Assembly: GCA_964607465.1 (NCBI GenBank)
Contig: CAZSKS010000006.1
Location: 5,773 to 69,772 of the forward strand
Direction of reading: 5' to 3'
Origin: an uncultured Gemmatimonadota bacterium
Lineage (GTDB): Bacteria; Gemmatimonadota; Gemmatimonadetes; Palauibacterales; Palauibacteraceae
DNA length: 64,000 bases
Shown: piece by piece, positions 1-64,000 of the stretch
How the letters are laid out: the number at the start of each line of letters is the position of its first letter
Position numbering within the stretch: the stretch's first letter is position 1
Position numbers and translations under genes: made by a program
Notes under the pieces: generated by a model
Told to the model about the DNA's origin: nothing
Database searches by the model: none
What the model saw: the letters and a program-made list of their open reading frames with translations, nothing else

Positions 1-1
1 C

Positions 2-340
2 AGCGCCCTGGGGACGGCCTCGCCCATCGTGATGGACGAGACCACGTGTCTGTTGAGGGCCATGCGCCGCATCGCCCACTTTTACGCCCACGAGTCCTGC
101 GGCCAGTGCGTGCAGTGCCGGGAGGGCACCGCCTGGGTGACGAAGATCCTGGAGCGGATCGAGCGCGGCGACGGGAAGATGGAGGACATCGACACCCTCT
201 ACGATCTGTGCGACCAGCTGACCGGGAAGACGATCTGCGTGCTGGCCGACAGCGTCGTGTTCCCCCTGCGGTCGTCCCTCGAGAAGTTCCGCGACGAGTA
301 CGAAGCCCACATCCTCCGAGACGCGTGCACCGCCACGTGA
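2..340 (+). CDS. nuoF: NADH-quinone oxidoreductase subunit F, C-terminal fragment (5' end lies upstream of the window)
   Basis: The frame is open from nt 2. The translation ..IVMDETTCLLRAMRRIAHFYAHESCGQCVQCREGTAW.. carries the ESCGxCxxCREG [4Fe-4S] N3 motif. nuoG-N follow in canonical order. TGA at 338-340. Confidence 0.9.
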   Translation, partial: SALGTASPIVMDETTCLLRAMRRIAHFYAHESCGQCVQCREGTAWVTKILERIERGDGKMEDIDTLYDLCDQLTGKTICVLADSVVFPLRSSLEKFRDEYEAHILRDACTAT

Positions 341-412
341 CGCGCGGCCAGCACGCGGAGCGCGTCCAGCAGCTGACGCGCGGCCGGGAGGGACCACGGA
401 CGAGACGAGGGC

Positions 413-1999
413 ATGTCTGAGCAGAACGGACAGGAAGGCACGGTCACCCTGACCGTGGACGGCGTCGAGGTGACGGTGCCCGAGGGCACCCGGGTCATCG
501 AGGCGGCCGAGCGGGTGGGGGTCGTGGTGCCCCACTACTGCTACCACCCCGGGATCCCGACCCGGCCGGCCCAGTGCCGGGTCTGCCTGGTGGAGGTGGA
601 GGGCCAGGGCAAGCTCCAGCCGTCCTGCGTCCTGCGGGCGGAGGACGGCATGGAGGTCCACACCGACAGCGACCGGGCCGAGCTGGCCCGCAAGTCGGTC
701 ATCGAGTTTCTGCTCCTGAACCACCCGCTGGACTGCCCGATCTGCGATGCCGCGGGCCAGTGCATGCTCCAGGACTACGCCTTCGAGACGGGGCAGCTGG
801 AGAGCCGGCTGGACGAGGAGAAGCTCGTCATGGGCCGGGACAAGATCTCCGACGACATCCTCTATTTCGCCGACCGGTGCATCATCTGCACGCGATGCGT
901 CCGCTTCATGCGGGAGGTGGCGGAGGACGACTCGCTGGTCGTCGCCAACCGGGGGCACAAGGCGTACATCGACACGGCGCCCGGGGAGAAGCTGGACAAC
1001 CCCTTCCAGGGCAACATCGTGGACGTCTGCCCGGTGGGCGCGCTGGTGCACGAGGACTTCGTCTTCAAGCCCCGCTACTGGGACATGGACAGCACCTCCA
1101 GCGTCTGTCCGGGCTGCTCCACCGGGTGCAACGTCACCCTCGACACCAAGGAGAACCAGATCGTCCGCCTCAAGCCGCGGCACAACGCGGACGTCAACTC
1201 CTACTGGATGTGCGACTACGGGCGGAAGCACCTGGTGATGGGCAACCGGGGGGTGCGGACGGAGGTCCCGCTGCTGCGGGAGGGCGACGGGCTGGTCCCC
1301 ACCGACTGGGCCCGGGCGCTGGAGGTCGTCGGCGACCGGCTGGCCGGGCTGGGCGGCGGCGGACGGGCCATCGCCTCGCCGGAGGCCTGCAACGAGAGCC
1401 TCTACTTCTTCCGGCGGCTGCTGGACGCGGTCGACGTCGAGGGAGGCGCGTTCCGGGTCGAGCAGGGGGAGACCGCCTCGCTGCCGGGCTGCGAGAAGCT
1501 GGAGCTGAGGGCGGACCGGGCGCCCAACGTCTCCGGCGCCGAGCTCTTCGGCTTCCGCCGGGCGGAGGAGCTGCCGTCGGGCGGGCCGGGCCTGCTGGCC
1601 GTGCTGGAGGAGCCGCTGGAGGACCGGCCGGAGGACTTCGGCCGGGAGAGCGACTTCTACCTGTACCTGGGAAGCCGGCTCGGCCCGGCGGCTCGGGCGG
1701 CCGACGCCGTCCTGCCGGTGACCTTCTTCGCCGAGATGGACGGCACCTTCACGAACTTCGAGGGTCGGGTGCAGCGCTTCCACCAGGCCCTGCAGGCGCC
1801 GGGCATCGCCCGCCCGGCGTGGATGGTGCTGAGCCGGCTGCTCTCCGTCCTGGGGGACGGGGAGACGGTCCTGGAAGCGCCGGACGCCTTCGCTCGCATG
1901 GCCTCGGACACCCCTGCGATGGACGGAATGACCTGGGCGTCCCTGGGCCTGAAGGGGCAGGAGCTCGGTGGAGCGGCGGCCGTGGCCGGGGGTGCCTGA
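413..1999 (+). CDS. nuoG: NADH-quinone oxidoreductase subunit G (short, 528 aa)
   Basis: N-terminal 2Fe-2S ferredoxin-like CYHPGIPTRPAQCRVCLVEV, then the HPLDCPICDAAGQC, CIICTRCVRF, VCPVGAL and CPGCSTGC cluster motifs. Sits between nuoF and nuoH. Confidence 0.9.
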   Translation: MSEQNGQEGTVTLTVDGVEVTVPEGTRVIEAAERVGVVVPHYCYHPGIPTRPAQCRVCLVEVEGQGKLQPSCVLRAEDGMEVHTDSDRAELARKSVIEFLLLNHPLDCPICDAAGQCMLQDYAFETGQLESRLDEEKLVMGRDKISDDILYFADRCIICTRCVRFMREVAEDDSLVVANRGHKAYIDTAPGEKLDNPFQGNIVDVCPVGALVHEDFVFKPRYWDMDSTSSVCPGCSTGCNVTLDTKENQIVRLKPRHNADVNSYWMCDYGRKHLVMGNRGVRTEVPLLREGDGLVPTDWARALEVVGDRLAGLGGGGRAIASPEACNESLYFFRRLLDAVDVEGGAFRVEQGETASLPGCEKLELRADRAPNVSGAELFGFRRAEELPSGGPGLLAVLEEPLEDRPEDFGRESDFYLYLGSRLGPAARAADAVLPVTFFAEMDGTFTNFEGRVQRFHQALQAPGIARPAWMVLSRLLSVLGDGETVLEAPDAFARMASDTPAMDGMTWASLGLKGQELGGAAAVAGGA

Positions 2000-2001
2000 C
2001 C

Positions 2002-3285
2002 GTGGAGCCGGTCTCCGGGGGCGCCTTCGTCACGGCCACCGTCGTGAAGGTCGTGCTCTTCTTCACGCTGCTGCTGGTGACCGTGGCGGGCCTGGTCCTG
2101 TTCGAGCGGAAGGTGGCGGGCTTCATCCAGGACCGGAGCGGCCCCAACCGGGTCGGCCCCTGGGGCCTGCTGCAGACGCTGGCCGACGGCCTGAAGTTCC
2201 TGCTCAAGGAGGAGACCCGGCCGGCGGAGGCCAACGGGGCCTTCTTCGTCCTGGCCCCGGCCCTGGCCCTGGTGCCGGCGACGGCGCTGTTCGCGGTGAT
2301 CCCGTTCGCGGCGCCGCTGCCCACCTCCTCGGGCCTGGTGGAGGTGATCGTGGCCGACGCGCCGATCGGGTTCCTCTACGTCCTGGCCATCGCGTCCATC
2401 GGGGTCTACGGCGTCGTGCTGGCCGGATGGTCCTCGGGGAGCAAGTACGCCTTCCTGGGTGGCCTCCGGGGGTCGGCCCAGATGATCAGCTACGAGGTGG
2501 GCCTGGCGCTGAGCCTGGTGCCGGTGGCGCTCCTGGCCGGCGACGTACGGATCCCGGAGATCGTCAGCGTGCAGCAGAGCTTCGCCGACACGATGTCGTA
2601 CGGCGTGTGGTTCATCGTCCCCCTCCTGCTGGGCTTCGTCTTCTTCTTCGTGGCCGGACTGGCCGAGACCAACCGGCTGCCCTTCGACCTCCCGGAGGCC
2701 GAGACCGAGCTGGTCGCCGGCTACCACACCGAGTACTCGGCCATGAAGTTCGGGATGTTCTTCCTGGGGGAGTACGCCCACATGCTGACCACGGCGGCTC
2801 TGGTCACGGTGTTCTTCCTGGGCGGCTGGGACATCCCCTTCTGGGAGGGGGACAACATCCGGGTCCTGGCCGACGGCACGGTGGTGGGCGAGCCGGCGTG
2901 GTGGAAGACCCTGCTGACCTTCGGCGCGTTCACCGTGAAGACGGCACTCCTGGTGCTGGTGTTCGTGTGGATCCGCTGGACCCTCCCCCGCTTCCGCTAC
3001 GACCAGCTCATGCAGCTGGGCTGGAAGTTCGTCATCGAGGCGGTGACGGTCTACATCCTGGTCGTGGCCGGCACGATCCTGGCGCTGGAGGCCCTGGGCA
3101 TGGCGCCCGGTCCCCTCTACGCCCTGGCCCTCTTCGCCGTCAACGCCGTCCTCCTGGCGCTGCTCGTCTTCGGGCTGGACCGAGGCGTCCTCTTCAAGGG
3201 GGCCTACGAGAGCCCGGCGGAGCGGGACCGTCGGGGGGGGCGCGAGGCGGAGGGTGTGGAGCCGCCGGCGGCGGCGCGGGGATGA
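2002..3285 (+). CDS. nuoH: NADH-quinone oxidoreductase subunit H
   Basis: GTG at 2002, 2 nt after the nuoG stop. GFIQDRSGPNRVGPWGLLQTLADGLKFLLKE signature of NuoH/ND1, polytopic. Charged Arg/Gly/Ala C-terminal tail. Confidence 0.9.
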   Translation: MEPVSGGAFVTATVVKVVLFFTLLLVTVAGLVLFERKVAGFIQDRSGPNRVGPWGLLQTLADGLKFLLKEETRPAEANGAFFVLAPALALVPATALFAVIPFAAPLPTSSGLVEVIVADAPIGFLYVLAIASIGVYGVVLAGWSSGSKYAFLGGLRGSAQMISYEVGLALSLVPVALLAGDVRIPEIVSVQQSFADTMSYGVWFIVPLLLGFVFFFVAGLAETNRLPFDLPEAETELVAGYHTEYSAMKFGMFFLGEYAHMLTTAALVTVFFLGGWDIPFWEGDNIRVLADGTVVGEPAWWKTLLTFGAFTVKTALLVLVFVWIRWTLPRFRYDQLMQLGWKFVIEAVTVYILVVAGTILALEALGMAPGPLYALALFAVNAVLLALLVFGLDRGVLFKGAYESPAERDRRGGREAEGVEPPAAARG

Positions 3286-3368
3286 GGGGGATGAGGGGCC
3301 CGGGCGGAACGACGGGCGCGACGAGCGACGCACGGACGCGGCACCGATAGACGAGGCGTGACGAGACG

Positions 3369-3866
3369 ATGCCTGGCGAGATCAAGGTCGTACAGAGGCC
3401 GGAAGAGAAGGGGTCCTACCTGCGTGCGGCCCTGAAGGGGATGAGCGTCACCTTCAAGCACCTGGTCGACCCGCACAAGGTCACCCAGCAGTATCCGGAC
3501 GAGAAGTGGGAGCTGTCCCCCCGCACCCGGGGCACCCACCGCATGGCCACCCACGAGGACGGTCGGGCCAAGTGCGTGGGGTGCGGGCTGTGCCCCACCG
3601 TCTGTCCGGTCAACTGCATCAAGCTGATCCCCGCCGAGGACGAGAACGGCGAGCGGTACGCGGCGGTCTACGAGATCGACGAGTTCCGCTGCATCTTCTG
3701 CGGCTACTGTCAGGAGGTATGCCCGGTGGAGGCCATCCACCTGGGCGTGCACTACGAGAACTCGGAGTACAGCCGGGAGCGCTGGGTGTACGACCTGGAG
3801 CGCCTCTGCGAGCAGGACCATCCGTTCACCGCCCTCTGGGACCCGTCGGACCCGAGGTCGGAATGA
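3369..3866 (+). CDS. nuoI: NADH-quinone oxidoreductase subunit I
   Basis: Two 4Fe-4S ferredoxin motifs, CVGCGLCPTVCP and CIFCGYCQEVCP. Operon position. Confidence 0.93.
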   Translation: MPGEIKVVQRPEEKGSYLRAALKGMSVTFKHLVDPHKVTQQYPDEKWELSPRTRGTHRMATHEDGRAKCVGCGLCPTVCPVNCIKLIPAEDENGERYAAVYEIDEFRCIFCGYCQEVCPVEAIHLGVHYENSEYSRERWVYDLERLCEQDHPFTALWDPSDPRSE

Positions 3867-4375
3867 TCGCGGAGTTCGTCTTCTTCCTGTTCGCGGCCAC
3901 CTCGGTGGTGAGCGCCGTGTTCGTGATCACCCGGGAGAACCCGGTGGCGAGCGTGCTCTTCCTCGTCGTCACCCTCTTCTCCCTGGCGGGCCTCTTCGTG
4001 CTCCTGGACGCCCACTTCATCGCCGCCGTCCAGGTGATCGTCTACGCCGGCGCCATCATGGTGCTCTTCCTCTTCGTGGTCATGCTCCTGAACCTGGGGC
4101 ACGCCCGCCTGGCGGAGTACCGGGGAGCCTTCGCCCGGATGCTGGCGGGGTCGCTGGCCGTGGCGTTCACCGCCTTCGCCGGCCGGCTCCTGCTGGCGGA
4201 AGCCCCGGCCGGCGGCGGGACGGCCCTCCAGCAGGCGCTGGAGGAGCGGGGCGCCATCGGGGCGGTGGCCATCCCCCTTTTCCGTGACTACCTGATCCCC
4301 TTCGAGTTGACGTCCATCCTCCTGCTGGTGGCCATCGTGGGGGCCGTGGTCCTGGCCCGGAGGCAGGCGCCGTGA
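3863..4375 (+). CDS. nuoJ: NADH-quinone oxidoreductase subunit J
   Basis: ATG 3863 overlaps the nuoI stop (ATGA). Hydrophobic ~170-aa ND6-like protein in the expected operon slot. Confidence 0.85.
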
Positions 4376-4679
4376 GCGTCGGGCCCGACTTCACCGAGAT
4401 GGCGCTCCTGCTCAGCGCCGTGCTCTTCTCCATCGGGGTGGCGGGCGTGGTCCTCCGGCGGAACGCCATCATCGTGTTCATGTGCGTGGAGCTGATGCTC
4501 AACGCCGTGAACCTGAGCCTGGTGGCGTTCTCCCACACCCTGGGCATCGACGGGCAGGTCCTGGTCTTCTTCGTGATGGCGGTGGCGGCCGCCGAGGCCG
4601 CCGTAGGGCTGGCCATCATCATCGCCGTCTTCCGCCACTACGAGGTCGTGGACCTCGACCGCTTCGACCTGCTGAAGTG

Positions 4680-4683
<4 letters not shown>
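4372..4683 (+). CDS. nuoK: NADH-quinone oxidoreductase subunit K
   Basis: GTG overlaps the nuoJ stop (GTGA). 103-aa 3-TM protein with the [11 protein letters not shown] motif of NuoK/ND4L. Confidence 0.9.
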
Positions 4684-6761
<2,078 letters not shown>

Positions 6762-6768
6762 GGACGCC

Positions 6769-8474
<1,706 letters not shown>

Positions 8475-8478
<4 letters not shown>

Positions 8479-10052
8479 GCCCGGTGGTGCTGGACTTCGC
8501 CTCCCAGGCCGACTACGGGCTGGCCCTCCTGCCCGAGATCGTCCTCACGGTGTCGGCCATCGGCGTCCTGATGGTGGACGTCTTCCAGCGGGGGACGGAG
8601 TCGCGCCCCTCCAGCGACCTGGTCGGCGGGCTCGCCGTGGCCGGCCTCCTGGCGGCCGCGGCCGCCAACGTCGCGCTGTTCGCCCTGGAGGCGGCCCCGG
8701 GCGCGCGAGGGCTGGTGGCCCTGGACGACTTCCGGGCCGTCTCGAACTTCGTCCTGCTGGGCGGCGCCCTCTTCGCCCTCCTCCTCGCCGGCGACTACCT
8801 GGAGCGGGAGGGGCTGAAGATCGGCGAGTTCCACGCCCTCGTCCTCTTCGCCACCCTGGGGATGATGATCCTGGTGGGAGGGCAGGACCTGGTGGTGATC
8901 TTCCTGGGCCTGGAGACGATGTCCATCGCCGCCTACGTCCTCACCGCCTTCAACCGGCGCGACCCGCGGTCGGCGGAGGCCGGGCTCAAGTATTTCCTGA
9001 TCGGCGCGTTCGCCAGCGCCTTCCTGATCTACGGAATCGCGCTCCTGTACGGGGCCACCGGGTCCACCCACCTGCCGACCATGGTGCCGGCCGTGGAGGA
9101 GGGCGTCGCCGCCGGGAGTCCGCTCCTGCTGGGCGGGCTGGGGCTGCTGGTGGTGGGATTCGGCTTCAAGGTCTCCGCCGTTCCCTTCCACATGTGGGCC
9201 CCGGACGCCTACCAGGGCGCCCCCACCCCGGTGACCGGCTACATGGCCGCCTCGGTGAAGGCCGCCGCCTTCCTGGCCCTCCTGCGGGTCCTGGTGGTCC
9301 ACCTGGAGGCCGCCCAGGGCATCTGGGGGACGGTCACCTGGTGGCTGGCGATGCTCACGATGATCGTCCCGAACCTGATCGCCCTGGCCCAGGACGACGT
9401 CAAGCGGATGCTGGCGTACTCCTCGGTGGCCCACGCCGGCTACGTGCTGGTCGGGGTCACGGCCGGCGGGGCGGCGGGCCTCTCGGCGTCCCTCTTCTAC
9501 CTGGCGGTCTACACGCTCATGACGCTGGGGGCCTTCGGGATCACCTACCTGGTGGCGGGGAAGGGCGACCGGCGCTCCCACCTGGCGGACTTCCGGGGGC
9601 TGGGATGGAGCCGTCCCCTCCTGGGCGCGGCCATGCTGCTCTTCCTCCTGTCGCTGGCGGGGTTCCCGCCCACCGGCGGCTTCGTGGGCAAGCTCTTCCT
9701 GCTCCGGGCCGCCGTGGAGGCCGGCCAGGTGACGCTGGCGGTCACCCTCGTCCTGACCAGCCTGGTGGCCTACTACTATTACCTCCGCGTGGTATGGAAG
9801 ATGTACTTTGACGAGGCGGCCGAGGGCGCCGTGGCGCCCCCCGTGCCCGGCCGCTCCTTCCGGCTGGCGGCGACGGCGTGCGCCATCGGTGTCCTGGCGG
9901 CGGGCCTGCTGCCGGGCCCGGCCCTGGGCGGGGCCGAGCGCGCGGTCGAGGGGCTGGCCGAGCCCACGGCGGTCCGGGCCGAGGCCCCGGAGTCGGCCGG
10001 GAGCGTCCCGGGCGGCGCGGCCCTCGACGTCACCATCGACGGGGACGAATGA
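8475..10052 (+). CDS. nuoN: NADH-quinone oxidoreductase subunit N
   Basis: GTG overlaps the nuoM stop (GTGA). PFHMWAPDAYQGAPTPVTGYMA motif of NuoN/ND2. Confidence 0.9.
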
Positions 10053-11443
10053 GCATGGAGGCACCCGAGGGGATCTTCCGACAGTACGACATCCGGGGCG
10101 TGGTGGGCGAGGACCTCACCGTCGAGCTCGCCCACGCGGTGGGACGGGCCTACGGCAGCGAGCTGGCGAGCCAGCGTGGGGCACCCACCGTGGCCGTGGG
10201 CCGGGACAACCGGCCCAGCTCGCCGAAGCTGGCCGACGCCCTGAGCCGGGGGCTGACCGAGGCCGGGGCGACCGCCGTCGAGGTGGGGACCGTGCCCACC
10301 CCCGTCCTCTACTTCGCCGAGCAGGTCCTGGCGACGGACGGCGGGATCCAGATCACCGGATCCCACAATCCCCCCGAGTACAACGGGATCAAGATGACCG
10401 TCGGGGGCGCCTCGCTGTACGGCGACGCCATCCGGGAGCTGCGGCAGCGGATCCTGGCGGAGGACTACACCGCCGGATCCGGGGCGCGTAGACGGGAGGA
10501 CGTCCTGGACCGGTACGTGGAGGAGGTGGCGGCCCGGGCCGCGGTGGAGGGCGACGTGTCGCTGACCCTCGATTGCGGCAACGGCACGGGGAGCGTGGTG
10601 GCCGTCCGGGCGCTGGAAGCGGCGGGGATCGACGTGGACCCCCTGTACTGCGAGTCCGACGGGACCTTCCCGAACCACCATCCCGATCCCACCGTGGACG
10701 AGTACATCGTGGACCTGATCGCCCGGGTCCGGGACCGGGGCGAGGGCTTCGGCGTGGGGCTGGACGGCGACGCCGACCGCATCGGGGCGGTCACCGAGAC
10801 GGGCCGGGTGGTCCGTGGCGACCACCTACTCCTCCTCTTCGCCCTGGACGTCCTGGAACGCGAACCCGGCCAGCAGGTCGTCTTCGACGTGAAGTGCTCG
10901 CAGGCGTTGCCCGAGATGATCGAGGCCGCCGGCGGACACCCCGTCATGTGGAAGACGGGACATTCCCTCATCAAGGAGAAGATGCGCCAGACCGGAGCTC
11001 ATGTGGCAGGTGAGATGAGCGGTCATATCTGCTTTGCTGACAATTATTACGGATTCGATGACGCCATCTACGCCGCCGCCCGCCTGGCCGGGCTGGTCGC
11101 CCGGAGCGGGGAGACCCTCGAGGCGCTGGCCGACCGGATCCCGGACTATCCCTCCACGCCGGAGCTGCGGCTGGACTGCCCGGAGGATCGCAAGTTCGAG
11201 GTCGTGCGGGAGGTCGTGGACCACTACCGGGGCCGGCGCCCCCTGTTCGACCTGGACGGGGCGCGCGTGGACTTCGGGGCCGGGTGGGCCCTGGTTCGGG
11301 CCAGCAACACCCAGCCGGTGATCGTGGTCCGCTTCGAGGCGGACGACATCGGGACGCTCCGTGAGATCCGGGACGAGGTGGCGGGCGTGCTGGGCGAACA
11401 CGGTGTCCAGGTGCCGGAGCTGGACCCGTCGGTGACGCCATGA
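10049..11443 (+). CDS. Phosphomannomutase/phosphoglucomutase (alpha-D-phosphohexomutase)
   Basis: ATG 10049 overlaps the nuoN stop (ATGA). Active-site loop TGSHNPPEYNGIK, metal loop GLDGDADR, and GEMSGH. The upstream part of ORF 9878-11443 lies inside nuoN and is rejected. Confidence 0.85.
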   Translation: MSMEAPEGIFRQYDIRGVVGEDLTVELAHAVGRAYGSELASQRGAPTVAVGRDNRPSSPKLADALSRGLTEAGATAVEVGTVPTPVLYFAEQVLATDGGIQITGSHNPPEYNGIKMTVGGASLYGDAIRELRQRILAEDYTAGSGARRREDVLDRYVEEVAARAAVEGDVSLTLDCGNGTGSVVAVRALEAAGIDVDPLYCESDGTFPNHHPDPTVDEYIVDLIARVRDRGEGFGVGLDGDADRIGAVTETGRVVRGDHLLLLFALDVLEREPGQQVVFDVKCSQALPEMIEAAGGHPVMWKTGHSLIKEKMRQTGAHVAGEMSGHICFADNYYGFDDAIYAAARLAGLVARSGETLEALADRIPDYPSTPELRLDCPEDRKFEVVREVVDHYRGRRPLFDLDGARVDFGAGWALVRASNTQPVIVVRFEADDIGTLREIRDEVAGVLGEHGVQVPELDPSVTP

Positions 11444-14268
11444 GCCGGAGGGCACGCTGGCTCGTCGGCCTGGCCTTCGCGGTCCTGGTGTTGCTCCTCG
11501 CGGGAGGCACGGCCGTGGGGTTCTACGCCGAGCTCGCCTGGTTCGGCTCGCTGGGCTACGAGGACCGCTTCTGGAAGCTGGAGCTGGCCCAGGTCGTCTC
11601 GTGGCTGCTCCTCTTCCTGGGGACGGCCGGAGCCGTGGGCTGGGTGCTCCGCTACGTCGTCCACAGCGCGGGTCCGGTGCAGGTCCGGCGGCAGCTGGGC
11701 GACCTGGAGATCGCCGAGGCCCTGCCGGACAGCTGGGTGTCTCTGGCGACCGGCGGGGCGGCGGTCTTCGCGGGCCTTCTTGTGGCCGGTCCCTTCGCGG
11801 AGCCGCTGGCCCGTCAGACCCTCTTCGCCCTGGAGGCGACGCCCTGGGGGTCCCCCGAGCCGATCCTGGACCGGGACCCGCGATTCTACGTGTTCTACCT
11901 CCCCCTGCTGCGCACCGTCTGGTCGGCCCTGGTGGCCGTCGTCACCTGGGTGGGGCTGGGCCTGGGGGCCGTTCTGCTCCTGACCGGTCGAATCCGGGCC
12001 ACCGAGCAGGGGGTGGTAGTGGACGAGTTCGCCCGCCGGCAGGCGGTCTACCTGGGCGTCGCCGCCCTGCTGCTGGCTTCGGCCCACTTCGGCCTCTCCA
12101 TGTTCGAGCTCGTGGGCGGGGGGCCCGTGGGCTACGCGGAGGTGCACGGGGAGATCCCGGCCCGTCGCCTCATGGCGATCCTCACCCTGCTGGCGGCGGG
12201 CGCGCTGCTCTACGGGCGCTACACGGCCAGCTGGCGTCCCGCCCTCACCGCGCTGGCGGTGGCCGGCGTCGCCTGGCCCGTCGGAACGATGGTCTATCCG
12301 GAGACGATCCAGCGCTTCCGAGTGGAGCCCAACGAGCTGGAGCTGGAGCGTCCCTACATCGGGATGCAGGTGGAGGCCACGCGGAGCGCCTTCGGGCTGG
12401 AGGAGATCCGCCGGGTGGCCTACGACGTGACCGACAGCGCCCCGTCGGCCGAGAAGATCCGCCGGCACACCTCGGGGTTGCCGCTGTGGGACGAGCGGCC
12501 CCTGAAAGCCACCTACGATCAGCTCCAGGGGCTGGTGGCGTTTCACGAGTTCCCCGAGATCGACCCGGACCGGTACGGTGAGGGAAACGATCAGCAGCAG
12601 GTGGCCATCGGGGTCCGCGAGTTCGCCCCGAGCCGGCTGGCCGCCAGCGCCCGGACCTGGCAGAACCTCCACCTCCGCTACACCCACGGGCAGGGCTGGG
12701 TGGTCACCGCCGTCGACCGTGCCACCGAGGGCGGTGAGCCCCACTACTTCGTCCGGGACCTGCCGCCGCAGATTTCGGAGGACGCTCCCGCGGGCCTGGA
12801 GCTGAACGAGCCGAAGGTCTACTTCGGCGAGCTCACCTCCCAGTACGTGATGATGCCGCCGGACTCCTTTCCCGACGAGGGGAGGCCCACCGGCGTCGAC
12901 CTGGACAACGTCGTCGAGCGGGCCGTCATGGCGTGGGCCCTGGAGTCGAAGAACCTGCTGCTGCGAAATCCGGGGACGGGGACCCCCCTGCTGATGTGGC
13001 GGCGTCAGGTGGTGGAGCGGGTCCGGAGCCTGGTGCCCTTCCTCCTGGTGGATTCCGACGTCTACCCCGTGGTCCACGAGGGCCGCATCGTGTGGATCGT
13101 GGAGCTGCTGGCGGGCAGCCGGCGCTATCCCCTCTCCGAGCGCACCGACGCCGGCGGCACGTCGGCCAACTACCTGCGCAGCGTGGGCAAGGCGGTGGTG
13201 GACGGCGTCACCGGGGAGGTGGATCTCTACACGGTGGACCCGGACGAGCCCCTCCTGGCCACCTACCGGCGTACCTTCCCGGACCTCTTCCGCCCGCTGG
13301 AGGAGATGCCCGGGGAGCTGCGCAGCCACCTCCGCTACCCCCGCTCCCTCTTCCGGGCCCAGACCCGGGTCCTGGAAGCCTATCACCTCACCGAGCCGGA
13401 GGAGTTCTACCAGCGCCAGGGCCTGTGGAGCGTGGGCCAGGAGGTCTACGACCAGCGGGCGGTCCCGGTGGAGCCCTATTTCCTCCTCATGCCCTTTCCC
13501 GGTCGGAGCGACACGGCCCGGGCGGGGGCCGGCCTGCGGGCGCGGCCCGCCGGATCGGCGGAGCAGGAATTCATCCTGACGACCCCCTTCACGCCCCACA
13601 ACCGCGACAACCTGTCCTCCTTCCTCATGGCCCGGAACGACGGGGAGCACTACGGGGAGCTGTGGCTCTTCGAGCTGTCGGGGCGGGAGCAGGTGTTCGG
13701 ACCCCGTCAGGTGGAGGTGCAGATCGACCAGGATCCGGTCATCTCCCAGCAGCTGTCCCTGTGGCAGCAGCTCGGCTCCCGGGCCATCCGCGGGCACCTG
13801 CTCCTGGTGCCGGTGGACGGCTACCTGGTCTACGTGGAGCCCCTCTTCCTGGTGGCCGAGGACCGGGAGGGGGCCGCTCCGGGGCTGAAGCGGGTCATCG
13901 CCGCCGCCGGCGACCGGGTGGCGATGGGCGTGACCCTGGACGACGCCCTCGAGCGGCTGCTGGGCGAGCGCCCGCGGGCGGCGCCCCTGGACACCGAGGG
14001 CGAGGTCGGCGCAGCCGGCGTCGACACGGCGGCGACCGGGGGCGTGGACCCTGCGATCGACACCGGGCTGGACGCGGAGGCCGGGACGGACGGCGTGGGC
14101 CAGACCCGGACCCTCCAGCGCGTTCGCGAGCTGCTGCGACAGGCCGACCGGGCCCTGGAGGAGGGGGACCTGGCGCGCTTCGGGGAGATCTGGCAGAAGA
14201 TCCGCCGCACGGCCGGCTCGGGGGCCGGACCTTCCGTTCCCGGGGACACGGTCGGACCGGACGGGTGA
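11440..14268 (+). CDS. UPF0182-family large polytopic membrane protein (function unknown)
   Basis: 942 aa. Several N-terminal TM helices followed by a large soluble region. ERPYIGMQVEATRSAFGL and YFVRDLPPQ resemble UPF0182/COG1615 proteins as I remember them. ATG overlaps the pmm stop (ATGA). Confidence 0.65.
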   Translation: MSRRARWLVGLAFAVLVLLLAGGTAVGFYAELAWFGSLGYEDRFWKLELAQVVSWLLLFLGTAGAVGWVLRYVVHSAGPVQVRRQLGDLEIAEALPDSWVSLATGGAAVFAGLLVAGPFAEPLARQTLFALEATPWGSPEPILDRDPRFYVFYLPLLRTVWSALVAVVTWVGLGLGAVLLLTGRIRATEQGVVVDEFARRQAVYLGVAALLLASAHFGLSMFELVGGGPVGYAEVHGEIPARRLMAILTLLAAGALLYGRYTASWRPALTALAVAGVAWPVGTMVYPETIQRFRVEPNELELERPYIGMQVEATRSAFGLEEIRRVAYDVTDSAPSAEKIRRHTSGLPLWDERPLKATYDQLQGLVAFHEFPEIDPDRYGEGNDQQQVAIGVREFAPSRLAASARTWQNLHLRYTHGQGWVVTAVDRATEGGEPHYFVRDLPPQISEDAPAGLELNEPKVYFGELTSQYVMMPPDSFPDEGRPTGVDLDNVVERAVMAWALESKNLLLRNPGTGTPLLMWRRQVVERVRSLVPFLLVDSDVYPVVHEGRIVWIVELLAGSRRYPLSERTDAGGTSANYLRSVGKAVVDGVTGEVDLYTVDPDEPLLATYRRTFPDLFRPLEEMPGELRSHLRYPRSLFRAQTRVLEAYHLTEPEEFYQRQGLWSVGQEVYDQRAVPVEPYFLLMPFPGRSDTARAGAGLRARPAGSAEQEFILTTPFTPHNRDNLSSFLMARNDGEHYGELWLFELSGREQVFGPRQVEVQIDQDPVISQQLSLWQQLGSRAIRGHLLLVPVDGYLVYVEPLFLVAEDREGAAPGLKRVIAAAGDRVAMGVTLDDALERLLGERPRAAPLDTEGEVGAAGVDTAATGGVDPAIDTGLDAEAGTDGVGQTRTLQRVRELLRQADRALEEGDLARFGEIWQKIRRTAGSGAGPSVPGDTVGPDG

Positions 14269-15206
14269 GCCGGAGCGTCGTCGTGGCCATCGGGGGGAAC
14301 GCCCTCTCCCCCTCCGGCGAGCCGGCCACCGTCACCAACCAGTTCCGCCACACCCGCCAGAGCCTGGCGTCCATCGTGGAGTTCGTCCTCGACGGGTGGA
14401 AGGTGGCGGTGGTGCACGGCAACGGTCCGCAGGTGGGCGACGAGCTCCGTCGCGGCGAGCTGGCGCGGGGGGAGGTCGAGCCCCTGCCGCTGGGCGTGCT
14501 GGTGGCCTCCACCGCCGGATGGATCGGCTACATGATCCAGCAGTCCCTCCAGAACGCCCTCCGCCGGGCGGGCTCGGACCGGCGGGTGGTCACCGTGCTC
14601 ACCCAGGTGCTCGTCGCCCCGGACGACCCCGACCTGGACCGGCCCAGCAAGTTCGTGGGTCGGCCGGTGCGGGAGCGGGACCGGCCGGCGCTGGAAGCGG
14701 AGGGGTACCGGGTCGCCGAGGACGCCCGGGGCCGGCTGCGCCGCAGGGTGCCCAGCCCGGACCCCGTCGGGGTCGTGGAAGGGGGGCTGGTGCAGGAGCT
14801 GGTCGGGCGGGGCGACGTGGTGATAACCGCCGGCGGCGGCGGGATCCCGGTCTACCGGGACCCGGAGCTGGGGCTGGAGGGGCTGGACGTGGTGCTGGAC
14901 AAGGACCGGTCGGCGGCGCTGCTGGCTCGGGAGATCGGGGCCTCCCAGCTCCTCATCCTGACCGACGTGGACGCGGTCTACCGTGATTTCGGCACGGCGG
15001 ATGCACGGCCCATCGCCCGTCTCCGGGCCGGCGGCGCGCGGGAGCTGGTCGCCGGCGGGGAGCTGGGCGAGGGGAGCATGCGCCCCAAGGTGGAGGCGTC
15101 CGTCCGCTTCCTGGAGGGAGGCGGCGATCGGGCGGTCATCGCCGACCTGGCGCAGGCCTCCCGGGCCCTGGCCGGCGAGGCGGGGACGGAGATCCTGCCG
15201 GACTGA
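14265..15206 (+). CDS. arcC: Carbamate kinase
   Basis: GTG 14265 overlaps the upstream stop (GTGA). VVVAIGGNAL, VVHGNGPQVG, ITAGGGGIPV and DKDRSAALLA motifs of the amino-acid kinase / carbamate kinase family. Confidence 0.8.
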   Translation: MSRSVVVAIGGNALSPSGEPATVTNQFRHTRQSLASIVEFVLDGWKVAVVHGNGPQVGDELRRGELARGEVEPLPLGVLVASTAGWIGYMIQQSLQNALRRAGSDRRVVTVLTQVLVAPDDPDLDRPSKFVGRPVRERDRPALEAEGYRVAEDARGRLRRRVPSPDPVGVVEGGLVQELVGRGDVVITAGGGGIPVYRDPELGLEGLDVVLDKDRSAALLAREIGASQLLILTDVDAVYRDFGTADARPIARLRAGGARELVAGGELGEGSMRPKVEASVRFLEGGGDRAVIADLAQASRALAGEAGTEILPD

Positions 15207-15224
15207 CGAAGACACGGAGAGGAC

Positions 15225-16355
15225 ATGGACATCCACGAGTACCAGGCGAAGTCGATCTTCCGCGACCACGGTCTGCCCGTGCCCCCGGGAGAGGTGGCCT
15301 CCACGCCGGACCGGGCCGGGGAGCTGGCCCGGGAGTACGGGGGTCGGGTCGTCGTGAAGGCCCAGGTCCACGCCGGGGGACGGGGCAAGGCCGGCGGGGT
15401 GAAGCTGGTCGACGGACCCTCCGAGGCGCGGGAGGCTGCCGCGGACATCCTGGGGATGGAGATCAAGGGGCTGGAGGTCCGGAAGGTGCTGGTCACCCCG
15501 GCCGTCGAGATCGCCTCGGAAGCCTACGCGGGCGTGGTCCTGGACCGGGGCTCGGGCCGGCCCGTCTTCATGGTCTCCCCCGAGGGCGGGGTGGACATCG
15601 AGCAGGTGGCCGAGGAGAACCCCGAAGCCATCAAGAAGCTTCCGGTGGACCCCAGGTACGGGCTGCTGGACAACCAGGCCAACCGGCTGGCCCACTTCCT
15701 GTACGACGACCCCGACGTCGCGAAGGGGGCGGCCGGGATCCTCGGCGGCCTGTGGGAGGCCTATCGGGACGCCGGGGCCACGCTGGCCGAGGTCAATCCA
15801 CTGGTGGTCACGTCCGGGGGCGAGCTGAAGGCCATCGACGCCAAGATGAACCTGGACGACAACGAGCTCTTCCGTCACCCGGAGCTCGCCGCCATGCGGG
15901 ACGAGGAGGCGGAGGCCCCGGCCGAGCGCACGGCCCGTGAGGCCGGCCTGAGCTACATCAAGCTGGAAGGGGGCGTCGGCTGCTGCGTGAACGGCGCCGG
16001 GCTGGCCATGGCCACCATGGACATGGTGAAGTTCTACGGCGGGGAGCCGGCGAACTTCCTGGACATCGGAGGCTCGTCGAACCCGGACAAGGTCGTGGCG
16101 GCCCTGGAGATCATCACCTCCGACCCCTCGGTGCGCTCCATCCTCTTCAACATCTTCGGCGGCATCACCCGCTGCGACGACGTGGCCAACGGCCTGGTGG
16201 AGGCGACGGGGCGGCTCGACCTGGACGTTCCCATCACCATACGGCTGACCGGCACCAACGAGGAGGAGGCGGTCCGCATCCTGGAGGACCACGGCTTCGA
16301 AGCGATGCTGGACATGGACGAGGCGGTCGAGCGGGCCGTGGAGCTGGCCTCGTGA
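15225..16355 (+). CDS. sucC: Succinyl-CoA ligase (ADP-forming) subunit beta
   Basis: [21 protein letters not shown]-terminus, ATP-grasp domain. GGAGAGG Shine-Dalgarno upstream. Followed by sucD. Confidence 0.95.
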
Positions 16356-16401
16356 GGTCGCGACGAGACACGATCACGTACGGCACGGGCGGGAGCGCGG
16401 G

Positions 16402-17271
16402 ATGAGCATCTTCATCGACGGTGACACGCGGGTCGTGGTGCAGGGCATCACGGGCCGGGACGGGTCCTTCCACGCGCGCCAGATGCGTGACTACGGCACC
16501 GCGGTGGTGGCCGGGGTGACGCCGGGGAAGGGCGGGGAGGAGGTCCACGGCATCCCCGTCTTCGACACCGTCGAGGAGACGGTGGACGCCGAGGGGGCCG
16601 ACACGAGCGTGGTGTACGTGCCGGCCCCCTACGCCGCGGATGCCGTCTACGAGGCGGCCGACAGCGGCGTGGAGCAGGTGATCTGCATCACCGAGGGCAT
16701 CCCGGTGGGGGACATGACGCGCCTCCTCCCGTACGTGGAGGAGCGCGGGGTGCGCCTGATCGGCCCCAACTGTCCCGGCGCCATCACGCCCGGCGTCTGC
16801 AAGGTGGGCATCCTCCCGGGCCAGATCGTCCGGGAAGGGCCCGTGGGCATCGTGAGCCGCAGCGGCACGCTGACCTACGAGGTGATCCACCAGCTGTCGA
16901 GCCGGGACATCGGCCAGTCCACCTGCGTCGGCATCGGCGGCGACCCCCTCATCGGCACCGACTTCGTCGACTGCCTCCGGGCCTTCGAGGACGATCCCGA
17001 CACCCGGGCCGTAGCGCTGATCGGCGAGATCGGGGGCACCGACGAACAGGCCGCGGCCCGCTACGTGGAGGCGGAGATGGAGACGCCCGTGGTGGGCTTC
17101 ATCGCCGGACAGACGGCGCCGCCCGGCCGCCGGATGGGCCATGCCGGAGCCATCATCTCGGGGGCCGAGGGCACCGCAGGGGCGAAGATGGAGTTCTTCC
17201 GGGAGCACGGCGTGGCCGTGGCCGAGCGGCCGGCCGACGTCGGCGAGATCGTCGCCGGGTGGCTGGGCTGA
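16402..17271 (+). CDS. sucD: Succinyl-CoA ligase subunit alpha
   Basis: [20 protein letters not shown] and the phosphohistidine loop MGHAGAII. Confidence 0.95.
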
Positions 17272-17319
17272 CGACCGCCCGGCATCGGATCCGTCCCGCG
17301 CCGGACGCGGAGCGACGAG

Positions 17320-17346
17320 GCACATCGAGCCACAGACACATCGAGC
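17320..17346 (+). repeat. 11-nt direct repeat in the sucD-ndk spacer
   Basis: CACATCGAGCC occurs at 17320-17330 and 17336-17346, directly upstream of the ndk Shine-Dalgarno. Significance unknown. Confidence 0.8.
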
Positions 17347-17366
17347 CTACGAGGAGCAGGAGATAG

Positions 17367-17789
17367 ATGAGCGACGTGGAGCGCACGCTGGCCATCATCA
17401 AGCCCGACGCCATGGGGGCGGGAAGGACGGGACGCATCCTGGCGCACCTGGAGGAGGCCGGGTTCCGGATCCTGGCCGCCCGGGTCGTCCTTCTCACCCA
17501 GCCCCAGGCGGAGGCCTTCTACGCCGTACACCGGGAGAAACCTTTCTTCCGGTCCCTGGTACAGTTCATGACTTCCGGCCGGTGCATGCCCCTGGCCCTG
17601 GAGCGCGAGGACGCGGTGGGGGAGCTGCGCCGGGTCATCGGGGCCACCGATCCCGCCGAGGCGGAGGAGGGCACGGTGCGGGCGCTGTACGCGGAGAGCG
17701 TGGAGCGCAACGCGATCCATGCGTCGGACTCGTCCGAGAACGCCCGGCAGGAGCTGGCCTTCTTCTTTCCCCGGACGGAGCTGGTCTGA
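17367..17789 (+). CDS. ndk: Nucleoside-diphosphate kinase
   Basis: ERTLAIIKPDA and active-site NAIHASDS. 140 aa. GGAG Shine-Dalgarno upstream. Confidence 0.95.
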   Translation: MSDVERTLAIIKPDAMGAGRTGRILAHLEEAGFRILAARVVLLTQPQAEAFYAVHREKPFFRSLVQFMTSGRCMPLALEREDAVGELRRVIGATDPAEAEEGTVRALYAESVERNAIHASDSSENARQELAFFFPRTELV

Positions 17790-17798
17790 CGCCCGGCG

Positions 17799-17824
17799 GG
17801 GACCGCCGATGCATTGACGGTCCC
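17799..17824 (+). terminator. Hairpin downstream of ndk
   Basis: GGGACCG (17799-17805) pairs with CGGTCCC (17818-17824), with a 12-nt loop. It starts 10 nt after the ndk stop. No U-tract. Confidence 0.3.
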
Positions 17825-17842
17825 GTCCCGCGAGCCTATTCA
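17814..17842 (+). promoter_or_regulatory. Possible promoter for yceD-rpmF-fab genes
   Basis: TTGACG (17814-17819), a 17-nt spacer, then TATTCA (17837-17842). This would give a very short leader before ATG 17860. Confidence 0.2.
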
Positions 17843-17859
17843 TTCCGCCATCCGATGCG

Positions 17860-18387
17860 ATGCTGAGCCTGGAGCTGGGGCCTCTCGAGCGTGGGCCCAG
17901 GGAGTGGCGGGAGGAGATCCCGCTGGAGGACGGGCCCTGGAGCGACACCGACCTCCGGTTCGAAGCGCCCCCGGAGGCCCGCCTGCGAGCGGCGCTGACG
18001 GGCAGCCGCGGCGTGCACGTGACGGGGGAGGTCGGAGCCACGGTGGTGCTGGATTGCCGTCGTTGCCTGGAGGACGTCGCCCGGGACCTCGACGTCGAGC
18101 TGGACCTGCTGTTCGACCCCGGGGTGGAGAAGGAGGGCGACGAGGAGCAGGTCTACCTCCTGGAGGCCGAGGCCGACGTGCTGGACCTGACCCCGGCGAT
18201 CCGGGAACAGCTCCTGCTGGAGGTGCCGCCCTACCCGCTGTGTCGGGAGGACTGCCGGGGGCTGTGTCCGAGATGCGGCATCGACCGCAACGAGGCATCC
18301 TGCGACTGCACGCTGACGGAGCCCGATCCCCGCTGGGACGCATTGCGTGACCTGAAGGAAGAGATGCAGGCGGAAGACGGAACCTAG
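17860..18387 (+). CDS. yceD: YceD/DUF177 family protein (23S rRNA accumulation protein-like)
   Basis: 175 aa, acidic, with C-terminal CxxxCxGLCPxCG..N...C motifs. Conserved position directly upstream of rpmF. Confidence 0.75.
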   Translation: MLSLELGPLERGPREWREEIPLEDGPWSDTDLRFEAPPEARLRAALTGSRGVHVTGEVGATVVLDCRRCLEDVARDLDVELDLLFDPGVEKEGDEEQVYLLEAEADVLDLTPAIREQLLLEVPPYPLCREDCRGLCPRCGIDRNEASCDCTLTEPDPRWDALRDLKEEMQAEDGT

Positions 18388-18405
18388 AGACCGAGGACGA
18401 TCACC

Positions 18406-18588
18406 ATGGCCGTACCGAAGAAGCGAACGTCGAAGCAGCGCAAGCGGAAGCGCCGGACCCACCACGGGGACGACGTGCCCGCCCACCAGTCCTGTCCCCG
18501 ATGCGGGGACTTCCGCCGGCCCCACCGGGTCTGTCCCACCTGCGGGCATTACCGGGGCGAGGCCGTGGTGGAGATCGAAGAGTTCTGA
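18406..18588 (+). CDS. rpmF: 50S ribosomal protein L32
   Basis: [21 protein letters not shown]-terminus and CPRCG...CPTCG zinc ribbon. 60 aa. Confidence 0.95.
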
Positions 18589-19532
18589 CGGCGCCGGGCC
18601 AGGGCGGGAGCGCGATCCTCCTCCCCGGCCAGGGGGCCCAGTCGGTGGGCATGGGCCGCGACCTGGCGGGGGCCTTTCCGGAGGCCGATCGGCTGTACGC
18701 ACAGGCAGAGGAGATCCTGGACGTCCCCCTCCGGAGGATCTGCTGGGAAGGCCCCGAGGACGAGCTCACCCGCACCGAGAACGCCCAGCCCGCCATCCTG
18801 CTCCACAGCTACGTGGCCTGGCGCCTCCTTCCCGAACCCGTGCGGGCGTCCGCCAGGGTCGCCGCGGGTCACTCCCTCGGGGAGTTCACCGCCTACCTGG
18901 TGTCCGGAGCGCTCTCCTTCGCGGACGCCCTCCGGCTCGTCCGCCGCCGGGGTGAGCTGATGGCCCGGTCGGACGAGGGGACCATGGCGGCGGTGCTGGG
19001 GCTGGACGACGAGCAGGTGGAGGAGGTCTGCGAGGCGGTGGAGGGCGTGGTCGTGGCGGCCAATTACAACGCGCCCGGCCAGGTGGTGATCAGCGGCTCC
19101 GTGGAGGCGGTGAAGCGGGCCTCCGAGCGGGCCGGGGAGACGGGGGCGCGACGCGTCCTGGCCCTGGACGTGAGCGGGGCCTTCCACTCGCCCCTGATGG
19201 AGGTGGCGCGGGAGGGGCTGGCCGAGGCCTTGCAGGAAGTGGAGCTGCGGGACCCCGACTTCCCGGTGGTGGCCAACGTCACCGCGGAGCCGGTCACCGA
19301 CGGCGAGCAGGCCCGGGAGCTGCTGGTGCGCCAGCTGACCTCCCCCGTGCGCTGGGCGGACACGGTGGCACGGATGAAGGGCTTCGGCGCCGGGCGCTGG
19401 CTGGAGCTGGGCCCCGGAAAGGTGCTGGCGGGGCTGGCGCGTCGGGTCGACCGATCGCTGGAGGTTCGGAGCGTCGGGACGGCCGAGGATCTGGAAGACC
19501 TGGAGCTGGAGGAGGAGCGCCCGGATGGGTGA
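18585..19532 (+). CDS. fabD: Malonyl CoA-ACP transacylase (start codon uncertain)
   Basis: [13 protein letters not shown] and GHSLGEFTA active-site motifs. There is no ATG/GTG/TTG between the rpmF stop (18588) and the conserved N-terminal motif. Options are CTG 18585, ATG 18501 (88-nt overlap with rpmF) or GTG 18645 (truncates the motif). Confidence 0.85.
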
Positions 19533-20262
19533 GCTGGACGGGAAGACGGCCATCGTCACCGGCGGATCGCGGGGCATCGGCTTCGCCATCGCCGAGACGC
19601 TGGCGACGGAGGGCGCCCCGGTGGCCGTGACGGCCCGGGACGAGGGACGGGCCGGCGAGGCGGCCGAGGCCCTGGGGGGCGCCGGGGGGAGGGGGTACGC
19701 GTGCGACGTGCAGGATCCGGAGGCGTGTGACGCGCTCGTGGAGCGGGTGGAGGAGGAGATCGGACCCGTGGAGATCCTGGTCAACAACGCGGGGATCACC
19801 CGGGACAACCTGCTGGTGCGCCTGAAGGACGAGGACTGGCAGGACGTGCTGGACACCAACCTCAGGGGCGCCTTCTTCATGATCCGGGCGACAGCCCGAG
19901 GCATGATGCGGAGGCGGTCGGGGCGCATCGTGAACATCGCCAGCGTCGTGGGCTTGACGGGGAACCGCGGGCAGGCCAACTATGCGGCGTCGAAGGCCGG
20001 CCTGGTCGGGCTGACCAAGTCCGTGGCCCAGGAGCTCGCGAGCCGGAACGTGCTGGCCAACGCGGTCGCCCCGGGCTACGTGGAGACGGACATGACGTCC
20101 GACCTCGGCGAAGACGCCCGGGAGGCCCTCCTGGATCGCATCCCGCTGGACCGTCTCGGCCAGCCCGACGACGTGGCGAGCGTGGTCCGGTTCCTCGTGG
20201 GACCGGGCGCCTCGTACATCACGGGCCAGGTACTGGTCGTGGACGGCGGCATGGTCATGTGA
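19525..20262 (+). CDS. fabG: 3-oxoacyl-ACP reductase
   Basis: [14 protein letters not shown] and YAASKAG SDR motifs. 8-nt overlap with fabD. Confidence 0.92.
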
Positions 20263-20298
20263 GGACGACGACGTCAACCTGCAGAAAAGGAAGCCCCG

Positions 20299-20538
20299 AT
20301 GTCTGATATCGCGGATACCGTGAAGGAGATCATCGCCAGCGAGCTCGGTGTGGAGGTCGGGAAGGTGACCGGCGACGCCCACTTCGTGGACGACCTGGGC
20401 GCCGACTCCCTGGACACCGTCGAGCTCGTGATGGCCTTCGAGGAGGAATTCGGCCTGGAGATCCCGGACGAGGACGCCGAGGAGATGCAGACGGTGGCCG
20501 ACGCCATCGACTACCTCTCGGCCAAGCAGGAGGGCTGA
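20299..20538 (+). CDS. acpP: Acyl carrier protein
   Basis: 79 aa. [19 protein letters not shown] phosphopantetheine attachment site. AAGGAAG Shine-Dalgarno upstream. Confidence 0.96.
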
Positions 20539-20563
20539 CGCCCGGTCGTCCTCCCCTATCGCC

Positions 20564-21823
20564 ATGGAGAGCTCCCACCGGCGCGTCGTCATCACGGGCC
20601 TCGGGCTGGTCACGCCCGTCGGCAACGAGGTCGAGTCCACCTGGCAGGCCCTGCTGGAGGGCCGCAGCGGGGCCGGCCCGATCACCCGGTTCGACGCCTC
20701 GGAGCACGACGTCCGCTTCGCCTGCGAGGTCGAGGGGTTCGATCCCCACGACTATCTGGACCGCAAGGAGGTCAAGCGGACCGACCGCTTCCTCCAGTTC
20801 GCCCTGGCCACGGCCGACCAGGCCGTCGAGGCCTCGGGCGTGGAGCCGACCATCGGAGAGCTCCCGGACGAGCGAGTCGGGGTGGTGGTGGGAAGCGGCA
20901 TCGGCGGTCTCGACACGATGGAGACGCAGCACAGCCGTCTCCTGGAGCGCGGTCCCGGCCGGGTGTCGCCGTTCTTCATCCCGATGTTCATCGCCGACAT
21001 GGCCAGCGGGCTCATCTCGATGCGCTACGAGGCCCGGGGCCCCAACTACGCCACGGTCTCGGCGTGCTCCTCCAGCGCGCACGCGCTGGGCCTCGCCTAC
21101 CGGTCCATCCGTACCGGCGAGGCGGACGTGATGATCACCGGCGGGACGGAGGCGACGATCACGCCCCTGTGCGTGGCCGGCTTCTCCTCCATGAAGGCCC
21201 TCTCCACCCGGAACGAGGAGCCGGAACGGGCCTCCCGGCCGTTCGACGGGGATCGGGACGGATTCGTGCTGGGGGAGGGCGCCGGCATGATGGTGCTGGA
21301 GACCCTGGAACACGCCCGGGAGCGGGGAGCCCCGATCCTGGCCGAGTTCGTCGGCTTCGGCCAGAGCGCCGACGCCTACCACATGACGGCCCCCGCACCG
21401 GAGGGGGAGGGGGCCCAGGCCGCCATGCGGCTGGCCCTGGCCGACGGGGAGCTGGAGCCGGAGGACGTCGTCTACGTCAACGCCCACGGAACCTCCACCC
21501 CCGCCAACGACAGCACGGAGACCACGGCCATCAAGGGCGTGTTCGGCGACCATGCCCGGGAGCTGCTGGTGGGATCGACGAAGTCCATGACGGGCCATAC
21601 CCTCGGAGCGGCCGGCGCGCTGGAGGCCGCCATCTCCATCCTCGTCTGCCAGCGGAGCGTCGTCCCCCCGACGATCAACTATGAGACGCCCGATCCCGAG
21701 TGTGACCTGGACTACGTGACCGAAGGCCCGGTGGAGAGGGAGGTCCCGGTGGCCGTGACGAACTCGTTCGGCTTCGGGGGGCACAACGTCTGTCTCGCGT
21801 TTCGCCGCTGGGAGGAGGACTGA
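20564..21823 (+). CDS. fabF: 3-oxoacyl-ACP synthase II
   Basis: Active-site Cys in ACSSSAHAL, plus the HGTSTPANDS and GHTLGAAG motifs. Confidence 0.93.
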   Translation: MESSHRRVVITGLGLVTPVGNEVESTWQALLEGRSGAGPITRFDASEHDVRFACEVEGFDPHDYLDRKEVKRTDRFLQFALATADQAVEASGVEPTIGELPDERVGVVVGSGIGGLDTMETQHSRLLERGPGRVSPFFIPMFIADMASGLISMRYEARGPNYATVSACSSSAHALGLAYRSIRTGEADVMITGGTEATITPLCVAGFSSMKALSTRNEEPERASRPFDGDRDGFVLGEGAGMMVLETLEHARERGAPILAEFVGFGQSADAYHMTAPAPEGEGAQAAMRLALADGELEPEDVVYVNAHGTSTPANDSTETTAIKGVFGDHARELLVGSTKSMTGHTLGAAGALEAAISILVCQRSVVPPTINYETPDPECDLDYVTEGPVEREVPVAVTNSFGFGGHNVCLAFRRWEED

Positions 21824-21863
21824 GCCCGGGGGCGCCGTCCCGTGCTCACCCGGGCGGCACCGC

Positions 21864-22379
21864 ATGCGCGTAGGCCTGGGCTTCGATTCGCACCGCTTCG
21901 ACCCTTCCGTTCCCCTGGTCCTCGGGGGTGTGCGGATCCCCGACCATCCGGGCCTCGCGGGTCACTCCGACGGGGACGCGGTGGCCCACGCCGTGACCGA
22001 CGCCCTCCTGGGAGCGGCCGGCCTGGGCAGCATCGGGGAGCATTTTCCCGACGACGATCCGGACCTGGCCGGGGCCGATTCCCTCCAGCTGCTGGCCGAG
22101 GCCGTCCGGCTGGCGGAAGGCGAGAATTACCAGGTGGTGAACGTGGACGTCACGGTGGTGACCGAGAGCCCCCGGATCGCGCCGCTGGCGGGAGAGATGG
22201 AGGAGGCGCTGGCGGGGCGGCTGGGGGTCGGACCGGGCAAGGTCTCGGTGCGGGGCAAGAGCGGCGAGGGCATGGGATGGATCGGCCGGCAGGAAGGGCT
22301 CGCCGTGCTGGCCGTGGCGCTGCTGGACCGGATCGCCGACCTGGATACGCTGCACGCCAGCCTCCGCGCGGGCGGGTGA
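21864..22379 (+). CDS. ispF: 2-C-methyl-D-erythritol 2,4-cyclodiphosphate synthase
   Basis: GFDSHRF and GHSDGDAVAHA motifs. 171 aa. Confidence 0.93.
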   Translation: MRVGLGFDSHRFDPSVPLVLGGVRIPDHPGLAGHSDGDAVAHAVTDALLGAAGLGSIGEHFPDDDPDLAGADSLQLLAEAVRLAEGENYQVVNVDVTVVTESPRIAPLAGEMEEALAGRLGVGPGKVSVRGKSGEGMGWIGRQEGLAVLAVALLDRIADLDTLHASLRAGG

Positions 22380-22391
22380 GGGACGCCCCGC

Positions 22392-23033
22392 ATGCAGGAC
22401 CTGCTGGACCGACTCCTGGCCCTGCTGGACGTGGTCCCGGTCGAGACCGTCTACGTCCTCGTGGGCGTCGGGGTGGCCGTCGAGAATCTCTTCCCCCCCG
22501 TCCCCTCGGACACCTTCGTCGTGCTGGGCGGCGTGCTGGCCGACCGGGGGATCCTGGAGTGGCAGGTGGTGCTGGCCGTGGCGTGGGGAGCGAACTTCCT
22601 CATGGGCTGCTTCGTATACGCCATGGGCCGTCGGTATGGCCGGGCCATCTTCGACACCCGGTGGGGGGGGTGGCTCCTGCGTCCCCACCAGCTGGAACGG
22701 ATGTCCCACTTCTACGAGCGCCACGGCACGCTGACGATCCTGGTGAGCCGCTTCTTTCCCGTATTCCGCGTGCTGGTCCCGGTTTTCGCGGGGATCAGCC
22801 GTCTCCGATTCTGGAGGACGGCCCTTCCCCTGGGGGTGGCCTCGGCCATCTGGTACGGCCTCCTGGTCTGGGCGGGCGTGATCGCCTCCCGGAACGTGCC
22901 GCGCCTGATGTCGTGGTTGGAGGCCGCCAACGTCTGGCTCCTCGCCGGCGCCGCCCTCCTGGGGTCGGGCGTGCTGGCCTGGTGGTGGAGCACCCGGCGG
23001 CAGGACGACGGGGAGAAAGGGGAAGCCCCGTGA
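22392..23033 (+). CDS. DedA-family inner-membrane protein
   Basis: 213 aa, polytopic. VENLFPPVPSDTFVVLGG and SRFFPVFR motifs typical of DedA/SNARE-associated proteins. Confidence 0.75.
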   Translation: MQDLLDRLLALLDVVPVETVYVLVGVGVAVENLFPPVPSDTFVVLGGVLADRGILEWQVVLAVAWGANFLMGCFVYAMGRRYGRAIFDTRWGGWLLRPHQLERMSHFYERHGTLTILVSRFFPVFRVLVPVFAGISRLRFWRTALPLGVASAIWYGLLVWAGVIASRNVPRLMSWLEAANVWLLAGAALLGSGVLAWWWSTRRQDDGEKGEAP

Positions 23034-24013
23034 TCCCGGACCCGGAGGCCCCGGACGGCGACGGGTCCCCGCCCCCCACGTCCGGGGGCGGCGAGCCGGA
23101 GGACGCCGGCGACGCGGACCTGGAGCGGCGGTTCCTCCTGGGACCGTTCGCCGACTACCTGCGCTTCGACCGCGGGGTGTCGGAGCGTACCCGGGACGCC
23201 TACGTGCGGGACTGCCGCCAGCTGGCGGAGCATTGCGTCGATCGGGGCCTGGACCGTCCTTCGCGCATCGGATTCGCCGCCCTCCGGGACTTCGTGGCGA
23301 CGCTGGTGGACCGGGGCCTGGCCGCTTCCACGGTGGCCCGGAAGCTCTCCTCGCTGCGGGGGTATTTCGGCTTCCTCGTGGCCGAGGGTCACCGGGAGGA
23401 GGACCCCACCGAGCGCCTCGAGGCCCCGAGGCGTGGCCGTCCCCTGCCGGAGGTGTTGACCGTGGAGGAGGTGGAGCGGGTGCTGGCCGCCGTGCCGGTG
23501 GAGCACGACCTCGCCTTCCGGGACCGGGCCATGCTGGAGACCCTGTACGGCGCCGGCCTGAGGGTGTCCGAGCTCATCGGCCTGGGATCGCGGGATCTGC
23601 TGCTGGAGGAGGGCCTGCTGCGGGTCCGGGGGAAGGGCGATCGGGAGAGGATCGTGCCGGTGGGGGACCGTGCGGCCGAGGCCCTCCGCCGCTACCTTCG
23701 GGAGCTCAGGCCCCGGCTGGAGCGGGGCGAGGGAGGAGGGGTGGTCTTCCTGAACCAGCACGGCCGGCCGCTGAGCCGCATGGGGGCCTGGAAGATCGTC
23801 CGCCGCCACGTCGAGCGCGCCGATCTGGAGAAGCGGGTGACGCCCCACACCTTCCGACACTCCTTCGCCACGCACCTGCTGGAGGGCGGGGCGGACCTGG
23901 CCGCCGTCCAGGAGATGCTGGGACACGCCGACATATCCACGACCCAGATCTACACCCACGTGGACCGGGCCTACCTGCGGGACGTCCACCGCACGCACCA
24001 CCCGCGGGGATGA
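23030..24013 (+). CDS. xerD: Site-specific tyrosine recombinase, XerD type (XerC not excluded)
   Basis: GTG 23030 overlaps the dedA stop (GTGA). RDRAMLETLYGAGLRVSELIGL, RVRGKGDRERIVPVG and HTFRHSFATHLLEGGADLAAVQEMLGHADISTTQIYTHV, ending ..HHPRG as E. coli XerD ends ..HHPRA. Confidence 0.8.
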   Translation: MIPDPEAPDGDGSPPPTSGGGEPEDAGDADLERRFLLGPFADYLRFDRGVSERTRDAYVRDCRQLAEHCVDRGLDRPSRIGFAALRDFVATLVDRGLAASTVARKLSSLRGYFGFLVAEGHREEDPTERLEAPRRGRPLPEVLTVEEVERVLAAVPVEHDLAFRDRAMLETLYGAGLRVSELIGLGSRDLLLEEGLLRVRGKGDRERIVPVGDRAAEALRRYLRELRPRLERGEGGGVVFLNQHGRPLSRMGAWKIVRRHVERADLEKRVTPHTFRHSFATHLLEGGADLAAVQEMLGHADISTTQIYTHVDRAYLRDVHRTHHPRG

Positions 24014-24065
24014 CGGCGCGGCGAGCGACCGTCGCCCTCTCGCCGGCCAGGGCCGGGGGACGGGC

Positions 24066-24605
24066 GTGAGCCGGGCGTCGCGGGTCCTCAGCCTGGCCCG
24101 CAATCGGCGCCCCGTGCGTCGGTTCGACGATCGACCGGTGCCTGCCGAATCCCTGGAGTGCGTGCTGGAAGCGGCCCGCTACGCACCGTCGGCGAAGGAG
24201 GCGCAGCCGTGGCGCTTCGTGGTGGTGCAGGACGCCCGCAAGCGGCACAGGCTGGCCTCGGCCGCCTTCAACCATCCCCACGCGCGAAGCGCTCCCGTCC
24301 TGGTGGCCGCCTGCGCCCGGGTGCACACGCACGTCAGCGGCGTCGGCCGGCCGAGCTGGCCCCTGGACCTGGCGGCGGCGATCCAGAACATGGTCCTCGC
24401 CGCCGCGGACCTCGGGCTGGCGACCAGCTGGCTCACCGGGTTCCGGGAACCGTCGGTCCGGGAGATCCTGGACGTCCCCGATCCGGTCCCCGTGGCGGCG
24501 CTCCTGGCCGTCGGCTTCCCCGAGGGGCTGGCGCCGCTTCCGGAGCGGGAGCCCTGGGAGGAGGTCGTCCGGTGGGGCGGCTGGCGGGCCGGGGAGGAAG
24601 GATGA
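24066..24605 (+). CDS. Nitroreductase-family protein
   Basis: 179 aa. RRPVRRFDDRPV..LE.VLEAARYAPSAKEAQPWRFVVV is the typical nitroreductase N-terminal FMN-binding signature. Confidence 0.8.
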   Translation: MSRASRVLSLARNRRPVRRFDDRPVPAESLECVLEAARYAPSAKEAQPWRFVVVQDARKRHRLASAAFNHPHARSAPVLVAACARVHTHVSGVGRPSWPLDLAAAIQNMVLAAADLGLATSWLTGFREPSVREILDVPDPVPVAALLAVGFPEGLAPLPEREPWEEVVRWGGWRAGEEG

Positions 24606-26125
24606 AGCGGGCCTTCGGTGGGGGGCGCGGCCGGGCCGTCGTGGTGGCCGGGCTGGCCCTGGCCACGGTGCTGGCCGCAACGCTTCCGGCAAGCGGGGGG
24701 CTCCGGGCCCAGGAGGTGAGGTTCTCCCCTCGACCCGACGTCCCGGTGGAGCGTCGGCTGGCGCAGTTCCTGGAGGCCGGGGGGTACACCCTGTGGACGC
24801 GGGACACGGTGCTGGCCCGGGGCGACTCGGTGCGGGGGCCGCTCCTCGTGCTGCAGGCCTCGGTTCGGCTGGACGGTCCCGTCACGGGCGACGTCCACGT
24901 CGTGGACGGGGATCTGTTCCTTCGACCCGGGGCGCGGCTCGAGGGCGACGCGGTCGTGCTGGGCGGCGGCTACTACGCGTCCTCCCGGGCCGAGGTGGAC
25001 GGGGAAGTCGTCTACCGCCCCAACCTCCTGCTGGACGTCCTCCCGAGGGACGGCGGATGGGAGATCTACCACGTCCGCGAGCCGAGATCGGCCGTGGACC
25101 TGGACGGCCTGGCCGGCTTCCACGTCCCCAGCTACCGGCGGGTGGACGGCTGGACGCTGGGCTGGGGCGGAAGCGTCCGGGCCGTGGATCTCCCGGCCGA
25201 GCCGGGACTCCACGGGGCGGTGCGCCTCCACACGGCGGGACCCCGGAAGTGGGAGGGCACGGTGGGGGCGAGCGTCCATCCCACCGGTTCCGCACGGGTG
25301 AGCCTGGAGGCGGAGCGGCGGACCCTGACCCGGGACGGCTGGATCCGCGGCGAGGTCCTGAACACCCTCTCCTACCTGGCCGGCTCCGGGGACTACCGGG
25401 ACTACTATCGGGGGGAGCGGGCCACCCTGCGTGTCGGCTCCACAGCGGACCAGGGGCTGGCCCCGGCGATCTGGCTGGGCTGGGAGGACGCCTCGAGCCT
25501 GCAGGCACGCGCCCTCGGGGTGCTGTTCGACGACGACGGGGAGGTGCGGCCCAACCCGGCCGTGGACGACGGCGAGACCTGGAGCGTCGGCGCCGAGCTG
25601 GGCTACCGGCGGCGCACGGGCGACCGCCGGCTCGTGGCGCGCGTGACGGCCGAGGTGGCGGACTCCACCGTGGGAGGCGACTTCTCGTTCCTGATGGGCG
25701 AGGCCCGGGTCGGCTACCGGGGACCGGCCCCGGCCGACCACCGGGTGGAGCTGTTCGGGATCACCCGGTGGGACCTCTCGGGTCGGCCGCCCCGACAGCG
25801 CTGGTCGGCCCTCGGGGGAACGGGCACCCTGCCGGTTCTGGAGACCCTCTCGCGCCGCGGGTCGCGTCTCTTCTACGTGGGCGCCACCTACGTCGTCCCC
25901 GTCCCGGCCCTGCGTGTGCCGGTCCTCGGCGGGCCGCGGTTCTTCCTGCGGAACTCCCTGGGATCGGCCTGGGACGAAGGCGAGGCCGTGGAGCTCGAGG
26001 ACAACGTGACCCTCGGGGTGCGATACCTGTTCCTGGAGCTGGGCGTGGCCGTGGGCGTCACCGATGACGACCTCCCGGCGGAGCTCCTTCTGGGAGCCCA
26101 TTTTCCAGCTCGCTTCCTGGACTGA
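24602..26125 (+). CDS. Hypothetical secreted/outer-membrane protein (bactofilin-like beta-helix region plus beta-strand-rich C-terminal part)
   Basis: ATG 24602 overlaps the nitroreductase stop (ATGA). Signal-peptide-like MKRAFGGGRGRAVVVAGLALATVLAATLPASG. GPVTGDVHVVDGDLFLRPGARLEGDAVVLGG resembles polymer-forming (bactofilin) repeats. The C-terminal part alternates hydrophobic and polar residues. No family is confidently recognised. Confidence 0.55.
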   Translation: MKRAFGGGRGRAVVVAGLALATVLAATLPASGGLRAQEVRFSPRPDVPVERRLAQFLEAGGYTLWTRDTVLARGDSVRGPLLVLQASVRLDGPVTGDVHVVDGDLFLRPGARLEGDAVVLGGGYYASSRAEVDGEVVYRPNLLLDVLPRDGGWEIYHVREPRSAVDLDGLAGFHVPSYRRVDGWTLGWGGSVRAVDLPAEPGLHGAVRLHTAGPRKWEGTVGASVHPTGSARVSLEAERRTLTRDGWIRGEVLNTLSYLAGSGDYRDYYRGERATLRVGSTADQGLAPAIWLGWEDASSLQARALGVLFDDDGEVRPNPAVDDGETWSVGAELGYRRRTGDRRLVARVTAEVADSTVGGDFSFLMGEARVGYRGPAPADHRVELFGITRWDLSGRPPRQRWSALGGTGTLPVLETLSRRGSRLFYVGATYVVPVPALRVPVLGGPRFFLRNSLGSAWDEGEAVELEDNVTLGVRYLFLELGVAVGVTDDDLPAELLLGAHFPARFLD

Positions 26126-26148
26126 CGCCGCTCGCTTCCTGGCCTGAC
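26108..26148 (+). repeat. 19-nt direct repeat (22-nt period) spanning the stop codon of the 24602-26125 gene
   Basis: GCTCGCTTCCTGGACTGAC (26108-26126) and GCTCGCTTCCTGGCCTGAC (26130-26148) differ by 1 mismatch. Both copies end in TGA in the same relative frame. Confidence 0.9.
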
Positions 26149-26187
26149 ACCCCCCCGGGGGCCGGACGCGGGGTCGAGCGAGGCGCT

Positions 26188-26216
26188 TTGACAGCCCCGA
26201 CCACCGGAGCTACCTT
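26188..26216 (+). promoter_or_regulatory. Possible sigma-70-type promoter for the kdsB-pyrG-kds-lpt block
   Basis: Perfect -35 TTGACA (26188-26193), a 17-nt spacer, then TACCTT (26211-26216) as a weak -10. Located 46 nt upstream of the kdsB ATG. Confidence 0.3.
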
Positions 26217-26261
26217 CAGGTGCGTGAGCCGTCCAGGGTCCGTTCCCGCCCGCGCCGCAGG

Positions 26262-27041
26262 ATGACGGTCCTCTGCGTCCTTCCCGCGAGGATCTCGAGC
26301 GAGCGTATCCCCCGAAAGCCCCTCCGTCGGATCGCCGGCCGGCCGCTCGTGGAGTGGAGCTGGCGCGCGGCGTGCCGGGTCGATGCCTTCGACGAGGTCT
26401 GGATCGCCACCGACTCCGAGGAGATCGTCGAGGCCGCCGCCGGGTTCGGAGGACGGGCGATCATGACGTCCCCGGACCACCCTTCGGGCACGGATCGCGT
26501 GGCCGAGGCTGCGGCTCGGCCCGAGGCCCGGACCCACGAGGTGATCGTCAACTTCCAGGCGGACGAGCCGTTCCTCACGCCGGAACCCGTGAACCGGGCC
26601 GTGGCGGCGGTCCGGGACGAGGGCGCCCCGGTCGCGACGCTGGCCACGCCCCTCCGGGACGTCCAGGCCTGGCGGGCCGAGTCGGTCGTCAAGGTGGTGC
26701 GAGACGCCCGGGGGAACGCCCTCTACTTCAGCCGGGCGGCCATCCCGCACCGCCGGGGCGGGCCGCCCGACCTGCCGGATCCCGGGGGACGCTACCTGCG
26801 ACACCTGGGCGTCTACGTCTTCCGACGGGACGCCCTCGAGCGCTGGACGGAGCTCTCGCCGTCGCCGCTGGAGCGGCTGGAGCGGCTGGAGCAGCTCCGG
26901 GCGCTGGAGGCGGGGCTGAGCATCCGGGTGGTCACGGGGCCGCCCGTGGAGCCGGGGGTGGACGAGCCCGGGGACCTTCGGCGGGCCGAGAGGATACTTT
27001 CTAGCGACACGCCACCGCAGCCGGACGAGAGCCATGTCTGA
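26262..27041 (+). CDS. kdsB: 3-deoxy-manno-octulosonate cytidylyltransferase (CMP-Kdo synthetase)
   Basis: [17 protein letters not shown]-terminal motif. ATG 26262 is preferred over the upstream GTG 26220. Confidence 0.88.
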
Positions 27042-28722
27042 CGACAAGTCGTCGCCCACCAAGTACATCTTCGTCACCGGAGGCGTCGTCTCCGCTCTCG
27101 GAAAGGGGATCGCCTGCGCCTCCCTCGGCCGGCTGCTGGTCGAGCGGGGGGTCGACGTCACCATCCAGAAGTTCGATCCGTACATCAACGTGGACCCCGG
27201 GACGATGTCGCCCTTCCAGCACGGCGAGGTGTTCGTCACCGACGACGGCGCCGAGACGGACCTGGACCTGGGACACTACGAGCGCTTCATCGACGAGTCC
27301 CTCTCCGAGTCGAACAACGTCACGACCGGCAAGGTCTACCAGGACATCATCACCAAGGAGCGGCGGGGCGACTTCCTGGGCGGGACCGTACAGGTCATTC
27401 CCCACGTGACCGACGAGATCAAGTCCAACATCCGTCGCCTGGCCCCCAACCGCGACGTGGTGATCACCGAGATCGGCGGCACGGTGGGCGACATCGAGTC
27501 CCTCCCGTTCCTCGAGGCCCTGCGGCAGTTCCGCCAGGACGTGGGCCGGGAGAACACGCTCTTCGTCCACCTGACCCTGGTGCCCTACATCGCCACGGCC
27601 GGGGAGCTGAAGACGAAACCGACCCAGCACTCGGTGCGGGAGCTGATGGAGACCGGGATCCAGCCGGACATCCTGGTGGCCCGCTGCGACCGGCCGCTCA
27701 CCGACGAGGTGAAGCGGAAGATCGCCCGCTTCTGCAACGTGGACCTGAAGCACGTCATCGAGTCCCGGGACCTGGAGACGATCTACGAGGTGCCCCTGCG
27801 CTACCGGGAGCAGCGGCTCGACGACCACATCCTGGACCTCCTGGGCCTCGACGCCCCGCCCCCCGACGTCTCGGACTGGGAGACGATGGTGGAGCGGATC
27901 AAGGAGCCGAAGGGCGGACGCGTGAGGATCGCCGTGGTGGGCAAGTACACCAAGCTCGTCGACGCCTACCTCTCCATCCAGCAGGCCCTGGTGCACGGCG
28001 GGATCGCCCACGACGTGGGGGTGGACATCGACTGGATCTCCTCCGAGGAGCTGGACGGCGACAGGGTGCGCCGCCTGGACGACTACGACGGCGTCCTGGT
28101 CCCCGGCGGCTTCGGGGTCCGGGGCGTGGAGGGGATGCTGGAGACCGTGGGCTACATCCGGGAGCAGGGGATCCCGTACTTCGGCATCTGCCTGGGGCTG
28201 CAGTGCGCGATCATCGAGTTCGCCCGAACGGTCTGCGGGATGGAGGAGTCCCATTCGGCCGAGTTCGACCAGGAGACCGACGAGCCGGTGATCTCGCTGA
28301 TGGACTCCCAGCGGCAGGTCACCGACAAGGGCGGCACGATGCGGCTGGGCGCCTACCCCTGTCGGCTCCGCGAGGGGACGATGGCGAGGGAGGTCTACGG
28401 CAAGGCGGAGATCTCCGAGAGGCACCGACACCGGTACGAGGTGAACAACGAGTATCGGGACGTCCTCTCGAACCGGGGCATGGTGTTCAGCGGCGTCTCC
28501 CCCGACGAGCAGCTGGTGGAGATCGTCGAGCTCCCGGACCACCCCTTCTTCGTCGCGACGCAGTTCCACCCCGAGTTCCGGTCTCGACCCACCCGTCCCC
28601 ATCCCCTCTTCTCGGCCTTCGTCCGGGCCGCCCGCCGGCGCGCCGCTGCACGGGAGGACGGATCCCGGACACGGGACTCGGGGGCCACGGACGCGGCCGA
28701 GCGGGCGGCGGTGGGCGGCTGA
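27034..28722 (+). CDS. pyrG: CTP synthase
   Basis: [17 protein letters not shown]-terminus and GATase catalytic Cys in GICLGLQ. 562 aa. 8-nt overlap with kdsB. Confidence 0.96.
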
Positions 28723-28726
28723 CGCG

Positions 28727-29572
28727 GTGGCCTCCAGTCTCGACGACCTCTTCCGCCCGGGCGGGCCCTTTTTCGTCGTGGCCGGGCCCTGCGTGCTGGA
28801 GGACGACGACCTGAACCTCGCCGTGGGCCGCCACCTGGCGGAAGTGGCCGACCGGCTGGGCGTTCCCGCGGTCTTCAAGGCCTCCTACGACAAGGCGAAC
28901 CGGACCAGCCTCGACTCCCCCCGGGGGCCGGGCCTCGGCGAAGGGGTGGACCGGCTACGGCGGGTCCGCGACGCCACCGGCCTGCCCGTCCTCACCGACG
29001 TGCACGGGCCGCGGCAGGCCGAGGAGGCGGCCGGGACGGTGGACGTGCTGCAGATCCCGGCCTTCCTCTGCCGACAGACCGACCTCCTGGTGGCGGCCGG
29101 TGCCGCCGGGCTCCCGGTCAACGTGAAGAAGGGGCAGTGGATGGCGCCGGAGCAGATCCGCCACTCGGTGGACAAGGTCAGGGCCGGCGGCGCGAACAGG
29201 ATCTCGGTGACGGAGCGCGGAACGGCCTTCGGGTACGGTCGCTGGGTGGTGGACATGCGGAGCTTCGAGCTGATGCGGGAGGCGTGCGGCTGCCCGGCGC
29301 TGTTCGACGCCACCCACTCGGTGCAGCTCCCCGGCGGCGGGGGGGCGGAGAGCGGCGGCGAGCCGCGCTTCATCCCCCACCTGGCCCGGGGGGCGGTGGC
29401 GGCGGGGGCCGACGGGCTCTACCTGGAGATCCATCCCGATCCGTCGTCCGCGCCGTCCGACGGTGCCAACATGCTGCCCATGGACGGGCTCGAGCCGCTG
29501 CTGACCGCGCTCCTGAGGATCCTGGAGGCCCGGGAGGGCGACCGGGAGGCCGAGGTAGGGGGCACCGCATGA
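28727..29572 (+). CDS. kdsA: 3-deoxy-8-phosphooctulonate synthase
   Basis: KASYDKANR..S and DATHSVQLPGG motifs. 281 aa. Confidence 0.92.
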   Translation: MASSLDDLFRPGGPFFVVAGPCVLEDDDLNLAVGRHLAEVADRLGVPAVFKASYDKANRTSLDSPRGPGLGEGVDRLRRVRDATGLPVLTDVHGPRQAEEAAGTVDVLQIPAFLCRQTDLLVAAGAAGLPVNVKKGQWMAPEQIRHSVDKVRAGGANRISVTERGTAFGYGRWVVDMRSFELMREACGCPALFDATHSVQLPGGGGAESGGEPRFIPHLARGAVAAGADGLYLEIHPDPSSAPSDGANMLPMDGLEPLLTALLRILEAREGDREAEVGGTA

Positions 29573-30129
29573 TCGATCCGTCGCTGGCCTCGCGGGTGCG
29601 TCTGCTGGTCCTGGACGCCGACGGCGTCCTCACCGACGGGGGCATCTATGTGGCCGACGGGGTGGACGGCGATCCCTTCCAGCTCCGCCGCTTCCACGTC
29701 CGCGACGGGCTGGCGGTCCACCTCCTGCGCCAGGCCGGGATCGAGCCGGTCATCGTGTCCGGGCGCGACTCGCCGGCCCTGCGGGAGCGGGCACGTGAGC
29801 TGGAGATCGACGAGGTCCACCAGGTGACGCCCTGGGAGAAGGTGCCCGTCGTGGACGATCTCCTGGAGGCCCGCGGTCACACCTGGGAGAACGCCGCCTG
29901 CCTGGCGGACGACCTGGCCGACGCCGCGGTGCTGGAGCGGGTGGCGCTCCCGGCAGCCGTGGCGGACGCCGTGCCCGAGATCCGGGCCCGGGCCGACTGG
30001 ACGGGGGAGGTGCCCGGTGGCCACGGGGCGGTGCGGGAGTTCGTGGAGGCCCTCCTGCGGGCCCGTGGCCAGTGGGACGACGTGGTGCAGGATTTCGTCG
30101 AATGGGCGCGGAGCGGGGGCGAATCGTGA
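29569..30129 (+). CDS. kdsC: 3-deoxy-D-manno-octulosonate 8-phosphate phosphatase (HAD)
   Basis: ATG overlaps the kdsA stop (ATGA). LVLDADGVLTDG HAD motif I. 186 aa. Flanked by kdsA and kdsD. Confidence 0.85.
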   Translation: MIDPSLASRVRLLVLDADGVLTDGGIYVADGVDGDPFQLRRFHVRDGLAVHLLRQAGIEPVIVSGRDSPALRERARELEIDEVHQVTPWEKVPVVDDLLEARGHTWENAACLADDLADAAVLERVALPAAVADAVPEIRARADWTGEVPGGHGAVREFVEALLRARGQWDDVVQDFVEWARSGGES

Positions 30130-31097
30130 GCGAGGCGTCCGTCCTGGAGAGGGGACGGCAGGTCCTGGAGCTGGAGGGCCGGGCCGTCCTGGACCTGGTC
30201 GACCGCCTGGACGCCTCCTTCGTCGAGGCCGTGCGTCGGGTGCTCGAGGTCGAGGGACGGGTGATCGTCTCCGGCATCGGAAAGTCGGGCGTCGTGGCCA
30301 GGAAGATCGCCTCCACCCTGGCGTCCACCGGCACGCCCGCGCTCTTCCTCCATCCCGCCGAGGGCGCCCACGGGGACCTCGGCCTCCTCATGAGGGGGGA
30401 CCTCCTCATCGCCGTCTCCAAGAGCGGCGAGACCGAGGAGCTGGCCGACCTCATGCCGGCGGTCAAGCGGCTCGAGATCCCGGTCGTGGTCCTCACGGGG
30501 AGCTCGGACTCCACCCTGGGCCGCCACGCCGACGTGCTGCTCGACGCCGCGGTGTCCGAGGAGGCGTGCCCCATGGACCTGGCTCCGACGGCCAGCAGCA
30601 CCGCCGCCCTGGCCATGGGCGACGCCCTGGCCATGGCCGTCCTGGACGAGCGTGGCTTCGGCCCCGACGACTTCGCTCGCCTCCATCCCAGCGGGTCGCT
30701 GGGACGCAAGCTGCTGTGGCGGGTGGAGGACGTCATGCTGGAGGACCCGTCCGAAGTGCCGGGCGTGGGGCCGGACGCGCCCCTGGCCGAGGCCATGCGA
30801 CAGATCGCCCACCTGCGTGGGACCGTGCCGGTGGTGGACGGGGACGACCGCGTCGTGGGGGTCGTCACGGCCGGGGACCTGACGCGCTACGCGGAGGATC
30901 ACCCCGATTTCCTGGAGCGGCCCACCCGGGAGGCGATGACCTCCTCGCCGGAGCTGGCGTCGCCCGACGGGCTGGCCGTCGAGGCCGTGCACGTGATGGA
31001 GGCGAAGGGCATCATGGCGTTGCCGGTGGTGGACGACGACGAGCGCCTGGTGGGGATCGTCCACCTGCACGACCTGCTCCGAGCGGGCGTCACGTGA
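30126..31097 (+). CDS. kdsD: Arabinose-5-phosphate isomerase (SIS + tandem CBS)
   Basis: GTG 30126 overlaps the kdsC stop (GTGA; alternative ATG 30072 lies inside kdsC). SGIGKSG SIS motif and two C-terminal CBS domains. Confidence 0.85.
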   Translation: MSEASVLERGRQVLELEGRAVLDLVDRLDASFVEAVRRVLEVEGRVIVSGIGKSGVVARKIASTLASTGTPALFLHPAEGAHGDLGLLMRGDLLIAVSKSGETEELADLMPAVKRLEIPVVVLTGSSDSTLGRHADVLLDAAVSEEACPMDLAPTASSTAALAMGDALAMAVLDERGFGPDDFARLHPSGSLGRKLLWRVEDVMLEDPSEVPGVGPDAPLAEAMRQIAHLRGTVPVVDGDDRVVGVVTAGDLTRYAEDHPDFLERPTREAMTSSPELASPDGLAVEAVHVMEAKGIMALPVVDDDERLVGIVHLHDLLRAGVT

Positions 31098-31768
31098 GAC
31101 GGATCTCGGCCGTCCTCCTGCTGGCGGCCGCAGCCGCGGGGTGCGGGGAGGAGTCGGCCCCGGAGCCGGCCGGCCCGCAGTTCCAGCAGCTGGAGGCGGA
31201 CCAGGTCATGGTGGAGGTGGAGCATTACATGACGCGCGAAGGCGTCCGTCGGGCCCACCTGCAGGCCGACACGGTGTACTTCCTAGACGAGGGAGCCACG
31301 GCCCACCTTCGGCACTTCACGGTGGACTTCTTCGGCGAGGCGGGGGCGACGACGTCCGTGCTCAGCGCACGGGACGGCAGGTACCGCCTGCAGACCGGCG
31401 ACATGGAGGCCACCGAAGACGTGCGGGTCGTGGACGAGGACGAGTCCCAGCGGCTGTTCACCGAGCGCCTGATCTACGACTCGGAGACGGGCCGGCTTCG
31501 CAGCGACGTGGAGTTCGTGATGGTCCAGGGCAGGGACACGATCCGCGGGATCGGCTTCGTCACCGATCCGGGCCTCGATTCGCTGACGATCCAGCGTCCC
31601 GGCGCGGTGCTTCCGCCGACCGACACGGCCGGAGCAGGGGGGCGACCCGATGCCGGGGTCCCCGACACCGTGCAACCGGAGAGCCGGCCCGACACGGCCG
31701 ACGACGACGCGCGGGCGGGGGGGGCGGCCGGGACGACCGGATCCGCCCAGGTCCATCGGTCGGGCTGA
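31094..31768 (+). CDS. lptC: LptC-like lipopolysaccharide export component (lipobox-containing)
   Basis: GTG overlaps the kdsD stop (GTGA). VRRISAVLLLAAAAAGC lipobox-like N-terminus and an OstA-like beta-jellyroll-type sequence. Conserved position kdsD-kdsC-lptC-lptA-lptB. Confidence 0.6.
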   Translation: MRRISAVLLLAAAAAGCGEESAPEPAGPQFQQLEADQVMVEVEHYMTREGVRRAHLQADTVYFLDEGATAHLRHFTVDFFGEAGATTSVLSARDGRYRLQTGDMEATEDVRVVDEDESQRLFTERLIYDSETGRLRSDVEFVMVQGRDTIRGIGFVTDPGLDSLTIQRPGAVLPPTDTAGAGGRPDAGVPDTVQPESRPDTADDDARAGGAAGTTGSAQVHRSG

Positions 31769-31769
31769 C

Positions 31770-33431
31770 GTGCCCCGTACGGCCCGACGCGCGGGGGCCA
31801 CGACCGTGGCCGGGATGGCGTTGCTCGGCTCGCTGGTCCTTTCGGCCGGGGCGAGCGCGCAGCAGGGGGCGGAAGGGCGCGCGTGCACCCTGGTGCTGGA
31901 GCCCGCCACCGACTCCACGCGGAGCGTCCGGATCCAGGTGGAGACGAACCGCTACGTCACCCACGTGGGCAACGGGCTGCTGGCCACCTGCGGCGACGCC
32001 AGGATGAACTCGGACAGCGCGGTGAGCTACGGGGGCGAGCAGCGGGTGCGGATGATCGGATCGGTGGACTACCGCGACTCGGTGCGGACGCTGACCGCCG
32101 ACACGTTGACCTACTTCCAGGCCGAGGACCGGGTCCTGGCCGTGGGCGACGTGGTCCTCGTGCGCCGGGCCAGCGGCTCCCGCCTCGCCGGGCCGCGGGT
32201 GGAGTTCCAGCGGGTGAGGTCGCCCGAGGAGCGCCGCACGGTGGCCACCGGCCGGTCGCGGCTGGAGGTCTACTCCGATTCCGCCCCACGGGACACGGCG
32301 GCCGGGGACACCGCCTCGCCCGCGGTGGTGGACGCCGACCGGATCGTCATGCTCGGGGAGCGAGAGGTCCGCACCTGGGGGGACGTCAGGATTCGCCGCT
32401 CCGGAGCGGACGCCCGGGCCGACAGCGCCTTCTTCCGTACGGAGGCGGGCGCCGGCCGGCTGATGGGCTCGCCCCGGGTGGAGGGGGAGACGTTCACGCT
32501 GACGGGGGACACCATCTTCACGGGGTTCGAGGAGGGGGAGCTTCGCGACGTGGAATCGGTCGGCGAGGCCCGGGCCACCGGGGAGGACTTCGACCTCTAC
32601 TCGGAACGGATCCGGGGGCGGATGAGGGCGGAGGAGCTGGACCGGCTGTGGGCCTACGGCGCCGGGCGAGCGGTGGCCGTGTCGCCCCCCTACCGCCTGG
32701 CCGCCGATTCCCTCGATACCGCCTTCGCCGCAGGGGAGATGGACACCCTGTACGCGGTGGGGTCCGCCCGAGCGCTGGAGATCGGCGATCGACCGGCGGA
32801 AGATCCCCGCTCCGCCATCTCCCTGACGCCGGGCGAGCAGAGCTGGATCACCGGCGACTCGCTGGTCTTCTCCTTCGCCCGCCGGACGGCCGCTGCCCCG
32901 GTCGGCGGGGCCGACGGTGCGGCCGAGCCCGAGGCGGAGGCCCCTCCCGACAGCGTGGCGGCGGTCCCGGCGGGGGACGAGGGGACGGACGAGGCCGACG
33001 GACCGGCGGGTGAGCGGGAGACCCGCCTCGAGCGGGTCCGGGCGGCCGGCGACGCCCGGGCCTACCACGTTCTGAGAGGAGCGGACGACGACGGGGCGCC
33101 AGCCCGTGACTACCAGCTGGCCCGGGTCATCGAGATCTTCTTCGAGGACGGTGAGGTGGCACGCGTCGAGGGCCAGCAGGCCGTGGGCATCCACCTGGAT
33201 CCCATGGAGAGTGCGGACCGACCGGCGCCCACGCCGCCCGCCGACACGACGGAGGGGGGACGGCCCCCGGTCGACGCCCCGCCCGACACCGCGGGCGAGG
33301 CGCCCCCGGACACGTCAGGCGAAGCGACGCCGGATACGACGCGATACGAGCGGCCGAACTCGCCGGGCGGGGGCGACGTGTCCCCGGAGGGGAGGGGCGA
33401 CGTGTCCCCGGAGGGCGGGGAGCGGTCGTGA
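31770..33431 (+). CDS. OstA/LptA-like periplasmic protein, unusually long (553 aa) with a repeat-rich C-terminal tail
   Basis: GTG 31770, 2 nt after the lptC stop (alternative ATG 31815). Signal peptide ..[17 protein letters not shown]. Repeated OstA-like segments ([24 protein letters not shown].., [19 protein letters not shown]..). Positioned between lptC and lptB. Confidence 0.6.
33276..33347 (+). repeat. Three degenerate 24-nt (8-aa) tandem units in the lptA-like tail
   Basis: Encodes APPDTAGE / APPDTSGE / ATPDTTRY. The units have diverged at the DNA level. Confidence 0.6.
33371..33415 (+). repeat. Perfect 21-nt direct repeat with 24-nt period inside the lptA-like 3' end
   Basis: GGGCGACGTGTCCCCGGAGGG occurs at 33371-33391 and again at 33395-33415, encoding GDVSPEGR / GDVSPEGG. 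Confidence 0.95.
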
Positions 33432-34270
33432 CCGACGAGTTCCCTGAGGTGGAGATCGAGGGGCACCCGGAGGCCGAGGCCGAGGAGCCGTACCGGCCGG
33501 CGGGTCCCGGTGCGGACGAGCGGCCGCCGGCCAGGGCGGAAGGGCAGGGAAGCGTCCTGCGGGCGGAAGGCTTGGTCAAGGCCTTCAAGAAGCGCCGGGT
33601 CGTGGACGAAGTGGACCTGAGCCTGGGACAGGGCGAGATCGTGGGGCTCCTGGGACCGAACGGGGCCGGAAAGACCACCACCTTCTACATGATCGTCGGC
33701 CTCCTGCCGGCCGACCAGGGCCGGGTCTTCCTCGACGATCGTGAGCTCACCGACGTCCCCATGTACCGGCGGGCCCGGGAGGGCATCGGCTACCTTTCCC
33801 AGGAGCCGTCCATCTTCCGGAAGCTGACCGTGGAGGAGAACGTCATGGCCATCCTGGAGACGCTGGACCTCTCCAGGGAGGAGCGACGGGAGCGGCTCGA
33901 GGACCTGCTGGACGAACTCTCCATCAAGCACCTGCGGGACAGCAAGGCCTACGCTCTCTCCGGCGGCGAGCGGCGTCGCCTCGAGATCACCCGTGCCCTG
34001 GTCACCTCGCCCAAGTTCATGCTCCTCGACGAGCCCTTCGCCGGCGTCGACCCCATCGCGGTGGATGACATCCAGCGGATCGTGGCGGAGCTGCGCGACC
34101 GTGGGCTCGGCGTCCTCATCACCGACCACAACGTCCGGGAGACCCTCTCCATCACCGACCGGGCCTACATCATGTTCAACGGACGGATCCACATCGAGGG
34201 ACCCGCCGAAGCGCTGGTGAACGACCCCCAGGCTCGGAAGATGTACCTGGGACAGGACTTCCGCCTCTAG
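33428..34270 (+). CDS. lptB: LPS export ABC transporter ATP-binding protein
   Basis: Walker [10 protein letters not shown], signature LSGGERRR, Walker [10 protein letters not shown]. About 45-aa acidic N-terminal extension if GTG 33428 (GTGA overlap) is used. Confidence 0.88.
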
Positions 34271-34272
34271 AG

Positions 34273-34294
34273 CCCCCGTCCCCCGGACGAGGGG
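34273..34294 (+). terminator. Hairpin immediately after lptB
   Basis: CCCCCGTC pairs with GACG(A)GGGG, an 8-bp stem with one bulge and a 5-nt loop. It starts 3 nt after the lptB TAG. No U-tract. Confidence 0.3.
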
Positions 34295-34367
34295 AACCCG
34301 CGAAGAGCCCGGCGCCATCCACCTTTCCGGCGTCGGCCCGGCCTCTGATGTGCCTCTTTGCCCGGCA

Positions 34368-34385
34368 TGGCATATATTTTGTGCA
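34368..34385 (+). promoter_or_regulatory. Sigma-54-like -24/-12 element (imperfect) in the AT-rich patch upstream of rpoN
   Basis: TGGCAT-ATATT-TTGTGCA versus the consensus TGGCAC-N5-TTGCW. The GG is at the correct spacing, but the -12 position reads GT instead of GC. About 100 nt upstream of the rpoN ATG. Confidence 0.25.
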
Positions 34386-34487
34386 ACGGAGGCCGAATCC
34401 GGGTGTAGGGTGTGATCCGGCCCGCCGGGAATCCGCTCCGCGGCTCGTCCGAGACGCTCATCGAGGAGGAGGAACAGCACTCCGACC

Positions 34488-35927
34488 ATGGCTCAGATGA
34501 AGAGCGGTCTCTCCCAAGAGACCAGCATGAAGCAGGAGATGAAGGTAAATCCTCGCCTGTACCAGGCGATGGACCTCCTGTACATGCCCCTCCTGGACCT
34601 GCAGCAGCACCTGAAGCAGGAGCTGACCGCCAATCCCTTCCTGGAGCTGGTGGAGCCGGGCGAGGAGGAGCTCGAGGAGCTGGACGAGCTGGAGGACGAG
34701 CTCGACGACGAGATCGACTGGGAGGAGATCCTCCTGGACGGCTTCGACGCCGGGGGACGGAAGGCCGAGTTCGAGGAGAAGGAGATCTACCGCCCCACCC
34801 CGTCCACCAGCGAGGACCTCTGGGACCACCTTCGGGACCAGCTCAAGCTGCAGCGCATCACGCCGCGCCAGCACCTCCTGGGTGAGGAGTTCATCGGCAA
34901 CATCGACCGCGACGGGTTCCTCACCTGCTCGGTGGAGGAGGTCGTGGAGGGTGTCAACGACTTCCTGGCGGACACGGACAACGAGGCCTGGGCGGACACC
35001 GAGCCCTTCAGCCTGGCGGAGGGTGAGCGGATGCTGGAGCTGGTGCAGACCTTCGAGCCCGCCGGGATCGGCGCCCGGGACCTGCGGGAGTCGCTGATGC
35101 TCCAGCTCGAGAGCCGTGAGGAGACGGAGACGCTGGCGTACCGCATCGTCCGGGATCACTTCGAGGAGCTGGTCAATCACCGCTGGAGCGAGCTCTCCAA
35201 GGAGCACGGCATCTCGCCCCAGGAGGTCCAGGCGGCGGCCGATCACGTGGCCAAGCTGGACCCGAAGCCGGGCCTGACCCACTCGGACGAGCAGGACGAC
35301 TACGTCACCCCCGACCTGATCGTCGACAAGATCGACGGCGACTACTACGTCTTCCACAACGACACGTCGCTGCCGCGCCTCAAGCTGTCCCGGGCCTACA
35401 AGGAGGTCGCCAAGGACAAGAACAAGTTCAAGGGCGACAACAAGGCCTTCATCTCCAAGAAGCTGAACAGCGCCCAGTGGATGATCCAGGCGATCGAGCA
35501 GCGCCGGCAGACGATGCTGAAGGTGATGAACTTCATCGTGGACCGTCAGCGCGAGTTCTTCGAGAAGGGGGTGGAGCACCTCAAGCCCCTGACGCTGCGT
35601 GAGGTGGCCGAGCACATCGACATGCACGAGTCCACGGTCTCGCGGGTGACGAACGAGAAGTACGCCCAGACCCCTCGGGGCGTGCTCTCCCTGAAGTTCT
35701 TCTTCTCCAGCGGGCTGTCGACGGACTACGGGGAGGAGGTTTCCGCCCGAGGCGTGCGGGCCAAGATCGAGAAGCTGGTGGAGGAGGAGGACTCCCACGA
35801 TCCGCTCACCGACCAGGCCATCGTGGACAAGCTGGAGGAGGACGGCGTCCAGATCGCGCGCCGCACGGTGGCCAAGTACCGCGACCAGCTGGGGATCCTC
35901 TCCGCCCGGATGCGCAAGAGGGTATGA
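34488..35927 (+). CDS. rpoN: RNA polymerase sigma-54 factor
   Basis: The N-terminal MKSGLSQETSMKQEMKVNPRLYQAMDLL aligns with region I. HESTVSRV HTH and the RpoN box ARRTVAKYR are present. The start could be ATG 34488 or 34497. Confidence 0.95.
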   Translation: MAQMKSGLSQETSMKQEMKVNPRLYQAMDLLYMPLLDLQQHLKQELTANPFLELVEPGEEELEELDELEDELDDEIDWEEILLDGFDAGGRKAEFEEKEIYRPTPSTSEDLWDHLRDQLKLQRITPRQHLLGEEFIGNIDRDGFLTCSVEEVVEGVNDFLADTDNEAWADTEPFSLAEGERMLELVQTFEPAGIGARDLRESLMLQLESREETETLAYRIVRDHFEELVNHRWSELSKEHGISPQEVQAAADHVAKLDPKPGLTHSDEQDDYVTPDLIVDKIDGDYYVFHNDTSLPRLKLSRAYKEVAKDKNKFKGDNKAFISKKLNSAQWMIQAIEQRRQTMLKVMNFIVDRQREFFEKGVEHLKPLTLREVAEHIDMHESTVSRVTNEKYAQTPRGVLSLKFFFSSGLSTDYGEEVSARGVRAKIEKLVEEEDSHDPLTDQAIVDKLEEDGVQIARRTVAKYRDQLGILSARMRKRV

Positions 35928-36970
35928 GCGGGGCGGGCTCCCCGCCGTCGACCCGGCCGGGGGCGCCTCCCGGGGCGGCCGACCCCGGACCCCGGATCTC
36001 GGTCCTCGTTCCCGCCTACGACGAAGCCCCCAACATGCCGGACCTGTTCCGGGAGATGGCCGGGGTCCTGCGGCGCGACGACCTGGACGCCGAGGTGGTC
36101 CTGGTGGACGACGGCTCGTCCGACGGGACCCTGGAGGCCGCCCGGGACGCGGCCCGAGCGGCGGGCCTGGAGGAGCGGGTCCGCCTGCTGCGCCACCGCA
36201 GGAACCGGGGCAAGACCGAGGCGATGCTGACGGCCGCCCACGCCGCCTCGGGCGACCTCCTCGTGCTCTTCGACGCCGACCTCCAGCACGCCCCGGAGGA
36301 GATTCCCCGCTTCGTGGAGCAGCTGGAGCGGGGCTTCGACGTGGTCGCCGGCCGCAAGGTGGGCCGGCGCTACTCGAAGCGATTCGTCTCGACCGTCTAC
36401 AACTGGCTGGCGCGCAAGATCTTCGGCGTCCCGGTCCACGACCTGAACGCGATGAAGGCCTTCCGGCGAGAGGTGCTGGAGGAGGTGCGGCTCCGCCACG
36501 ACTGGCACCGCTTCTTCGTGGTGCTGGCCTGGGCCCGGGGCTTCAGCGTCACCGAGATCGACGTGGAGCTGCTGCCCCGGCGTCACGGGGAGTCGAAGTA
36601 CCGGGGCCAGGGACGCATCCTGGTGGGCACGCTGGACCTGATCTCCGTCTGGTTCCAGCTCCTGTTCAGCCGGAAGCCGATGCTGCTGTTCGGCGTCTCC
36701 GGGCTGGGCCTGTTCGCCCTGGGGGGCGTCGTCGGGCTCGTGGCGGTCTACCTCCGATTCGTGCTGCAGCAGGGCTACCGTCCCCTCCTCAACCTCGTGC
36801 TGCTGCTGGTGGTCGTGGGGCTCCTCCTCTTCGCCGTCGGCTTCCTGGCCGAGCTCCTGGCCTCGGTCCGGGCCGAGGTGGAGGAGCTCCGCCATCGGGT
36901 CGACCGGGAGATCGGCGGTCGAAGCTCGACGGGTGGGGACGAGGGCTCCGACGGCGGGTCCGGAGGATGA
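35924..36970 (+). CDS. GT2 polyprenyl-phosphate glycosyltransferase (GtrB/ArnC/DPM-like, two C-terminal TM helices)
   Basis: ATG overlaps the rpoN stop (ATGA). ISVLVPAYDE, VLVDDGSSDGT and LFDADLQH GT-A motifs. C-terminal hydrophobic helices LLFGVSGLGLFALGGVVGLVAV and LVLLLVVVGLLLFAVGFLAELL. Confidence 0.8.
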   Translation: MSGAGSPPSTRPGAPPGAADPGPRISVLVPAYDEAPNMPDLFREMAGVLRRDDLDAEVVLVDDGSSDGTLEAARDAARAAGLEERVRLLRHRRNRGKTEAMLTAAHAASGDLLVLFDADLQHAPEEIPRFVEQLERGFDVVAGRKVGRRYSKRFVSTVYNWLARKIFGVPVHDLNAMKAFRREVLEEVRLRHDWHRFFVVLAWARGFSVTEIDVELLPRRHGESKYRGQGRILVGTLDLISVWFQLLFSRKPMLLFGVSGLGLFALGGVVGLVAVYLRFVLQQGYRPLLNLVLLLVVVGLLLFAVGFLAELLASVRAEVEELRHRVDREIGGRSSTGGDEGSDGGSGG

Positions 36971-36986
36971 GGGCCGACCGGGCGGC

Positions 36987-38690
36987 ATGACCGAGGGGAG
37001 GCTCACCGGGGAGGAAGTCTCCACGGCCTGGGGGTGGCCGGTCCGGCGGTGGATCCTCCTGGCCGGCGCCCTCCACGTGGTCGTGGGCCTCCTCCTCTAC
37101 GATCCCACCCTCTTCACCGGCGGGGACAACGCCGGCTACATGATCCTGGGGGAGGCCCTGCGCACCGGCGAGGGCTACCGGGACCTCCACCTGCCGGGCT
37201 CCCCGGTCCACACGAAGTATCCTCCCCTCTACCCGGCGCTGCTGGCGGTGCTGGGGTGGGCCGGGGGGCTCCAGCTCTTCAAGCTGGCCTCCCTGGCCCT
37301 GACCAGCGGCGCCGTGCTGGTGGTCGGGTTCCTGGGGCGACGGTGGTTGGGACCGCGTCTGGGGATCGCGGCGGCCCTCCTCGTCGCGGTCAACCCGGTG
37401 CTCGTCTCCTATTCCCACTGGGTCCTCTCGGAAGCTCCCTTCGTCTTCCTCGTCCTCCTCTCCCTGTACGCCTTCGAGCGGAGCCGGCCGTCTTCCGAGC
37501 CCGATCCGGCCGGCTCGCCCCGCCGCGGCTCCCGGGACGCCTGGAGCTGGACGGCCCTGGCCGCCGCCGTGGGCGCCTTCCTGACCCGGACGGCGGGCCT
37601 TCCCCTCCTGGCGGCGGCGGTGCTCCATCCGGCCCTCGCCCGCCGGTGGCGCCGTGCGGGGTGGCATCTGGCGGCGGCGGTGACGGCGGCGGCCGGGTGG
37701 GCCGTGTTCCAGCGGCTCGGGGCCCCCGACCAGGCGGGTTACCTGTCGGAGCTCCTCATGGTGAACCCCTACGATCCCGAGGCGGGACGCGTCGGCGCGG
37801 CGGGGCTCTTCGGCCGGACGGCGGAGAACTTCTGGCGCTACGCCTCCGAGGTGCTGCCGCTTTCGGTGACGGGAGGACGGGGGGACGCCGGGGGCGCCGG
37901 AACCCTGGCCGGCGCGGGAGGGCTCCTCCTGGCGGGCTTCGCGGCCGCCGGCTGGCTGCGCCGGAGCCTGGAGGGGCTGGGTCCGTCCGAGCTGTTCCTG
38001 TTCCTGTACCTGGGCCTGATCTGCGCCTGGCCGTCGGTGTGGACCGACCGGCGGTTCCTGTTGCCGGCCCTCCCCCTGCTGCTGCTGTACGGCCTGGAGG
38101 GCGGGCGTCTCGCAGGCCGGGCCCTGGTGGGGGGGCAGGTGCGGGGGCAGGACGGGGGGGAGGGCTGGCGGAGCCTGGCCCGGGCGGGCGTGCCCGGGTT
38201 GCTGGCGGCGGCCCTCCTGGTGCCCGGGCTGCTGGACGCCGCCCGCTCGGCGCCGGACCGCATGAGGTGTCTGGCCGGCTGGCGGAGCGGGTCGCCGTGC
38301 GTCCCGCCGGCCTACGCCCGCTTCTACGCAGCGGCCGAGTGGGTGGAGGGGAACACCGCCGGGGACGCGGTGGTCGTGAACCGGAAGCCGCGCCTCTTCT
38401 ACTGGCTCTCCGGGCGGCAGGGGGACCTCTATCCCTATTCCTCGGAGCCGTCGGTGGTGCTGGAGGCCATCGAGGCGATGGGGGCGGAGTACGTCGTCGT
38501 CGACGCGATCTCGGGGACCACGGCCCGCTACCTGGTGCCGGCGATCGAGGCCCATCCCTCGCGCTTCGTGGTCCTCCACCGCGAGGAGGGTCCTCCCACC
38601 TGGGTCCTCCGGTTCCGCCGGGAGCCCGGCACGGCCCGGGCCGGGCCGCCCGAGCCGGGAGCCCGCCGGGCGGGGCGAGGGACCCCGTGA
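36987..38690 (+). CDS. Polytopic membrane protein, putative GT-C glycosyltransferase (ArnT/PMT-like)
   Basis: 567 aa, at least 8 predicted TM segments. First-loop GGDNAGYMILGEALRTGEGY..KYPPLYPALLAVLG resembles ArnT/GT39-type proteins. The family assignment is tentative. Confidence 0.5.
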   Translation: MTEGRLTGEEVSTAWGWPVRRWILLAGALHVVVGLLLYDPTLFTGGDNAGYMILGEALRTGEGYRDLHLPGSPVHTKYPPLYPALLAVLGWAGGLQLFKLASLALTSGAVLVVGFLGRRWLGPRLGIAAALLVAVNPVLVSYSHWVLSEAPFVFLVLLSLYAFERSRPSSEPDPAGSPRRGSRDAWSWTALAAAVGAFLTRTAGLPLLAAAVLHPALARRWRRAGWHLAAAVTAAAGWAVFQRLGAPDQAGYLSELLMVNPYDPEAGRVGAAGLFGRTAENFWRYASEVLPLSVTGGRGDAGGAGTLAGAGGLLLAGFAAAGWLRRSLEGLGPSELFLFLYLGLICAWPSVWTDRRFLLPALPLLLLYGLEGGRLAGRALVGGQVRGQDGGEGWRSLARAGVPGLLAAALLVPGLLDAARSAPDRMRCLAGWRSGSPCVPPAYARFYAAAEWVEGNTAGDAVVVNRKPRLFYWLSGRQGDLYPYSSEPSVVLEAIEAMGAEYVVVDAISGTTARYLVPAIEAHPSRFVVLHREEGPPTWVLRFRREPGTARAGPPEPGARRAGRGTP

Positions 38691-39952
38691 GGGTCGTCCA
38701 CGTGGCGACGGCCTTCCCCCGCGACGGGGAGGACGTCATCACCCCCTGGCTGGTGGAGATGATCCGGCGGTCCCGGGAGCGGGGGATCGAGGCCGAGGTG
38801 CTGACCTCCTCCTACCGGGGCTCGGGGGACCACCGGCTGTCCGGCATCCCGGTGCGCCGCTTCCGGTACGCCCCGTCCGCCTGGGAGACGCTCACCCACG
38901 ACGAGACGGCTCCCGACCGGGTGCGGCGCTCACCCCTCCACGCGGCCCTGGTCCCCCTCTACCTGGCCGGCGGGTGCGCCGCCGCCTGGCGGATGGGCCG
39001 GGACGCGCCGGACCTGGTCCACGTCCACTGGCCCGTGCCCCACGCGCTGTTCGGGGCGGCCATGCGGACCGCGTCGAGCGGGCGGACGGCCCTGGTGTGC
39101 AGCTACTACGCGGTGGAGGTGAACTGGGTGCTCCACCGGATGCGCTGGCTCCGGCCCTTCCTCCGGTGGTCGGCCAGGACGGCCGACGCCGTCACGGCCA
39201 TCTCCACGTCGACGGCCGACGCCGTCCGGAAGGTGTCCGGACGCGACCCCAGGATCGTCCCGTTCGCCGCCGCGCTGGGGGAGGAGGAGGCGACGGGTCC
39301 GGGCGGGACGGGCCGGGTTCCCCTCGCGTCGTCGGGTCCCCTCCGGCTGCTCTTCGTGGGGAGGCTGGTGGAGCGGAAGGGGATCGAGGTGCTGGTGCGG
39401 GCCCTGCCGCGCCTCCTGGAGGAACGGGACGTCCGGCTCACCGTCGTGGGCGAGGGCGAGCGGGAGGCGTCCCTTCGGGCGACCGCCCGCGACGCCGGGG
39501 TGGAGGATCGGGTGGAATTCACCGGGTTCGTGTCCCGGGAGGAGCTGTCGCGGCGATACGCCTCGTGCGACATGTTCGTGCTCCCCGCCGTGGTGGACCG
39601 GAAGGGCGACACCGAGGGGCTCGGCGTGGTCCTGCTGGAGGCGCTCCGGCACGAGCGTCCCGTCGTGGCCAGCCGCGCGGGCGGGATCACCGACATCGTG
39701 GAGGACGGCCGGACGGGCTGGCTCGTCCCGCCGGGGGACCCGGCCGCGCTGGCCCGGCGGATCCTGGACGTGGCCGGGCGCCCCGACGACGCGCGCCGGG
39801 TGGCCCGCCGGGGAAGGGAGGTGGTGGAGGAGCGCTTCGGCTGGGAGCGGATCCTGGAGGGGCTCGGCGCCGCCTACCGGGAAGCCCGGGAAGCCCGTCG
39901 GTCGGCCCGGAGAGCGGACGGCGCGCAGGGACGGGAGGACGACGCGGCATGA
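38687..39952 (+). CDS. GT4 (group 1) glycosyltransferase
   Basis: GTG overlaps the upstream stop (GTGA). The C-terminal EGLGVVLLEALRHERPVVASRAGGITDIVEDGRTGWLV is the EX7E motif of GT-B retaining transferases. Confidence 0.85.
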   Translation: MRVVHVATAFPRDGEDVITPWLVEMIRRSRERGIEAEVLTSSYRGSGDHRLSGIPVRRFRYAPSAWETLTHDETAPDRVRRSPLHAALVPLYLAGGCAAAWRMGRDAPDLVHVHWPVPHALFGAAMRTASSGRTALVCSYYAVEVNWVLHRMRWLRPFLRWSARTADAVTAISTSTADAVRKVSGRDPRIVPFAAALGEEEATGPGGTGRVPLASSGPLRLLFVGRLVERKGIEVLVRALPRLLEERDVRLTVVGEGEREASLRATARDAGVEDRVEFTGFVSREELSRRYASCDMFVLPAVVDRKGDTEGLGVVLLEALRHERPVVASRAGGITDIVEDGRTGWLVPPGDPAALARRILDVAGRPDDARRVARRGREVVEERFGWERILEGLGAAYREAREARRSARRADGAQGREDDAA

Positions 39953-40746
39953 CCGGGGACGACCGGTACGAGGCGTGGGTGGCGTCGGAGGCCTACCGGC
40001 GCGAGCGTCCGGAGAAGGCCCGCGTGATCCACCGGCTGTGCCGCGAGGAGCTGCGGGCGGCGGACCGGATCGCGGACCTGGGGTCCGGTACGGGAATCAT
40101 CAAGAAGGAGCTCGAGACGATCACGGGCAAGACCATCACCGGCATAGAGTTGGACACGTCCTTCGTCGAGACGCGGGAGCGGACGGCGGCGGGCGACGTG
40201 ACCCGTCTGCCCCTGGCCGACGGCGTGCTCGACTTCGCCATCCTGAACCACCTGTACGAGCACGTGGGGGATCAGCCGGCGCTCTTCCGTGAAGTCCACC
40301 GGGTGCTCACTCCCGGAGGCGCGGCTTACGTGTCCGCAGGGAACCGGCTCATGGTCATGGAGCCCCATTACCGCCTCCCCTTCCTGAGCTGGCTGCCCCG
40401 GCCGCTGGCGGACCGCTACCTGAGGTGGACGGGGCGGGGAAGGGCCTACCGCGGGATCCGCTTCCGCACCCGGGGCGAGCTCGTTCGGATGATCCGGGAC
40501 GCCGGGCTCCGGATCGAGGACCGGACCCGCCGGGCGCTGGACGACATGCTCGAGGAGGCGTGGGGACCGGGATGGAGCGTCCTCTGGCGGACGATGCGCG
40601 GCCTGCCCGATCCCCTGGTGGAGGCCGGGCTGCGGTGGCTGTCCCCCCAGTGGTTCCTCCTCCTCCGCAGGCCCGCCGACCGCTCCCTGGCCGCCGGGGC
40701 GTCGTCGGACGGACGGGCGGCCGCGGGCCGGGAGGCGCGAACGTGA
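39949..40746 (+). CDS. Class I SAM-dependent methyltransferase
   Basis: ATG overlaps the GT4 stop (ATGA). Motif I IADLGSGTGI, with LDFAILNHLYEHV and LTPGGAAYVS following. Confidence 0.8.
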   Translation: MTGDDRYEAWVASEAYRRERPEKARVIHRLCREELRAADRIADLGSGTGIIKKELETITGKTITGIELDTSFVETRERTAAGDVTRLPLADGVLDFAILNHLYEHVGDQPALFREVHRVLTPGGAAYVSAGNRLMVMEPHYRLPFLSWLPRPLADRYLRWTGRGRAYRGIRFRTRGELVRMIRDAGLRIEDRTRRALDDMLEEAWGPGWSVLWRTMRGLPDPLVEAGLRWLSPQWFLLLRRPADRSLAAGASSDGRAAAGREART

Positions 40747-43154
40747 TCGGGGGCGAGCGGCTGCGGGAGCTCGGTCGCCGGGGGCCGTCCCTCGGGGTGG
40801 TCACGGCGTCGTGCGCCGTGCTGGCGGCGCTCTTCTTCGCGGAGTTCGTCTTCCAGCCGGGCCGCATGCTCTTCGGCACGGACATGCTGGACCAGGCCTA
40901 TCAGCTACGGGCCTTCGGCGTGGAGGAGGTCCGATCCGGGCACGGACTGCCGCTGTGGAACCCCTTCGTCTACGGCGGGCTGCCGTACCTGGCCGTCCTG
41001 CCGGGGCCGGCCTTCTACCCGACCAGCCTCCTGTACCTGGTCCTGCCGCTCTTCCGGGCCATCGGCTGGACCTTCGTCCTCCACACGGCCCTGGCCGGGG
41101 TGCTGGGCTACGCGGCGGGCCGGGCGTTCCGGCTCCGGCGGTGGGCAGCGGCGACGGTGGGGGTGGCCTTCATGTTCACCGGTTACGTCGTCTCCCACCT
41201 CTACGGCGGGCACGACGGCCGGATGTTCGCGATGATGCTCATCCCGGGCGTCTTCGCCTGTGCCGAGCGGGGGCTGCAGGACGACGAGGCGGGCTGGTTC
41301 CTGGCCATGGGCCTGCTGGTCGCGCTCCAGATCTTCACGCCTCACACCCAGCTCATGTACTTCTCCTCGCTGGCGGTGAGCCTCTACGTCGCCTGGCGCC
41401 TGGGGCTCCGGGCGATGGAGGGCCGGGACGAACGGGCCGCGGCCCTCCGCACGGGCGGCTGGTTCGCCCTGGGTTTCCTGGCGGCCGCCCTGCTGGGCGC
41501 GGTCCAGCTGCTGCCGACCCTGGGCCTCCTGGACGACGCCGTCCGCGGGGCGGGGCAGGGCGGCTACGAGTTCGCCGCCTCCTGGGCACTCCCGCCCCAG
41601 GAGCTGACGGCCTTCTTCCTCCCCGACCTCGTGGGATCCCTGCAGGAGCATTACTGGGGCTCCAACTCCTTCAAGCTCCACACGGAGTACCTGGGCGCGG
41701 TCACGCTGGCCCTGGCGTCCGTCGGCTTCCTGACGCCCCGGGGCGACCGCAGGATCTGGTTCCTCTCCGGGGCCACGCTCCTGGGGATCGCCTTCTCGCT
41801 GGGCGATGCCACCCCGGTCCATCGGATCGCCTACGAGATCGTCCCGATGATCGACCGGTTCCGGGCGCCCAACATGATGACCGGGCCCGTGGCCTTCTTC
41901 GTGGCGCTGGCGGCCGGCTTCGGGGTCCAGCGGGTGCTGGAGGCCCGGGAGGCCGGGGCGTCGGACGACCCGGGCCCGGGCGGCTCGGAGCGGCAGGCGA
42001 GGGACGGGGCGGCGCGGGGCGTCCCGATCCGGTGGCCCGCGGTGTGGGCGTTCGCCGCCCCCTTTCTCCTGCTGGCGGCGTGGGCGGCCTTCTCCCCGGA
42101 GGGCCTGCAGCGCTGGGTCCGAAACGCCTGGTACCCGGCCGGCTGGCCCCGCCAGCCGTCGGCCGAGCTGGCCGGGATGCTCCGGACGACGGGGGCGCTG
42201 GTGGCGCTCCTGTGGGCCGGGAGCCTGGCGACGCTGCAGGCCGTCGAGCGCCGACGTCTCCCGCGCTGGATGCTGGGCGGCGTGCTGGTGCTCCTGATCT
42301 TCGACCTGTGGCGGGTGGACGCCCGGTATCTGGAGACCGTGGACCCGGACCGTGTCTTCCGCGCCGACCCGGTGGTGGAGCGGATGCGGTCGGATCTCCG
42401 GCCCGGCGAGCGGGTCTGGCAGCTGGAGAACAGCTACGGGGCCAACGAGCTCATGTACTGGGGCATCCCGTCGGTCACCGGGAGCCAGAACTTCCGGCTG
42501 GCCTGGTACGACCGGCTCACGGGAGGCGTGGGGCACCGGGCGCTCCTGGAGAGCCCGGTGGTGTGGCCGCTCCTGGACCTCCGCTACGTGACGACCCGCT
42601 CCCGGGTGCAGACCGGCCTCCTCGAGGAGGTGACCCGGCACGAGGGCACCACGCTGTACGAGGTCGTCCCGAACCTCCCCCACGCCTTCTTCCCCCGCCG
42701 GGTGGAGGGCGTCGAGGGGCTGGACGAGGCGGTGCGACGGACGCGCGGGCTCGACGATCCGGCCGCGGCGGCGGTGGTCCGGACGCCGGCGACCGGGGAG
42801 CTGCCCTCCGCCGGGCGGGGCACGGCCCGTCTCGAGACCTGGCGGCCCGACGAGGTGGTCCTGGACGTGGAGGCGGCGCGGGGAGGCCTCCTCTTCGTCA
42901 GCGAGGTCTGGCATCCGGGCTGGCGGGCCACGGTGGACGGCGAGGAGGTGCCGATCCACCGGACCAACGCCGCCTTCCGCGGCGTCGAGGTGCCGGAGGG
43001 CCGGCACGAGGTGCGGATGACCTACGGATCGACGACGCTGTGGATCGGCGGTGCCGCCTCGGGGCTGGCGCTCCTGCTGGTCCTGGGCGGGATGGCCTGG
43101 CGGATCCGCCGCGGACGGATGACGCTGGACGCCGGGGCCGGGGAGGCGGAATGA
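40743..43154 (+). CDS. YfhO-like polytopic membrane protein (putative GT-C glycosyltransferase)
   Basis: GTG overlaps the methyltransferase stop (GTGA). 803 aa, many TM helices. GLPLWNPFVYGGLPYLA matches the WNP....G.P motif I associate with the YfhO family. Large C-terminal extracytoplasmic domain and a terminal TM helix. Confidence 0.65.
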   Translation: MIGGERLRELGRRGPSLGVVTASCAVLAALFFAEFVFQPGRMLFGTDMLDQAYQLRAFGVEEVRSGHGLPLWNPFVYGGLPYLAVLPGPAFYPTSLLYLVLPLFRAIGWTFVLHTALAGVLGYAAGRAFRLRRWAAATVGVAFMFTGYVVSHLYGGHDGRMFAMMLIPGVFACAERGLQDDEAGWFLAMGLLVALQIFTPHTQLMYFSSLAVSLYVAWRLGLRAMEGRDERAAALRTGGWFALGFLAAALLGAVQLLPTLGLLDDAVRGAGQGGYEFAASWALPPQELTAFFLPDLVGSLQEHYWGSNSFKLHTEYLGAVTLALASVGFLTPRGDRRIWFLSGATLLGIAFSLGDATPVHRIAYEIVPMIDRFRAPNMMTGPVAFFVALAAGFGVQRVLEAREAGASDDPGPGGSERQARDGAARGVPIRWPAVWAFAAPFLLLAAWAAFSPEGLQRWVRNAWYPAGWPRQPSAELAGMLRTTGALVALLWAGSLATLQAVERRRLPRWMLGGVLVLLIFDLWRVDARYLETVDPDRVFRADPVVERMRSDLRPGERVWQLENSYGANELMYWGIPSVTGSQNFRLAWYDRLTGGVGHRALLESPVVWPLLDLRYVTTRSRVQTGLLEEVTRHEGTTLYEVVPNLPHAFFPRRVEGVEGLDEAVRRTRGLDDPAAAAVVRTPATGELPSAGRGTARLETWRPDEVVLDVEAARGGLLFVSEVWHPGWRATVDGEEVPIHRTNAAFRGVEVPEGRHEVRMTYGSTTLWIGGAASGLALLLVLGGMAWRIRRGRMTLDAGAGEAE

Positions 43155-43170
43155 GAGGAGGGGCGGACCG

Positions 43171-44151
43171 GTGAGCCGCCGGTGGCGTCGGCTCCTCGTC
43201 GTCCTCTTCCTGGGGGCGGCCCTCGTCTTCGTCGGCGTCGCCCTGGCGGAGCGCTGGGAGGAGCTGCGGGCCATCCGCTCGCAGGTCGGCGGTTTCGGGT
43301 GGCGTCTGGCCCCCGGCTGGCTGGCGGCCTCGCTGGTCGTGGCGACCGTGAACCTCTTCTGGATGGCCGGCGTCTGGGTCTATCTCTACCGCTCCGGGGG
43401 CGGCGGGCTGGGCTACCCCCGGGGCGTCCGCGTGTGGATGGCGACCAACCTGGGCCGCTACATCCCCGGCAAGGTGTGGCAGATTTCCGGCCTGGCGGTC
43501 CACCTCCGGCAGACGGGCGAGTCCGGCGCGCTGGCGCTGGGATCGGCGCTGGCCTTCCAGGTCGTCACTCTCCTCACGGGGCTGGCCGCCGGCCTGGCCG
43601 TCGTCGGCGCCCGCCCGGGCGTCCTGCCCGGGGGCTCGGCCCTCACGGCCGCCCTCGTGGTCGTCGCCCTCCTGGCCCTCCTCCACCCGTCGGTGGTGGG
43701 GAAGGGGATGGAGCTCACCGGCCGGCTCCTTCGCGAGGAGATCCCCGCCGTCGATCCTCCCGAAGGCCGCGCATTGGCGGCGGCCGCCGTGGGGATGCTG
43801 GCCGCCTGGGGCATGTACGGTCTCGGGCTCTGGTGCTTCCTGCGTGGCGTCACGGGGCGGGAGGTGGCCGACCCCGCGGTCCTCACCGGGGTCTTCGCGG
43901 CCAGCTACGTGGCGGGCTACCTGGTCCTCGTGGCGCCCGGAGGGCTGGTCGTCCGGGAGGGCGCCATGACGGGTCTCCTGGTGGCCGTGGCTCCGGTGGG
44001 AGCGGCCGTGGCGGCGGCGCTGGCAATCCTGGCCCGCGTCTGGGTGACGGCCTCGGAGCTGGCCGGGCTCGGCCTGTCCTTCCTGGTGCCCGGCGTGCCC
44101 GGCGAGGTCGAGCCGGAGACCGGGCCGGACCGCCATGAGGCGTCCCGATGA
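43171..44151 (+). CDS. UPF0104 / lysylphosphatidylglycerol-synthase-TM-like (flippase-like) membrane protein
   Basis: 326 aa, about 8 TM helices. NLGRYIPGKVWQ and APGGLVVREG motifs typical of the LPG_synthase_TM/UPF0104 family. Confidence 0.65.
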   Translation: MSRRWRRLLVVLFLGAALVFVGVALAERWEELRAIRSQVGGFGWRLAPGWLAASLVVATVNLFWMAGVWVYLYRSGGGGLGYPRGVRVWMATNLGRYIPGKVWQISGLAVHLRQTGESGALALGSALAFQVVTLLTGLAAGLAVVGARPGVLPGGSALTAALVVVALLALLHPSVVGKGMELTGRLLREEIPAVDPPEGRALAAAAVGMLAAWGMYGLGLWCFLRGVTGREVADPAVLTGVFAASYVAGYLVLVAPGGLVVREGAMTGLLVAVAPVGAAVAAALAILARVWVTASELAGLGLSFLVPGVPGEVEPETGPDRHEASR

Positions 44152-44969
44152 CGGGCCCGGGCGCGACGCGGCCGGGAGGGGGAGGCGGGTCCCCCGGGAA
44201 CGCGACGGGGGAGGGCGAGGGGGCCGTGCCGCCGGAGGAGCGCGGCCGCGGCGAGGGACGGGCCCTGGTCATCATGCCCACCTACAACGAGGTCGAGAAC
44301 CTGGGGAAGATCGTCCCCGAGGTGCTGAACCGGGACCGGAGGATCGACGTCCTGGTGGTGGACGACGGCTCCCCGGACGGCACCGGCGAGCTCGCCGACG
44401 AGATCGCCTCGCGCGAGGAGCGGGTCCGGGTGCTGCATCGGGGCGGGAAGCTGGGACTGGGGTCGGCGTACCTGACCGGCTTCCGCTGGGGGCTCGATCG
44501 GAGCTACCGGTGGCTCCTGGAGATGGACGCGGACTTCTCACACGACCCCGAGTTCCTGCCGGACCTCCTGGAGGCCGTGCGGGAAGCCCACGTGGTGGCC
44601 GGGTCCCGCTACCTGAAGGGGGTGAACGTCGTCAACTGGCCCATGTCCCGTCTCCTCCTCAGCTACTACGCGAACAAGTACGCCCGATGGGTCACCGGAC
44701 TCCCGGTGACGGACGCCACCAGCGGCTTCAAGTGCTTCCGCCGGGAGGTCCTCGAGGCCATCGACTTCTCGCGCGTCACCTCTACCGGCTACGCCTTCCA
44801 GATCGAGATGAGCTTCCGGGCCTGGAAGAAGGGGTTCCGGGTGAAGGAGGTACCCATCGTTTTCGTCGACCGGGACGTCGGAGAGAGCAAGATGTCCGGT
44901 GCCATCGTCCGGGAAGCGGTGTGGAAGGTGTGGGCCCTGAGGCTGAAATCGCTCCTGGGACGCCTCTGA
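44148..44969 (+). CDS. Polyprenol-monophosphomannose synthase (Ppm1/DPM1-type GT2)
   Basis: ATG overlaps the upstream stop (ATGA). LVIMPTYNEVENL, LVVDDGSPDGT, EMDADFSHDP and TDATSGFKCFRREVLE are strongly DPM1/Ppm1-like. No TM helix. Confidence 0.85.
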   Translation: MTGPGATRPGGGGGSPGNATGEGEGAVPPEERGRGEGRALVIMPTYNEVENLGKIVPEVLNRDRRIDVLVVDDGSPDGTGELADEIASREERVRVLHRGGKLGLGSAYLTGFRWGLDRSYRWLLEMDADFSHDPEFLPDLLEAVREAHVVAGSRYLKGVNVVNWPMSRLLLSYYANKYARWVTGLPVTDATSGFKCFRREVLEAIDFSRVTSTGYAFQIEMSFRAWKKGFRVKEVPIVFVDRDVGESKMSGAIVREAVWKVWALRLKSLLGRL

Positions 44970-45140
44970 GGGCGGATCTCCGATGGTTCGAGCGGAAAGC
45001 CGGGCGTTCTGAAGGCGGAATCCGGACCCGGAAAGCGTCTGAGCCGGGCGAGAGAGGGACGATGGGGGGTGGAATAGGGGATTGGAGCGGTGGGAGTCCG
45101 GCGGCCGAGAGGAGGAAAGAGAGCCGTGCTGCCGGCCGCT

Positions 45141-45168
45141 AGTTTACATAATGTATATTATGTGCCAT
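45141..45168. other. dif: Candidate dif site (XerC/XerD chromosome dimer resolution site)
   Basis: AGTTTACATAA-TGTATA-TTATGTGCCAT compared with E. coli dif GGTGCGCATAA-TGTATA-TTATGTTAAAT gives 21/28 identities, with a contiguous identical 17-mer CATAATGTATATTATGT (45147-45163). 7/28 G+C. Lies in the only convergent intergenic gap of the window. Confidence 0.75.
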
Positions 45169-45270
45169 GTGGACAACTCGGGGGAAAACCCACTATCGAG
45201 GCTCCTCTCCGGGCATCCTGTCGACATCCTGCGGGCCGCCGCACCCCGGCAGCCCACCTGAGAGCTCCGC

Positions 45271-46032
45271 TCAGCCGCCCGCCGCCGTGTCCCTCGCCGA
45301 CGTGGCCGCGTTCCCTCCGTCGGTGGCCAGACGGGCCTCTACTTCCCCGAGCCGCACGGCGTAGAGCTCGCCCGCCTCCGTGCCCGACGCCTCTTCGGCC
45401 AGCCGCCGGTAGATGTCCCGAGCCTCCTCGAGGCGGCCCGTCGCGGCCAGCAGCGACGCCTTGTCGGCTGCGGCGTCGCGACGCTGGAACGAGAAGCGCG
45501 CCTCCTGCGCCAGCCCGTCGAGGGTCGTGATCGCCGCCGCGCTGTCCCCCGCCGCCGTCTGGGCGTCCGCCAGGAGCGACCGGGCAGCGAAACCGGTGGG
45601 CGTGTCGGGACGGGTGCCGTCGACCACGGGCCGGATGGCCTCCACGGCCTGCGAGGGGCGTCTCTCGCCGATCTGCTGTCGTGCCAGGAGGATCCGGGCC
45701 TCCCGGGCGGACGACGTGCCGTCGAAGCGCTGCAGGAAGGCCTGCAGGCTGTCCGTCACGGCGAGGGCCGGAGCCCCCTGCCGGGCCTGCTGGGCGATCC
45801 GGGTCTGGAGCGTCGAGAGCTCCGCCGAGGCCCGTTCCTCCAGGTTCTGCTGATAGCTGCGCCAGTAGAGGGCCCCGCCCACGGCCACGACGACGAGCAC
45901 CGTGACGAGGACCAGCACCCCGGTGTTCGCCTGTGCCCAGGCGATGAATCGGTTCAGGGCGCGTATGAACGCGTCCTCGTGGTCCGAGGGTCCGGACGGC
46001 CCCTTCCCGGGTCGTGCTACAGCCCCCGGCAT
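45271..46032 (-). CDS. YfgM-like membrane-anchored TPR-like protein (UPF0070)
   Basis: ATG 46032 is preceded by a GGGAGGGGGG Shine-Dalgarno (an upstream TTG 46059 is possible). One TM helix VLVLVTVLVVVAVGGALYW followed by a helical TPR-like domain, as in E. coli YfgM. Confidence 0.65.
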   Translation of the reverse strand: MPGAVARPGKGPSGPSDHEDAFIRALNRFIAWAQANTGVLVLVTVLVVVAVGGALYWRSYQQNLEERASAELSTLQTRIAQQARQGAPALAVTDSLQAFLQRFDGTSSAREARILLARQQIGERRPSQAVEAIRPVVDGTRPDTPTGFAARSLLADAQTAAGDSAAAITTLDGLAQEARFSFQRRDAAADKASLLAATGRLEEARDIYRRLAEEASGTEAGELYAVRLGEVEARLATDGGNAATSARDTAAGG

Positions 46033-46075
46033 CGCGCCCCCCTCCCGGTCCTCGTGCAAATTCGTAGATAGAAGA

Positions 46076-46720
46076 TCATATCGTAGCCAATGACAACAAG
46101 TTGTAGTCGCTAAGCGATTGTCGTCCGTTCAGCTCTTCCAGCTCCACCAGCACCGCCATGCCCGTGACCCGGGCCCCGACCTCCTCCAGGAGGCCGGCGG
46201 CCGCCCGGAGGGTCCCGCCGGTGGCGAGGAGATCGTCGACCAGGACGACCTCGCTCCCGGTCGGCACCGCGTCGACCTGGAGCTCCAGCTCGGCGGTGCC
46301 GTATTCCAGGTCGTAGCGGCGCGTGGCGGTCCGTCCGGGAAGCTTCCCCTCCTTGCGGATGGGAGCCAGCGGGACCCCCAGGCGGTCGGCCAGCGGCGCG
46401 CCCAGCAGGAAGCCCCGGGACTCCACGGCGGCGATCCAGCCCGCCCCCCATCCCTCCGCGGCCTCCGTCAGCCGGGCCAGCACCTCATCGTACAGGTCCG
46501 GATCCCCGAAGATCGGGAACACGTCCCGGAACCGGACCCCTTCCCGGGGGAAGTCGTCGTAGGCGCGCACGGCCGCCGCGATCCGGCCTCCCAGCTCGTC
46601 CGCCGCCGGCTCCGGGGCCGGCACGTAGACGGTCGACGTCCAGGACCCGGACCCGGCGGGTGGCGCGGGATCGTCCCCGTCGGGACGGGGAACGTAGGGT
46701 CCGGAGGCTCGCCAGCTCAC
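46076..46720 (-). CDS. apt: Adenine phosphoribosyltransferase (N-terminal extension uncertain)
   Basis: PRPP motif VVLVDDLLATGGT and DFPREGVRFRDVFPIF. GTG 46720 has an AAGGGAAGG Shine-Dalgarno. GTG 46624 would give the canonical ~183 aa. The ORF is open to TTG 46822. Confidence 0.88.
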   Translation of the reverse strand: MSWRASGPYVPRPDGDDPAPPAGSGSWTSTVYVPAPEPAADELGGRIAAAVRAYDDFPREGVRFRDVFPIFGDPDLYDEVLARLTEAAEGWGAGWIAAVESRGFLLGAPLADRLGVPLAPIRKEGKLPGRTATRRYDLEYGTAELELQVDAVPTGSEVVLVDDLLATGGTLRAAAGLLEEVGARVTGMAVLVELEELNGRQSLSDYNLLSLATI

Positions 46721-46856
46721 GCGCCTTCCCTTCGTGGGTTCCGAGTCTCCGGCCGCCGGGATCCACACCTTCCGGTCGGAGCGGCGATCGGCCCGGCCTC
46801 GACCGGGACGAAGCGGGGACAAACGTACCCGGCCCGCGCGCGGTGCGCCAACCGGC

Positions 46857-47477
46857 TCAGAGGACCCACCGGAGCACCACGAACCCTCCGATGACCAGGA
46901 GAGCCAGGAGGAGGCTCAGGAGGTTGAACCAGCGCTCGATGAAGTCCCGTACCTGGCGGCCGAAGAGCCGGAGGAGCCCGGCCACCAGGAAGAAACGGGC
47001 TCCCCGGCTGACCGCCGAGATCACAAGGAAGGCCGGGAGGGAGACGCTGAAGCCGCCCGCGGCGATGGTGAAGACCTTGTAGGGAATCGGGGTGAAACCG
47101 GCGGCTCCGAGGGCGACGACCAGGTTCTGGCGATACAGCTCCCCGACCCTCGCGTAGACGTCGTGGTATCCGTACAGGTCCAGGATCCACACCCCCACCG
47201 AACGGTACAGGGCCGCACCCACCCAGTACCCCAGGACGCCTCCCATCACCGAGCCCAGGGTGCACAGGGCCGCGAACCGGAGGGCCCGACGCGGCTTGCC
47301 GAGGGCCATGGGAATGAGCAGGACGTCGGGCGGGACCGGGAAGAACACCGATTCGGCCGCGGCCAGCCCGAACAGGGCGGCCGGCCCGCCCGGCCGGTCG
47401 GCCCACGAGAGGACCCAGTCGTAGAGCCGCCGGACCGGGTTCGGCCGCGAGCCGTCGGCTCCCTCCCCCGTCCTCAC
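46857..47477 (-). CDS. YqaA/DedA-superfamily membrane protein
   Basis: GTG 47477 overlaps the pcm stop (GTGA). AAAESVFFPVPPDVLLIPMAL and TPIPYKVFTIAAG motifs. The longer ORF to 47699 would lie inside pcm. Confidence 0.7.
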   Translation of the reverse strand: MRTGEGADGSRPNPVRRLYDWVLSWADRPGGPAALFGLAAAESVFFPVPPDVLLIPMALGKPRRALRFAALCTLGSVMGGVLGYWVGAALYRSVGVWILDLYGYHDVYARVGELYRQNLVVALGAAGFTPIPYKVFTIAAGGFSVSLPAFLVISAVSRGARFFLVAGLLRLFGRQVRDFIERWFNLLSLLLALLVIGGFVVLRWVL

Positions 47478-48118
47478 CAGCCGTCCTCCCCCAGCAGGGG
47501 GACGAACCGCGCCGCCTCCACCGTCTCCCGCTCCCAGGAGCCGTCGCCGCGGACGAGGCGGAGCAGCTCCTGGCCCCGCTCGTCCCCCACGGGCAGGAGG
47601 AGCCGTCCCCCCTCGGCGAGCTGACGGCGCAGCGCGTCCGGTACCTCGGGGGCCGCCGCACCCACCAGGATGACGTCGAACGGTGCCTCCTCGGGCCATC
47701 CCCGGCTCCCGTCCCCGATCCGCACGCTGACGCCCTCCACCTCCAGCTCGGCCAGCGTCCGGTACGCCCGCTCCGCCAGCTCGGAGACCCGCTCGACGGA
47801 GTACACTTCCGCACAGAGACGTGCCAGCAGCGCCGTCTGGTAGCCCGATCCCGTCCCCACTTCCAGGACGCGCTCCCCGCCCTGCAGCCGGGCCAGGCTC
47901 AGGTGCAGCGCGTGGACGGCGGGTCGCGAGATCGTCTGGCCGTGACCCAGCGGGAGGGCCGTGTCCTCGTAGGCCCGGTGGCGCACGCCTTCGGGGACGA
48001 AGAGGTGGCGAGGGACGTCGTCGAACGCATGGAGAACGGCGAGGTCTTCGATCCCGCCCGCCCGGAGCTTCTCCACGAGGCGCCGCCGGTCGCGTCGATA
48101 GTCCTCCGGCGCGCTCAC
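47474..48118 (-). CDS. pcm: Protein-L-isoaspartate O-methyltransferase
   Basis: VPRHLFVPE, GHGQTISRP and VLEVGTGSGYQTA motifs. GTG overlaps the surE stop. Confidence 0.93.
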   Translation of the reverse strand: MSAPEDYRRDRRRLVEKLRAGGIEDLAVLHAFDDVPRHLFVPEGVRHRAYEDTALPLGHGQTISRPAVHALHLSLARLQGGERVLEVGTGSGYQTALLARLCAEVYSVERVSELAERAYRTLAELEVEGVSVRIGDGSRGWPEEAPFDVILVGAAAPEVPDALRRQLAEGGRLLLPVGDERGQELLRLVRGDGSWERETVEAARFVPLLGEDGW

Positions 48119-48915
48119 CCGCCGGTCTCCAGGTCCCAGGACCGGATCCGTTCCATGAGCTCGAAGTTCGTCAGGTCCAGGTGCAGGGGGGTGACCGACA
48201 CGTAGCCGGCCTCGATCGCCCGGAAGTCCGAGTCCTCGCGGCCCGACCAGTGGGACTGGCCTCCACCGATCCAGTAGTACTCCCGGCCCTGCGGGTCCTG
48301 GCTCCGGGTCAGCGAATCCGAATAGACGCGCCGGCCGAGCGCCGTGACCCGCACTCCCTGGACCCGTTCCGGATCGACGTCGGGAAGGTTCACGTTGAAG
48401 AAGGTCTCCTCCGGAAAGCCGTCCCGGCGCAGGAGGGATCCGAGGAGGGACCGGAGGCGGGGGGCGTACCCGTCGAGCCCCTCGTCGCGCTGTCCGACGA
48501 AGGAGACGGCGATGGACGGGATTCCGAGGATGGTGGCCTCCATGGCGGCGGCGACCGTACCGGAGTACAGGACGTCCTCGCCCATGTTCGGGCCGTGATT
48601 CACACCGGAGAGGACGAAATCCGGCGGTTCCGACAGGAGCCTGCGGACGGCCAGGAGGACGCAGTCGGTGGGCGTGCCGTCCACCACGTACCGGCCCTCC
48701 CCGACCCGGCTGGTGCGCAGGGGCCGGTGCATGGTGAGGGAGTGGCTGCTGGCGCTCTGCTGCCGGTCCGGGGCCACGACCACGATATCGCCGAGGCCGC
48801 GAGCCGATTCGGTGAGGAGCGAGAGCCCCCGGGCGTGGATGCCGTCGTCGTTGGTGACCAGGAACCGGAGCGGACGCTCGTCGGAGCCCTTCCCTGGCGT
48901 CTCCGCCGGGCTCAT
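48115..48915 (-). CDS. surE: 5'/3'-nucleotidase SurE
   Basis: LVTNDDGIHARGL N-terminal motif and SGVNHGPNMGEDVLYSGTVAAAMEA. surE-pcm synteny as in E. coli. Confidence 0.93.
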   Translation of the reverse strand: MSPAETPGKGSDERPLRFLVTNDDGIHARGLSLLTESARGLGDIVVVAPDRQQSASSHSLTMHRPLRTSRVGEGRYVVDGTPTDCVLLAVRRLLSEPPDFVLSGVNHGPNMGEDVLYSGTVAAAMEATILGIPSIAVSFVGQRDEGLDGYAPRLRSLLGSLLRRDGFPEETFFNVNLPDVDPERVQGVRVTALGRRVYSDSLTRSQDPQGREYYWIGGGQSHWSGREDSDFRAIEAGYVSVTPLHLDLTNFELMERIRSWDLETGG

Positions 48916-49271
48916 CCGTCGAGGGTCAGGAGCTCCACCAGCTCATCCGCCTCTTGCCGGAGGTCGCGGATCGTGTGGCGGTCCCAGGCCACCCGGGACG
49001 CCCGGGCGAGCTTCCCGTCCCTGCGCAGCTGATCGAGCTTCTCGGCGGCCCCCTCGATGGTGTACTTCTCGGTGTAGAGGAGGTGGCGGAGGAGCTGAAT
49101 CAGCTTGATCTCCTTGCGCCGGTAGACCCGGTTTCCAGCCTGGTTCTTCGAGGGATTCAGGGGCGAGAACTGGGTCTCCCAGTATCGGAGCACGTGCGGC
49201 TTGAGCCCCGTGATCTCGCACACGTCCCCGATGGAGTAGTATTCCTTCGGTGCGATCCGGTCGTCCGCCAC
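48912..49271 (-). CDS. MerR-family transcriptional regulator
   Basis: 119 aa. The N-terminal HTH YYSIGDVCEITGLKPHVLRYWETQF is the MerR-type signature. GTG start 1 nt after the gpsA stop. The stop overlaps the surE start (ATGA). Confidence 0.8.
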   Translation of the reverse strand: MADDRIAPKEYYSIGDVCEITGLKPHVLRYWETQFSPLNPSKNQAGNRVYRRKEIKLIQLLRHLLYTEKYTIEGAAEKLDQLRRDGKLARASRVAWDRHTIRDLRQEADELVELLTLDG

Positions 49272-49272
49272 G

Positions 49273-50286
49273 TCAGCTCCAGCGCTCCGGCTTCGGGTCT
49301 CGGGCCATGAGCTCCGCGAGGGCCTCCCGGGGCTCGACCTCCTCGAACAGGATGGAGTATATCGCCTGGACGATGGGCATCTCCACCCCGTGCTGCCGTG
49401 ACAGGTCCCTGGCGGCCCGGGTCGTGGGCACCCCCTCCACCACCTCCTGCACCTCCTGGAGGGCCTCGTCCCGGCTGGCTCCCCTGCCGATCGCCAGGCC
49501 GGCCCGGCGATTTCGGCTCAGATCGCTCGTGCAGGTCAGGATCAGATCCCCCGTCCCGGCCAGGCCCGACAGCGTCGTCTCCCGCCCCCCCAGCTCCACC
49601 GTGAGCCGCGCCAGCTCCGCCAATCCCCGGGTGATGAGGGCGGCCCGGGCGTTGTTGCCCAGCTCCAGGCCGTCGCTGATCCCCGCCGCCAGGGCGATGA
49701 CGTTCTTGAGGGAGCCGCCGAGCTCGGTGCCGATCACGTCTCCCTGCGTGTACACCCGGAAGTGCTCGTTCTGGAAGAGCTCCTGGCAGCTGCGGGCCGC
49801 CCGGTCATCCTCCGCGGCCGCGGCCACGGCGGTGGGGAGGCCGCGCACCAGCTCGTCCGCGAAGCTCGGGCCGGACAGCACGACGGGACCCCGGAAGGGG
49901 ACGCCGTCCAGCGTATCCTCCAGCACCTGGCTCATGCGGAGGCCGGTCTCGATCTCGATCCCCTTGGACCCGCTCACCAGCAGGGGCCGCTCCGGAAAGC
50001 TCGACGCCGCCTCCCGGAAGACCTCCCGGACCGCGTGCGAGGGGGTCGCCGAGACCACCACCTCCGCACCCTCGAGGGCCCGGTGCATCTCCCCGCTGGC
50101 GTCGAGCGACGGCGCCAGCTCGATCCCCCGGAGATACTTCTCGTTGGTGCCCCGGGAGCGGATCTCCTCGGCCACCGCCGGATCGTGGGCCCACACGGTG
50201 ACGGCGTGGCCGTTCCGGACCAGCACGTGCCCCAGGGCCGTGCCCCAGCTCCCGCCACCGAGGATGCAGACGCTGCGCGGGCTCAT
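49273..50286 (-). CDS. gpsA: NAD(P)H-dependent glycerol-3-phosphate dehydrogenase
   Basis: ILGGGSWGTALG Rossmann motif and GSLKNVIALAAG. Confidence 0.93.
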   Translation of the reverse strand: MSPRSVCILGGGSWGTALGHVLVRNGHAVTVWAHDPAVAEEIRSRGTNEKYLRGIELAPSLDASGEMHRALEGAEVVVSATPSHAVREVFREAASSFPERPLLVSGSKGIEIETGLRMSQVLEDTLDGVPFRGPVVLSGPSFADELVRGLPTAVAAAAEDDRAARSCQELFQNEHFRVYTQGDVIGTELGGSLKNVIALAAGISDGLELGNNARAALITRGLAELARLTVELGGRETTLSGLAGTGDLILTCTSDLSRNRRAGLAIGRGASRDEALQEVQEVVEGVPTTRAARDLSRQHGVEMPIVQAIYSILFEEVEPREALAELMARDPKPERWS

Positions 50287-50924
50287 GCTTCCCCTTTCTC
50301 CTCCCCCCGGACCGACGCGGCTCGAGACGAACGCTCGCGGCCGCCGAAGCTCAGCTCCTCTCCGCGGGCCAGCCGGCTGACGTTGTCACGGTGCGTCCAC
50401 CAGACGAACAGCGCCAGGGCGGCCGTGAACCCGACGGTCTCCAGCGGGGCGTCCAGGAGCCAGGCGAGCACCGGCAGCCCCGTGGCCGCCGTCAGCGAGG
50501 CCATGGAGACCGTGCGGGTGAGGAGGACCATCCCTCCCCACACCAGCGCGCCGGCCGCCGTGGCCACCGGGGCCAGCGCCAGCAGGACACCGGCGGAGGT
50601 CGCCACGCCCTTGCCTCCCCGGAACCGGAGGAAGATCGACCACACGTGGCCACCGATGGCCGCCACGCCGTAGGCGAGCGCCAGCTGGGGCGAGCCGGCG
50701 CCGTCCCACGCCGGGAACAGCCAGACCGGGACGAAGCCCTTCGCCACGTCGGCCACGATCACGGGGACCGCGTAACGCCAGCCCAGCACCCGGAAGACGT
50801 TCGTGCCCCCGAGGTTCCCGCTCCCCCGCTCGCCGAGGTCCACGCCGCCGGCCCTGCCGGCGAGCCAGCTGGAGGGGGTCGAGCCCAGCAGGTACGCGGC
50901 CGCCAGGAAGAGCGCGATCCTCAT
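50283..50924 (-). CDS. plsY: Glycerol-3-phosphate acyltransferase PlsY
   Basis: ATG 50924 overlaps the der stop (ATGA). SGNLGGTNVFR and FRGGKGVAT motifs. 213 aa. The upstream 180 codons of ORF 50283-51467 lie inside der and are rejected. Confidence 0.9.
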   Translation of the reverse strand: MRIALFLAAAYLLGSTPSSWLAGRAGGVDLGERGSGNLGGTNVFRVLGWRYAVPVIVADVAKGFVPVWLFPAWDGAGSPQLALAYGVAAIGGHVWSIFLRFRGGKGVATSAGVLLALAPVATAAGALVWGGMVLLTRTVSMASLTAATGLPVLAWLLDAPLETVGFTAALALFVWWTHRDNVSRLARGEELSFGGRERSSRAASVRGEEKGEA

Positions 50925-52285
50925 CCTCCGCTTCTCCCCCGCTCCCTGACCTTCATCCGGATCGGCGTCCCCTCGAAGTTCCAGCGCTCCCGGAACCCGT
51001 TCTCCAGATAGCGTAGGTAGTGCCCGGCGAGCTCGGAAGGCCGGTTGGCGAAGAGGACGAACAGGGGCGGCTCGACGGCCGCCTGGGTCCCATAGTAGAT
51101 CCTGACGTCCCCGCTGGTCCCCTGGGGGGGCTGCCGGCGAGCCAGCAGCTCCTGCAGGACCTCGTTCACCTCCGACGTGGGAACGCGTCGCCGGCGGTTC
51201 TCCTGCACCTCCAGGGCCAGCTCCAGCCCCTTCCGGACCCGTTTTCCGGTCAGGGCCGACGCCGTCAGGATGGGGACCCGCCGCAGGTAGGCGGCCCGCT
51301 CCCTCAGAGCCTCGGCGAAGCTGGCCACCACGTCCGGGCCCTGCTCGTCGACCAGGTCCCATTTGTTGGCGACGAACACCAGCCCACGCCCCTCCTCCCA
51401 CGCGTCCTGACCGATCCGGAAATCCTGGTTCGACGCCCCCTGCTGGCTGTCCACCAGGAGCAGACACACGTCCGCCCGTCGGATGGCAGCGCTGGCCCGG
51501 AGCCGGCTGTAGAACTCGACGTCGTCGTCCACCCTGGACTGGCGGCGCAGGCCCGCCGTGTCGATCAGGCAGATCGTGCGTCCCTCGAAGGAGAGGTAGG
51601 TGTCGATGGCGTCCCGGGTCGTGCCGGCCTCGTGGTGAACGACGACACGCTCCTCGCCCAGCAGCCGGTTGACGTAGCTCGACTTGCCCACGTTGGGCTT
51701 TCCGATGACGGCCAGGTGGAGGTCCGCGGCCGGCGCCTCGGACGGGCGCCGTCGCTCGGGCAGCTCCTCCACCAGCCGGTCGAGCAGGTCACCGCTACCC
51801 TTTCCGCTGAGGGCGGACACGGGAACGGGCTCGCCGAGGCCCAGACGGAAGAAGTCCAGGTGCGAGAAGTCGTCGGGAGGGTCGTCCACCTTGTTCACCG
51901 CCAGGACGACGGGTCGGCCGGACCGCCGCAGGAGATCCGCCACGTGCTCGTCCACCGGGTGGACGCCGGTGCGGGCGTCCACCACGTGAACGACGGCGTC
52001 GGCGCGCTGGATGGCCGCCATGACCTGGCGCCGGATCTCCTCGTCCATCGCCTGGTCGGGCTGGTGGACCAGGCCGCCGGTGTCCACGAGCATGAATTCC
52101 CGGCCGGCCCAGTCCGCCGGGGCGAACTGACGGTCACGCGTGACCCCGGAGCGCTCGGCCACGATGGCCAGGCGCCGTCCCAGGATCCGGTTGAAGAGCG
52201 TGGACTTGCCGACGTTGGGTCGACCCACGATCGCCACCACCGGGAGGCGGGCCGGGGCGTCCACGGGGGCGGATCCCGGCGTCAC
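50921..52285 (-). CDS. der: Ribosome-biogenesis GTPase Der (EngA)
   Basis: Two tandem G domains (GRPNVGKST.. DTGG; GKPNVGKSS.. DTAG) plus a KH-like C-terminus. Confidence 0.95.
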   Translation of the reverse strand: MTPGSAPVDAPARLPVVAIVGRPNVGKSTLFNRILGRRLAIVAERSGVTRDRQFAPADWAGREFMLVDTGGLVHQPDQAMDEEIRRQVMAAIQRADAVVHVVDARTGVHPVDEHVADLLRRSGRPVVLAVNKVDDPPDDFSHLDFFRLGLGEPVPVSALSGKGSGDLLDRLVEELPERRRPSEAPAADLHLAVIGKPNVGKSSYVNRLLGEERVVVHHEAGTTRDAIDTYLSFEGRTICLIDTAGLRRQSRVDDDVEFYSRLRASAAIRRADVCLLLVDSQQGASNQDFRIGQDAWEEGRGLVFVANKWDLVDEQGPDVVASFAEALRERAAYLRRVPILTASALTGKRVRKGLELALEVQENRRRRVPTSEVNEVLQELLARRQPPQGTSGDVRIYYGTQAAVEPPLFVLFANRPSELAGHYLRYLENGFRERWNFEGTPIRMKVRERGRSGG

Positions 52286-52367
52286 GGCTGGCGCGGGACC
52301 GCCCCGGGAGCGTCGGACGCGACGTCCTCCATCCGTCTCCCCCCCAGGTGGTCGCGGGCGCGGTTCG

Positions 52368-53732
52368 TCAGGAGCCCGCCCGGACCTCCCCGTACCGGAA
52401 GCCCGCGAGGGCCTCGTCGGCGCTCACGTCGAACTCGAAGCGCTGGCTCGTGCCCTCCGAGGGGAGCTCCACGGTGAGCTCCTGCGAGGTCACCGTGCTC
52501 CCGCTGCGGTCGAAGAACTCGAAGGGGATGGTCACGGTCTGTCCCGCCGCGCCGCGAGCGGTGATCTGCCCCTGGACCCGCCAGGTGCCCGCCGACTGCT
52601 GGACCAGGTCCACCTGCGGGATCTCCAGCGGCATGCCCTGCAGCTGGGGGAGGATCTGCTGGACCCGCTGGGTGTTCCCCTGGCGATCGTGGGACTGCAT
52701 CAGGGTCCGGTAGAGATCCTTCTGGTAGGGGTACCAGTCGACCAGCGTGTCGCTGATCGCGGCGGCCCGACCGAAGTTCTCCAGGCCCATGTTCACCTGG
52801 GCCAGGTTCTGCATCGCCAGCTTGTCGTAGGGTCGCAGCTCGCGGGCCCTCTCGAAGGCGAGCCGCGCCCCGTCGTAGGACTGCGACTCGATGAGCCCCA
52901 GGCCCGCGTTGAACCACTGCTCGAAGGTCAGGTCGTCCCGGTCCAGCAGACCGTCGAAGACCGCCTGGGCGCTGTCCTCCTGGCCGACGGTACGCAGGCT
53001 CACGGCGTAGTTGATGGCCGCGTCCACGTCGGAGGGATGCTCGCCGAGGTAGCTCCGGTAGATCTCCAGCGACTCCTCGGTGCGGCCCTGCTGCCGGAGG
53101 AGCTCCGCCAGGTTGATCGAGGCGGCCCGGTACTGGGCCGTGTCCCGGGCGACCTCGCGGGAATGCCGGTACAGCTCCTCCGCCCGCTCGGCGTTGCCGC
53201 GCTGCTGGTGCAGGAGGGCCGCGTTGTTGACCGACCGGGCGTCGTCGTAGATGACGTTCGCCTTCTCGAACTCCTCCAGCGCCGTGGAGTCGTCACCCGA
53301 CTGGTAGGCGCGAATGCCCGCGTTGTAGGCCTGGACCCAGGCGTTGTTGCGGGCCGTCTGGACCAGGTCACGGCAGCCCGGCTTCATCTCCACGAATTCC
53401 TCGAACCTCGAATTGGCCGCTTCGAAGTCTCCGAGGCCGAGCTGTGCCCGACCGGCGAGCCACCGCGCCGTGGCGTCCTCTTCGTTCTGCTTCATGGCCA
53501 GCTGGACGCGGGTCAGCGCCTGCTGGTAGTTCGACGCCGCTTGCTGTGGCGCCACGGTGTCCAGCTGGCTGCCCTGGTCGATGAGCTCCTCGGCCTGACG
53601 GGTCACCTCGGTTCCCTGGAGCTGACACTCCTGGGAACCCTCCTCCTGGGCGTCCAGCCCGGTCACTCCGAGGGCGGCCGCCCCCGTCACCAGGGCCAGA
53701 AAGCCGACGCTACGCATGAATCGATCGAGCAC
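52368..53732 (-). CDS. Secreted tetratricopeptide-repeat protein with a C-terminal beta-rich domain (function unknown)
   Basis: Signal-peptide-like MRSVGFLALVTGAAALGVTG, then multiple TPR-like A..Y..AL..P repeats. The last ~90 aa (WRVQGQITARGAAGQTVTIPFEFF..) are non-TPR. Confidence 0.6.
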   Translation of the reverse strand: MLDRFMRSVGFLALVTGAAALGVTGLDAQEEGSQECQLQGTEVTRQAEELIDQGSQLDTVAPQQAASNYQQALTRVQLAMKQNEEDATARWLAGRAQLGLGDFEAANSRFEEFVEMKPGCRDLVQTARNNAWVQAYNAGIRAYQSGDDSTALEEFEKANVIYDDARSVNNAALLHQQRGNAERAEELYRHSREVARDTAQYRAASINLAELLRQQGRTEESLEIYRSYLGEHPSDVDAAINYAVSLRTVGQEDSAQAVFDGLLDRDDLTFEQWFNAGLGLIESQSYDGARLAFERARELRPYDKLAMQNLAQVNMGLENFGRAAAISDTLVDWYPYQKDLYRTLMQSHDRQGNTQRVQQILPQLQGMPLEIPQVDLVQQSAGTWRVQGQITARGAAGQTVTIPFEFFDRSGSTVTSQELTVELPSEGTSQRFEFDVSADEALAGFRYGEVRAGS

Positions 53733-53831
53733 GAATCACTCCCTTCTGAGGTCTCCACTCGTCCGACGGTTCCGGCAGGGCGATACCGCTCGGCACAGCT
53801 CTTCCTGATTCCGTCCGGCGGCTCATACCCG

Positions 53832-53858
53832 GGGGACGGGCCGGCGGTCCCCGTCCCC
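53832..53858 (-). terminator. GC-rich hairpin immediately after the thrC stop
   Basis: GGGGACGGG (53832-53840) pairs with CCCGTCCCC (53850-53858), a 9-bp stem with a 9-nt loop. It ends 4 nt from the thrC stop codon (53862-53864). No U-tract. Confidence 0.35.
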
Positions 53859-53861
53859 GGC

Positions 53862-55004
53862 TCAATAGACCAGCTGGTGCGCGGTATTGAACAGGACCAC
53901 GGTCTCCCCCGCCCCCAGCGCGCCGTCCGTCGCCAGCCGCCGGGCGGCGGCCAGGGTCGCTCCGCCCTCGATGCTGGCGCTGATCCCCTCGCGCTCGCCC
54001 AGGGCACGGGCGCCCTCCTCCATCTCGCGGTCGGCCACCGCGACCGCCCCGCCGCCCGACTCGCGCAGGGCCCGCAGGATGAGGAAGTCCCCCAGGGCCG
54101 CCGGCACCCGGAGGCCCCAGGCGTCGGTTCGGGCGTCGGACCACGGATCGGCCTCGTCAGCGCCCGCCCGCCACGCCCGGACCACGGGGGCGCACCCCTC
54201 GCTCTGCACGGCGTAGAGCCGGGTCCGGGGGGCGAGGATCCCCAGCGCGGCCAGCTCTCCCAGCACCTTCCACGTGGCGATGAGGCCCGTGCCGCCGCCG
54301 GTGGGATAGACGACGGCGTCGGGAGGCCGCCAGCCGAGGGCCTCGGCGATCTCGAGCATCATCGTCTTCTTGCCCTCGAGGCGGTATGGCTCCCGGAGGG
54401 TGGAGACGTCGAAGGCTCCGGTCTCCTCGGCGTGGCGGGAGGCCCGCTCGCCGCACTCGGTGATGAGCCCGTCCACCTCGACCACCTCCGCTCCCAGGCG
54501 CCGACACCGTCGCCGCACGCCCTCCGGCGTGTCGGTCGGGAGGAACACCGTGGCCGGCAGTCCCGCCCGGGCCGCGTAGGCGGAGAGAGCCGCGCCGGCG
54601 TTGCCGGCGCTCGGGATCACGAAGCCTCCCGCTCCGTCCCGGGCGGCGCGGGTGACGGCGGCGGACAGCCCCCGGTCCTTGAAGCTGCCGGTGGGGTTCC
54701 GTCCCTCGTCCTTGACGGCCAGCCGGAGTCCCAGCTCGTCGCCCAGATCCGGCAGAGGGACGAGGGGCGTGCCTCCCTCCCCCAGGGTGACGGGGTCCTC
54801 GTCCTCGCGCAGGGGCAGCAGCTCCCGGAAGCGCCACATCCCCCCGGACCGACGGGCCCACCGGGTCCTCAACTCCTCCCCGTCGACGCCGTCGGTGCCG
54901 TAGCGGGCCAGGAGCGGCTTCCCGCACGCCGGGCACACGGTGACGCCGGGGGCCGCCTCCTCCAGACGGCCGCAGGCCCCACAGCTGAGCTTCTCCCGGA
55001 ACAT
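53862..55004 (-). CDS. thrC: Threonine synthase (short form with N-terminal Cys4 zinc ribbon)
   Basis: CGACG...CPACG N-terminus, PLP lysine motif NPTGSFKDRG, and SAGNAGAALSAYAA. Confidence 0.85.
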   Translation of the reverse strand: MFREKLSCGACGRLEEAAPGVTVCPACGKPLLARYGTDGVDGEELRTRWARRSGGMWRFRELLPLREDEDPVTLGEGGTPLVPLPDLGDELGLRLAVKDEGRNPTGSFKDRGLSAAVTRAARDGAGGFVIPSAGNAGAALSAYAARAGLPATVFLPTDTPEGVRRRCRRLGAEVVEVDGLITECGERASRHAEETGAFDVSTLREPYRLEGKKTMMLEIAEALGWRPPDAVVYPTGGGTGLIATWKVLGELAALGILAPRTRLYAVQSEGCAPVVRAWRAGADEADPWSDARTDAWGLRVPAALGDFLILRALRESGGGAVAVADREMEEGARALGEREGISASIEGGATLAAARRLATDGALGAGETVVLFNTAHQLVY

Positions 55005-55005
55005 C

Positions 55006-56478
55006 CTAGGCCCCCTCCTCCGTCGTCTCCCCGTCCTCCCGGGCCCCGACGCTCACCTCCAGCCCCCGTTCCAGCCGCCGCAGGGTGCGGTCCCGACCGA
55101 GCAGGTACGCCACGCCCGGCAGCTCGGGCCCCTGGAGCTCACCCGTCAGGGCCGCCCGGAGGGGATGGTAGAAGGCCGCGCCCCCGACCTCCACCCTTCC
55201 CTTCGCCTCCTCCAGCGCCCGGCGGATGCCCTCCCGGTCCCAGGCGCCCAGCCGGGACCAGGCCGTCCGGGCCGCCTCCAGGACGCCGGCCGCCTCCGGA
55301 GCCTCCAGGGCGTCGCGGGCCTCCTCCCGGACATCCGGCTCCGGCAGGAGCTTCCGCAGCTCCTCGACCGCCTCGGTCAGCAGCTGGATCCGGTCTCCGA
55401 GGACCTCCGCGGCCGCTCGCAGGTCCCGGGGTGCCAGCTCGAGCCCGGCCGACGCGAGGTACGGCCGCAGGCGCTCGGCCAGCCGGTCGGGGGGGTCCGC
55501 GGCGATGTGCCGGCCCGAGAGCCACCGCATCTTCTCCGGATCCACCTCCGTGTCGGCCCGGCCGATCCGCTCCAGGTCCGTCTCGGCCACGATCCGCTCC
55601 CGGGAGAGGACCTCGTCCCCCGAGGGGCTGGACCAGGCCAGGAGCGACAGGTAGTTGACGACCGCGTCCGGGTGGTAGCCCCGCTCGCGGAAGGCCAGCA
55701 GCCCCGGGGCGTCGTCCCGCTTCGAGAGCCCGCCGCCGCCCGGCGCCAGCACCAGGGGGATGTGGGCGAACTCCGGCGGCTCGGCGTCCAGCGCCCGGTA
55801 GAGGAGGACCTGCTTCGGGGTGTTGGACAGGTGGTCCGCGCCACGGATCACGTGGCTGATCTTCATCACGAGGTCGTCCACCACGACGGCGAAGTTGTAG
55901 GTGGGGCGCCCGTCGGAGCGGAGGATGACCATGTCGCCCAGCTCCGCCCCCTCGAACTCGACTTCGCCCCGTACGCGGTCCGACACCCGGATCGTGCCGG
56001 CGTCCACCCGGAAGCGGACGCTGGGGGTGCGCCCTTCCGATCGACGGGCGGCCTCCTCCTCGTCCGACAGGTCCCGGCACCGCCCGTCGTAGCGCACCGG
56101 CTCGCCGGCCGCCACCGCCGCCTCCCGGCGGGCCTCCAGCTCCTCTTCCGTGCAGTAGCAGTGATACGCGCGGTCCCGCTCCAGCAGCCGGCTGGCGTGG
56201 TCCCGGTAGAGGGGCAGCCGCTGGCTCTGTCGGTAGGGGCCGTGCTCCCCGCCGACCTCCGGCCCCTCGTCGGGATGCAGCTCCAGCCAGCGGAGGCCCT
56301 CCAGTACTGCGCGTCCGGCCTCTTCGGAGGTCCGCTCGAGGTCCGTGTCCTCGAAGCGGAGGACGAAGTCCCCTCCGTGACGCCGGGCGAAGGCCCAGTT
56401 CAGCACCGCCGTGCGGGCGTTGCCCAGGTGGAGCTCCCCGGTCGGGCTGGGCGCGAAGCGGGTGCGGACCCGCGTCAC
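55006..56478 (-). CDS. gltX: Glutamate--tRNA ligase
   Basis: GTG 56478 is the first start after the uvrC stop. RFAPSPTGELHLGNAR (HIGH) and GLSKR (KMSKS). TAG stop at 55006-55008. Confidence 0.92.
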   Translation of the reverse strand: MTRVRTRFAPSPTGELHLGNARTAVLNWAFARRHGGDFVLRFEDTDLERTSEEAGRAVLEGLRWLELHPDEGPEVGGEHGPYRQSQRLPLYRDHASRLLERDRAYHCYCTEEELEARREAAVAAGEPVRYDGRCRDLSDEEEAARRSEGRTPSVRFRVDAGTIRVSDRVRGEVEFEGAELGDMVILRSDGRPTYNFAVVVDDLVMKISHVIRGADHLSNTPKQVLLYRALDAEPPEFAHIPLVLAPGGGGLSKRDDAPGLLAFRERGYHPDAVVNYLSLLAWSSPSGDEVLSRERIVAETDLERIGRADTEVDPEKMRWLSGRHIAADPPDRLAERLRPYLASAGLELAPRDLRAAAEVLGDRIQLLTEAVEELRKLLPEPDVREEARDALEAPEAAGVLEAARTAWSRLGAWDREGIRRALEEAKGRVEVGGAAFYHPLRAALTGELQGPELPGVAYLLGRDRTLRRLERGLEVSVGAREDGETTEEGA

Positions 56479-56524
56479 GCCGGGCCTCCGCCGCCGGGAC
56501 GGCCGGCGGGTCGCCGAGCCCGGG

Positions 56525-58420
56525 TCAACGGTCCCCGTGGTCGGCCAGTTCGTCCCGGATCCTGGAGGCCGTCGCGGCACCGATCCCCGGCGTCCGCGTC
56601 AGCTCCTCCCGGCTGGCCTCCCGGACGGCCTCAAGGCTCCCGAAGCGCCGCAGGAGGGCCTGCTCCCGCTCCGGGCCCACGCCCTCGACGTCGGAGAGGC
56701 GGGAGCGGAGGGTGCGGCGACGACGCAGGTTGCGGTTGTACGCCAGCGCGAAGCGGTGCGCCTCGTCCCGAACCCGCTGGAGCCAGTGGAGGCCCGGATC
56801 GGACCGCTCCAGCCGCAGGGGGTCGTCCTCGCCGGGTCGGTACACCTCCTCCTCGCGCTTGGCCAGGGCCAGCAGGGGAAGGTCCGAGACGCCGGCCGAC
56901 TCCATCGCCTGCCGGGCGGCACCGAGCTGGCCCTTCCCCCCGTCCACCACCACGAGGTCCGGGAGTCGCTCGCCCTCCCGCACCCGGCCCTCGAAGTAGC
57001 GCCCCACGATCTCCTGCATCATCGCGTAGTCGTCGGTCCGCCCCTCGTCGGTGCCGCGGATCCGGAACCGCCGGTACTCGTCCTTGACCGGCCCGCCGTC
57101 CTCCAACCACACGGCGCTCCCCGCCGAATCGGCGCCCTGCAGCGTGGACACGTCGAACCCCACCAGGCTCCGGGGCGGACGCTCCAGCTCCAGGGCCTCG
57201 GCCAGGGCCCGGGCGCTCCGGGACGCTCCCGGCTTCGGGTCCGCGCCCGCCTCCCGGAACGCCTCCGTCTCTTCCGCCCCGTCCTCGCGAAGATCCTCGC
57301 GGCGCAGGAGATGGCCGGCGTTCTCCTCCGCCAGCTCCACGAGCCGTCGCTTCCGGCCCCGCTCCGGAACGTGGACCCGGAAGGGGCCGTCGCGCCGCAT
57401 GGAGAGGTACTCCTCCACCAGGTCCCGATCCCCGAAGTCCTCGGGCGCCAGCAGCTCCGGCGGCAGGTCCTCCTGGCGCAGGTAGAACCCCTTCACGAAC
57501 GCCCCGGCCACCTGACCCTCGTCTTCCTCGCCCAGGTTGCGCAGGAAGTGCACCTCCCGGCCCAGCAGCCGCCCCTCCCGCACGCGGAGCACCACGCCGC
57601 AGGCCACCTCCCCCTGGCGCACGATCCCCAGCACGTCCCGATCGCCGCCGCGGAAGTCCACCGGCGTTCGCCGCCGCTCCATCGACTCCAGCCCCTCCAG
57701 GACGTCCCGCAGCTCGGCGGCCCGCTCGAAGTCCAGGTCGTCGGCGGCCTCCCGCATGCGGCGGCGCACCTCCGTCTTCACCTGTCCCGTGCGGCCGGCC
57801 AGGACCTGCAGGATCTCCCCGATCATGGCCCGGTACTCCTCGCGGCTCTGGTGGCCCGCGCAGGGCGCCCGGCAGCGCCCGATGTGGTAGTCCAGACAGG
57901 GGCGCTCCGGCATCTCCTCCGGCATGTCGTAGTGGCAGCTCCGCACCGGGTAGAGCTTCTTCAGCATGCGCAGGGCGCTGCGCATGCCGCCCACGTCGGT
58001 GTAGGGGCCGAAGTACCGGGAGCCGTCCCGCTCCAGCCGACGGGTCACCATGACCCGCGGGAAGGGCTCCTGGACGGTGACCCTGACGTAGGGATAGCTC
58101 TTGTCGTCCCGCAGCTGGACGTTGAACCGGGGCTCGTGCTCCTTGATGAGATTCCACTCCAGCAGGAGCGCCTCGGCCTCCGAGTCCAGGACGAAGGTCT
58201 CCAGGTCGTCGATGCGCCGGACCAGCTCGCGGATCTTGAGGGAGCGTCCCGCGTCGGCGTTGAAGTAGCTGCGGACGCGGGAGCGGAGGGACTTCGCCTT
58301 GCCGACGTAGAGGACCTCGCCCTCCCGGTCCCGGAAGACGTACACGCCGGCCCCGTCCGGGAGCTCCCCGGCCTCACCCTTCAGCCGTTCTATCCGGTCT
58401 CGGTTCGTCGTCTCGGTCAT
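56525..58420 (-). CDS. uvrC: Excinuclease ABC subunit C
   Basis: GIY-YIG N-terminus GVYVFRDREGEVLYVGKAKSLRSRV, UVR domain, and C-terminal (HhH)2. Confidence 0.95.
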   Translation of the reverse strand: MTETTNRDRIERLKGEAGELPDGAGVYVFRDREGEVLYVGKAKSLRSRVRSYFNADAGRSLKIRELVRRIDDLETFVLDSEAEALLLEWNLIKEHEPRFNVQLRDDKSYPYVRVTVQEPFPRVMVTRRLERDGSRYFGPYTDVGGMRSALRMLKKLYPVRSCHYDMPEEMPERPCLDYHIGRCRAPCAGHQSREEYRAMIGEILQVLAGRTGQVKTEVRRRMREAADDLDFERAAELRDVLEGLESMERRRTPVDFRGGDRDVLGIVRQGEVACGVVLRVREGRLLGREVHFLRNLGEEDEGQVAGAFVKGFYLRQEDLPPELLAPEDFGDRDLVEEYLSMRRDGPFRVHVPERGRKRRLVELAEENAGHLLRREDLREDGAEETEAFREAGADPKPGASRSARALAEALELERPPRSLVGFDVSTLQGADSAGSAVWLEDGGPVKDEYRRFRIRGTDEGRTDDYAMMQEIVGRYFEGRVREGERLPDLVVVDGGKGQLGAARQAMESAGVSDLPLLALAKREEEVYRPGEDDPLRLERSDPGLHWLQRVRDEAHRFALAYNRNLRRRRTLRSRLSDVEGVGPEREQALLRRFGSLEAVREASREELTRTPGIGAATASRIRDELADHGDR

Positions 58421-60095
58421 GGGATGGGTCGACCCCCCGGGGCGGTCGCCCGGCGGCCAGGAGGTATGGTACCCCCGCGGCCAGCAGCGTTCCGGCCAGC
58501 ACCAGCCCCCTGCCGGTGAGGTCGTCCGGGGGCACCACCGAGGTCAGCCATCCCCGGGCCAGATGGCCCGCCAGCCCTCCGGCCGCCGCCGCCAGGACCA
58601 CGCGCAGCGTCCGGCGGACGTCGCGCCCGGCCAGGAAGCCTCCCACCCGCGCCCGCAGCCCCCGCCACAGGAGCACCAGGTTGAGCCACGCGCCCAGGGC
58701 GCCTCCCGTCAGGAGCCCGGCCACGGCCACCGCCCCCATGCCCGCGGCCCGGGCCCAGAACATCAGGCCGGCACCCACCACCAGGCCGGTGGTGACGGCG
58801 GCGGCGGCGTACTTCAGCGGCGTCTTCGTATCCTGCAGGGCGTGAAACCCGCCGGCGAAGAGCTTGACCGAGCTGGTAGCCACGAGCCCGAGGGCGTAGG
58901 GCACGAGGATCGCCGCCACCAGCTGGGTGCTGTCGGGCCCGAACGCTCCCCGCTGGAAGAGGAGGGCAACCATCAGGTCGCCGAAGAGGATCAGCGCCAC
59001 GGCGGCGGGAAAGACGAACCAGAGGATCTGGAAGAAGCCGTCCCGGAGGCGCCGGCGCAGGGCCTTCGGAACCTCCCGCTCGCGCGACATCTCGGGCAGC
59101 GACGCCGTGGCCACCGACACGCCGAAGAGGCTCAGGGGCAGGTAGGCCAGCCGCTGTCCGTAGTAGAGGCCCGCCACGGCCGCCGTGGGGAGAGCGCTGG
59201 CCAGCACCAGCTCCATGAGGCTCGAGAGCTGGAAGATCCCCTGGCTGGAGATCACCGGGAGGGCGTTCCGGACGACGCGGCGGACCGGCTCCCAGCTCCA
59301 CGACAGCGACGGCCGCAGCCGACCCAGCAGCCGCGCCACCTCCGGCAGCTGGATCGCGAGCTGGAGGACGCTCCCCGCCAGGGTGGACCACGCGAGGACC
59401 ACCACCAGCGGCTCCCATCCCGCCCAGCGCCCCACCAGGAGTCCGGCGATCTGGGCCAGGTTCCACAGGACGGGGGCGGCGAAGGGGAGGAAGTAGCTCC
59501 GGTGGCTGTTGAGCACCCCCAGAGCCCAGGCGGCCACGATCATGACCCCCGCCATGGGGAAGAGGATGCGGACGAGGGAGGTGGTCAACGCGGCCGCCTC
59601 CGGGCCCCATCCTGGGACGACGATCCGCGTCAGGAGAGGGGCCGCCAGCACGCCCAGGGCGCTGAGGACGCCGGCCAGCCCGATGACCACTCCCAGGACC
59701 CCACGGGCCAGCCGATCGGCCGACGCCCGGTCGGCGTCCTCCAGCAGGGCGCTGTAGACGGGGACGAAGGAGGCGGAGAGCGTGCCCTCTCCCAGCAGGT
59801 TGCGGATGACGTTGGGGATCCGGAGGGCCGCGTTGTAGGCGGAGGCCGCCAGGCCGGTGCCGAAGAACGCCCCGATGGCCACGTCGCGGGCGAAGCCGGT
59901 GAGGCGGCTCAGCAGGATGCCGCTTCCCACCGAGACGGCCGATCGTCCCACCGACGACGGAGCGGCCGGGTCTCCCCCGGGCGGGGCCGGTCCGGGGGGC
60001 TCGTCCCCGGCGGGGTCCCGATCGCTCCGCGCCGCCGGCTCCTCGCCGCTGGGGACCCCGTCGGCTCCGATCTCCGGGGGCTCGCGCCCGGTCAC
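58374..60095 (-). CDS. murJ: Lipid II flippase MurJ
   Basis: ILLSRLTGFARDVAIGAFFGTG and NVIRNLLGEGTLSASFVPV motifs, about 14 TM. GTG 60095 overlaps the bshC stop (GTGA); an alternative GTG 59951 removes a ~48-aa Pro/Gly-rich leader. Confidence 0.88.
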   Translation of the reverse strand: MTGREPPEIGADGVPSGEEPAARSDRDPAGDEPPGPAPPGGDPAAPSSVGRSAVSVGSGILLSRLTGFARDVAIGAFFGTGLAASAYNAALRIPNVIRNLLGEGTLSASFVPVYSALLEDADRASADRLARGVLGVVIGLAGVLSALGVLAAPLLTRIVVPGWGPEAAALTTSLVRILFPMAGVMIVAAWALGVLNSHRSYFLPFAAPVLWNLAQIAGLLVGRWAGWEPLVVVLAWSTLAGSVLQLAIQLPEVARLLGRLRPSLSWSWEPVRRVVRNALPVISSQGIFQLSSLMELVLASALPTAAVAGLYYGQRLAYLPLSLFGVSVATASLPEMSREREVPKALRRRLRDGFFQILWFVFPAAVALILFGDLMVALLFQRGAFGPDSTQLVAAILVPYALGLVATSSVKLFAGGFHALQDTKTPLKYAAAAVTTGLVVGAGLMFWARAAGMGAVAVAGLLTGGALGAWLNLVLLWRGLRARVGGFLAGRDVRRTLRVVLAAAAGGLAGHLARGWLTSVVPPDDLTGRGLVLAGTLLAAGVPYLLAAGRPPRGVDPSHDRDDEPRPDRTAEG

Positions 60096-61669
60096 GGCGC
60101 GTCGGCCCCTGCGGTCACCCGCTCCCGGGTGCGGTCGACCAGCCGGTCCACGAAGGAGGCCCCGTAGCGGGAGACGTAGTAGAGGGGGCTCACGACCCGC
60201 TCCTGGGGCTCGCCGTCGGGCCACAGGTGGAGGGCCGCCTTGCGGATCTGCTGCAGCAGCACCGCGTTCTGCTCCTCCACCCGCTGATCCACCGCGCTCT
60301 GCAGCCGGTCCAGGCTCTGGAAGGCCTCGTGGCGGGCCGCCCCCACGGTCGAGCGCAGGCCCGGAAGCTCGGCCTGCACCGCCTCCTCGACCCCGCCCAG
60401 CGCCTCCTGCACTGCCCGTCGCGCCCCCTCGAGCGCCTCCTGCACGCCCGGCGGGCGTCCCCGTTCCCGCACCGCCCGGACCAGCTCCTCCCCCCCGTCC
60501 CGGAAGGCCTCCGGGCCGGCGTCCAGCTTCTCCAGGACCTTCTCCACCTTGCCCTCCACCACCGTCCACCCTCCGCGGGGCCGGAGGCGGGGAAATGGCA
60601 CCCCGGCCCACCGGAACAGCCCCGGAAGCTGGGTCCAGTACGCCAACTCGCCCGGACCGAGGACCGTGGCCCGCGTGGGGAGGAGCCACGACGCCAGGAC
60701 GGGCCGGAGCGCCACGTTCGGGCTGAATCGCTCCGGATGGGCCTCCAGCTCCTCCAGCACCCGCTCCCGGGGCACCGGCTCGCCCTCCCGGCCGATCCGC
60801 AGCCGTCCCTCCCCGTCCCGAAGGAGACGGGTCCGCCCCGACGGGCGGTCCACGAAGAGCGGAACGCCCCCGGCCTCGTCGTGGATGAGCGGCTCGTACC
60901 CGGCCTCCCGGACGGACCGGGTGGATGCCCGGAAGGCCTCCTCCACCTCTCCGGCCTCCCGCAGCACCCGGCGGTACAGCGGCGCCGCGGACCGCCGGAG
61001 CGCCCCCTCGGTGCTGTCCAGCCACGCCAGGGGCAGACCGTCCAGCACCCCGGTCAGCGCCCGGCCGAAGGCCTCCGACAGCGTGCGACCGGGTCGATAG
61101 GCATCTCGAAACAAGTCGAGATATATAGGCTTAAACTCCGAATCCGGCAGGAGATCAAAGATCGTCTCCAGGAGATTCTCGATGCCGTCGCCGAATCGGG
61201 TCGGACCCACCGCCCTTCCCTCCCGCTCCTCCGGGGGCGGCAGGGCGACCTCGCGGAGACGGTTCCCGAGGTCGGGGAGGCGCGTGCGGCCGACCTCGGC
61301 CCAGTCGTGGTCGTCCCCGGCCACCCAGAAGAGGGCCAGCGCAGGCGTTCCGGCCTCCCGGAGCCGCTCGGCCGCCACGACGGCCGTGACGGCCTTGTAG
61401 AGCACGTAGACCGGCCCCAGGAAGAGGAGGGGCTGCTGTCCGGTGGTCACCAGCACGCCGTCCCCCTGCAGGACCTCCTCCAGCCGGCGCCGGGCTTCCG
61501 GTCCCGCGGTACGCACCACGTCGCCCGGGAGGCGCGCCTGGGAGCCGGACGGGAGGTCGCCGTCCGGCAGGAGGCCCCGGGCCGGATCGGCACAGGCCAG
61601 CAGATCACCGGCCAGGCTGCCGGGGGTCGCCAGGGGACGGGGCTCCAGACGCGGGAGATCCGGCGTCAC
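60092..61669 (-). CDS. bshC: Bacillithiol biosynthesis cysteine-adding enzyme BshC (UPF0747)
   Basis: TGQQPLLFLGPVYVLYKAVTAVV..FWVAGDDHDWAEV, HPERFSPNVALRPV..GPGELAYW and PQERVVSPLYYVSRYG match B. subtilis BshC blocks (GGQQAGLLTGPLYTIHK, FWVAGEDHD, HPERFSNNVVTRP, GPGEINYW, PQERIWNIMYYLNRYG). GTG 61669 overlaps the upstream stop. Confidence 0.85.
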   Translation of the reverse strand: MTPDLPRLEPRPLATPGSLAGDLLACADPARGLLPDGDLPSGSQARLPGDVVRTAGPEARRRLEEVLQGDGVLVTTGQQPLLFLGPVYVLYKAVTAVVAAERLREAGTPALALFWVAGDDHDWAEVGRTRLPDLGNRLREVALPPPEEREGRAVGPTRFGDGIENLLETIFDLLPDSEFKPIYLDLFRDAYRPGRTLSEAFGRALTGVLDGLPLAWLDSTEGALRRSAAPLYRRVLREAGEVEEAFRASTRSVREAGYEPLIHDEAGGVPLFVDRPSGRTRLLRDGEGRLRIGREGEPVPRERVLEELEAHPERFSPNVALRPVLASWLLPTRATVLGPGELAYWTQLPGLFRWAGVPFPRLRPRGGWTVVEGKVEKVLEKLDAGPEAFRDGGEELVRAVRERGRPPGVQEALEGARRAVQEALGGVEEAVQAELPGLRSTVGAARHEAFQSLDRLQSAVDQRVEEQNAVLLQQIRKAALHLWPDGEPQERVVSPLYYVSRYGASFVDRLVDRTRERVTAGADAP

Positions 61670-62409
61670 GTCGCCTCGCCCGCCAGCAGGAGCCTGGGGG
61701 CCTCCTCCCCGAAGGGCGCCCCCCCGTAATCCCCCCGGCGCTCCCGGACCGTGAGGCCCGTATCCTCCAGCATGGACACCAGCTCGTCCGGCTCGTACAG
61801 CCGGACGCTCTCCCGAAAGGTCTCGGGATCCTCCCGGCCCCGACCGTCGATCTCGATCTCCTTGACCACCCGGTCCCCCTCGATCCTGCGCCTCTGGCGC
61901 ACGGTCCGGCCGTCGATCTCCCGGACGTCCTCGGACACCATCTCCCGCCGCACCCGCCCGGCGTTCAGGAAGTCCAGGAGGAACGACCCGCCCGGCCGGA
62001 GGACGCGTCGCACCTCCTCGAGCACACGGCGGTCCTCCTCCCGGCTGTCGAAGTACCCGAAGGAGGTGAAGAACTGGACCACGCCGCCGAACGACCCGGA
62101 ACGGAACGGGAGCCGCCGCATGTCGCCCCGGACCAGGTGCCGCCCGCCCCCGCCGGCCGCCCTGTCCAGCAGGGGCCGGGAGAGGTCGAGGCCGACCGCC
62201 CGCAGGCCGGCCGCCTCCAGCGGCCCCAGGTGCCGTCCTGCGCCGCACGCCAGGTCCAGGACCCGCGTCCCGGGCTCGGGGCTCGTCAGCTCGAGGAAGA
62301 GGTCCACCCCCCGCCCCGCCTCCTCCGCGTCGCGGTGAGGATAGAGCTCCAGGTAGGCCTCTCCGAACCACTCCCGGTACCAGGGTCCCGTCTCGCCGGT
62401 CGGGGGCAC
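61666..62409 (-). CDS. Class I SAM-dependent methyltransferase (candidate bacillithiol N-methyltransferase)
   Basis: Motif I VLDLACGAGRH, then GDMRRLPF and LRPGGSFLLD. GTG 62409 lies 5 nt after the rlmH stop. The stop overlaps the bshC start (GTGA). Confidence 0.8.
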   Translation of the reverse strand: MPPTGETGPWYREWFGEAYLELYPHRDAEEAGRGVDLFLELTSPEPGTRVLDLACGAGRHLGPLEAAGLRAVGLDLSRPLLDRAAGGGGRHLVRGDMRRLPFRSGSFGGVVQFFTSFGYFDSREEDRRVLEEVRRVLRPGGSFLLDFLNAGRVRREMVSEDVREIDGRTVRQRRRIEGDRVVKEIEIDGRGREDPETFRESVRLYEPDELVSMLEDTGLTVRERRGDYGGAPFGEEAPRLLLAGEAT

Positions 62410-62413
62410 GGCG

Positions 62414-62884
62414 TCACGCTCCCCTGTGGTACGGCTCGTTCCGCAGGATCGTGCCCGCACGGTAGATCTGTTCCATCAGCACGAGCCGTGCGAGCCCGTG
62501 CGGAAGGGTCATCGGCGACAGGGACAGCTTCCGGTCGGCGGCCTGCAGCACCCGGGGATCGAGTCCGTGCGCACCGCCCACGACGAAGGCCGCTCCCGCC
62601 CGTCCGTAGGTGGCCAGCCGGTCCAGGTAGCTCGCCAGCCCCCGGGAGGAGATTCCCTTCCCCTTCCGGCTCAGGGCGAAGATCTCCGCGTCGTCGGGCA
62701 GCCGCTCCAGGAGGGTCTCACCCTCGCGGCGAAGGGCCTGCTCGGCCGGCAACCGACCCGGGGCGGCGGGGAGCTCGGAGACCTCCAGGGCGAAATAGCG
62801 TCCGGCCCGCTCCTCGTAGTCGCGGATCGGCCCGGCGACGCCGGTGCCCTCGGGCGGCCCCACCGCCAGCACCGTCACCTTCAC
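62414..62884 (-). CDS. rlmH: 23S rRNA (pseudouridine1915-N3)-methyltransferase RlmH
   Basis: GTG 62884. 156-aa SPOUT protein. FVVGGAHGL..LSLSPMTLPHGLARLVLMEQIYRA....PYHRG parallels the E. coli RlmH C-terminus. Confidence 0.88.
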   Translation of the reverse strand: MKVTVLAVGPPEGTGVAGPIRDYEERAGRYFALEVSELPAAPGRLPAEQALRREGETLLERLPDDAEIFALSRKGKGISSRGLASYLDRLATYGRAGAAFVVGGAHGLDPRVLQAADRKLSLSPMTLPHGLARLVLMEQIYRAGTILRNEPYHRGA

Positions 62885-62897
62885 GCCCGCACCGCCG

Positions 62898-64000
62898 TCA
62901 TCGGGCCAGGACGGTGTCCTGGAGGTGAGCCTCGTTGTCGCGGTGGGGATGGCTGACGGTGTGATGCAGGCCCCGGCTCTCCCGCCGACGCAGTCCGCAG
63001 CGGACGATGAGCGTCGCCACCTTGCCCAGGAACTCCACCTCCCGGGCCCGGAGCGCCCCCTCGGCGCTCCCGTCCCGGGCCAGGGAGACACCGGTGATCC
63101 GGAGCAGCTCCTCGCGGGCCTCCTCCAGCCGCTCGTCGGAGCGGACGATGCCCACGAGGTCCCACATCAGCTCCCGGATGCGATCCTCCACTCCGCCCGG
63201 GTCCTCCCCGTCGCGTCGGAGGGACGGCGGCGGCGGCGAAGCCCCGTCCACGGGCTCCAGCTCCCGAAGCTCCTCCTCCAGGCGGCGGGCCGCCCGATGG
63301 GCGAAAACCACGGCCTCGAGGAGGGAGTTGGAGGCCAGACGGTTGGCCCCGTGGACCCCGGTGCACGCCACCTCGCCCGCCGCGTACAGGCCGCGCAGCG
63401 CCGCCCGGCCGTCCCAGTCGGTGAGGACCCCGCCGCACTGGTAGTGGGCCGCCGGCACGACGGGGATCGGATCGTCGGGCAGCGAGATGCCGCGGTCACG
63501 GCACGCCTCCAGGATGGTCGGAAAGCGGCGCTCCACGGTCTCCCTCGGGATGACGCTCAGGTCGAGGAGGACGTGGGAATCCCCGGTGCGCTTCATTTCG
63601 GCGTCCGCCGCACGGGCCACCACGTCCCGGGGCGCCAGGGAGCCCGCCGGGTGGTGCTCCTCCATGAACGGACGGCCGTCGTGGCCGCGAAGCACGGCTC
63701 CCTCCCCCCGGACGGCCTCCGAGATCAGGAAGGCGTGGCTCCCGGCGGGATGCAGGGCCGTGGGATGGAACTGGACGAACTCGAGGTTGGCCACGGCGGC
63801 GCCGGCCTCGTAGGCCACCGCCACCCCGTCCCCGGCGGCGATGGCCGGGTTGGTCGTGTGGCGGTACACGCGACCGCACCCGCCGGTGGCCAGCAGGACG
63901 GCCCGGGCGCGGATGTCCATCCACCGCCCCCCGTCGACGTCCAGCACCAGGGCGCCGGAGCAGCGGGCGCGCCGGGTCCCGGGATCGGGATCGGTCCGCA
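62898..64000 (-). CDS. nadB: L-aspartate oxidase, C-terminal ~2/3 (5' end beyond the window)
   Basis: LATGGCGRVY, FVQFHPTAL and SEAVRGEGA motifs. The frame stays open upstream of the listed GTG 63947 to the window edge. Confidence 0.9.
   Translation of the reverse strand, partial: RTDPDPGTRRARCSGALVLDVDGGRWMDIRARAVLLATGGCGRVYRHTTNPAIAAGDGVAVAYEAGAAVANLEFVQFHPTALHPAGSHAFLISEAVRGEGAVLRGHDGRPFMEEHHPAGSLAPRDVVARAADAEMKRTGDSHVLLDLSVIPRETVERRFPTILEACRDRGISLPDDPIPVVPAAHYQCGGVLTDWDGRAALRGLYAAGEVACTGVHGANRLASNSLLEAVVFAHRAARRLEEELRELEPVDGASPPPPSLRRDGEDPGGVEDRIRELMWDLVGIVRSDERLEEAREELLRITGVSLARDGSAEGALRAREVEFLGKVATLIVRCGLRRRESRGLHHTVSHPHRDNEAHLQDTVLAR

Follow-up and report, generated by a model that had tools for sequence, protein, structure and literature searches.

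Directly behind rpoN, the gene for sigma-54, an uncultured Gemmatimonadota bacterium carries seven intact genes on the plus strand (g1 to g7), and the question raised by this locus is what they make and to what it is attached. To our knowledge, glycosylation has never been shown in the Gemmatimonadota. Sequence, structure models and synteny identify the parts as two GT-A enzymes of the polyprenyl-phosphate synthase class, a GT4, a methyltransferase, a flippase-like protein and two GT-C proteins. These very probably constitute an rpoN-headed operon for lipid-carrier-dependent glycosylation at the periplasmic face of the inner membrane. The most likely acceptor would be protein, though this is held much more tentatively, and for the full statement of pathway and protein acceptor we estimate a probability of roughly 0.4. 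The features discussed are listed in Table 1; the window is the whole 64,000-nucleotide stretch of DNA that was analysed.

Table 1. Features of the rpoN glycosylation locus, with positions in the window
Feature	Position	Strand	Evidence and remarks
lptC (lipoprotein), Pro/Asp/Thr-rich C-terminal tail	31094..31768	+	TIGR04409 52.6 bits (cutoff 38); putative substrate
Secreted 538-aa protein, LptA position	31815..33431	+	signal peptide; D-T-x repeat tail; putative substrate
lptB	33428..34270	+	ABC_tran; upstream neighbour, outside the glycosylation unit
Sigma-54-type −24/−12 promoter-like element TGGCATATATTTTGT	34368..34382	+	read from sequence; putative function
rpoN (sigma-54)	34488..35927	+	TIGR02395 436 bits (cutoff 277); first gene of conserved unit
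g1, membrane-anchored GT2 polyprenyl-phosphate sugar synthase, ArnC/GtrB type	35924..36970	+	PF00535 102.7 bits
g2, ArnT/PMT_2-like GT-C glycosyltransferase	36987..38690	+	PF02366 26 bits (cutoff 22.7); accessory
g3, cytoplasmic GT4 (GT-B) glycosyltransferase	38687..39952	+	PF13692 139.5, PF00534 137 bits; EX7E motif
g4, SAM-dependent methyltransferase	39949..40746	+	PF08241 and PF13489; DLGSGTG motif; accessory
g5, YfhO-family GT-C glycosyltransferase, 803 aa	40743..43154	+	PF09586 54.3 bits (cutoff 28.5)
g6, UPF0104/PplT (MprF flippase-domain) membrane protein	43171..44151	+	PF03706 48.4 bits (cutoff 33.4)
g7, soluble DPM1/Ppm1/AglD-type GT2 polyprenyl-phosphate hexose synthase	44148..44969	+	PF00535 112.5 bits

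Organisation of the locus

Coding sequence is unbroken on the plus strand from 34488 to 44969, and in a GC3 frame plot the frame switches exactly at the junctions between the genes. The stop codon of rpoN, whose product carries the Sigma54 AID, CBD and DBD domains, overlaps the start codon of g1 (ATGA, 35924–35927). Overlaps of the same four nucleotides join g2 to g3 (GTGA at 38687), g3 to g4 (ATGA at 39949), g4 to g5 (GTGA at 40743) and g6 to g7 (ATGA at 44148). The other two junctions are gaps of 16 nt, between g1 and g2 (TGA at 36968–36970, ATG at 36987) and between g5 and g6 (43155–43170), the latter containing a ribosome-binding site, GAGGAGG. Direct reading of the sequence therefore agrees with the original prediction in the five overlaps, that of rpoN with g1 among them, and in the two gaps, as it does for the length of g5 and the presence within it of LWNPFVYGGLPY. 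As also predicted, hpf, ptsN and rapZ are missing from the called genes of the window. Overlaps of four nucleotides are frequent all over this compact, high-GC genome.

The genes g1 to g7 follow one another so closely that no space is left for internal promoters, and the overlaps suggest that they are co-transcribed with rpoN. Dozens of related genomes have this gene order too, so the arrangement lies far beyond chance.

The component enzymes

The family assignments of the original prediction all held in HMM searches and in sequence searches against solved structures. The g1 protein matches ArnC (8vxh, 113 bits) and GtrB (sll0501) over its full length, including the transmembrane part, and carries DDG and DAD motifs and, as had been described for this GT2, two C-terminal hydrophobic helices (segment about 252–319). 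It scores 124.8 bits against the ArnC equivalog model (cutoff 529) and 103 bits against the PgfS model. The best solved match of g7 is the catalytic domain of the P. furiosus Dol-P-Man synthase (5mlz, 116 bits) and no transmembrane segment is present in its translation, in accordance with its designation as a soluble Ppm1/DPM1-type synthase. Both proteins score far below cutoff on the AglJ model (g1 68 bits, g7 63 bits).

The original prediction would have been refuted had the two large membrane proteins, g2 and g5, turned out not to be GT-C enzymes; their models matched GT-C enzymes only. For g2 (AF2 model, pLDDT 88.9) the top Foldseek match is ArnT (5f15, E 6e-9, TM 0.54/0.57), with further matches to STT3, AglB, ALG12/9, DPY19 and AftA. 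For g5 (AF2 model, pLDDT 89.1) the matches include AftD (6w98, E 2e-9), ArnT, PglB, AglB, STT3, EmbB and Pmt1. In both proteins the first extracytoplasmic loop retains an acidic residue: all 37 of 37 homologues of g2 share Asp47, which lies in its first periplasmic loop, and position 47 of g5 is acidic in 36 of 36. Asp158, Arg160 and Glu175 of g5 are also invariant among homologues, and the protein has a periplasmic β-rich C-terminal domain followed by a final transmembrane anchor. The Pfam YfhO family (PF09586) matches the C-terminal part of g5 only, its last 75 residues, and although the protein matches the PgfM1/M2 and YfhO models, its scores fall far short of the equivalog cutoffs (25.8 versus 1400 for PgfM1), as does that of g1 on the PgfS model.

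Of the remaining proteins, g3 has BshA (2jjm) and PimB' (3oka) as its nearest solved structures. The PF03706 match of g6 spans nearly its full length, with about eight hydrophobic segments; no solved relative was detectable by sequence search. From the literature, UPF0104 is the flippase domain of MprF and is fused to a GT-A domain in AglD, and archaeal UPF0104 genes neighbour those of AglD-like glycosyltransferases and PMT/STT3-like GT-C proteins.

The inventory had been interpreted as two copies of a three-component scheme of synthase, flippase and GT-C enzyme. The two GT2 synthases and two GT-C enzymes are indeed there, but there is a single flippase-like protein, no GtrA or ArnE/F homologue occurs in the cluster, and g2 is missing from some relatives. 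Across the sequences compared, the evolutionary core is instead the GT4, the YfhO protein and the soluble GT2, usually with the flippase-like protein.

Conservation and the link to rpoN

Wherever a related locus includes real upstream sequence (61 of 61), rpoN lies directly upstream of the first glycosyltransferase. The overlap of four nucleotides between them is kept in 56 of the 61 (92%) and is the best conserved junction of the cluster, the internal junctions being kept in 45–75%. The same order, including the ATGA overlap, is found in a lineage where the YfhO protein is only 33% identical. The coupling to rpoN is thus much stronger than the original prediction could know.

Other parts of the cluster are more variable. 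About 11 related clusters (about a fifth) are missing g2 while retaining both GT2 synthases, and g4 is lacking or has moved elsewhere in about 19 loci, its place being taken by Epimerase_2 or an NAD-dependent epimerase in L085 and L088. The conserved unit ends with g7, and the genes after it vary among relatives; where a PtsN-like domain (PTS_EIIA_2) is encoded, as in L018 and L084, it is no nearer to rpoN than the cluster's far end. The core cassette also occurs without rpoN in other lineages, where no Kdo or Lpt genes are nearby. Fusions of PMT_2 with YfhO exist, and in one related cassette a PMT_2 enzyme is fused to TPR repeats.

Upstream of rpoN lies lptB, which is 74–90% identical in related loci; the spacer between the two genes is 217 nt here, with a median of 125 nt in relatives. 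The element TGGCATATATTTTGT lies in the sole AT-rich patch of this spacer, and the rpoN start follows about 105 nt further on. The corresponding pattern, [TC]GG[CT]A[CT]-N5-T[TC]G[CT], has a density of 2.39 per kb in the lptB–rpoN spacers of related loci. Counted on both strands of all loci the density is 0.045 per kb, so that the spacers are enriched about 50-fold; in the whole window the pattern occurs only three times on both strands. It is present in the spacers of 20 of 56 related loci (about 40%), where its distance to the start codon is constant at 79–161 nt. We suggest that expression of the cluster is linked to sigma-54, and a promoter of the sigma-54 type before rpoN may provide the link.

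There is nearly an even chance, however, that the linkage has no regulatory meaning and that the glycosylation genes ride on a constitutive housekeeping transcript fixed early in the lineage, an explanation that is orthogonal to the question of the acceptor. The element would then be something else, such as a sigma-70-type or FCB-type promoter. Most copies have TTGT rather than the consensus TTGC, departing at the −12 C, well under half of the spacers contain the pattern, and no enhancer-binding protein gene is found among the called genes of the window. Likewise, the core cassette works without rpoN in other lineages and short overlaps are common throughout the genome. Against this, the overlap of rpoN with g1 is kept more often than the internal ones and survives divergence of the cluster proteins to 33% identity, and the enrichment of the element is in exactly this spacer and at a constant distance.

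The nature of the acceptor

Clues to the acceptor come from the flanking genes, where a glycosylation-type motif that the original prediction had not seen is found in periplasmic proteins. The translation of lptC has a lipobox and a tail containing PPTDTAG...VPDTVQ...RPDTAD, and the protein in the LptA position, for which no family or PDB match was found, has D-T-x repeats in its C-terminal tail (about 33204–33428). In the LptA-position tails of 28 lineages D-[ST] was observed 90 times against 28.5 expected, whereas the reverse dipeptide [ST]-D occurred 19 times and E-[ST] 25 times, these counts coming from repeats and related genomes and hence being non-independent events. Although the repeat units vary by lineage, 73 of the 90 are followed by A, I, L, V, M or T. 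In approximately 1.4 Mb of related loci, sampled at about 20 genes per genome, dense repeats of this kind are almost confined to the LptA-position protein, the preceding LptC-like gene and one TPR protein.

Asp-Ser/Thr-hydrophobic is the O-glycosylation motif of the Bacteroidota, D-(S/T)-(A/I/L/V/M/T) (PMC8550257, PMC12871550), which with the Gemmatimonadota belong to the FCB group. For the Bacteroidota system methylated sugars and a mannose-first core have been described; the machinery for its core glycan, its flippase and its transferase are given in the literature as still to be identified and are said to resemble O-mannosylation, and a preprint of July 2026 predicts YfhO as the transferase. 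The original prediction knew YfhO from teichoic-acid glycosylation, a genuine but incomplete account, as two members of the YfhO family, PgtC2 and PgfM1, attach sugars to extracytoplasmic proteins in disordered regions rich in Ser/Thr (PMC12041528). Since the tails of LptC and the LptA-position protein are enriched threefold, and directionally, in the motif, and YfhO is a predicted transferase, we favour periplasmic proteins as the acceptor. Several points speak against this. Another system elsewhere in the genome could serve the motif-rich tails, and several lineages (L032, L045, L051 and L072) keep the cluster but have tails without the motif. In the current Bacteroidota model the glycans are assumed to be built on undecaprenyl carriers and flipped by proteins of the Wzx type, for which this locus has no gene. 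Structurally, the g2 model is best matched by ArnT, an enzyme of lipid A modification, and the classical YfhO enzymes have teichoic acids as their acceptors.

Decoration of LPS is an unlikely alternative in which the same pathway would operate, the GT-C enzymes adding sugars to lipid A phosphates or to Kdo/core at the periplasmic face before Lpt transport, with the GT4 as a cytoplasmic core glycosyltransferase. The lipid A and core systems ArnC/ArnT (L-Ara4N), LgmA/LgmB (GlcN) and Rhizobium RgtA-E (GalA), which it would resemble, use this scheme. ArnT and ArnC also head the matches, structural for g2 and sequence-based (structures and model) for g1. The cluster does lie downstream of Kdo/Lpt genes, following kdsB-pyrG-kdsA and kdsD-lptC-?-lptB on the same strand, and this context is conserved in relatives. 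As evidence for LPS it is nevertheless weaker than it looks, because the spacer with its own promoter-like element parts lptB from rpoN, whereas rpoN and g1 overlap; moreover, adjacency of lptB and rpoN is generic in bacteria and says nothing about the genes downstream. Nor does g1 approach the ArnC equivalog cutoff, the window holds no arnA, arnB or arnD-type genes, the core cassette of other lineages stands away from Kdo and Lpt genes, and we know of no YfhO enzyme acting on LPS.

We consider it less likely still that the product is a glycolipid or lipoglycan. Here the GT4 would make a glycosylated membrane lipid at the cytoplasmic face, in the way that GlcNAc-phosphatidylglycerol is made by GpgS or PIMs by PimA/PimB'. 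This lipid would be methylated by g4 and flipped by g6, and the GT-C enzymes would extend it outside with the polyprenyl-phosphate sugars of g1 and g7, much as mycobacteria make LM/LAM. Head-group-modified phospholipids are the one class of cargo demonstrated for the PplT/MprF domain, an operon of GT4, deacetylase and UPF0104 genes yields GlcN-PG in P. aeruginosa (PMC12713373), and PplT–GT-B fusions are known in several phyla. This YfhO subfamily also keeps the GT4 beside it more faithfully than any other gene, the two being adjacent in five of five more distant relatives with a contig long enough for a neighbour, and g3 aligns with PimB' over nearly its full length. However, g3 scores only 70.7 bits against the GlcNAc-PG synthase model (cutoff 480) and is matched equally well by BshA and EPS GT4s, the physical linkage of g6 is in most loci with g5 and g7 and not with g3, and a deacetylase or acyltransferase is absent. 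Lipoglycan is unreported for the Gemmatimonadota, which is an absence of data.

Comparison with known systems

The CsbB/GtcA/YfhO systems of Bacillus, Staphylococcus and Listeria (LTA/WTA) and the streptococcal protein O-glycosylation systems GtrB/PgtC2 and PgfS/PgfM1 likewise pair a membrane-anchored GT2, the source of a polyprenyl-phosphate sugar, with a YfhO-family GT-C that transfers this sugar outside the membrane, their acceptors being polymers or Ser/Thr-rich disordered protein regions. Here, though, the host is a diderm of the FCB group, a PplT/UPF0104 protein replaces the GtrA/GtcA flippase, a GT4, methyltransferase, second synthase and second GT-C are added, and the unit is joined to rpoN. 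ArnC/ArnEF/ArnT shares the full-length match of g1 and an LPS-related context, but homologues of ArnA, ArnB, ArnD, ArnE and ArnF are absent and g2 is dispensed with in some related clusters. Actinobacterial Ppm1/Pmt and eukaryotic DPM1/PMT O-mannosylation resemble the pairing of g7 with the PMT-family g2, the candidate targets here being Pro/Thr-rich disordered tails; however, the PMT match of g2 is marginal, the MIR domain and a Ppm2/Lnt-like partner are absent, and a YfhO enzyme is present as well.

The Haloferax volcanii Agl pathway (AglJ, AglG/I/E, AglP, AglB; AglD, AglR, AglS) has the same parts list. It begins with a membrane GT2 acting on polyprenyl monophosphate, and also comprises cytoplasmic glycosyltransferases, a SAM methyltransferase, two GT-C enzymes and a second Dol-P-hexose synthase, to which a UPF0104 domain is linked. 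In this bacterial host, by contrast, the GT-A and UPF0104 proteins are encoded separately and in reverse order, an STT3/AglB-type transferase is absent and all scores are far below cutoffs, so that the likeness does not establish orthology. With the Bacteroidota system the locus shares the motif, the superphylum and, at family level, the YfhO GT-C, but it lacks an lfg-type locus and a Wzx gene, and Bacteroides yfhO adjoins sahH or luxS, not rpoN. GpgS/GpgD/GpgF of P. aeruginosa, which makes glucosaminyl-phosphatidylglycerol, also places a GT4 and a UPF0104 flippase-like protein in one operon; here the deacetylase is absent, GT-C enzymes and polyprenyl-phosphate synthases are present, and g3 is not a GpgS orthologue. 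Finally, the proteobacterial operon lptB-rpoN-hpf-ptsN-rapZ-npr resembles the run of lptC, LptA-position gene, lptB and rpoN on one strand, but what follows rpoN here is the glycosylation genes.

A model for the pathway

With periplasmic protein as the favoured acceptor, we propose that at the cytoplasmic side g1 and g7 would use nucleotide sugars to charge polyprenyl phosphate, and that the lipid-linked intermediate would be extended by g3, methylated by g4 and carried across the membrane by g6, which together with g7 is probably a split version of archaeal AglD. In this model the sugars, the order of the reactions and what g6 carries are putative. On the periplasmic side g5 and g2 would transfer sugars to the acceptor, each through its conserved acidic first-loop residue, the likely sites being Ser/Thr of Asp-(Ser/Thr)-hydrophobic motifs in periplasmic proteins with disordered tails, for example LptC and the LptA-position protein.

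By analogy, this would be a general O-glycosylation of proteins like that of the Bacteroidota, a sister phylum. While the enzyme types are known, glycosylation genes directly behind the gene for sigma-54 are an arrangement hitherto undescribed, and the cluster may supply the missing machinery for a motif-directed protein glycosylation system.

Gene organisation and putative transcription signals

The window has a G+C content of about 72%, which made raw ORF lists useless, and third-position GC was used instead. In the resulting frame plot the + strand coding run that comprises rpoN and the seven genes 3′ of it (g1 to g7) is unbroken from 34488 to 44969, and the frame changes exactly at the gene boundaries of the original prediction. 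When the junctions were read in the sequence, the five 4-nt overlaps and the two 16-nt gaps were found as described, the gaps lying between g1 and g2 and between g5 and g6, the latter with a GAGGAGG. The product of g5 is 803 residues long and contains LWNPFVYGGLPY, while two hydrophobic helices are present at the C-terminus of g1 and none in g7. Every detail of the observation that could be checked was thus confirmed. This extends to the usual neighbours of rpoN: hpf, ptsN and rapZ are absent from the window, and the canonical rpoN operon, with hpf, ptsN, rapZ and npr after rpoN, is replaced by the seven glycosylation genes.

The window is ordinary chromosome, with nuo genes, phosphogluco/mannomutase, UPF0182, sucCD, ndk, fabD-fabG-acpP-fabF, ispF, a DedA/VTT protein and a nitroreductase. 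The cluster is preceded, in order, by kdsB-pyrG-kdsA, kdsD, lptC, the gene for a 538-residue secreted protein in the position of LptA, and lptB. Beyond g7 lie, convergently, genes for a TPR_21 protein and a phosphoribosyltransferase, pcm, surE, a merR-family gene, gpsA and der. Two of the more distant, unlinked genes could serve the same chemistry: the mutase could supply sugar precursors and the DedA/VTT-domain membrane protein the carrier lipid. The DedA/VTT family is implicated in undecaprenyl-phosphate recycling.

Coordinates of features in the window and in related loci
Feature	Sequence	Position	Strand	Remarks
Phosphogluco/phosphomannomutase	window	9878-11443		25 kb upstream of cluster
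DedA/VTT-domain protein	window	22392-23033		13 kb upstream of cluster
lptC	window	31094-31768		TIGR04409, 52.6 bits (cutoff 38)
LptA-position protein	window	31815-33431		538 aa
Repeat tail of LptA-position protein	window	~33204-33428		disordered, C-terminal
Putative -24/-12-like element	window	34368-34382	+	TGGCATATATTTTGT; sigma-54 type
rpoN	window	34488-35927	+	TIGR02395, 436 bits
g1-g7	window	35924-44969	+	
rpoN/g1 overlap	window	35924-35927	+	ATGA
g2/g3 overlap	window	38687	+	GTGA
g3/g4 overlap	window	39949	+	ATGA
g4/g5 overlap	window	40743	+	GTGA
g6/g7 overlap	window	44148	+	ATGA
PTS_EIIA_2-Na+/H+ exchanger fusion	L018	15366-17075		directly after cluster
100-N scaffold join	L019 (CP070670.1)	8955-9054		directly 5′ of g4 homologue
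Methyltransferase-YfhO fusion P0110	L082	3482-6604		1040 aa
UbiA-family and DUF362 proteins	L084	11418-13373		between YfhO and two GT2 genes
PTS_EIIA_2 (PtsN-like) domain	L084	16116-16568		far end of cassette

Neither in the cluster nor around it did a consensus scan detect a promoter of the sigma-70 type. There is likewise no convincing terminator there, the terminator-like matches falling inside coding sequence, and no hairpin past g7 or ahead of rpoN; Rfam returned no match in the window. The spacer between lptB and rpoN has a single AT-rich patch, TGGCATATATTTTGT, about 105 nt 5′ of the rpoN start, which resembles the sigma-54 consensus TGGCAC-N5-TTGC. Similar elements (TGGTACGATTCTTGT, TGGCACAAGCCTTGC, CGGCACCCGAATTGC and the like) are found 79-161 nt from the start codon in the corresponding spacers of related loci (L002, L004, L018, L022, L029, L040, L045, L048, L054, L057, L063, L064, L069, L074 and others). 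The density of the pattern in these spacers, where 20 of 56 loci have it, is 2.39 per kb, compared with 0.045 per kb when both strands of all loci are counted, a roughly 50-fold difference, though most copies have T rather than the consensus C at -12 (TTGT for TTGC) and some 60% of the spacers are without it. This distribution suggests that the element may be an autoregulation signal of rpoN.

The element also bears on the acceptor of the sugars. The Kdo and Lpt genes do lie directly upstream, as had been noted, and this context would favour decoration of LPS. They are a weak pointer to it, however, as the lptB-rpoN spacer has its own promoter-like element, the cassette is found elsewhere without Kdo or Lpt genes, and lptB-rpoN adjacency is generic in bacteria. 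LPS would seem a rather unlikely acceptor.

Enzyme families and predicted structures

HMM searches returned the families originally assigned to all seven genes (GT2, PMT-like, GT4, methyltransferase, YfhO, UPF0104 and GT2). The g1 protein matches PF00535, has a DXD motif and aligns over its full length, including both TM helices, with the structures of ArnC and GtrB; it is predicted to be a GT-A polyprenyl-phosphate sugar synthase at the membrane. Its best curated models, ArnC (124.8 bits) and PgfS (103 bits), both score far under their equivalog cutoffs. The g7 protein is a GT2 with a DPM1-type catalytic domain that, by sequence, is most like Dol-P-Man synthases, with residues 39-263 matching the Pyrococcus enzyme (5mlz) at 116 bits (E 1.8e-32). 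Here too the nearest curated models are far below cutoff, at 62.8 bits against 325 for AglJ and 59.8 against 375 for the halophile Dol-P-hexose transferase.

The large membrane protein g2 has a marginal match to PF02366 (26.0 bits, cutoff 22.7), and one to PF13231, carried by many of its homologues, that is under the cutoff (20.2 bits against 26.1). It has no match to a MIR domain; its model shows a small alpha/beta periplasmic domain. Identification of g1 and g2 as ArnC and ArnT was rejected because the scores are under the curated cutoffs and the partner genes are missing, none of ArnA, B, D, E or F being encoded in the window. The g3 protein is a GT4 that aligns with BshA and PimB′ among the solved structures; a match to the Pfam GT4-conflict family is far weaker than those to the general GT4 models and was put down to similarity between families. 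For g4, a class I SAM methyltransferase, the matches among solved structures are generic methyltransferases only.

The other large membrane protein, g5, belongs to the YfhO family by its match to PF09586 (54.3 bits, cutoff 28.5), which covers C-terminal residues 696-769 only (model positions 757-831) and is also found, precomputed, in nearly all g5 homologues. Orthology with YfhO of B. subtilis, PgfM1/M2 or PgtC2 was not supported, the scores being 25.8 bits against a cutoff of 1400 for PgfM1 and 22.5 against 1500 for PgfM2. The sequences instead place g5 in a distant YfhO subfamily with a constant GT4 neighbour. Residues 12-290 of the 326 of g6 match PF03706 (LPG_synthase_TM/UPF0104; 48.4 bits, cutoff 33.4), the MprF flippase-domain family that includes PplT. 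It has no DUF2156 lysyl-PG synthase domain, and a search of its homologues for fusions to glycosyltransferases gave stand-alone orthologues only. As expected of a PplT/MprF-type protein, it is linked to a lipid-modifying enzyme, here the GT-A enzyme g7: the two genes overlap in the window and are separated by at most 30 nt in 47 of 64 loci.

Sequence searches with g2, g5 and g6 against solved structures gave nothing usable, and the structures of g2 and g5 were therefore predicted from alignments of their homologues (pLDDT 88.9 and 89.1). In Foldseek searches of the PDB, all matches of either model at E <1e-3 are GT-C structures: for g2 ArnT came first (E 6e-9, TM 0.54/0.57), then STT3, AglB, ALG12/9, DPY19 and AftA, and for g5 the matches were AftD, ArnT, PglB, AglB, STT3, EmbB and Pmt1. 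The catalytic Asp of GT-C enzymes sits about 10 residues past the first TM helix, and both proteins have an acidic residue there, Asp47 of g2 being invariant in 37 sequences and position 47 of g5 being Asp or Glu in 36 of 36. The models thus point to a polytopic GT-C fold for both proteins, as originally predicted, and in each an acidic residue is conserved in a loop outside the membrane. The outcome named beforehand as refuting the proposal, a fold other than GT-C in these two proteins, did not arise.

The cluster had been likened to the three-component scheme of lipid-linked sugar synthase, flippase and GT-C enzyme. Synthases (g1 and g7) and GT-C enzymes (g2 and g5) are there, but no small flippase of the GtrA/GtcA or ArnE/F type, and no Wzx, was found among the seven genes or the other genes called in the window, which leaves g6 as the sole flippase candidate among them.

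Conservation and linkage to rpoN

The homologues found for g5, g2 and g6 belong to uncultured members of the Gemmatimonadota (‘marine benthic group’, Palauibacter, Benthicola and Carthagonibacter). A scan with one genome per species gave 80 loci, all from Gemmatimonadota except four labelled ‘uncultured bacterium’ (L005, L009, L011 and L040) and L078. The latter (CAXMRU010000289.1) is a 2.7-kb contig with homologues of g3, g4 and g5 at 52-66% identity that is binned as Akkermansiaceae, probably in error, since the other taxonomically labelled matches are all Gemmatimonadota.

Mapping of gene order by tblastn with all proteins of the window found the exact order lptB-rpoN-g1-g2-g3-g4-g5-g6-g7 in 23 loci, and in nine a Palauibacter-type order with g3 ahead of g2 and g4 relocated behind g7. 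About 11 loci are without g2 and about 10 without g4, so that the constant set is rpoN, g1, g3, g5, g6 and g7; the remaining loci are broken by contig ends. The genes 3′ of g7 vary by lineage and are unrelated to glycosylation (histidine kinases, Na/H exchangers, an ion channel, DUF5916/CBM9, PilX), which puts the 3′ boundary of the unit at g7. In L018 the gene directly after the cluster encodes a PtsN-like PTS_EIIA_2 domain fused to a Na+/H+ exchanger.

rpoN and g1 occur together in 61 loci and are adjacent in every one of them; in 56 (92%) the rpoN stop codon overlaps a g1 start by 4 nt, compared with 45-75% for the junctions inside the cluster; the median distance between lptB and rpoN is 125 nt. 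The one apparent exception to this linkage, a MAG deposited as a complete chromosome (L019) in which rpoN, g1, g2 and g3 appear to be missing, was rejected because of its scaffold join. The synteny extends to L085, where YfhO is only 33% identical to g5 (rpoN 65%, lptB 81%). Here the order is LptC, LptA-position protein, LptB, rpoN, ATGA overlap, GT2, PMT_2, UDP-GlcNAc 2-epimerase, GT4, YfhO, PplT and GT2, with the epimerase in place of the methyltransferase. That order and overlap are kept at this distance argues that the rpoN-linked arrangement is old.

The cassette outside the rpoN-linked clade

A search with the g5 profile against 1.84 billion representative proteins gave 12,568 relatives at E <1e-30, in which a few orthologues are followed, at lower scores, by many full-length proteins some 800 residues long. 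Neighbourhoods of such relatives (L083, L084 and L086-L089) contain no rpoN, yet a core cassette is recognisable by sequence in all of these but L083. In L084 it consists of GT4, methyltransferase, PplT, YfhO, UbiA, DUF362, two GT2 and further genes ending in PTS_EIIA_2; in L086 of GT4, an unknown gene, YfhO, PplT, GT2 and Bac_transf; and in L088 of PMT_2 fused to TPR repeats, GT2, GT4, PplT, YfhO, an NAD-dependent epimerase and GT2. L087 has GT4, YfhO and GT2 between murA and cmk, and L089 PplT and YfhO at a contig end. The UbiA-family prenyltransferase and DUF362 protein of L084 recall the polyprenyl-phosphoribose route of pentofuranose three-component systems, and the same contig has a type IX secretion tail domain and a 289-residue primary sigma factor. 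The PTS_EIIA_2 domains near the cassette in L084 and L018 may be remnants of the classical rpoN-ptsN neighbourhood.

Six 50%-identity clusters of relatives (P0421, P0432, P0448, P0465, P0482 and P0497; 1209-1289 residues) are fusions that combine an N-terminal PMT_2-type GT-C part and a YfhO-type GT-C part in one chain. By BLASTP the PMT_2 part is not detectably close to g2, so the fusions are evidence for a link between the two types of enzyme rather than between g2 and g5 themselves. The locus of P0421 (L083) holds no other cassette gene, only unrelated genes and a 284-residue sigma-70 factor. A methyltransferase-YfhO fusion equivalent to g4 plus g5 (P0110), on one metagenome contig, is real as a called gene but weak evidence of a genuine fusion, as one indel in the GTGA overlap would be enough to produce it. 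By sequence comparison the cluster appears to represent the most complete version of a cassette that is widespread and uncharacterised and whose linkage to rpoN appears specific to Gemmatimonadota.

A motif in the tails of LptC and the LptA-position protein

The LptA-position protein has no match in Pfam, NCBIfam or the PDB and is kept across the clade at 28-55% identity; possibly it is an enlarged LptA that has diverged very far. Both it and LptC end in disordered C-terminal repeat tails, whose repeat units differ by lineage (ADSAAV, PPDTL, RPDSTGA, EDTTS, PDSLP, and DSATAPADSLIDAATDTTAVDSA in L085). In spite of this, an Asp immediately before Ser or Thr is kept in homologues among L002-L079 and in L085. 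In 28 LptA-position tails (2,405 residues) D-(S/T) occurs 90 times where composition predicts 28.5, the reverse (S/T)-D 19 times and E-(S/T) 25 times against 27 expected, and 73 of the 90 are followed by A, I, L, V, M or T. The motif D-(S/T)-(A/I/L/V/M/T) thus appears to be enriched threefold and directionally in the LptA-position tails, and it is present in those of LptC. Across the 1.4 Mb of related loci, LptC, the LptA-position protein and one TPR_21 protein account for almost all repeats of such density, and within the window these repeats are confined to the LptA-position protein.

The motif is the same as that of the general O-glycosylation system of Bacteroidota, D-(S/T)-(A/I/L/V/M/T) (PMC8550257, PMC12871550). 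In that system the core-glycan enzymes, the core flippase and the transferase are still unidentified, and the pathway has been likened to eukaryotic O-mannosylation; a preprint of 27 July 2026 predicts YfhO in silico to be the transferase. Like Bacteroidota, Gemmatimonadota is a phylum of the FCB group, and streptococcal enzymes of the YfhO family glycosylate Ser/Thr-rich disordered regions of extracytoplasmic proteins (PMC12041528). Taken together these points make protein O-glycosylation our leading hypothesis for the acceptor, with a probability of about 40%, the link being circumstantial. Against it, four loci (L032, L045, L051 and L072) keep the cluster although their tails are Pro/Glu-rich and without the motif, and the counts derive from repeats, and from genomes that are related to one another, and cover neighbouring genes rather than proteomes.

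Discussion

In the pathway we propose, sugars would be loaded onto polyprenyl phosphate by the GT-A enzymes on the cytoplasmic side, flipped across the membrane in lipid-linked form and transferred outside by the GT-C enzymes. The flippase would be g6, an MprF flippase domain (PplT/UPF0104) rather than a GtrA-type protein. In Euryarchaeota the UPF0104 domain is fused to the GT-A domain of AglD, with genes for PMT/STT3-like GT-C enzymes as neighbours, and since g6 overlaps g7 the two may be read as a split AglD-like unit. The two GT-C types, PMT_2 and YfhO, may act together, as the PMT_2-YfhO fusions suggest. The GT4 is the most constant partner in the cassette and a methyltransferase or epimerase is frequent, which suggests that a lipid-linked disaccharide or modified sugar may be built before flipping. 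Alternatively g3 could make a glycolipid acceptor, by analogy with GpgS of P. aeruginosa, which is encoded beside the UPF0104 protein GpgF (PMC12713373). Glycolipid or lipoglycan synthesis by the cassette as a whole seems to us rather improbable.

Returning to protein O-glycosylation, a more specific and speculative proposal, which we think unlikely to hold in full, is that the cassette is the complete core pathway of a motif-directed protein O-glycosylation of the FCB group, hard-wired to sigma-54 in Gemmatimonadota and with periplasmic parts of the LPS transport bridge among its targets. The first sugar would come from the DPM1-type synthase, either alone or together with the membrane GT2, the GT4 would add the second sugar of the core and the methyltransferase or epimerase would modify it. 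The vacant roles of core-glycan flippase and of transferase recognising Asp-Ser/Thr-hydrophobic would fall to the PplT protein and to YfhO (with PMT_2), respectively.

The chemistry itself, extracytoplasmic transfer from polyprenyl-phosphate sugars by GT-C enzymes, is well known. The cluster is nevertheless not orthologous to any characterised system, as all equivalog scores are far below their cutoffs. Neither a GtrA or ArnE/F flippase nor the Arn partners are found, and full-text literature searches gave no description of the cassette or of an rpoN-glycosyltransferase operon in Gemmatimonadota. What is new is a conserved cassette, in diderms that have not been studied, of YfhO-type and PMT_2-type GT-C enzymes, two donor synthases, a GT4, a modifying enzyme and an MprF-type flippase domain. 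Also new, as read from the genomes, are its apparently ancient and almost invariant translational coupling to the sigma-54 gene, in place of hpf-ptsN-rapZ, the putative sigma-54-type element ahead of rpoN, and the apparent enrichment of the Bacteroidota O-glycosylation motif in the tails of the adjacent Lpt proteins. If the element is real, sigma-54 autoregulation would cover rpoN and the glycosylation genes together. Work to find the enzymes that make the core glycan in the Bacteroidota system, together with its flippase and transferase, goes back more than 15 years, and the in silico proposal of YfhO is very recent. Should the link be real, the cassette would give candidates for all three at once, and the question would be directly testable through the same partners in Bacteroides.

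Follow-up and report, generated by a model that had tools for sequence, protein, structure and literature searches.

Between two convergent genes of an uncultured Gemmatimonadota bacterium lies a short AT-rich palindrome that an earlier note had read as a dif-like XerC/XerD site. Is this the chromosomal dif of the organism, i.e., the place where its replication arms meet, or a look-alike such as an integration junction of a mobile element, the target of a single recombinase, or a palindrome with an unrelated role? We examined the site in the whole stretch of DNA analysed here (64 kb; hereafter, the window) and in related loci from genomes and metagenomes.

A single dif-like site in a GC-rich window

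The site and its parts are as follows:

45141-45168, minus strand: predicted 28-bp dif site (XerC arm, central region, XerD arm), ATGGCACATAA-TATACA-TTATGTAAACT
45158-45168, minus strand: predicted XerC-binding arm, ATGGCACATAA
45152-45157, minus strand: 6-bp central (strand-exchange) region, TATACA on the minus strand and TGTATA on the plus strand
45141-45151, minus strand: predicted XerD-binding arm, TTATGTAAACT

The plus strand at 45141-45168 reads AGTTTACATAATGTATATTATGTGCCAT, as had been reported, and has an 11+6+11 architecture in which the arms form an imperfect inverted repeat. The arms are perfectly complementary over their inner 7 nt, whereas their outer parts are unlike each other (ATGGCA vs AGTTTA, read inward). 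The G+C content of 25% given in the earlier note was correct (7/28, against 72.1% in the window), and the lowest-GC 28-mers of the whole window are found here. The 18-mer core ACATAATGTATATTATGT occurs once in the 64-kb window with up to three mismatches allowed (the other match is the same site on the opposite strand), while shuffled sequences yielded an expectation of 0.00 matches. Similarly, the idea that a best-match scan would return this site alone held within the 64-kb window, where runner-up 28-mers reached at most 17/28 against every reference dif tried. No second dif-like site or half-site was detected in the 45 kb to the left or the 19 kb to the right, and the best other 28-mer matched the site itself at 15/28. 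A full-text literature search found no paper containing the exact 18-mer core.

To assign the arms, both strands were compared with eleven dif sequences from Kono et al. 2011 (PMC3025954), against which the minus strand matched at 19-22/28 (20-22/28 for nine of them). On this strand, TTATGTAAACT is identical (11/11) to the XerD arm of the B. subtilis, M. xanthus, G. aurantiaca, K. rhizophila, and S. wolfei dif sites, and the same string occurs 66 times in Kono's dif table; the right arm of the plus strand reaches only 6-8/11 against the reference XerD arms. We therefore assigned XerD to 45141-45151 and XerC to 45158-45168 on the minus strand, an assignment that the orientation of the site in relatives confirmed. 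The earlier note had instead aligned the plus strand with E. coli dif (GGTGCGCATAATGTATATTATGTTAAAT), reporting 21/28 identity and a contiguous identical 17-mer at 45147-45163. Both counts were reproduced with an E. coli sequence checked against the Kono 2011 supplement, but the plus-strand arm assignment was not upheld, since it is the minus strand that carries the XerD arm. Because the site is nearly palindromic, both of its strands align to reference dif sites, and the 17-mer identity with E. coli results from the palindromic inner arms plus a TATACA that reads TGTATA on the opposite strand. These two hexamers are reverse complements, each one substitution away from the palindromic TATATA of Bacillus-type dif.

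Compared with known sites, the 28-mer shares with E. coli dif (GGTGCGCATAA-TGTATA-TTATGTTAAAT) the 11+6+11 architecture and the inner arms CATAA / TTATG, as well as a non-coding location, a position at a skew shift-point (locally here), converging GGGNAGGG motifs, and an XerD orthologue. In the conventional orientation, however, identity to E. coli dif is 20/28, and only the opposite strand gives 21/28 and the 17-mer; the central region (TATACA vs TGTATA), the end of the XerD arm (AAACT vs TAAAT), and the outer XerC arm all differ. The dif sites of B. subtilis (ACTTCCTAGAA-TATATA-TTATGTAAACT), M. xanthus, and G. aurantiaca, which have the same XerD arm, differ in the XerC arm and the central region, with 21/28 overall. 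For G. aurantiaca, the predicted site is AATGCGTATAATACATGTTATGTAAACT, and its distance from the skew shift-point amounts to 0.011% of the replichore (Kono et al. 2011, PMC3025954).

Local skew, gene orientation, and gene content

Three features describe the surroundings of the site:

1-45140, plus strand: left replichore-like arm, with G>C (skew +0.055), nearly all genes on the plus strand, and GGGNAGGG mostly on the plus strand
45169-64000, minus strand: right replichore-like arm, with C>G on the plus strand (skew -0.061), nearly all genes on the minus strand, and GGGNAGGG mostly on the minus strand
44970-45270, no strand: non-coding gap of 301 nt between a GT2 gene (plus strand, ends at 44969) and a TPR_21/YfgM-like gene (minus strand, ends at 45271)

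Genes in the window were called by GC3, and the gene ends so obtained (44969 and 45271) agree with the 301-nt convergent non-coding gap described in the earlier note, which had also asked whether the GC-skew extremum of the whole chromosome falls near the site. Within the 64-kb window, the cumulative G-C maximum is at 45184, 16 nt past the site. A positive-to-negative change of skew, combined with convergent genes, characterizes a terminus rather than an origin, with the proviso that skew, gene orientation, and oligomer skew are confounded in the 64 kb seen, as nearly all genes are co-oriented with the putative direction of replication, and that a long block of convergent genes could mimic a terminus locally.

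All annotated genes of the window are core chromosomal genes. Those on the left include nuo subunits, sucCD, ndk, fabD, fabG, fabF, ispF, a DedA-family gene, xerD, kdsB, pyrG, kdsA, and rpoN, with GT2, LPG-synthase-like, and YfhO-like genes on the flank adjoining the site, and those on the right are TPR_21, apt, surE (2.9 kb from the site), gpsA, der, gltX, and uvrC. No phage, plasmid, or mobile-element genes, and no integrases besides xerD, were found among the annotated genes. This gene content bears on the possibility that the site is an attL/attR junction of a Xer-exploiting element (an IMEX or a CTX-like phage) or a plasmid-type cer/psi/pdif site, since elements of this type integrate at dif and have dif-like sites of their own. 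Besides the core character of the neighbouring genes, the lack of a second dif-like site or half-site in the window speaks against such an origin, as do a pattern search of 2.9 million viral contigs (0 matches) and a plasmid BLAST with the 500-nt region (no match).

Several other observations were made in the window. Rfam and tRNA scans of its whole length returned no Rfam families and no tRNA genes, and no promoter-like or terminator-like site was found at the 28-mer. A purine- and G-rich tract (…GGGACGATGGGGGGTGGAATAGGGGATTGGAGCGGTGGGAG…GAGAGGAGGAAAGAGAG) occupies 45040-45125 on the plus strand, directly beside the XerD arm. Coding-like GC3 or a long open frame characterizes two plus-strand ORFs, 24158-26125 (655 aa) and 31650-33431 (593 aa); neither had a match in Pfam, and the former had none in NCBIfam. 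Exact-sequence look-ups with the GT2 and GpsA proteins matched no record. The regions 37024-40425 and 58420-60227 contain no gene passing the GC3 filter and may hold genes of atypical composition.

Conservation of the site and its position in relatives

When 185,579 species genomes (GTDB) were scanned for the pattern, 113 loci were obtained, mostly with one match each (a few palindromic sites in Paenibacillus are counted on each strand). High-GC Gemmatimonadota account for two of these loci, again with one match per genome: Gemmatimonadota bacterium K_2_bin.6 (L006, a MAG) carries the identical 28-mer (28/28), and Ca. Palauibacter ramosifaciens (L058) carries a 26/28 version in which the arms and their orientation are unchanged. 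Its two differences are at symmetric positions of the central region, which reads TGTATA (3283-3288 of that locus) vs TATACA in L006 and at 45152-45157 of the window. Both sites adjoin the TPR_21 gene downstream of surE, as in the window, and synteny with the window extends over the surE side of both loci (apt was also detected in L006), with flanking genes at about 70% DNA identity. The TPR_21 protein itself is only 39% identical, and the non-coding DNA around the 28-mer cannot be aligned in this comparison.

This contrast matters for the alternative that the 28-mer is a chance AT-rich palindrome, a transcription terminator, or an operator of an unrelated DNA-binding protein. The site is palindromic, it lies in a convergent intergenic gap, and a DnaA-box-like motif abuts it (see below), all of which such a reading would accommodate. 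Yet chance predicts 0.00 matches in shuffled sequence, and conservation at 28/28 and 26/28 beside a protein of 39% identity, with the conserved positions following the dif consensus, would be hard to reconcile with a fortuitous palindrome or an unrelated operator. The terminator or hairpin version was rejected because the predicted fold is weak and no better than shuffles (-4.6 kcal/mol, z = -0.48) and a T-tract is absent at the site. We thus regard this family of explanations as barely conceivable, and continue with the reading of the 28-mer as a dif site.

A metagenome scan with SurE yielded 80 further loci, of which 26 carry a dif-like site, always on the surE strand and 2.0-4.3 kb downstream of surE. 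Where at least 5 kb of downstream sequence was present, the fraction was 15/21; the six remaining long loci have no site at the syntenic position, so that this placement is frequent without being universal. The local cumulative skew peaks at a distance of up to about 150 nt from the site in 19 of the 26 related contigs. Averaged over its positions, the site has an information content of 1.46 bits, compared with 0.24 and 0.37 bits in its flanks, and the conserved positions in relatives are those of the dif consensus. The orientation relative to surE is also retained, e.g., in L120 (ATGGCGCATAA-GATACA-TTATGTAAACT) and L149 (AATGCGCATAA-TACATG-TTATGTAAACC), and the XerD arm is the surE-distal arm in L120, L134, L145, L147, L164, L188, and L189. 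The position of dif is unusually syntenic across these 26 contigs (loci L114-L189; 45141-48915 in the window), although their SurE proteins are only 53-64% identical. The flank opposite surE is not conserved among relatives. L116 lacks a dif-like site at the expected distance from surE, although a local skew maximum occurs at that point.

Synteny also returns us to the integration-junction or plasmid-site explanation. The left flank of the site (GT2, LPG-synthase-like, and YfhO-like genes) is non-syntenic in L058, where none of the window's left-flank genes is present, as might be expected had an element inserted on that side. The right flank, by contrast, is syntenic across many relatives, and taken with the viral, plasmid, and gene-content searches above, this leaves an Xer-exploiting element as an exceedingly improbable source of the site.

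Polar motifs converging on the site

The octamer GGGNAGGG is the FtsK-orienting motif (KOPS) of E. coli. In the window, where its density is about 1 per 1.7 kb, copies pointing toward and away from the site number 32 and 5, respectively, which ranks first among 42 composition-matched permutations (arrangements of 6 G, 1 A, and 1 N). The same comparison in 27 related loci with a dif-like site gave 109:13 and rank 2 of 42. When pooled (141:18, total 159), GGGNAGGG ranks 11th of 2999 XXXNXXXX motifs; the ten motifs above it each have at most 75 toward-pointing copies (toward plus away, at most 83), and most of them contain CTA or CTAC, which suggests coding bias. An unbiased skew ranking of 6-8-mers in the window alone was uninformative because codon bias (CTG words) dominates it. 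The polarity of GGGNAGGG supports KOPS-type guidance toward the site, while not being fully separated from coding-strand bias, and suggests that the E. coli-type KOPS word and FtsK guidance are used in Gemmatimonadota too.

An XerD orthologue 21 kb from the site

The window encodes one Xer-family recombinase:

23030-24013, plus strand: xerD, tyrosine recombinase predicted to act on the site (TIGR02225, XerD equivalog)

The earlier note had placed an XerD-type gene at these coordinates, 21 kb from the site, and the profile scores agree. The ORF scores 345.8 bits on TIGR02225 (cut-off 329.6) and 311.6 on the XerC equivalog, below the cut-off of 335.15, and the best PDB match of its product is E. 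coli XerD (1A0P, E = 8.6e-62). No second Xer paralogue, xerC, or ftsK was found within the 64-kb window.

With one Xer-family gene in the window, the site might be served by XerD alone, or by XerD with a partner other than XerC, in the manner of XerS, XerH, or XerA systems. In single-recombinase systems (XerS/difSL, XerH/difH, XerA/dif), the gene lies directly adjacent to its site, whereas the nearest recombinase gene here is 21 kb away. This distance is nevertheless unusually short for xerD, which is mostly located near the origin (Kono et al. 2011, PMC3025954), and to that extent favours such a system. However, the recombinase passes the XerD equivalog cut-off and fails those of XerS (98.9, cut-off 267) and XerA (206.3, cut-off 220), and the clear difference between the outer arms is in line with two proteins of distinct specificity. 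We consider an arrangement without XerC highly improbable, and favour a conventional XerC/XerD target.

A DnaA-box-like 9-mer beside the site

One further motif touches the 28-mer:

45168-45176, plus strand: DnaA-box-like 9-mer TGTGGACAA (reverse complement TTGTCCACA), sharing the final base of the 28-mer at its XerC-arm end

DnaA boxes form the TTATCCACA family, with the form TTGTCCACA in high-GC actinobacteria, and position 3 of the box is known to be degenerate. The reverse complement of 45168-45176, TTGTCCACA, presumably fits this family, and the only variable position of the 9-mer across relatives corresponds to box position 3. In the 64-kb window, this is the only match to TGTGGANAA / TTNTCCACA on either strand (0.37 expected from shuffles). 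Among 25 related loci (within L127-L189), 19 have an exact match 15-16 nt after the XerD arm, and of the 27 matches in 302,773 nt of related loci, 21 are no more than 80 nt from dif. By eye, versions with one mismatch were seen close to the 15-16-nt offset in several of the loci without an exact match there. On the XerC side, the box abuts the arm in the window and lies 10 nt from it in L114 (5483-5491), which is the closest SurE relative of the window. It is absent in L120 and, unlike in the window, in L006 and L058, whose sites have no adjacent TGTGGANAA motif. In other phyla, a dif-adjacent 9-mer was present in 2 of 108 loci, i.e., without association with dif. The relatives that were inspected have the box downstream of convergent genes, so that it is not a promoter element in them.

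Two other interpretations of the motif were tried and rejected. As a KOPS-like genome-wide polar motif, TGTGGANAA fails because its core is balanced on the plus strand (TGTGGA 14 vs TCCACA 15) and the full motif matches once in the 64 kb. If the dif-plus-box module were inverted in this lineage, with TTATGTGCCAT as the XerD arm, arm matches to relatives would be 15/22, compared with 19/22 for the non-inverted module. Inversion is also countered by L120, whose site links the window to its relatives in the non-inverted orientation, and by L006 and L058, where the arms have the same orientation relative to surE.

The sequence TGTGGACAACTCGG is common to the window and L138 (14/14). In L150 (13774-14617), and likewise in L158, L161, L172, L176, and L156, about 800-900 nt beyond dif and box contain no ORF passing the GC3 filter, and in the L150 clade a conserved pair of minus-strand genes, of 240 aa and about 790 aa, comes next.

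The recurrence of the box suggests, tentatively, that dif in this Gemmatimonadota lineage may be a composite terminus element that includes the DnaA-box-like 9-mer (TGTGGANAA = TTNTCCACA) rather than a bare 28-mer, a possibility that we rate as rather unlikely. Unlike the DnaA-box clusters of the origin, datA, and DARS, a single box is found here, at a putative terminus and at a fixed offset from a Xer arm, and a full-text literature search found no description of a dif plus DnaA-box-like arrangement. If DnaA or another factor binds the box, dimer resolution, or the arrest of FtsK at dif, could be linked through it to the replication initiator or to a terminus protein. If bound, the box could also serve an accessory factor, comparable to ArgR, PepA, and ArcA, which are accessory factors at the plasmid cer and psi sites.

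A probable chromosomal dif and its implications

The architecture of the site, its uniqueness in 64 kb, the local switch of skew and gene orientation, the convergence of polar motifs, the conservation in relatives, and the presence of xerD are observed here, and this sequence evidence makes it very probable that the 28-mer serves an uncultured, high-GC Gemmatimonadota-like bacterium as its ordinary chromosomal dif, located where the replication arms meet. The reading proposed in the earlier note is thereby strongly supported, by the single occurrence in the 64 kb, the window skew extremum 16 nt away, and the retention of the site at a syntenic position. The local skew switch would then coincide with the global terminus, and XerC and FtsK would be encoded elsewhere in the genome.

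Mechanistically, the following is taken from the established XerCD/FtsK model. Homologous recombination would fuse sister chromosomes into a dimer, and FtsK, steered toward dif by polar GGGNAGGG-type motifs, would bring two dif copies together at the closing septum. There, XerC would bind ATGGCACATAA and XerD would bind TTATGTAAACT, both on the minus strand; FtsK would activate XerD to catalyse the first strand-pair exchange across the 6-bp central region, and XerC would exchange the second strand pair, giving two monomers.

Since dif is already a well-known kind of element, and a Gemmatimonas dif was predicted computationally in 2011, the site leaves the understanding of Xer recombination unchanged. 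It adds a variant from a poorly studied phylum to the known dif sites, and as a probable marker of the replication terminus it would help to orient replichores, to check assemblies, and to anchor peak-to-trough growth-rate estimates from metagenomes. The only part that is possibly new is the box kept beside dif, which offers a testable lead toward a link between initiation and termination or toward a Xer accessory factor in this lineage.
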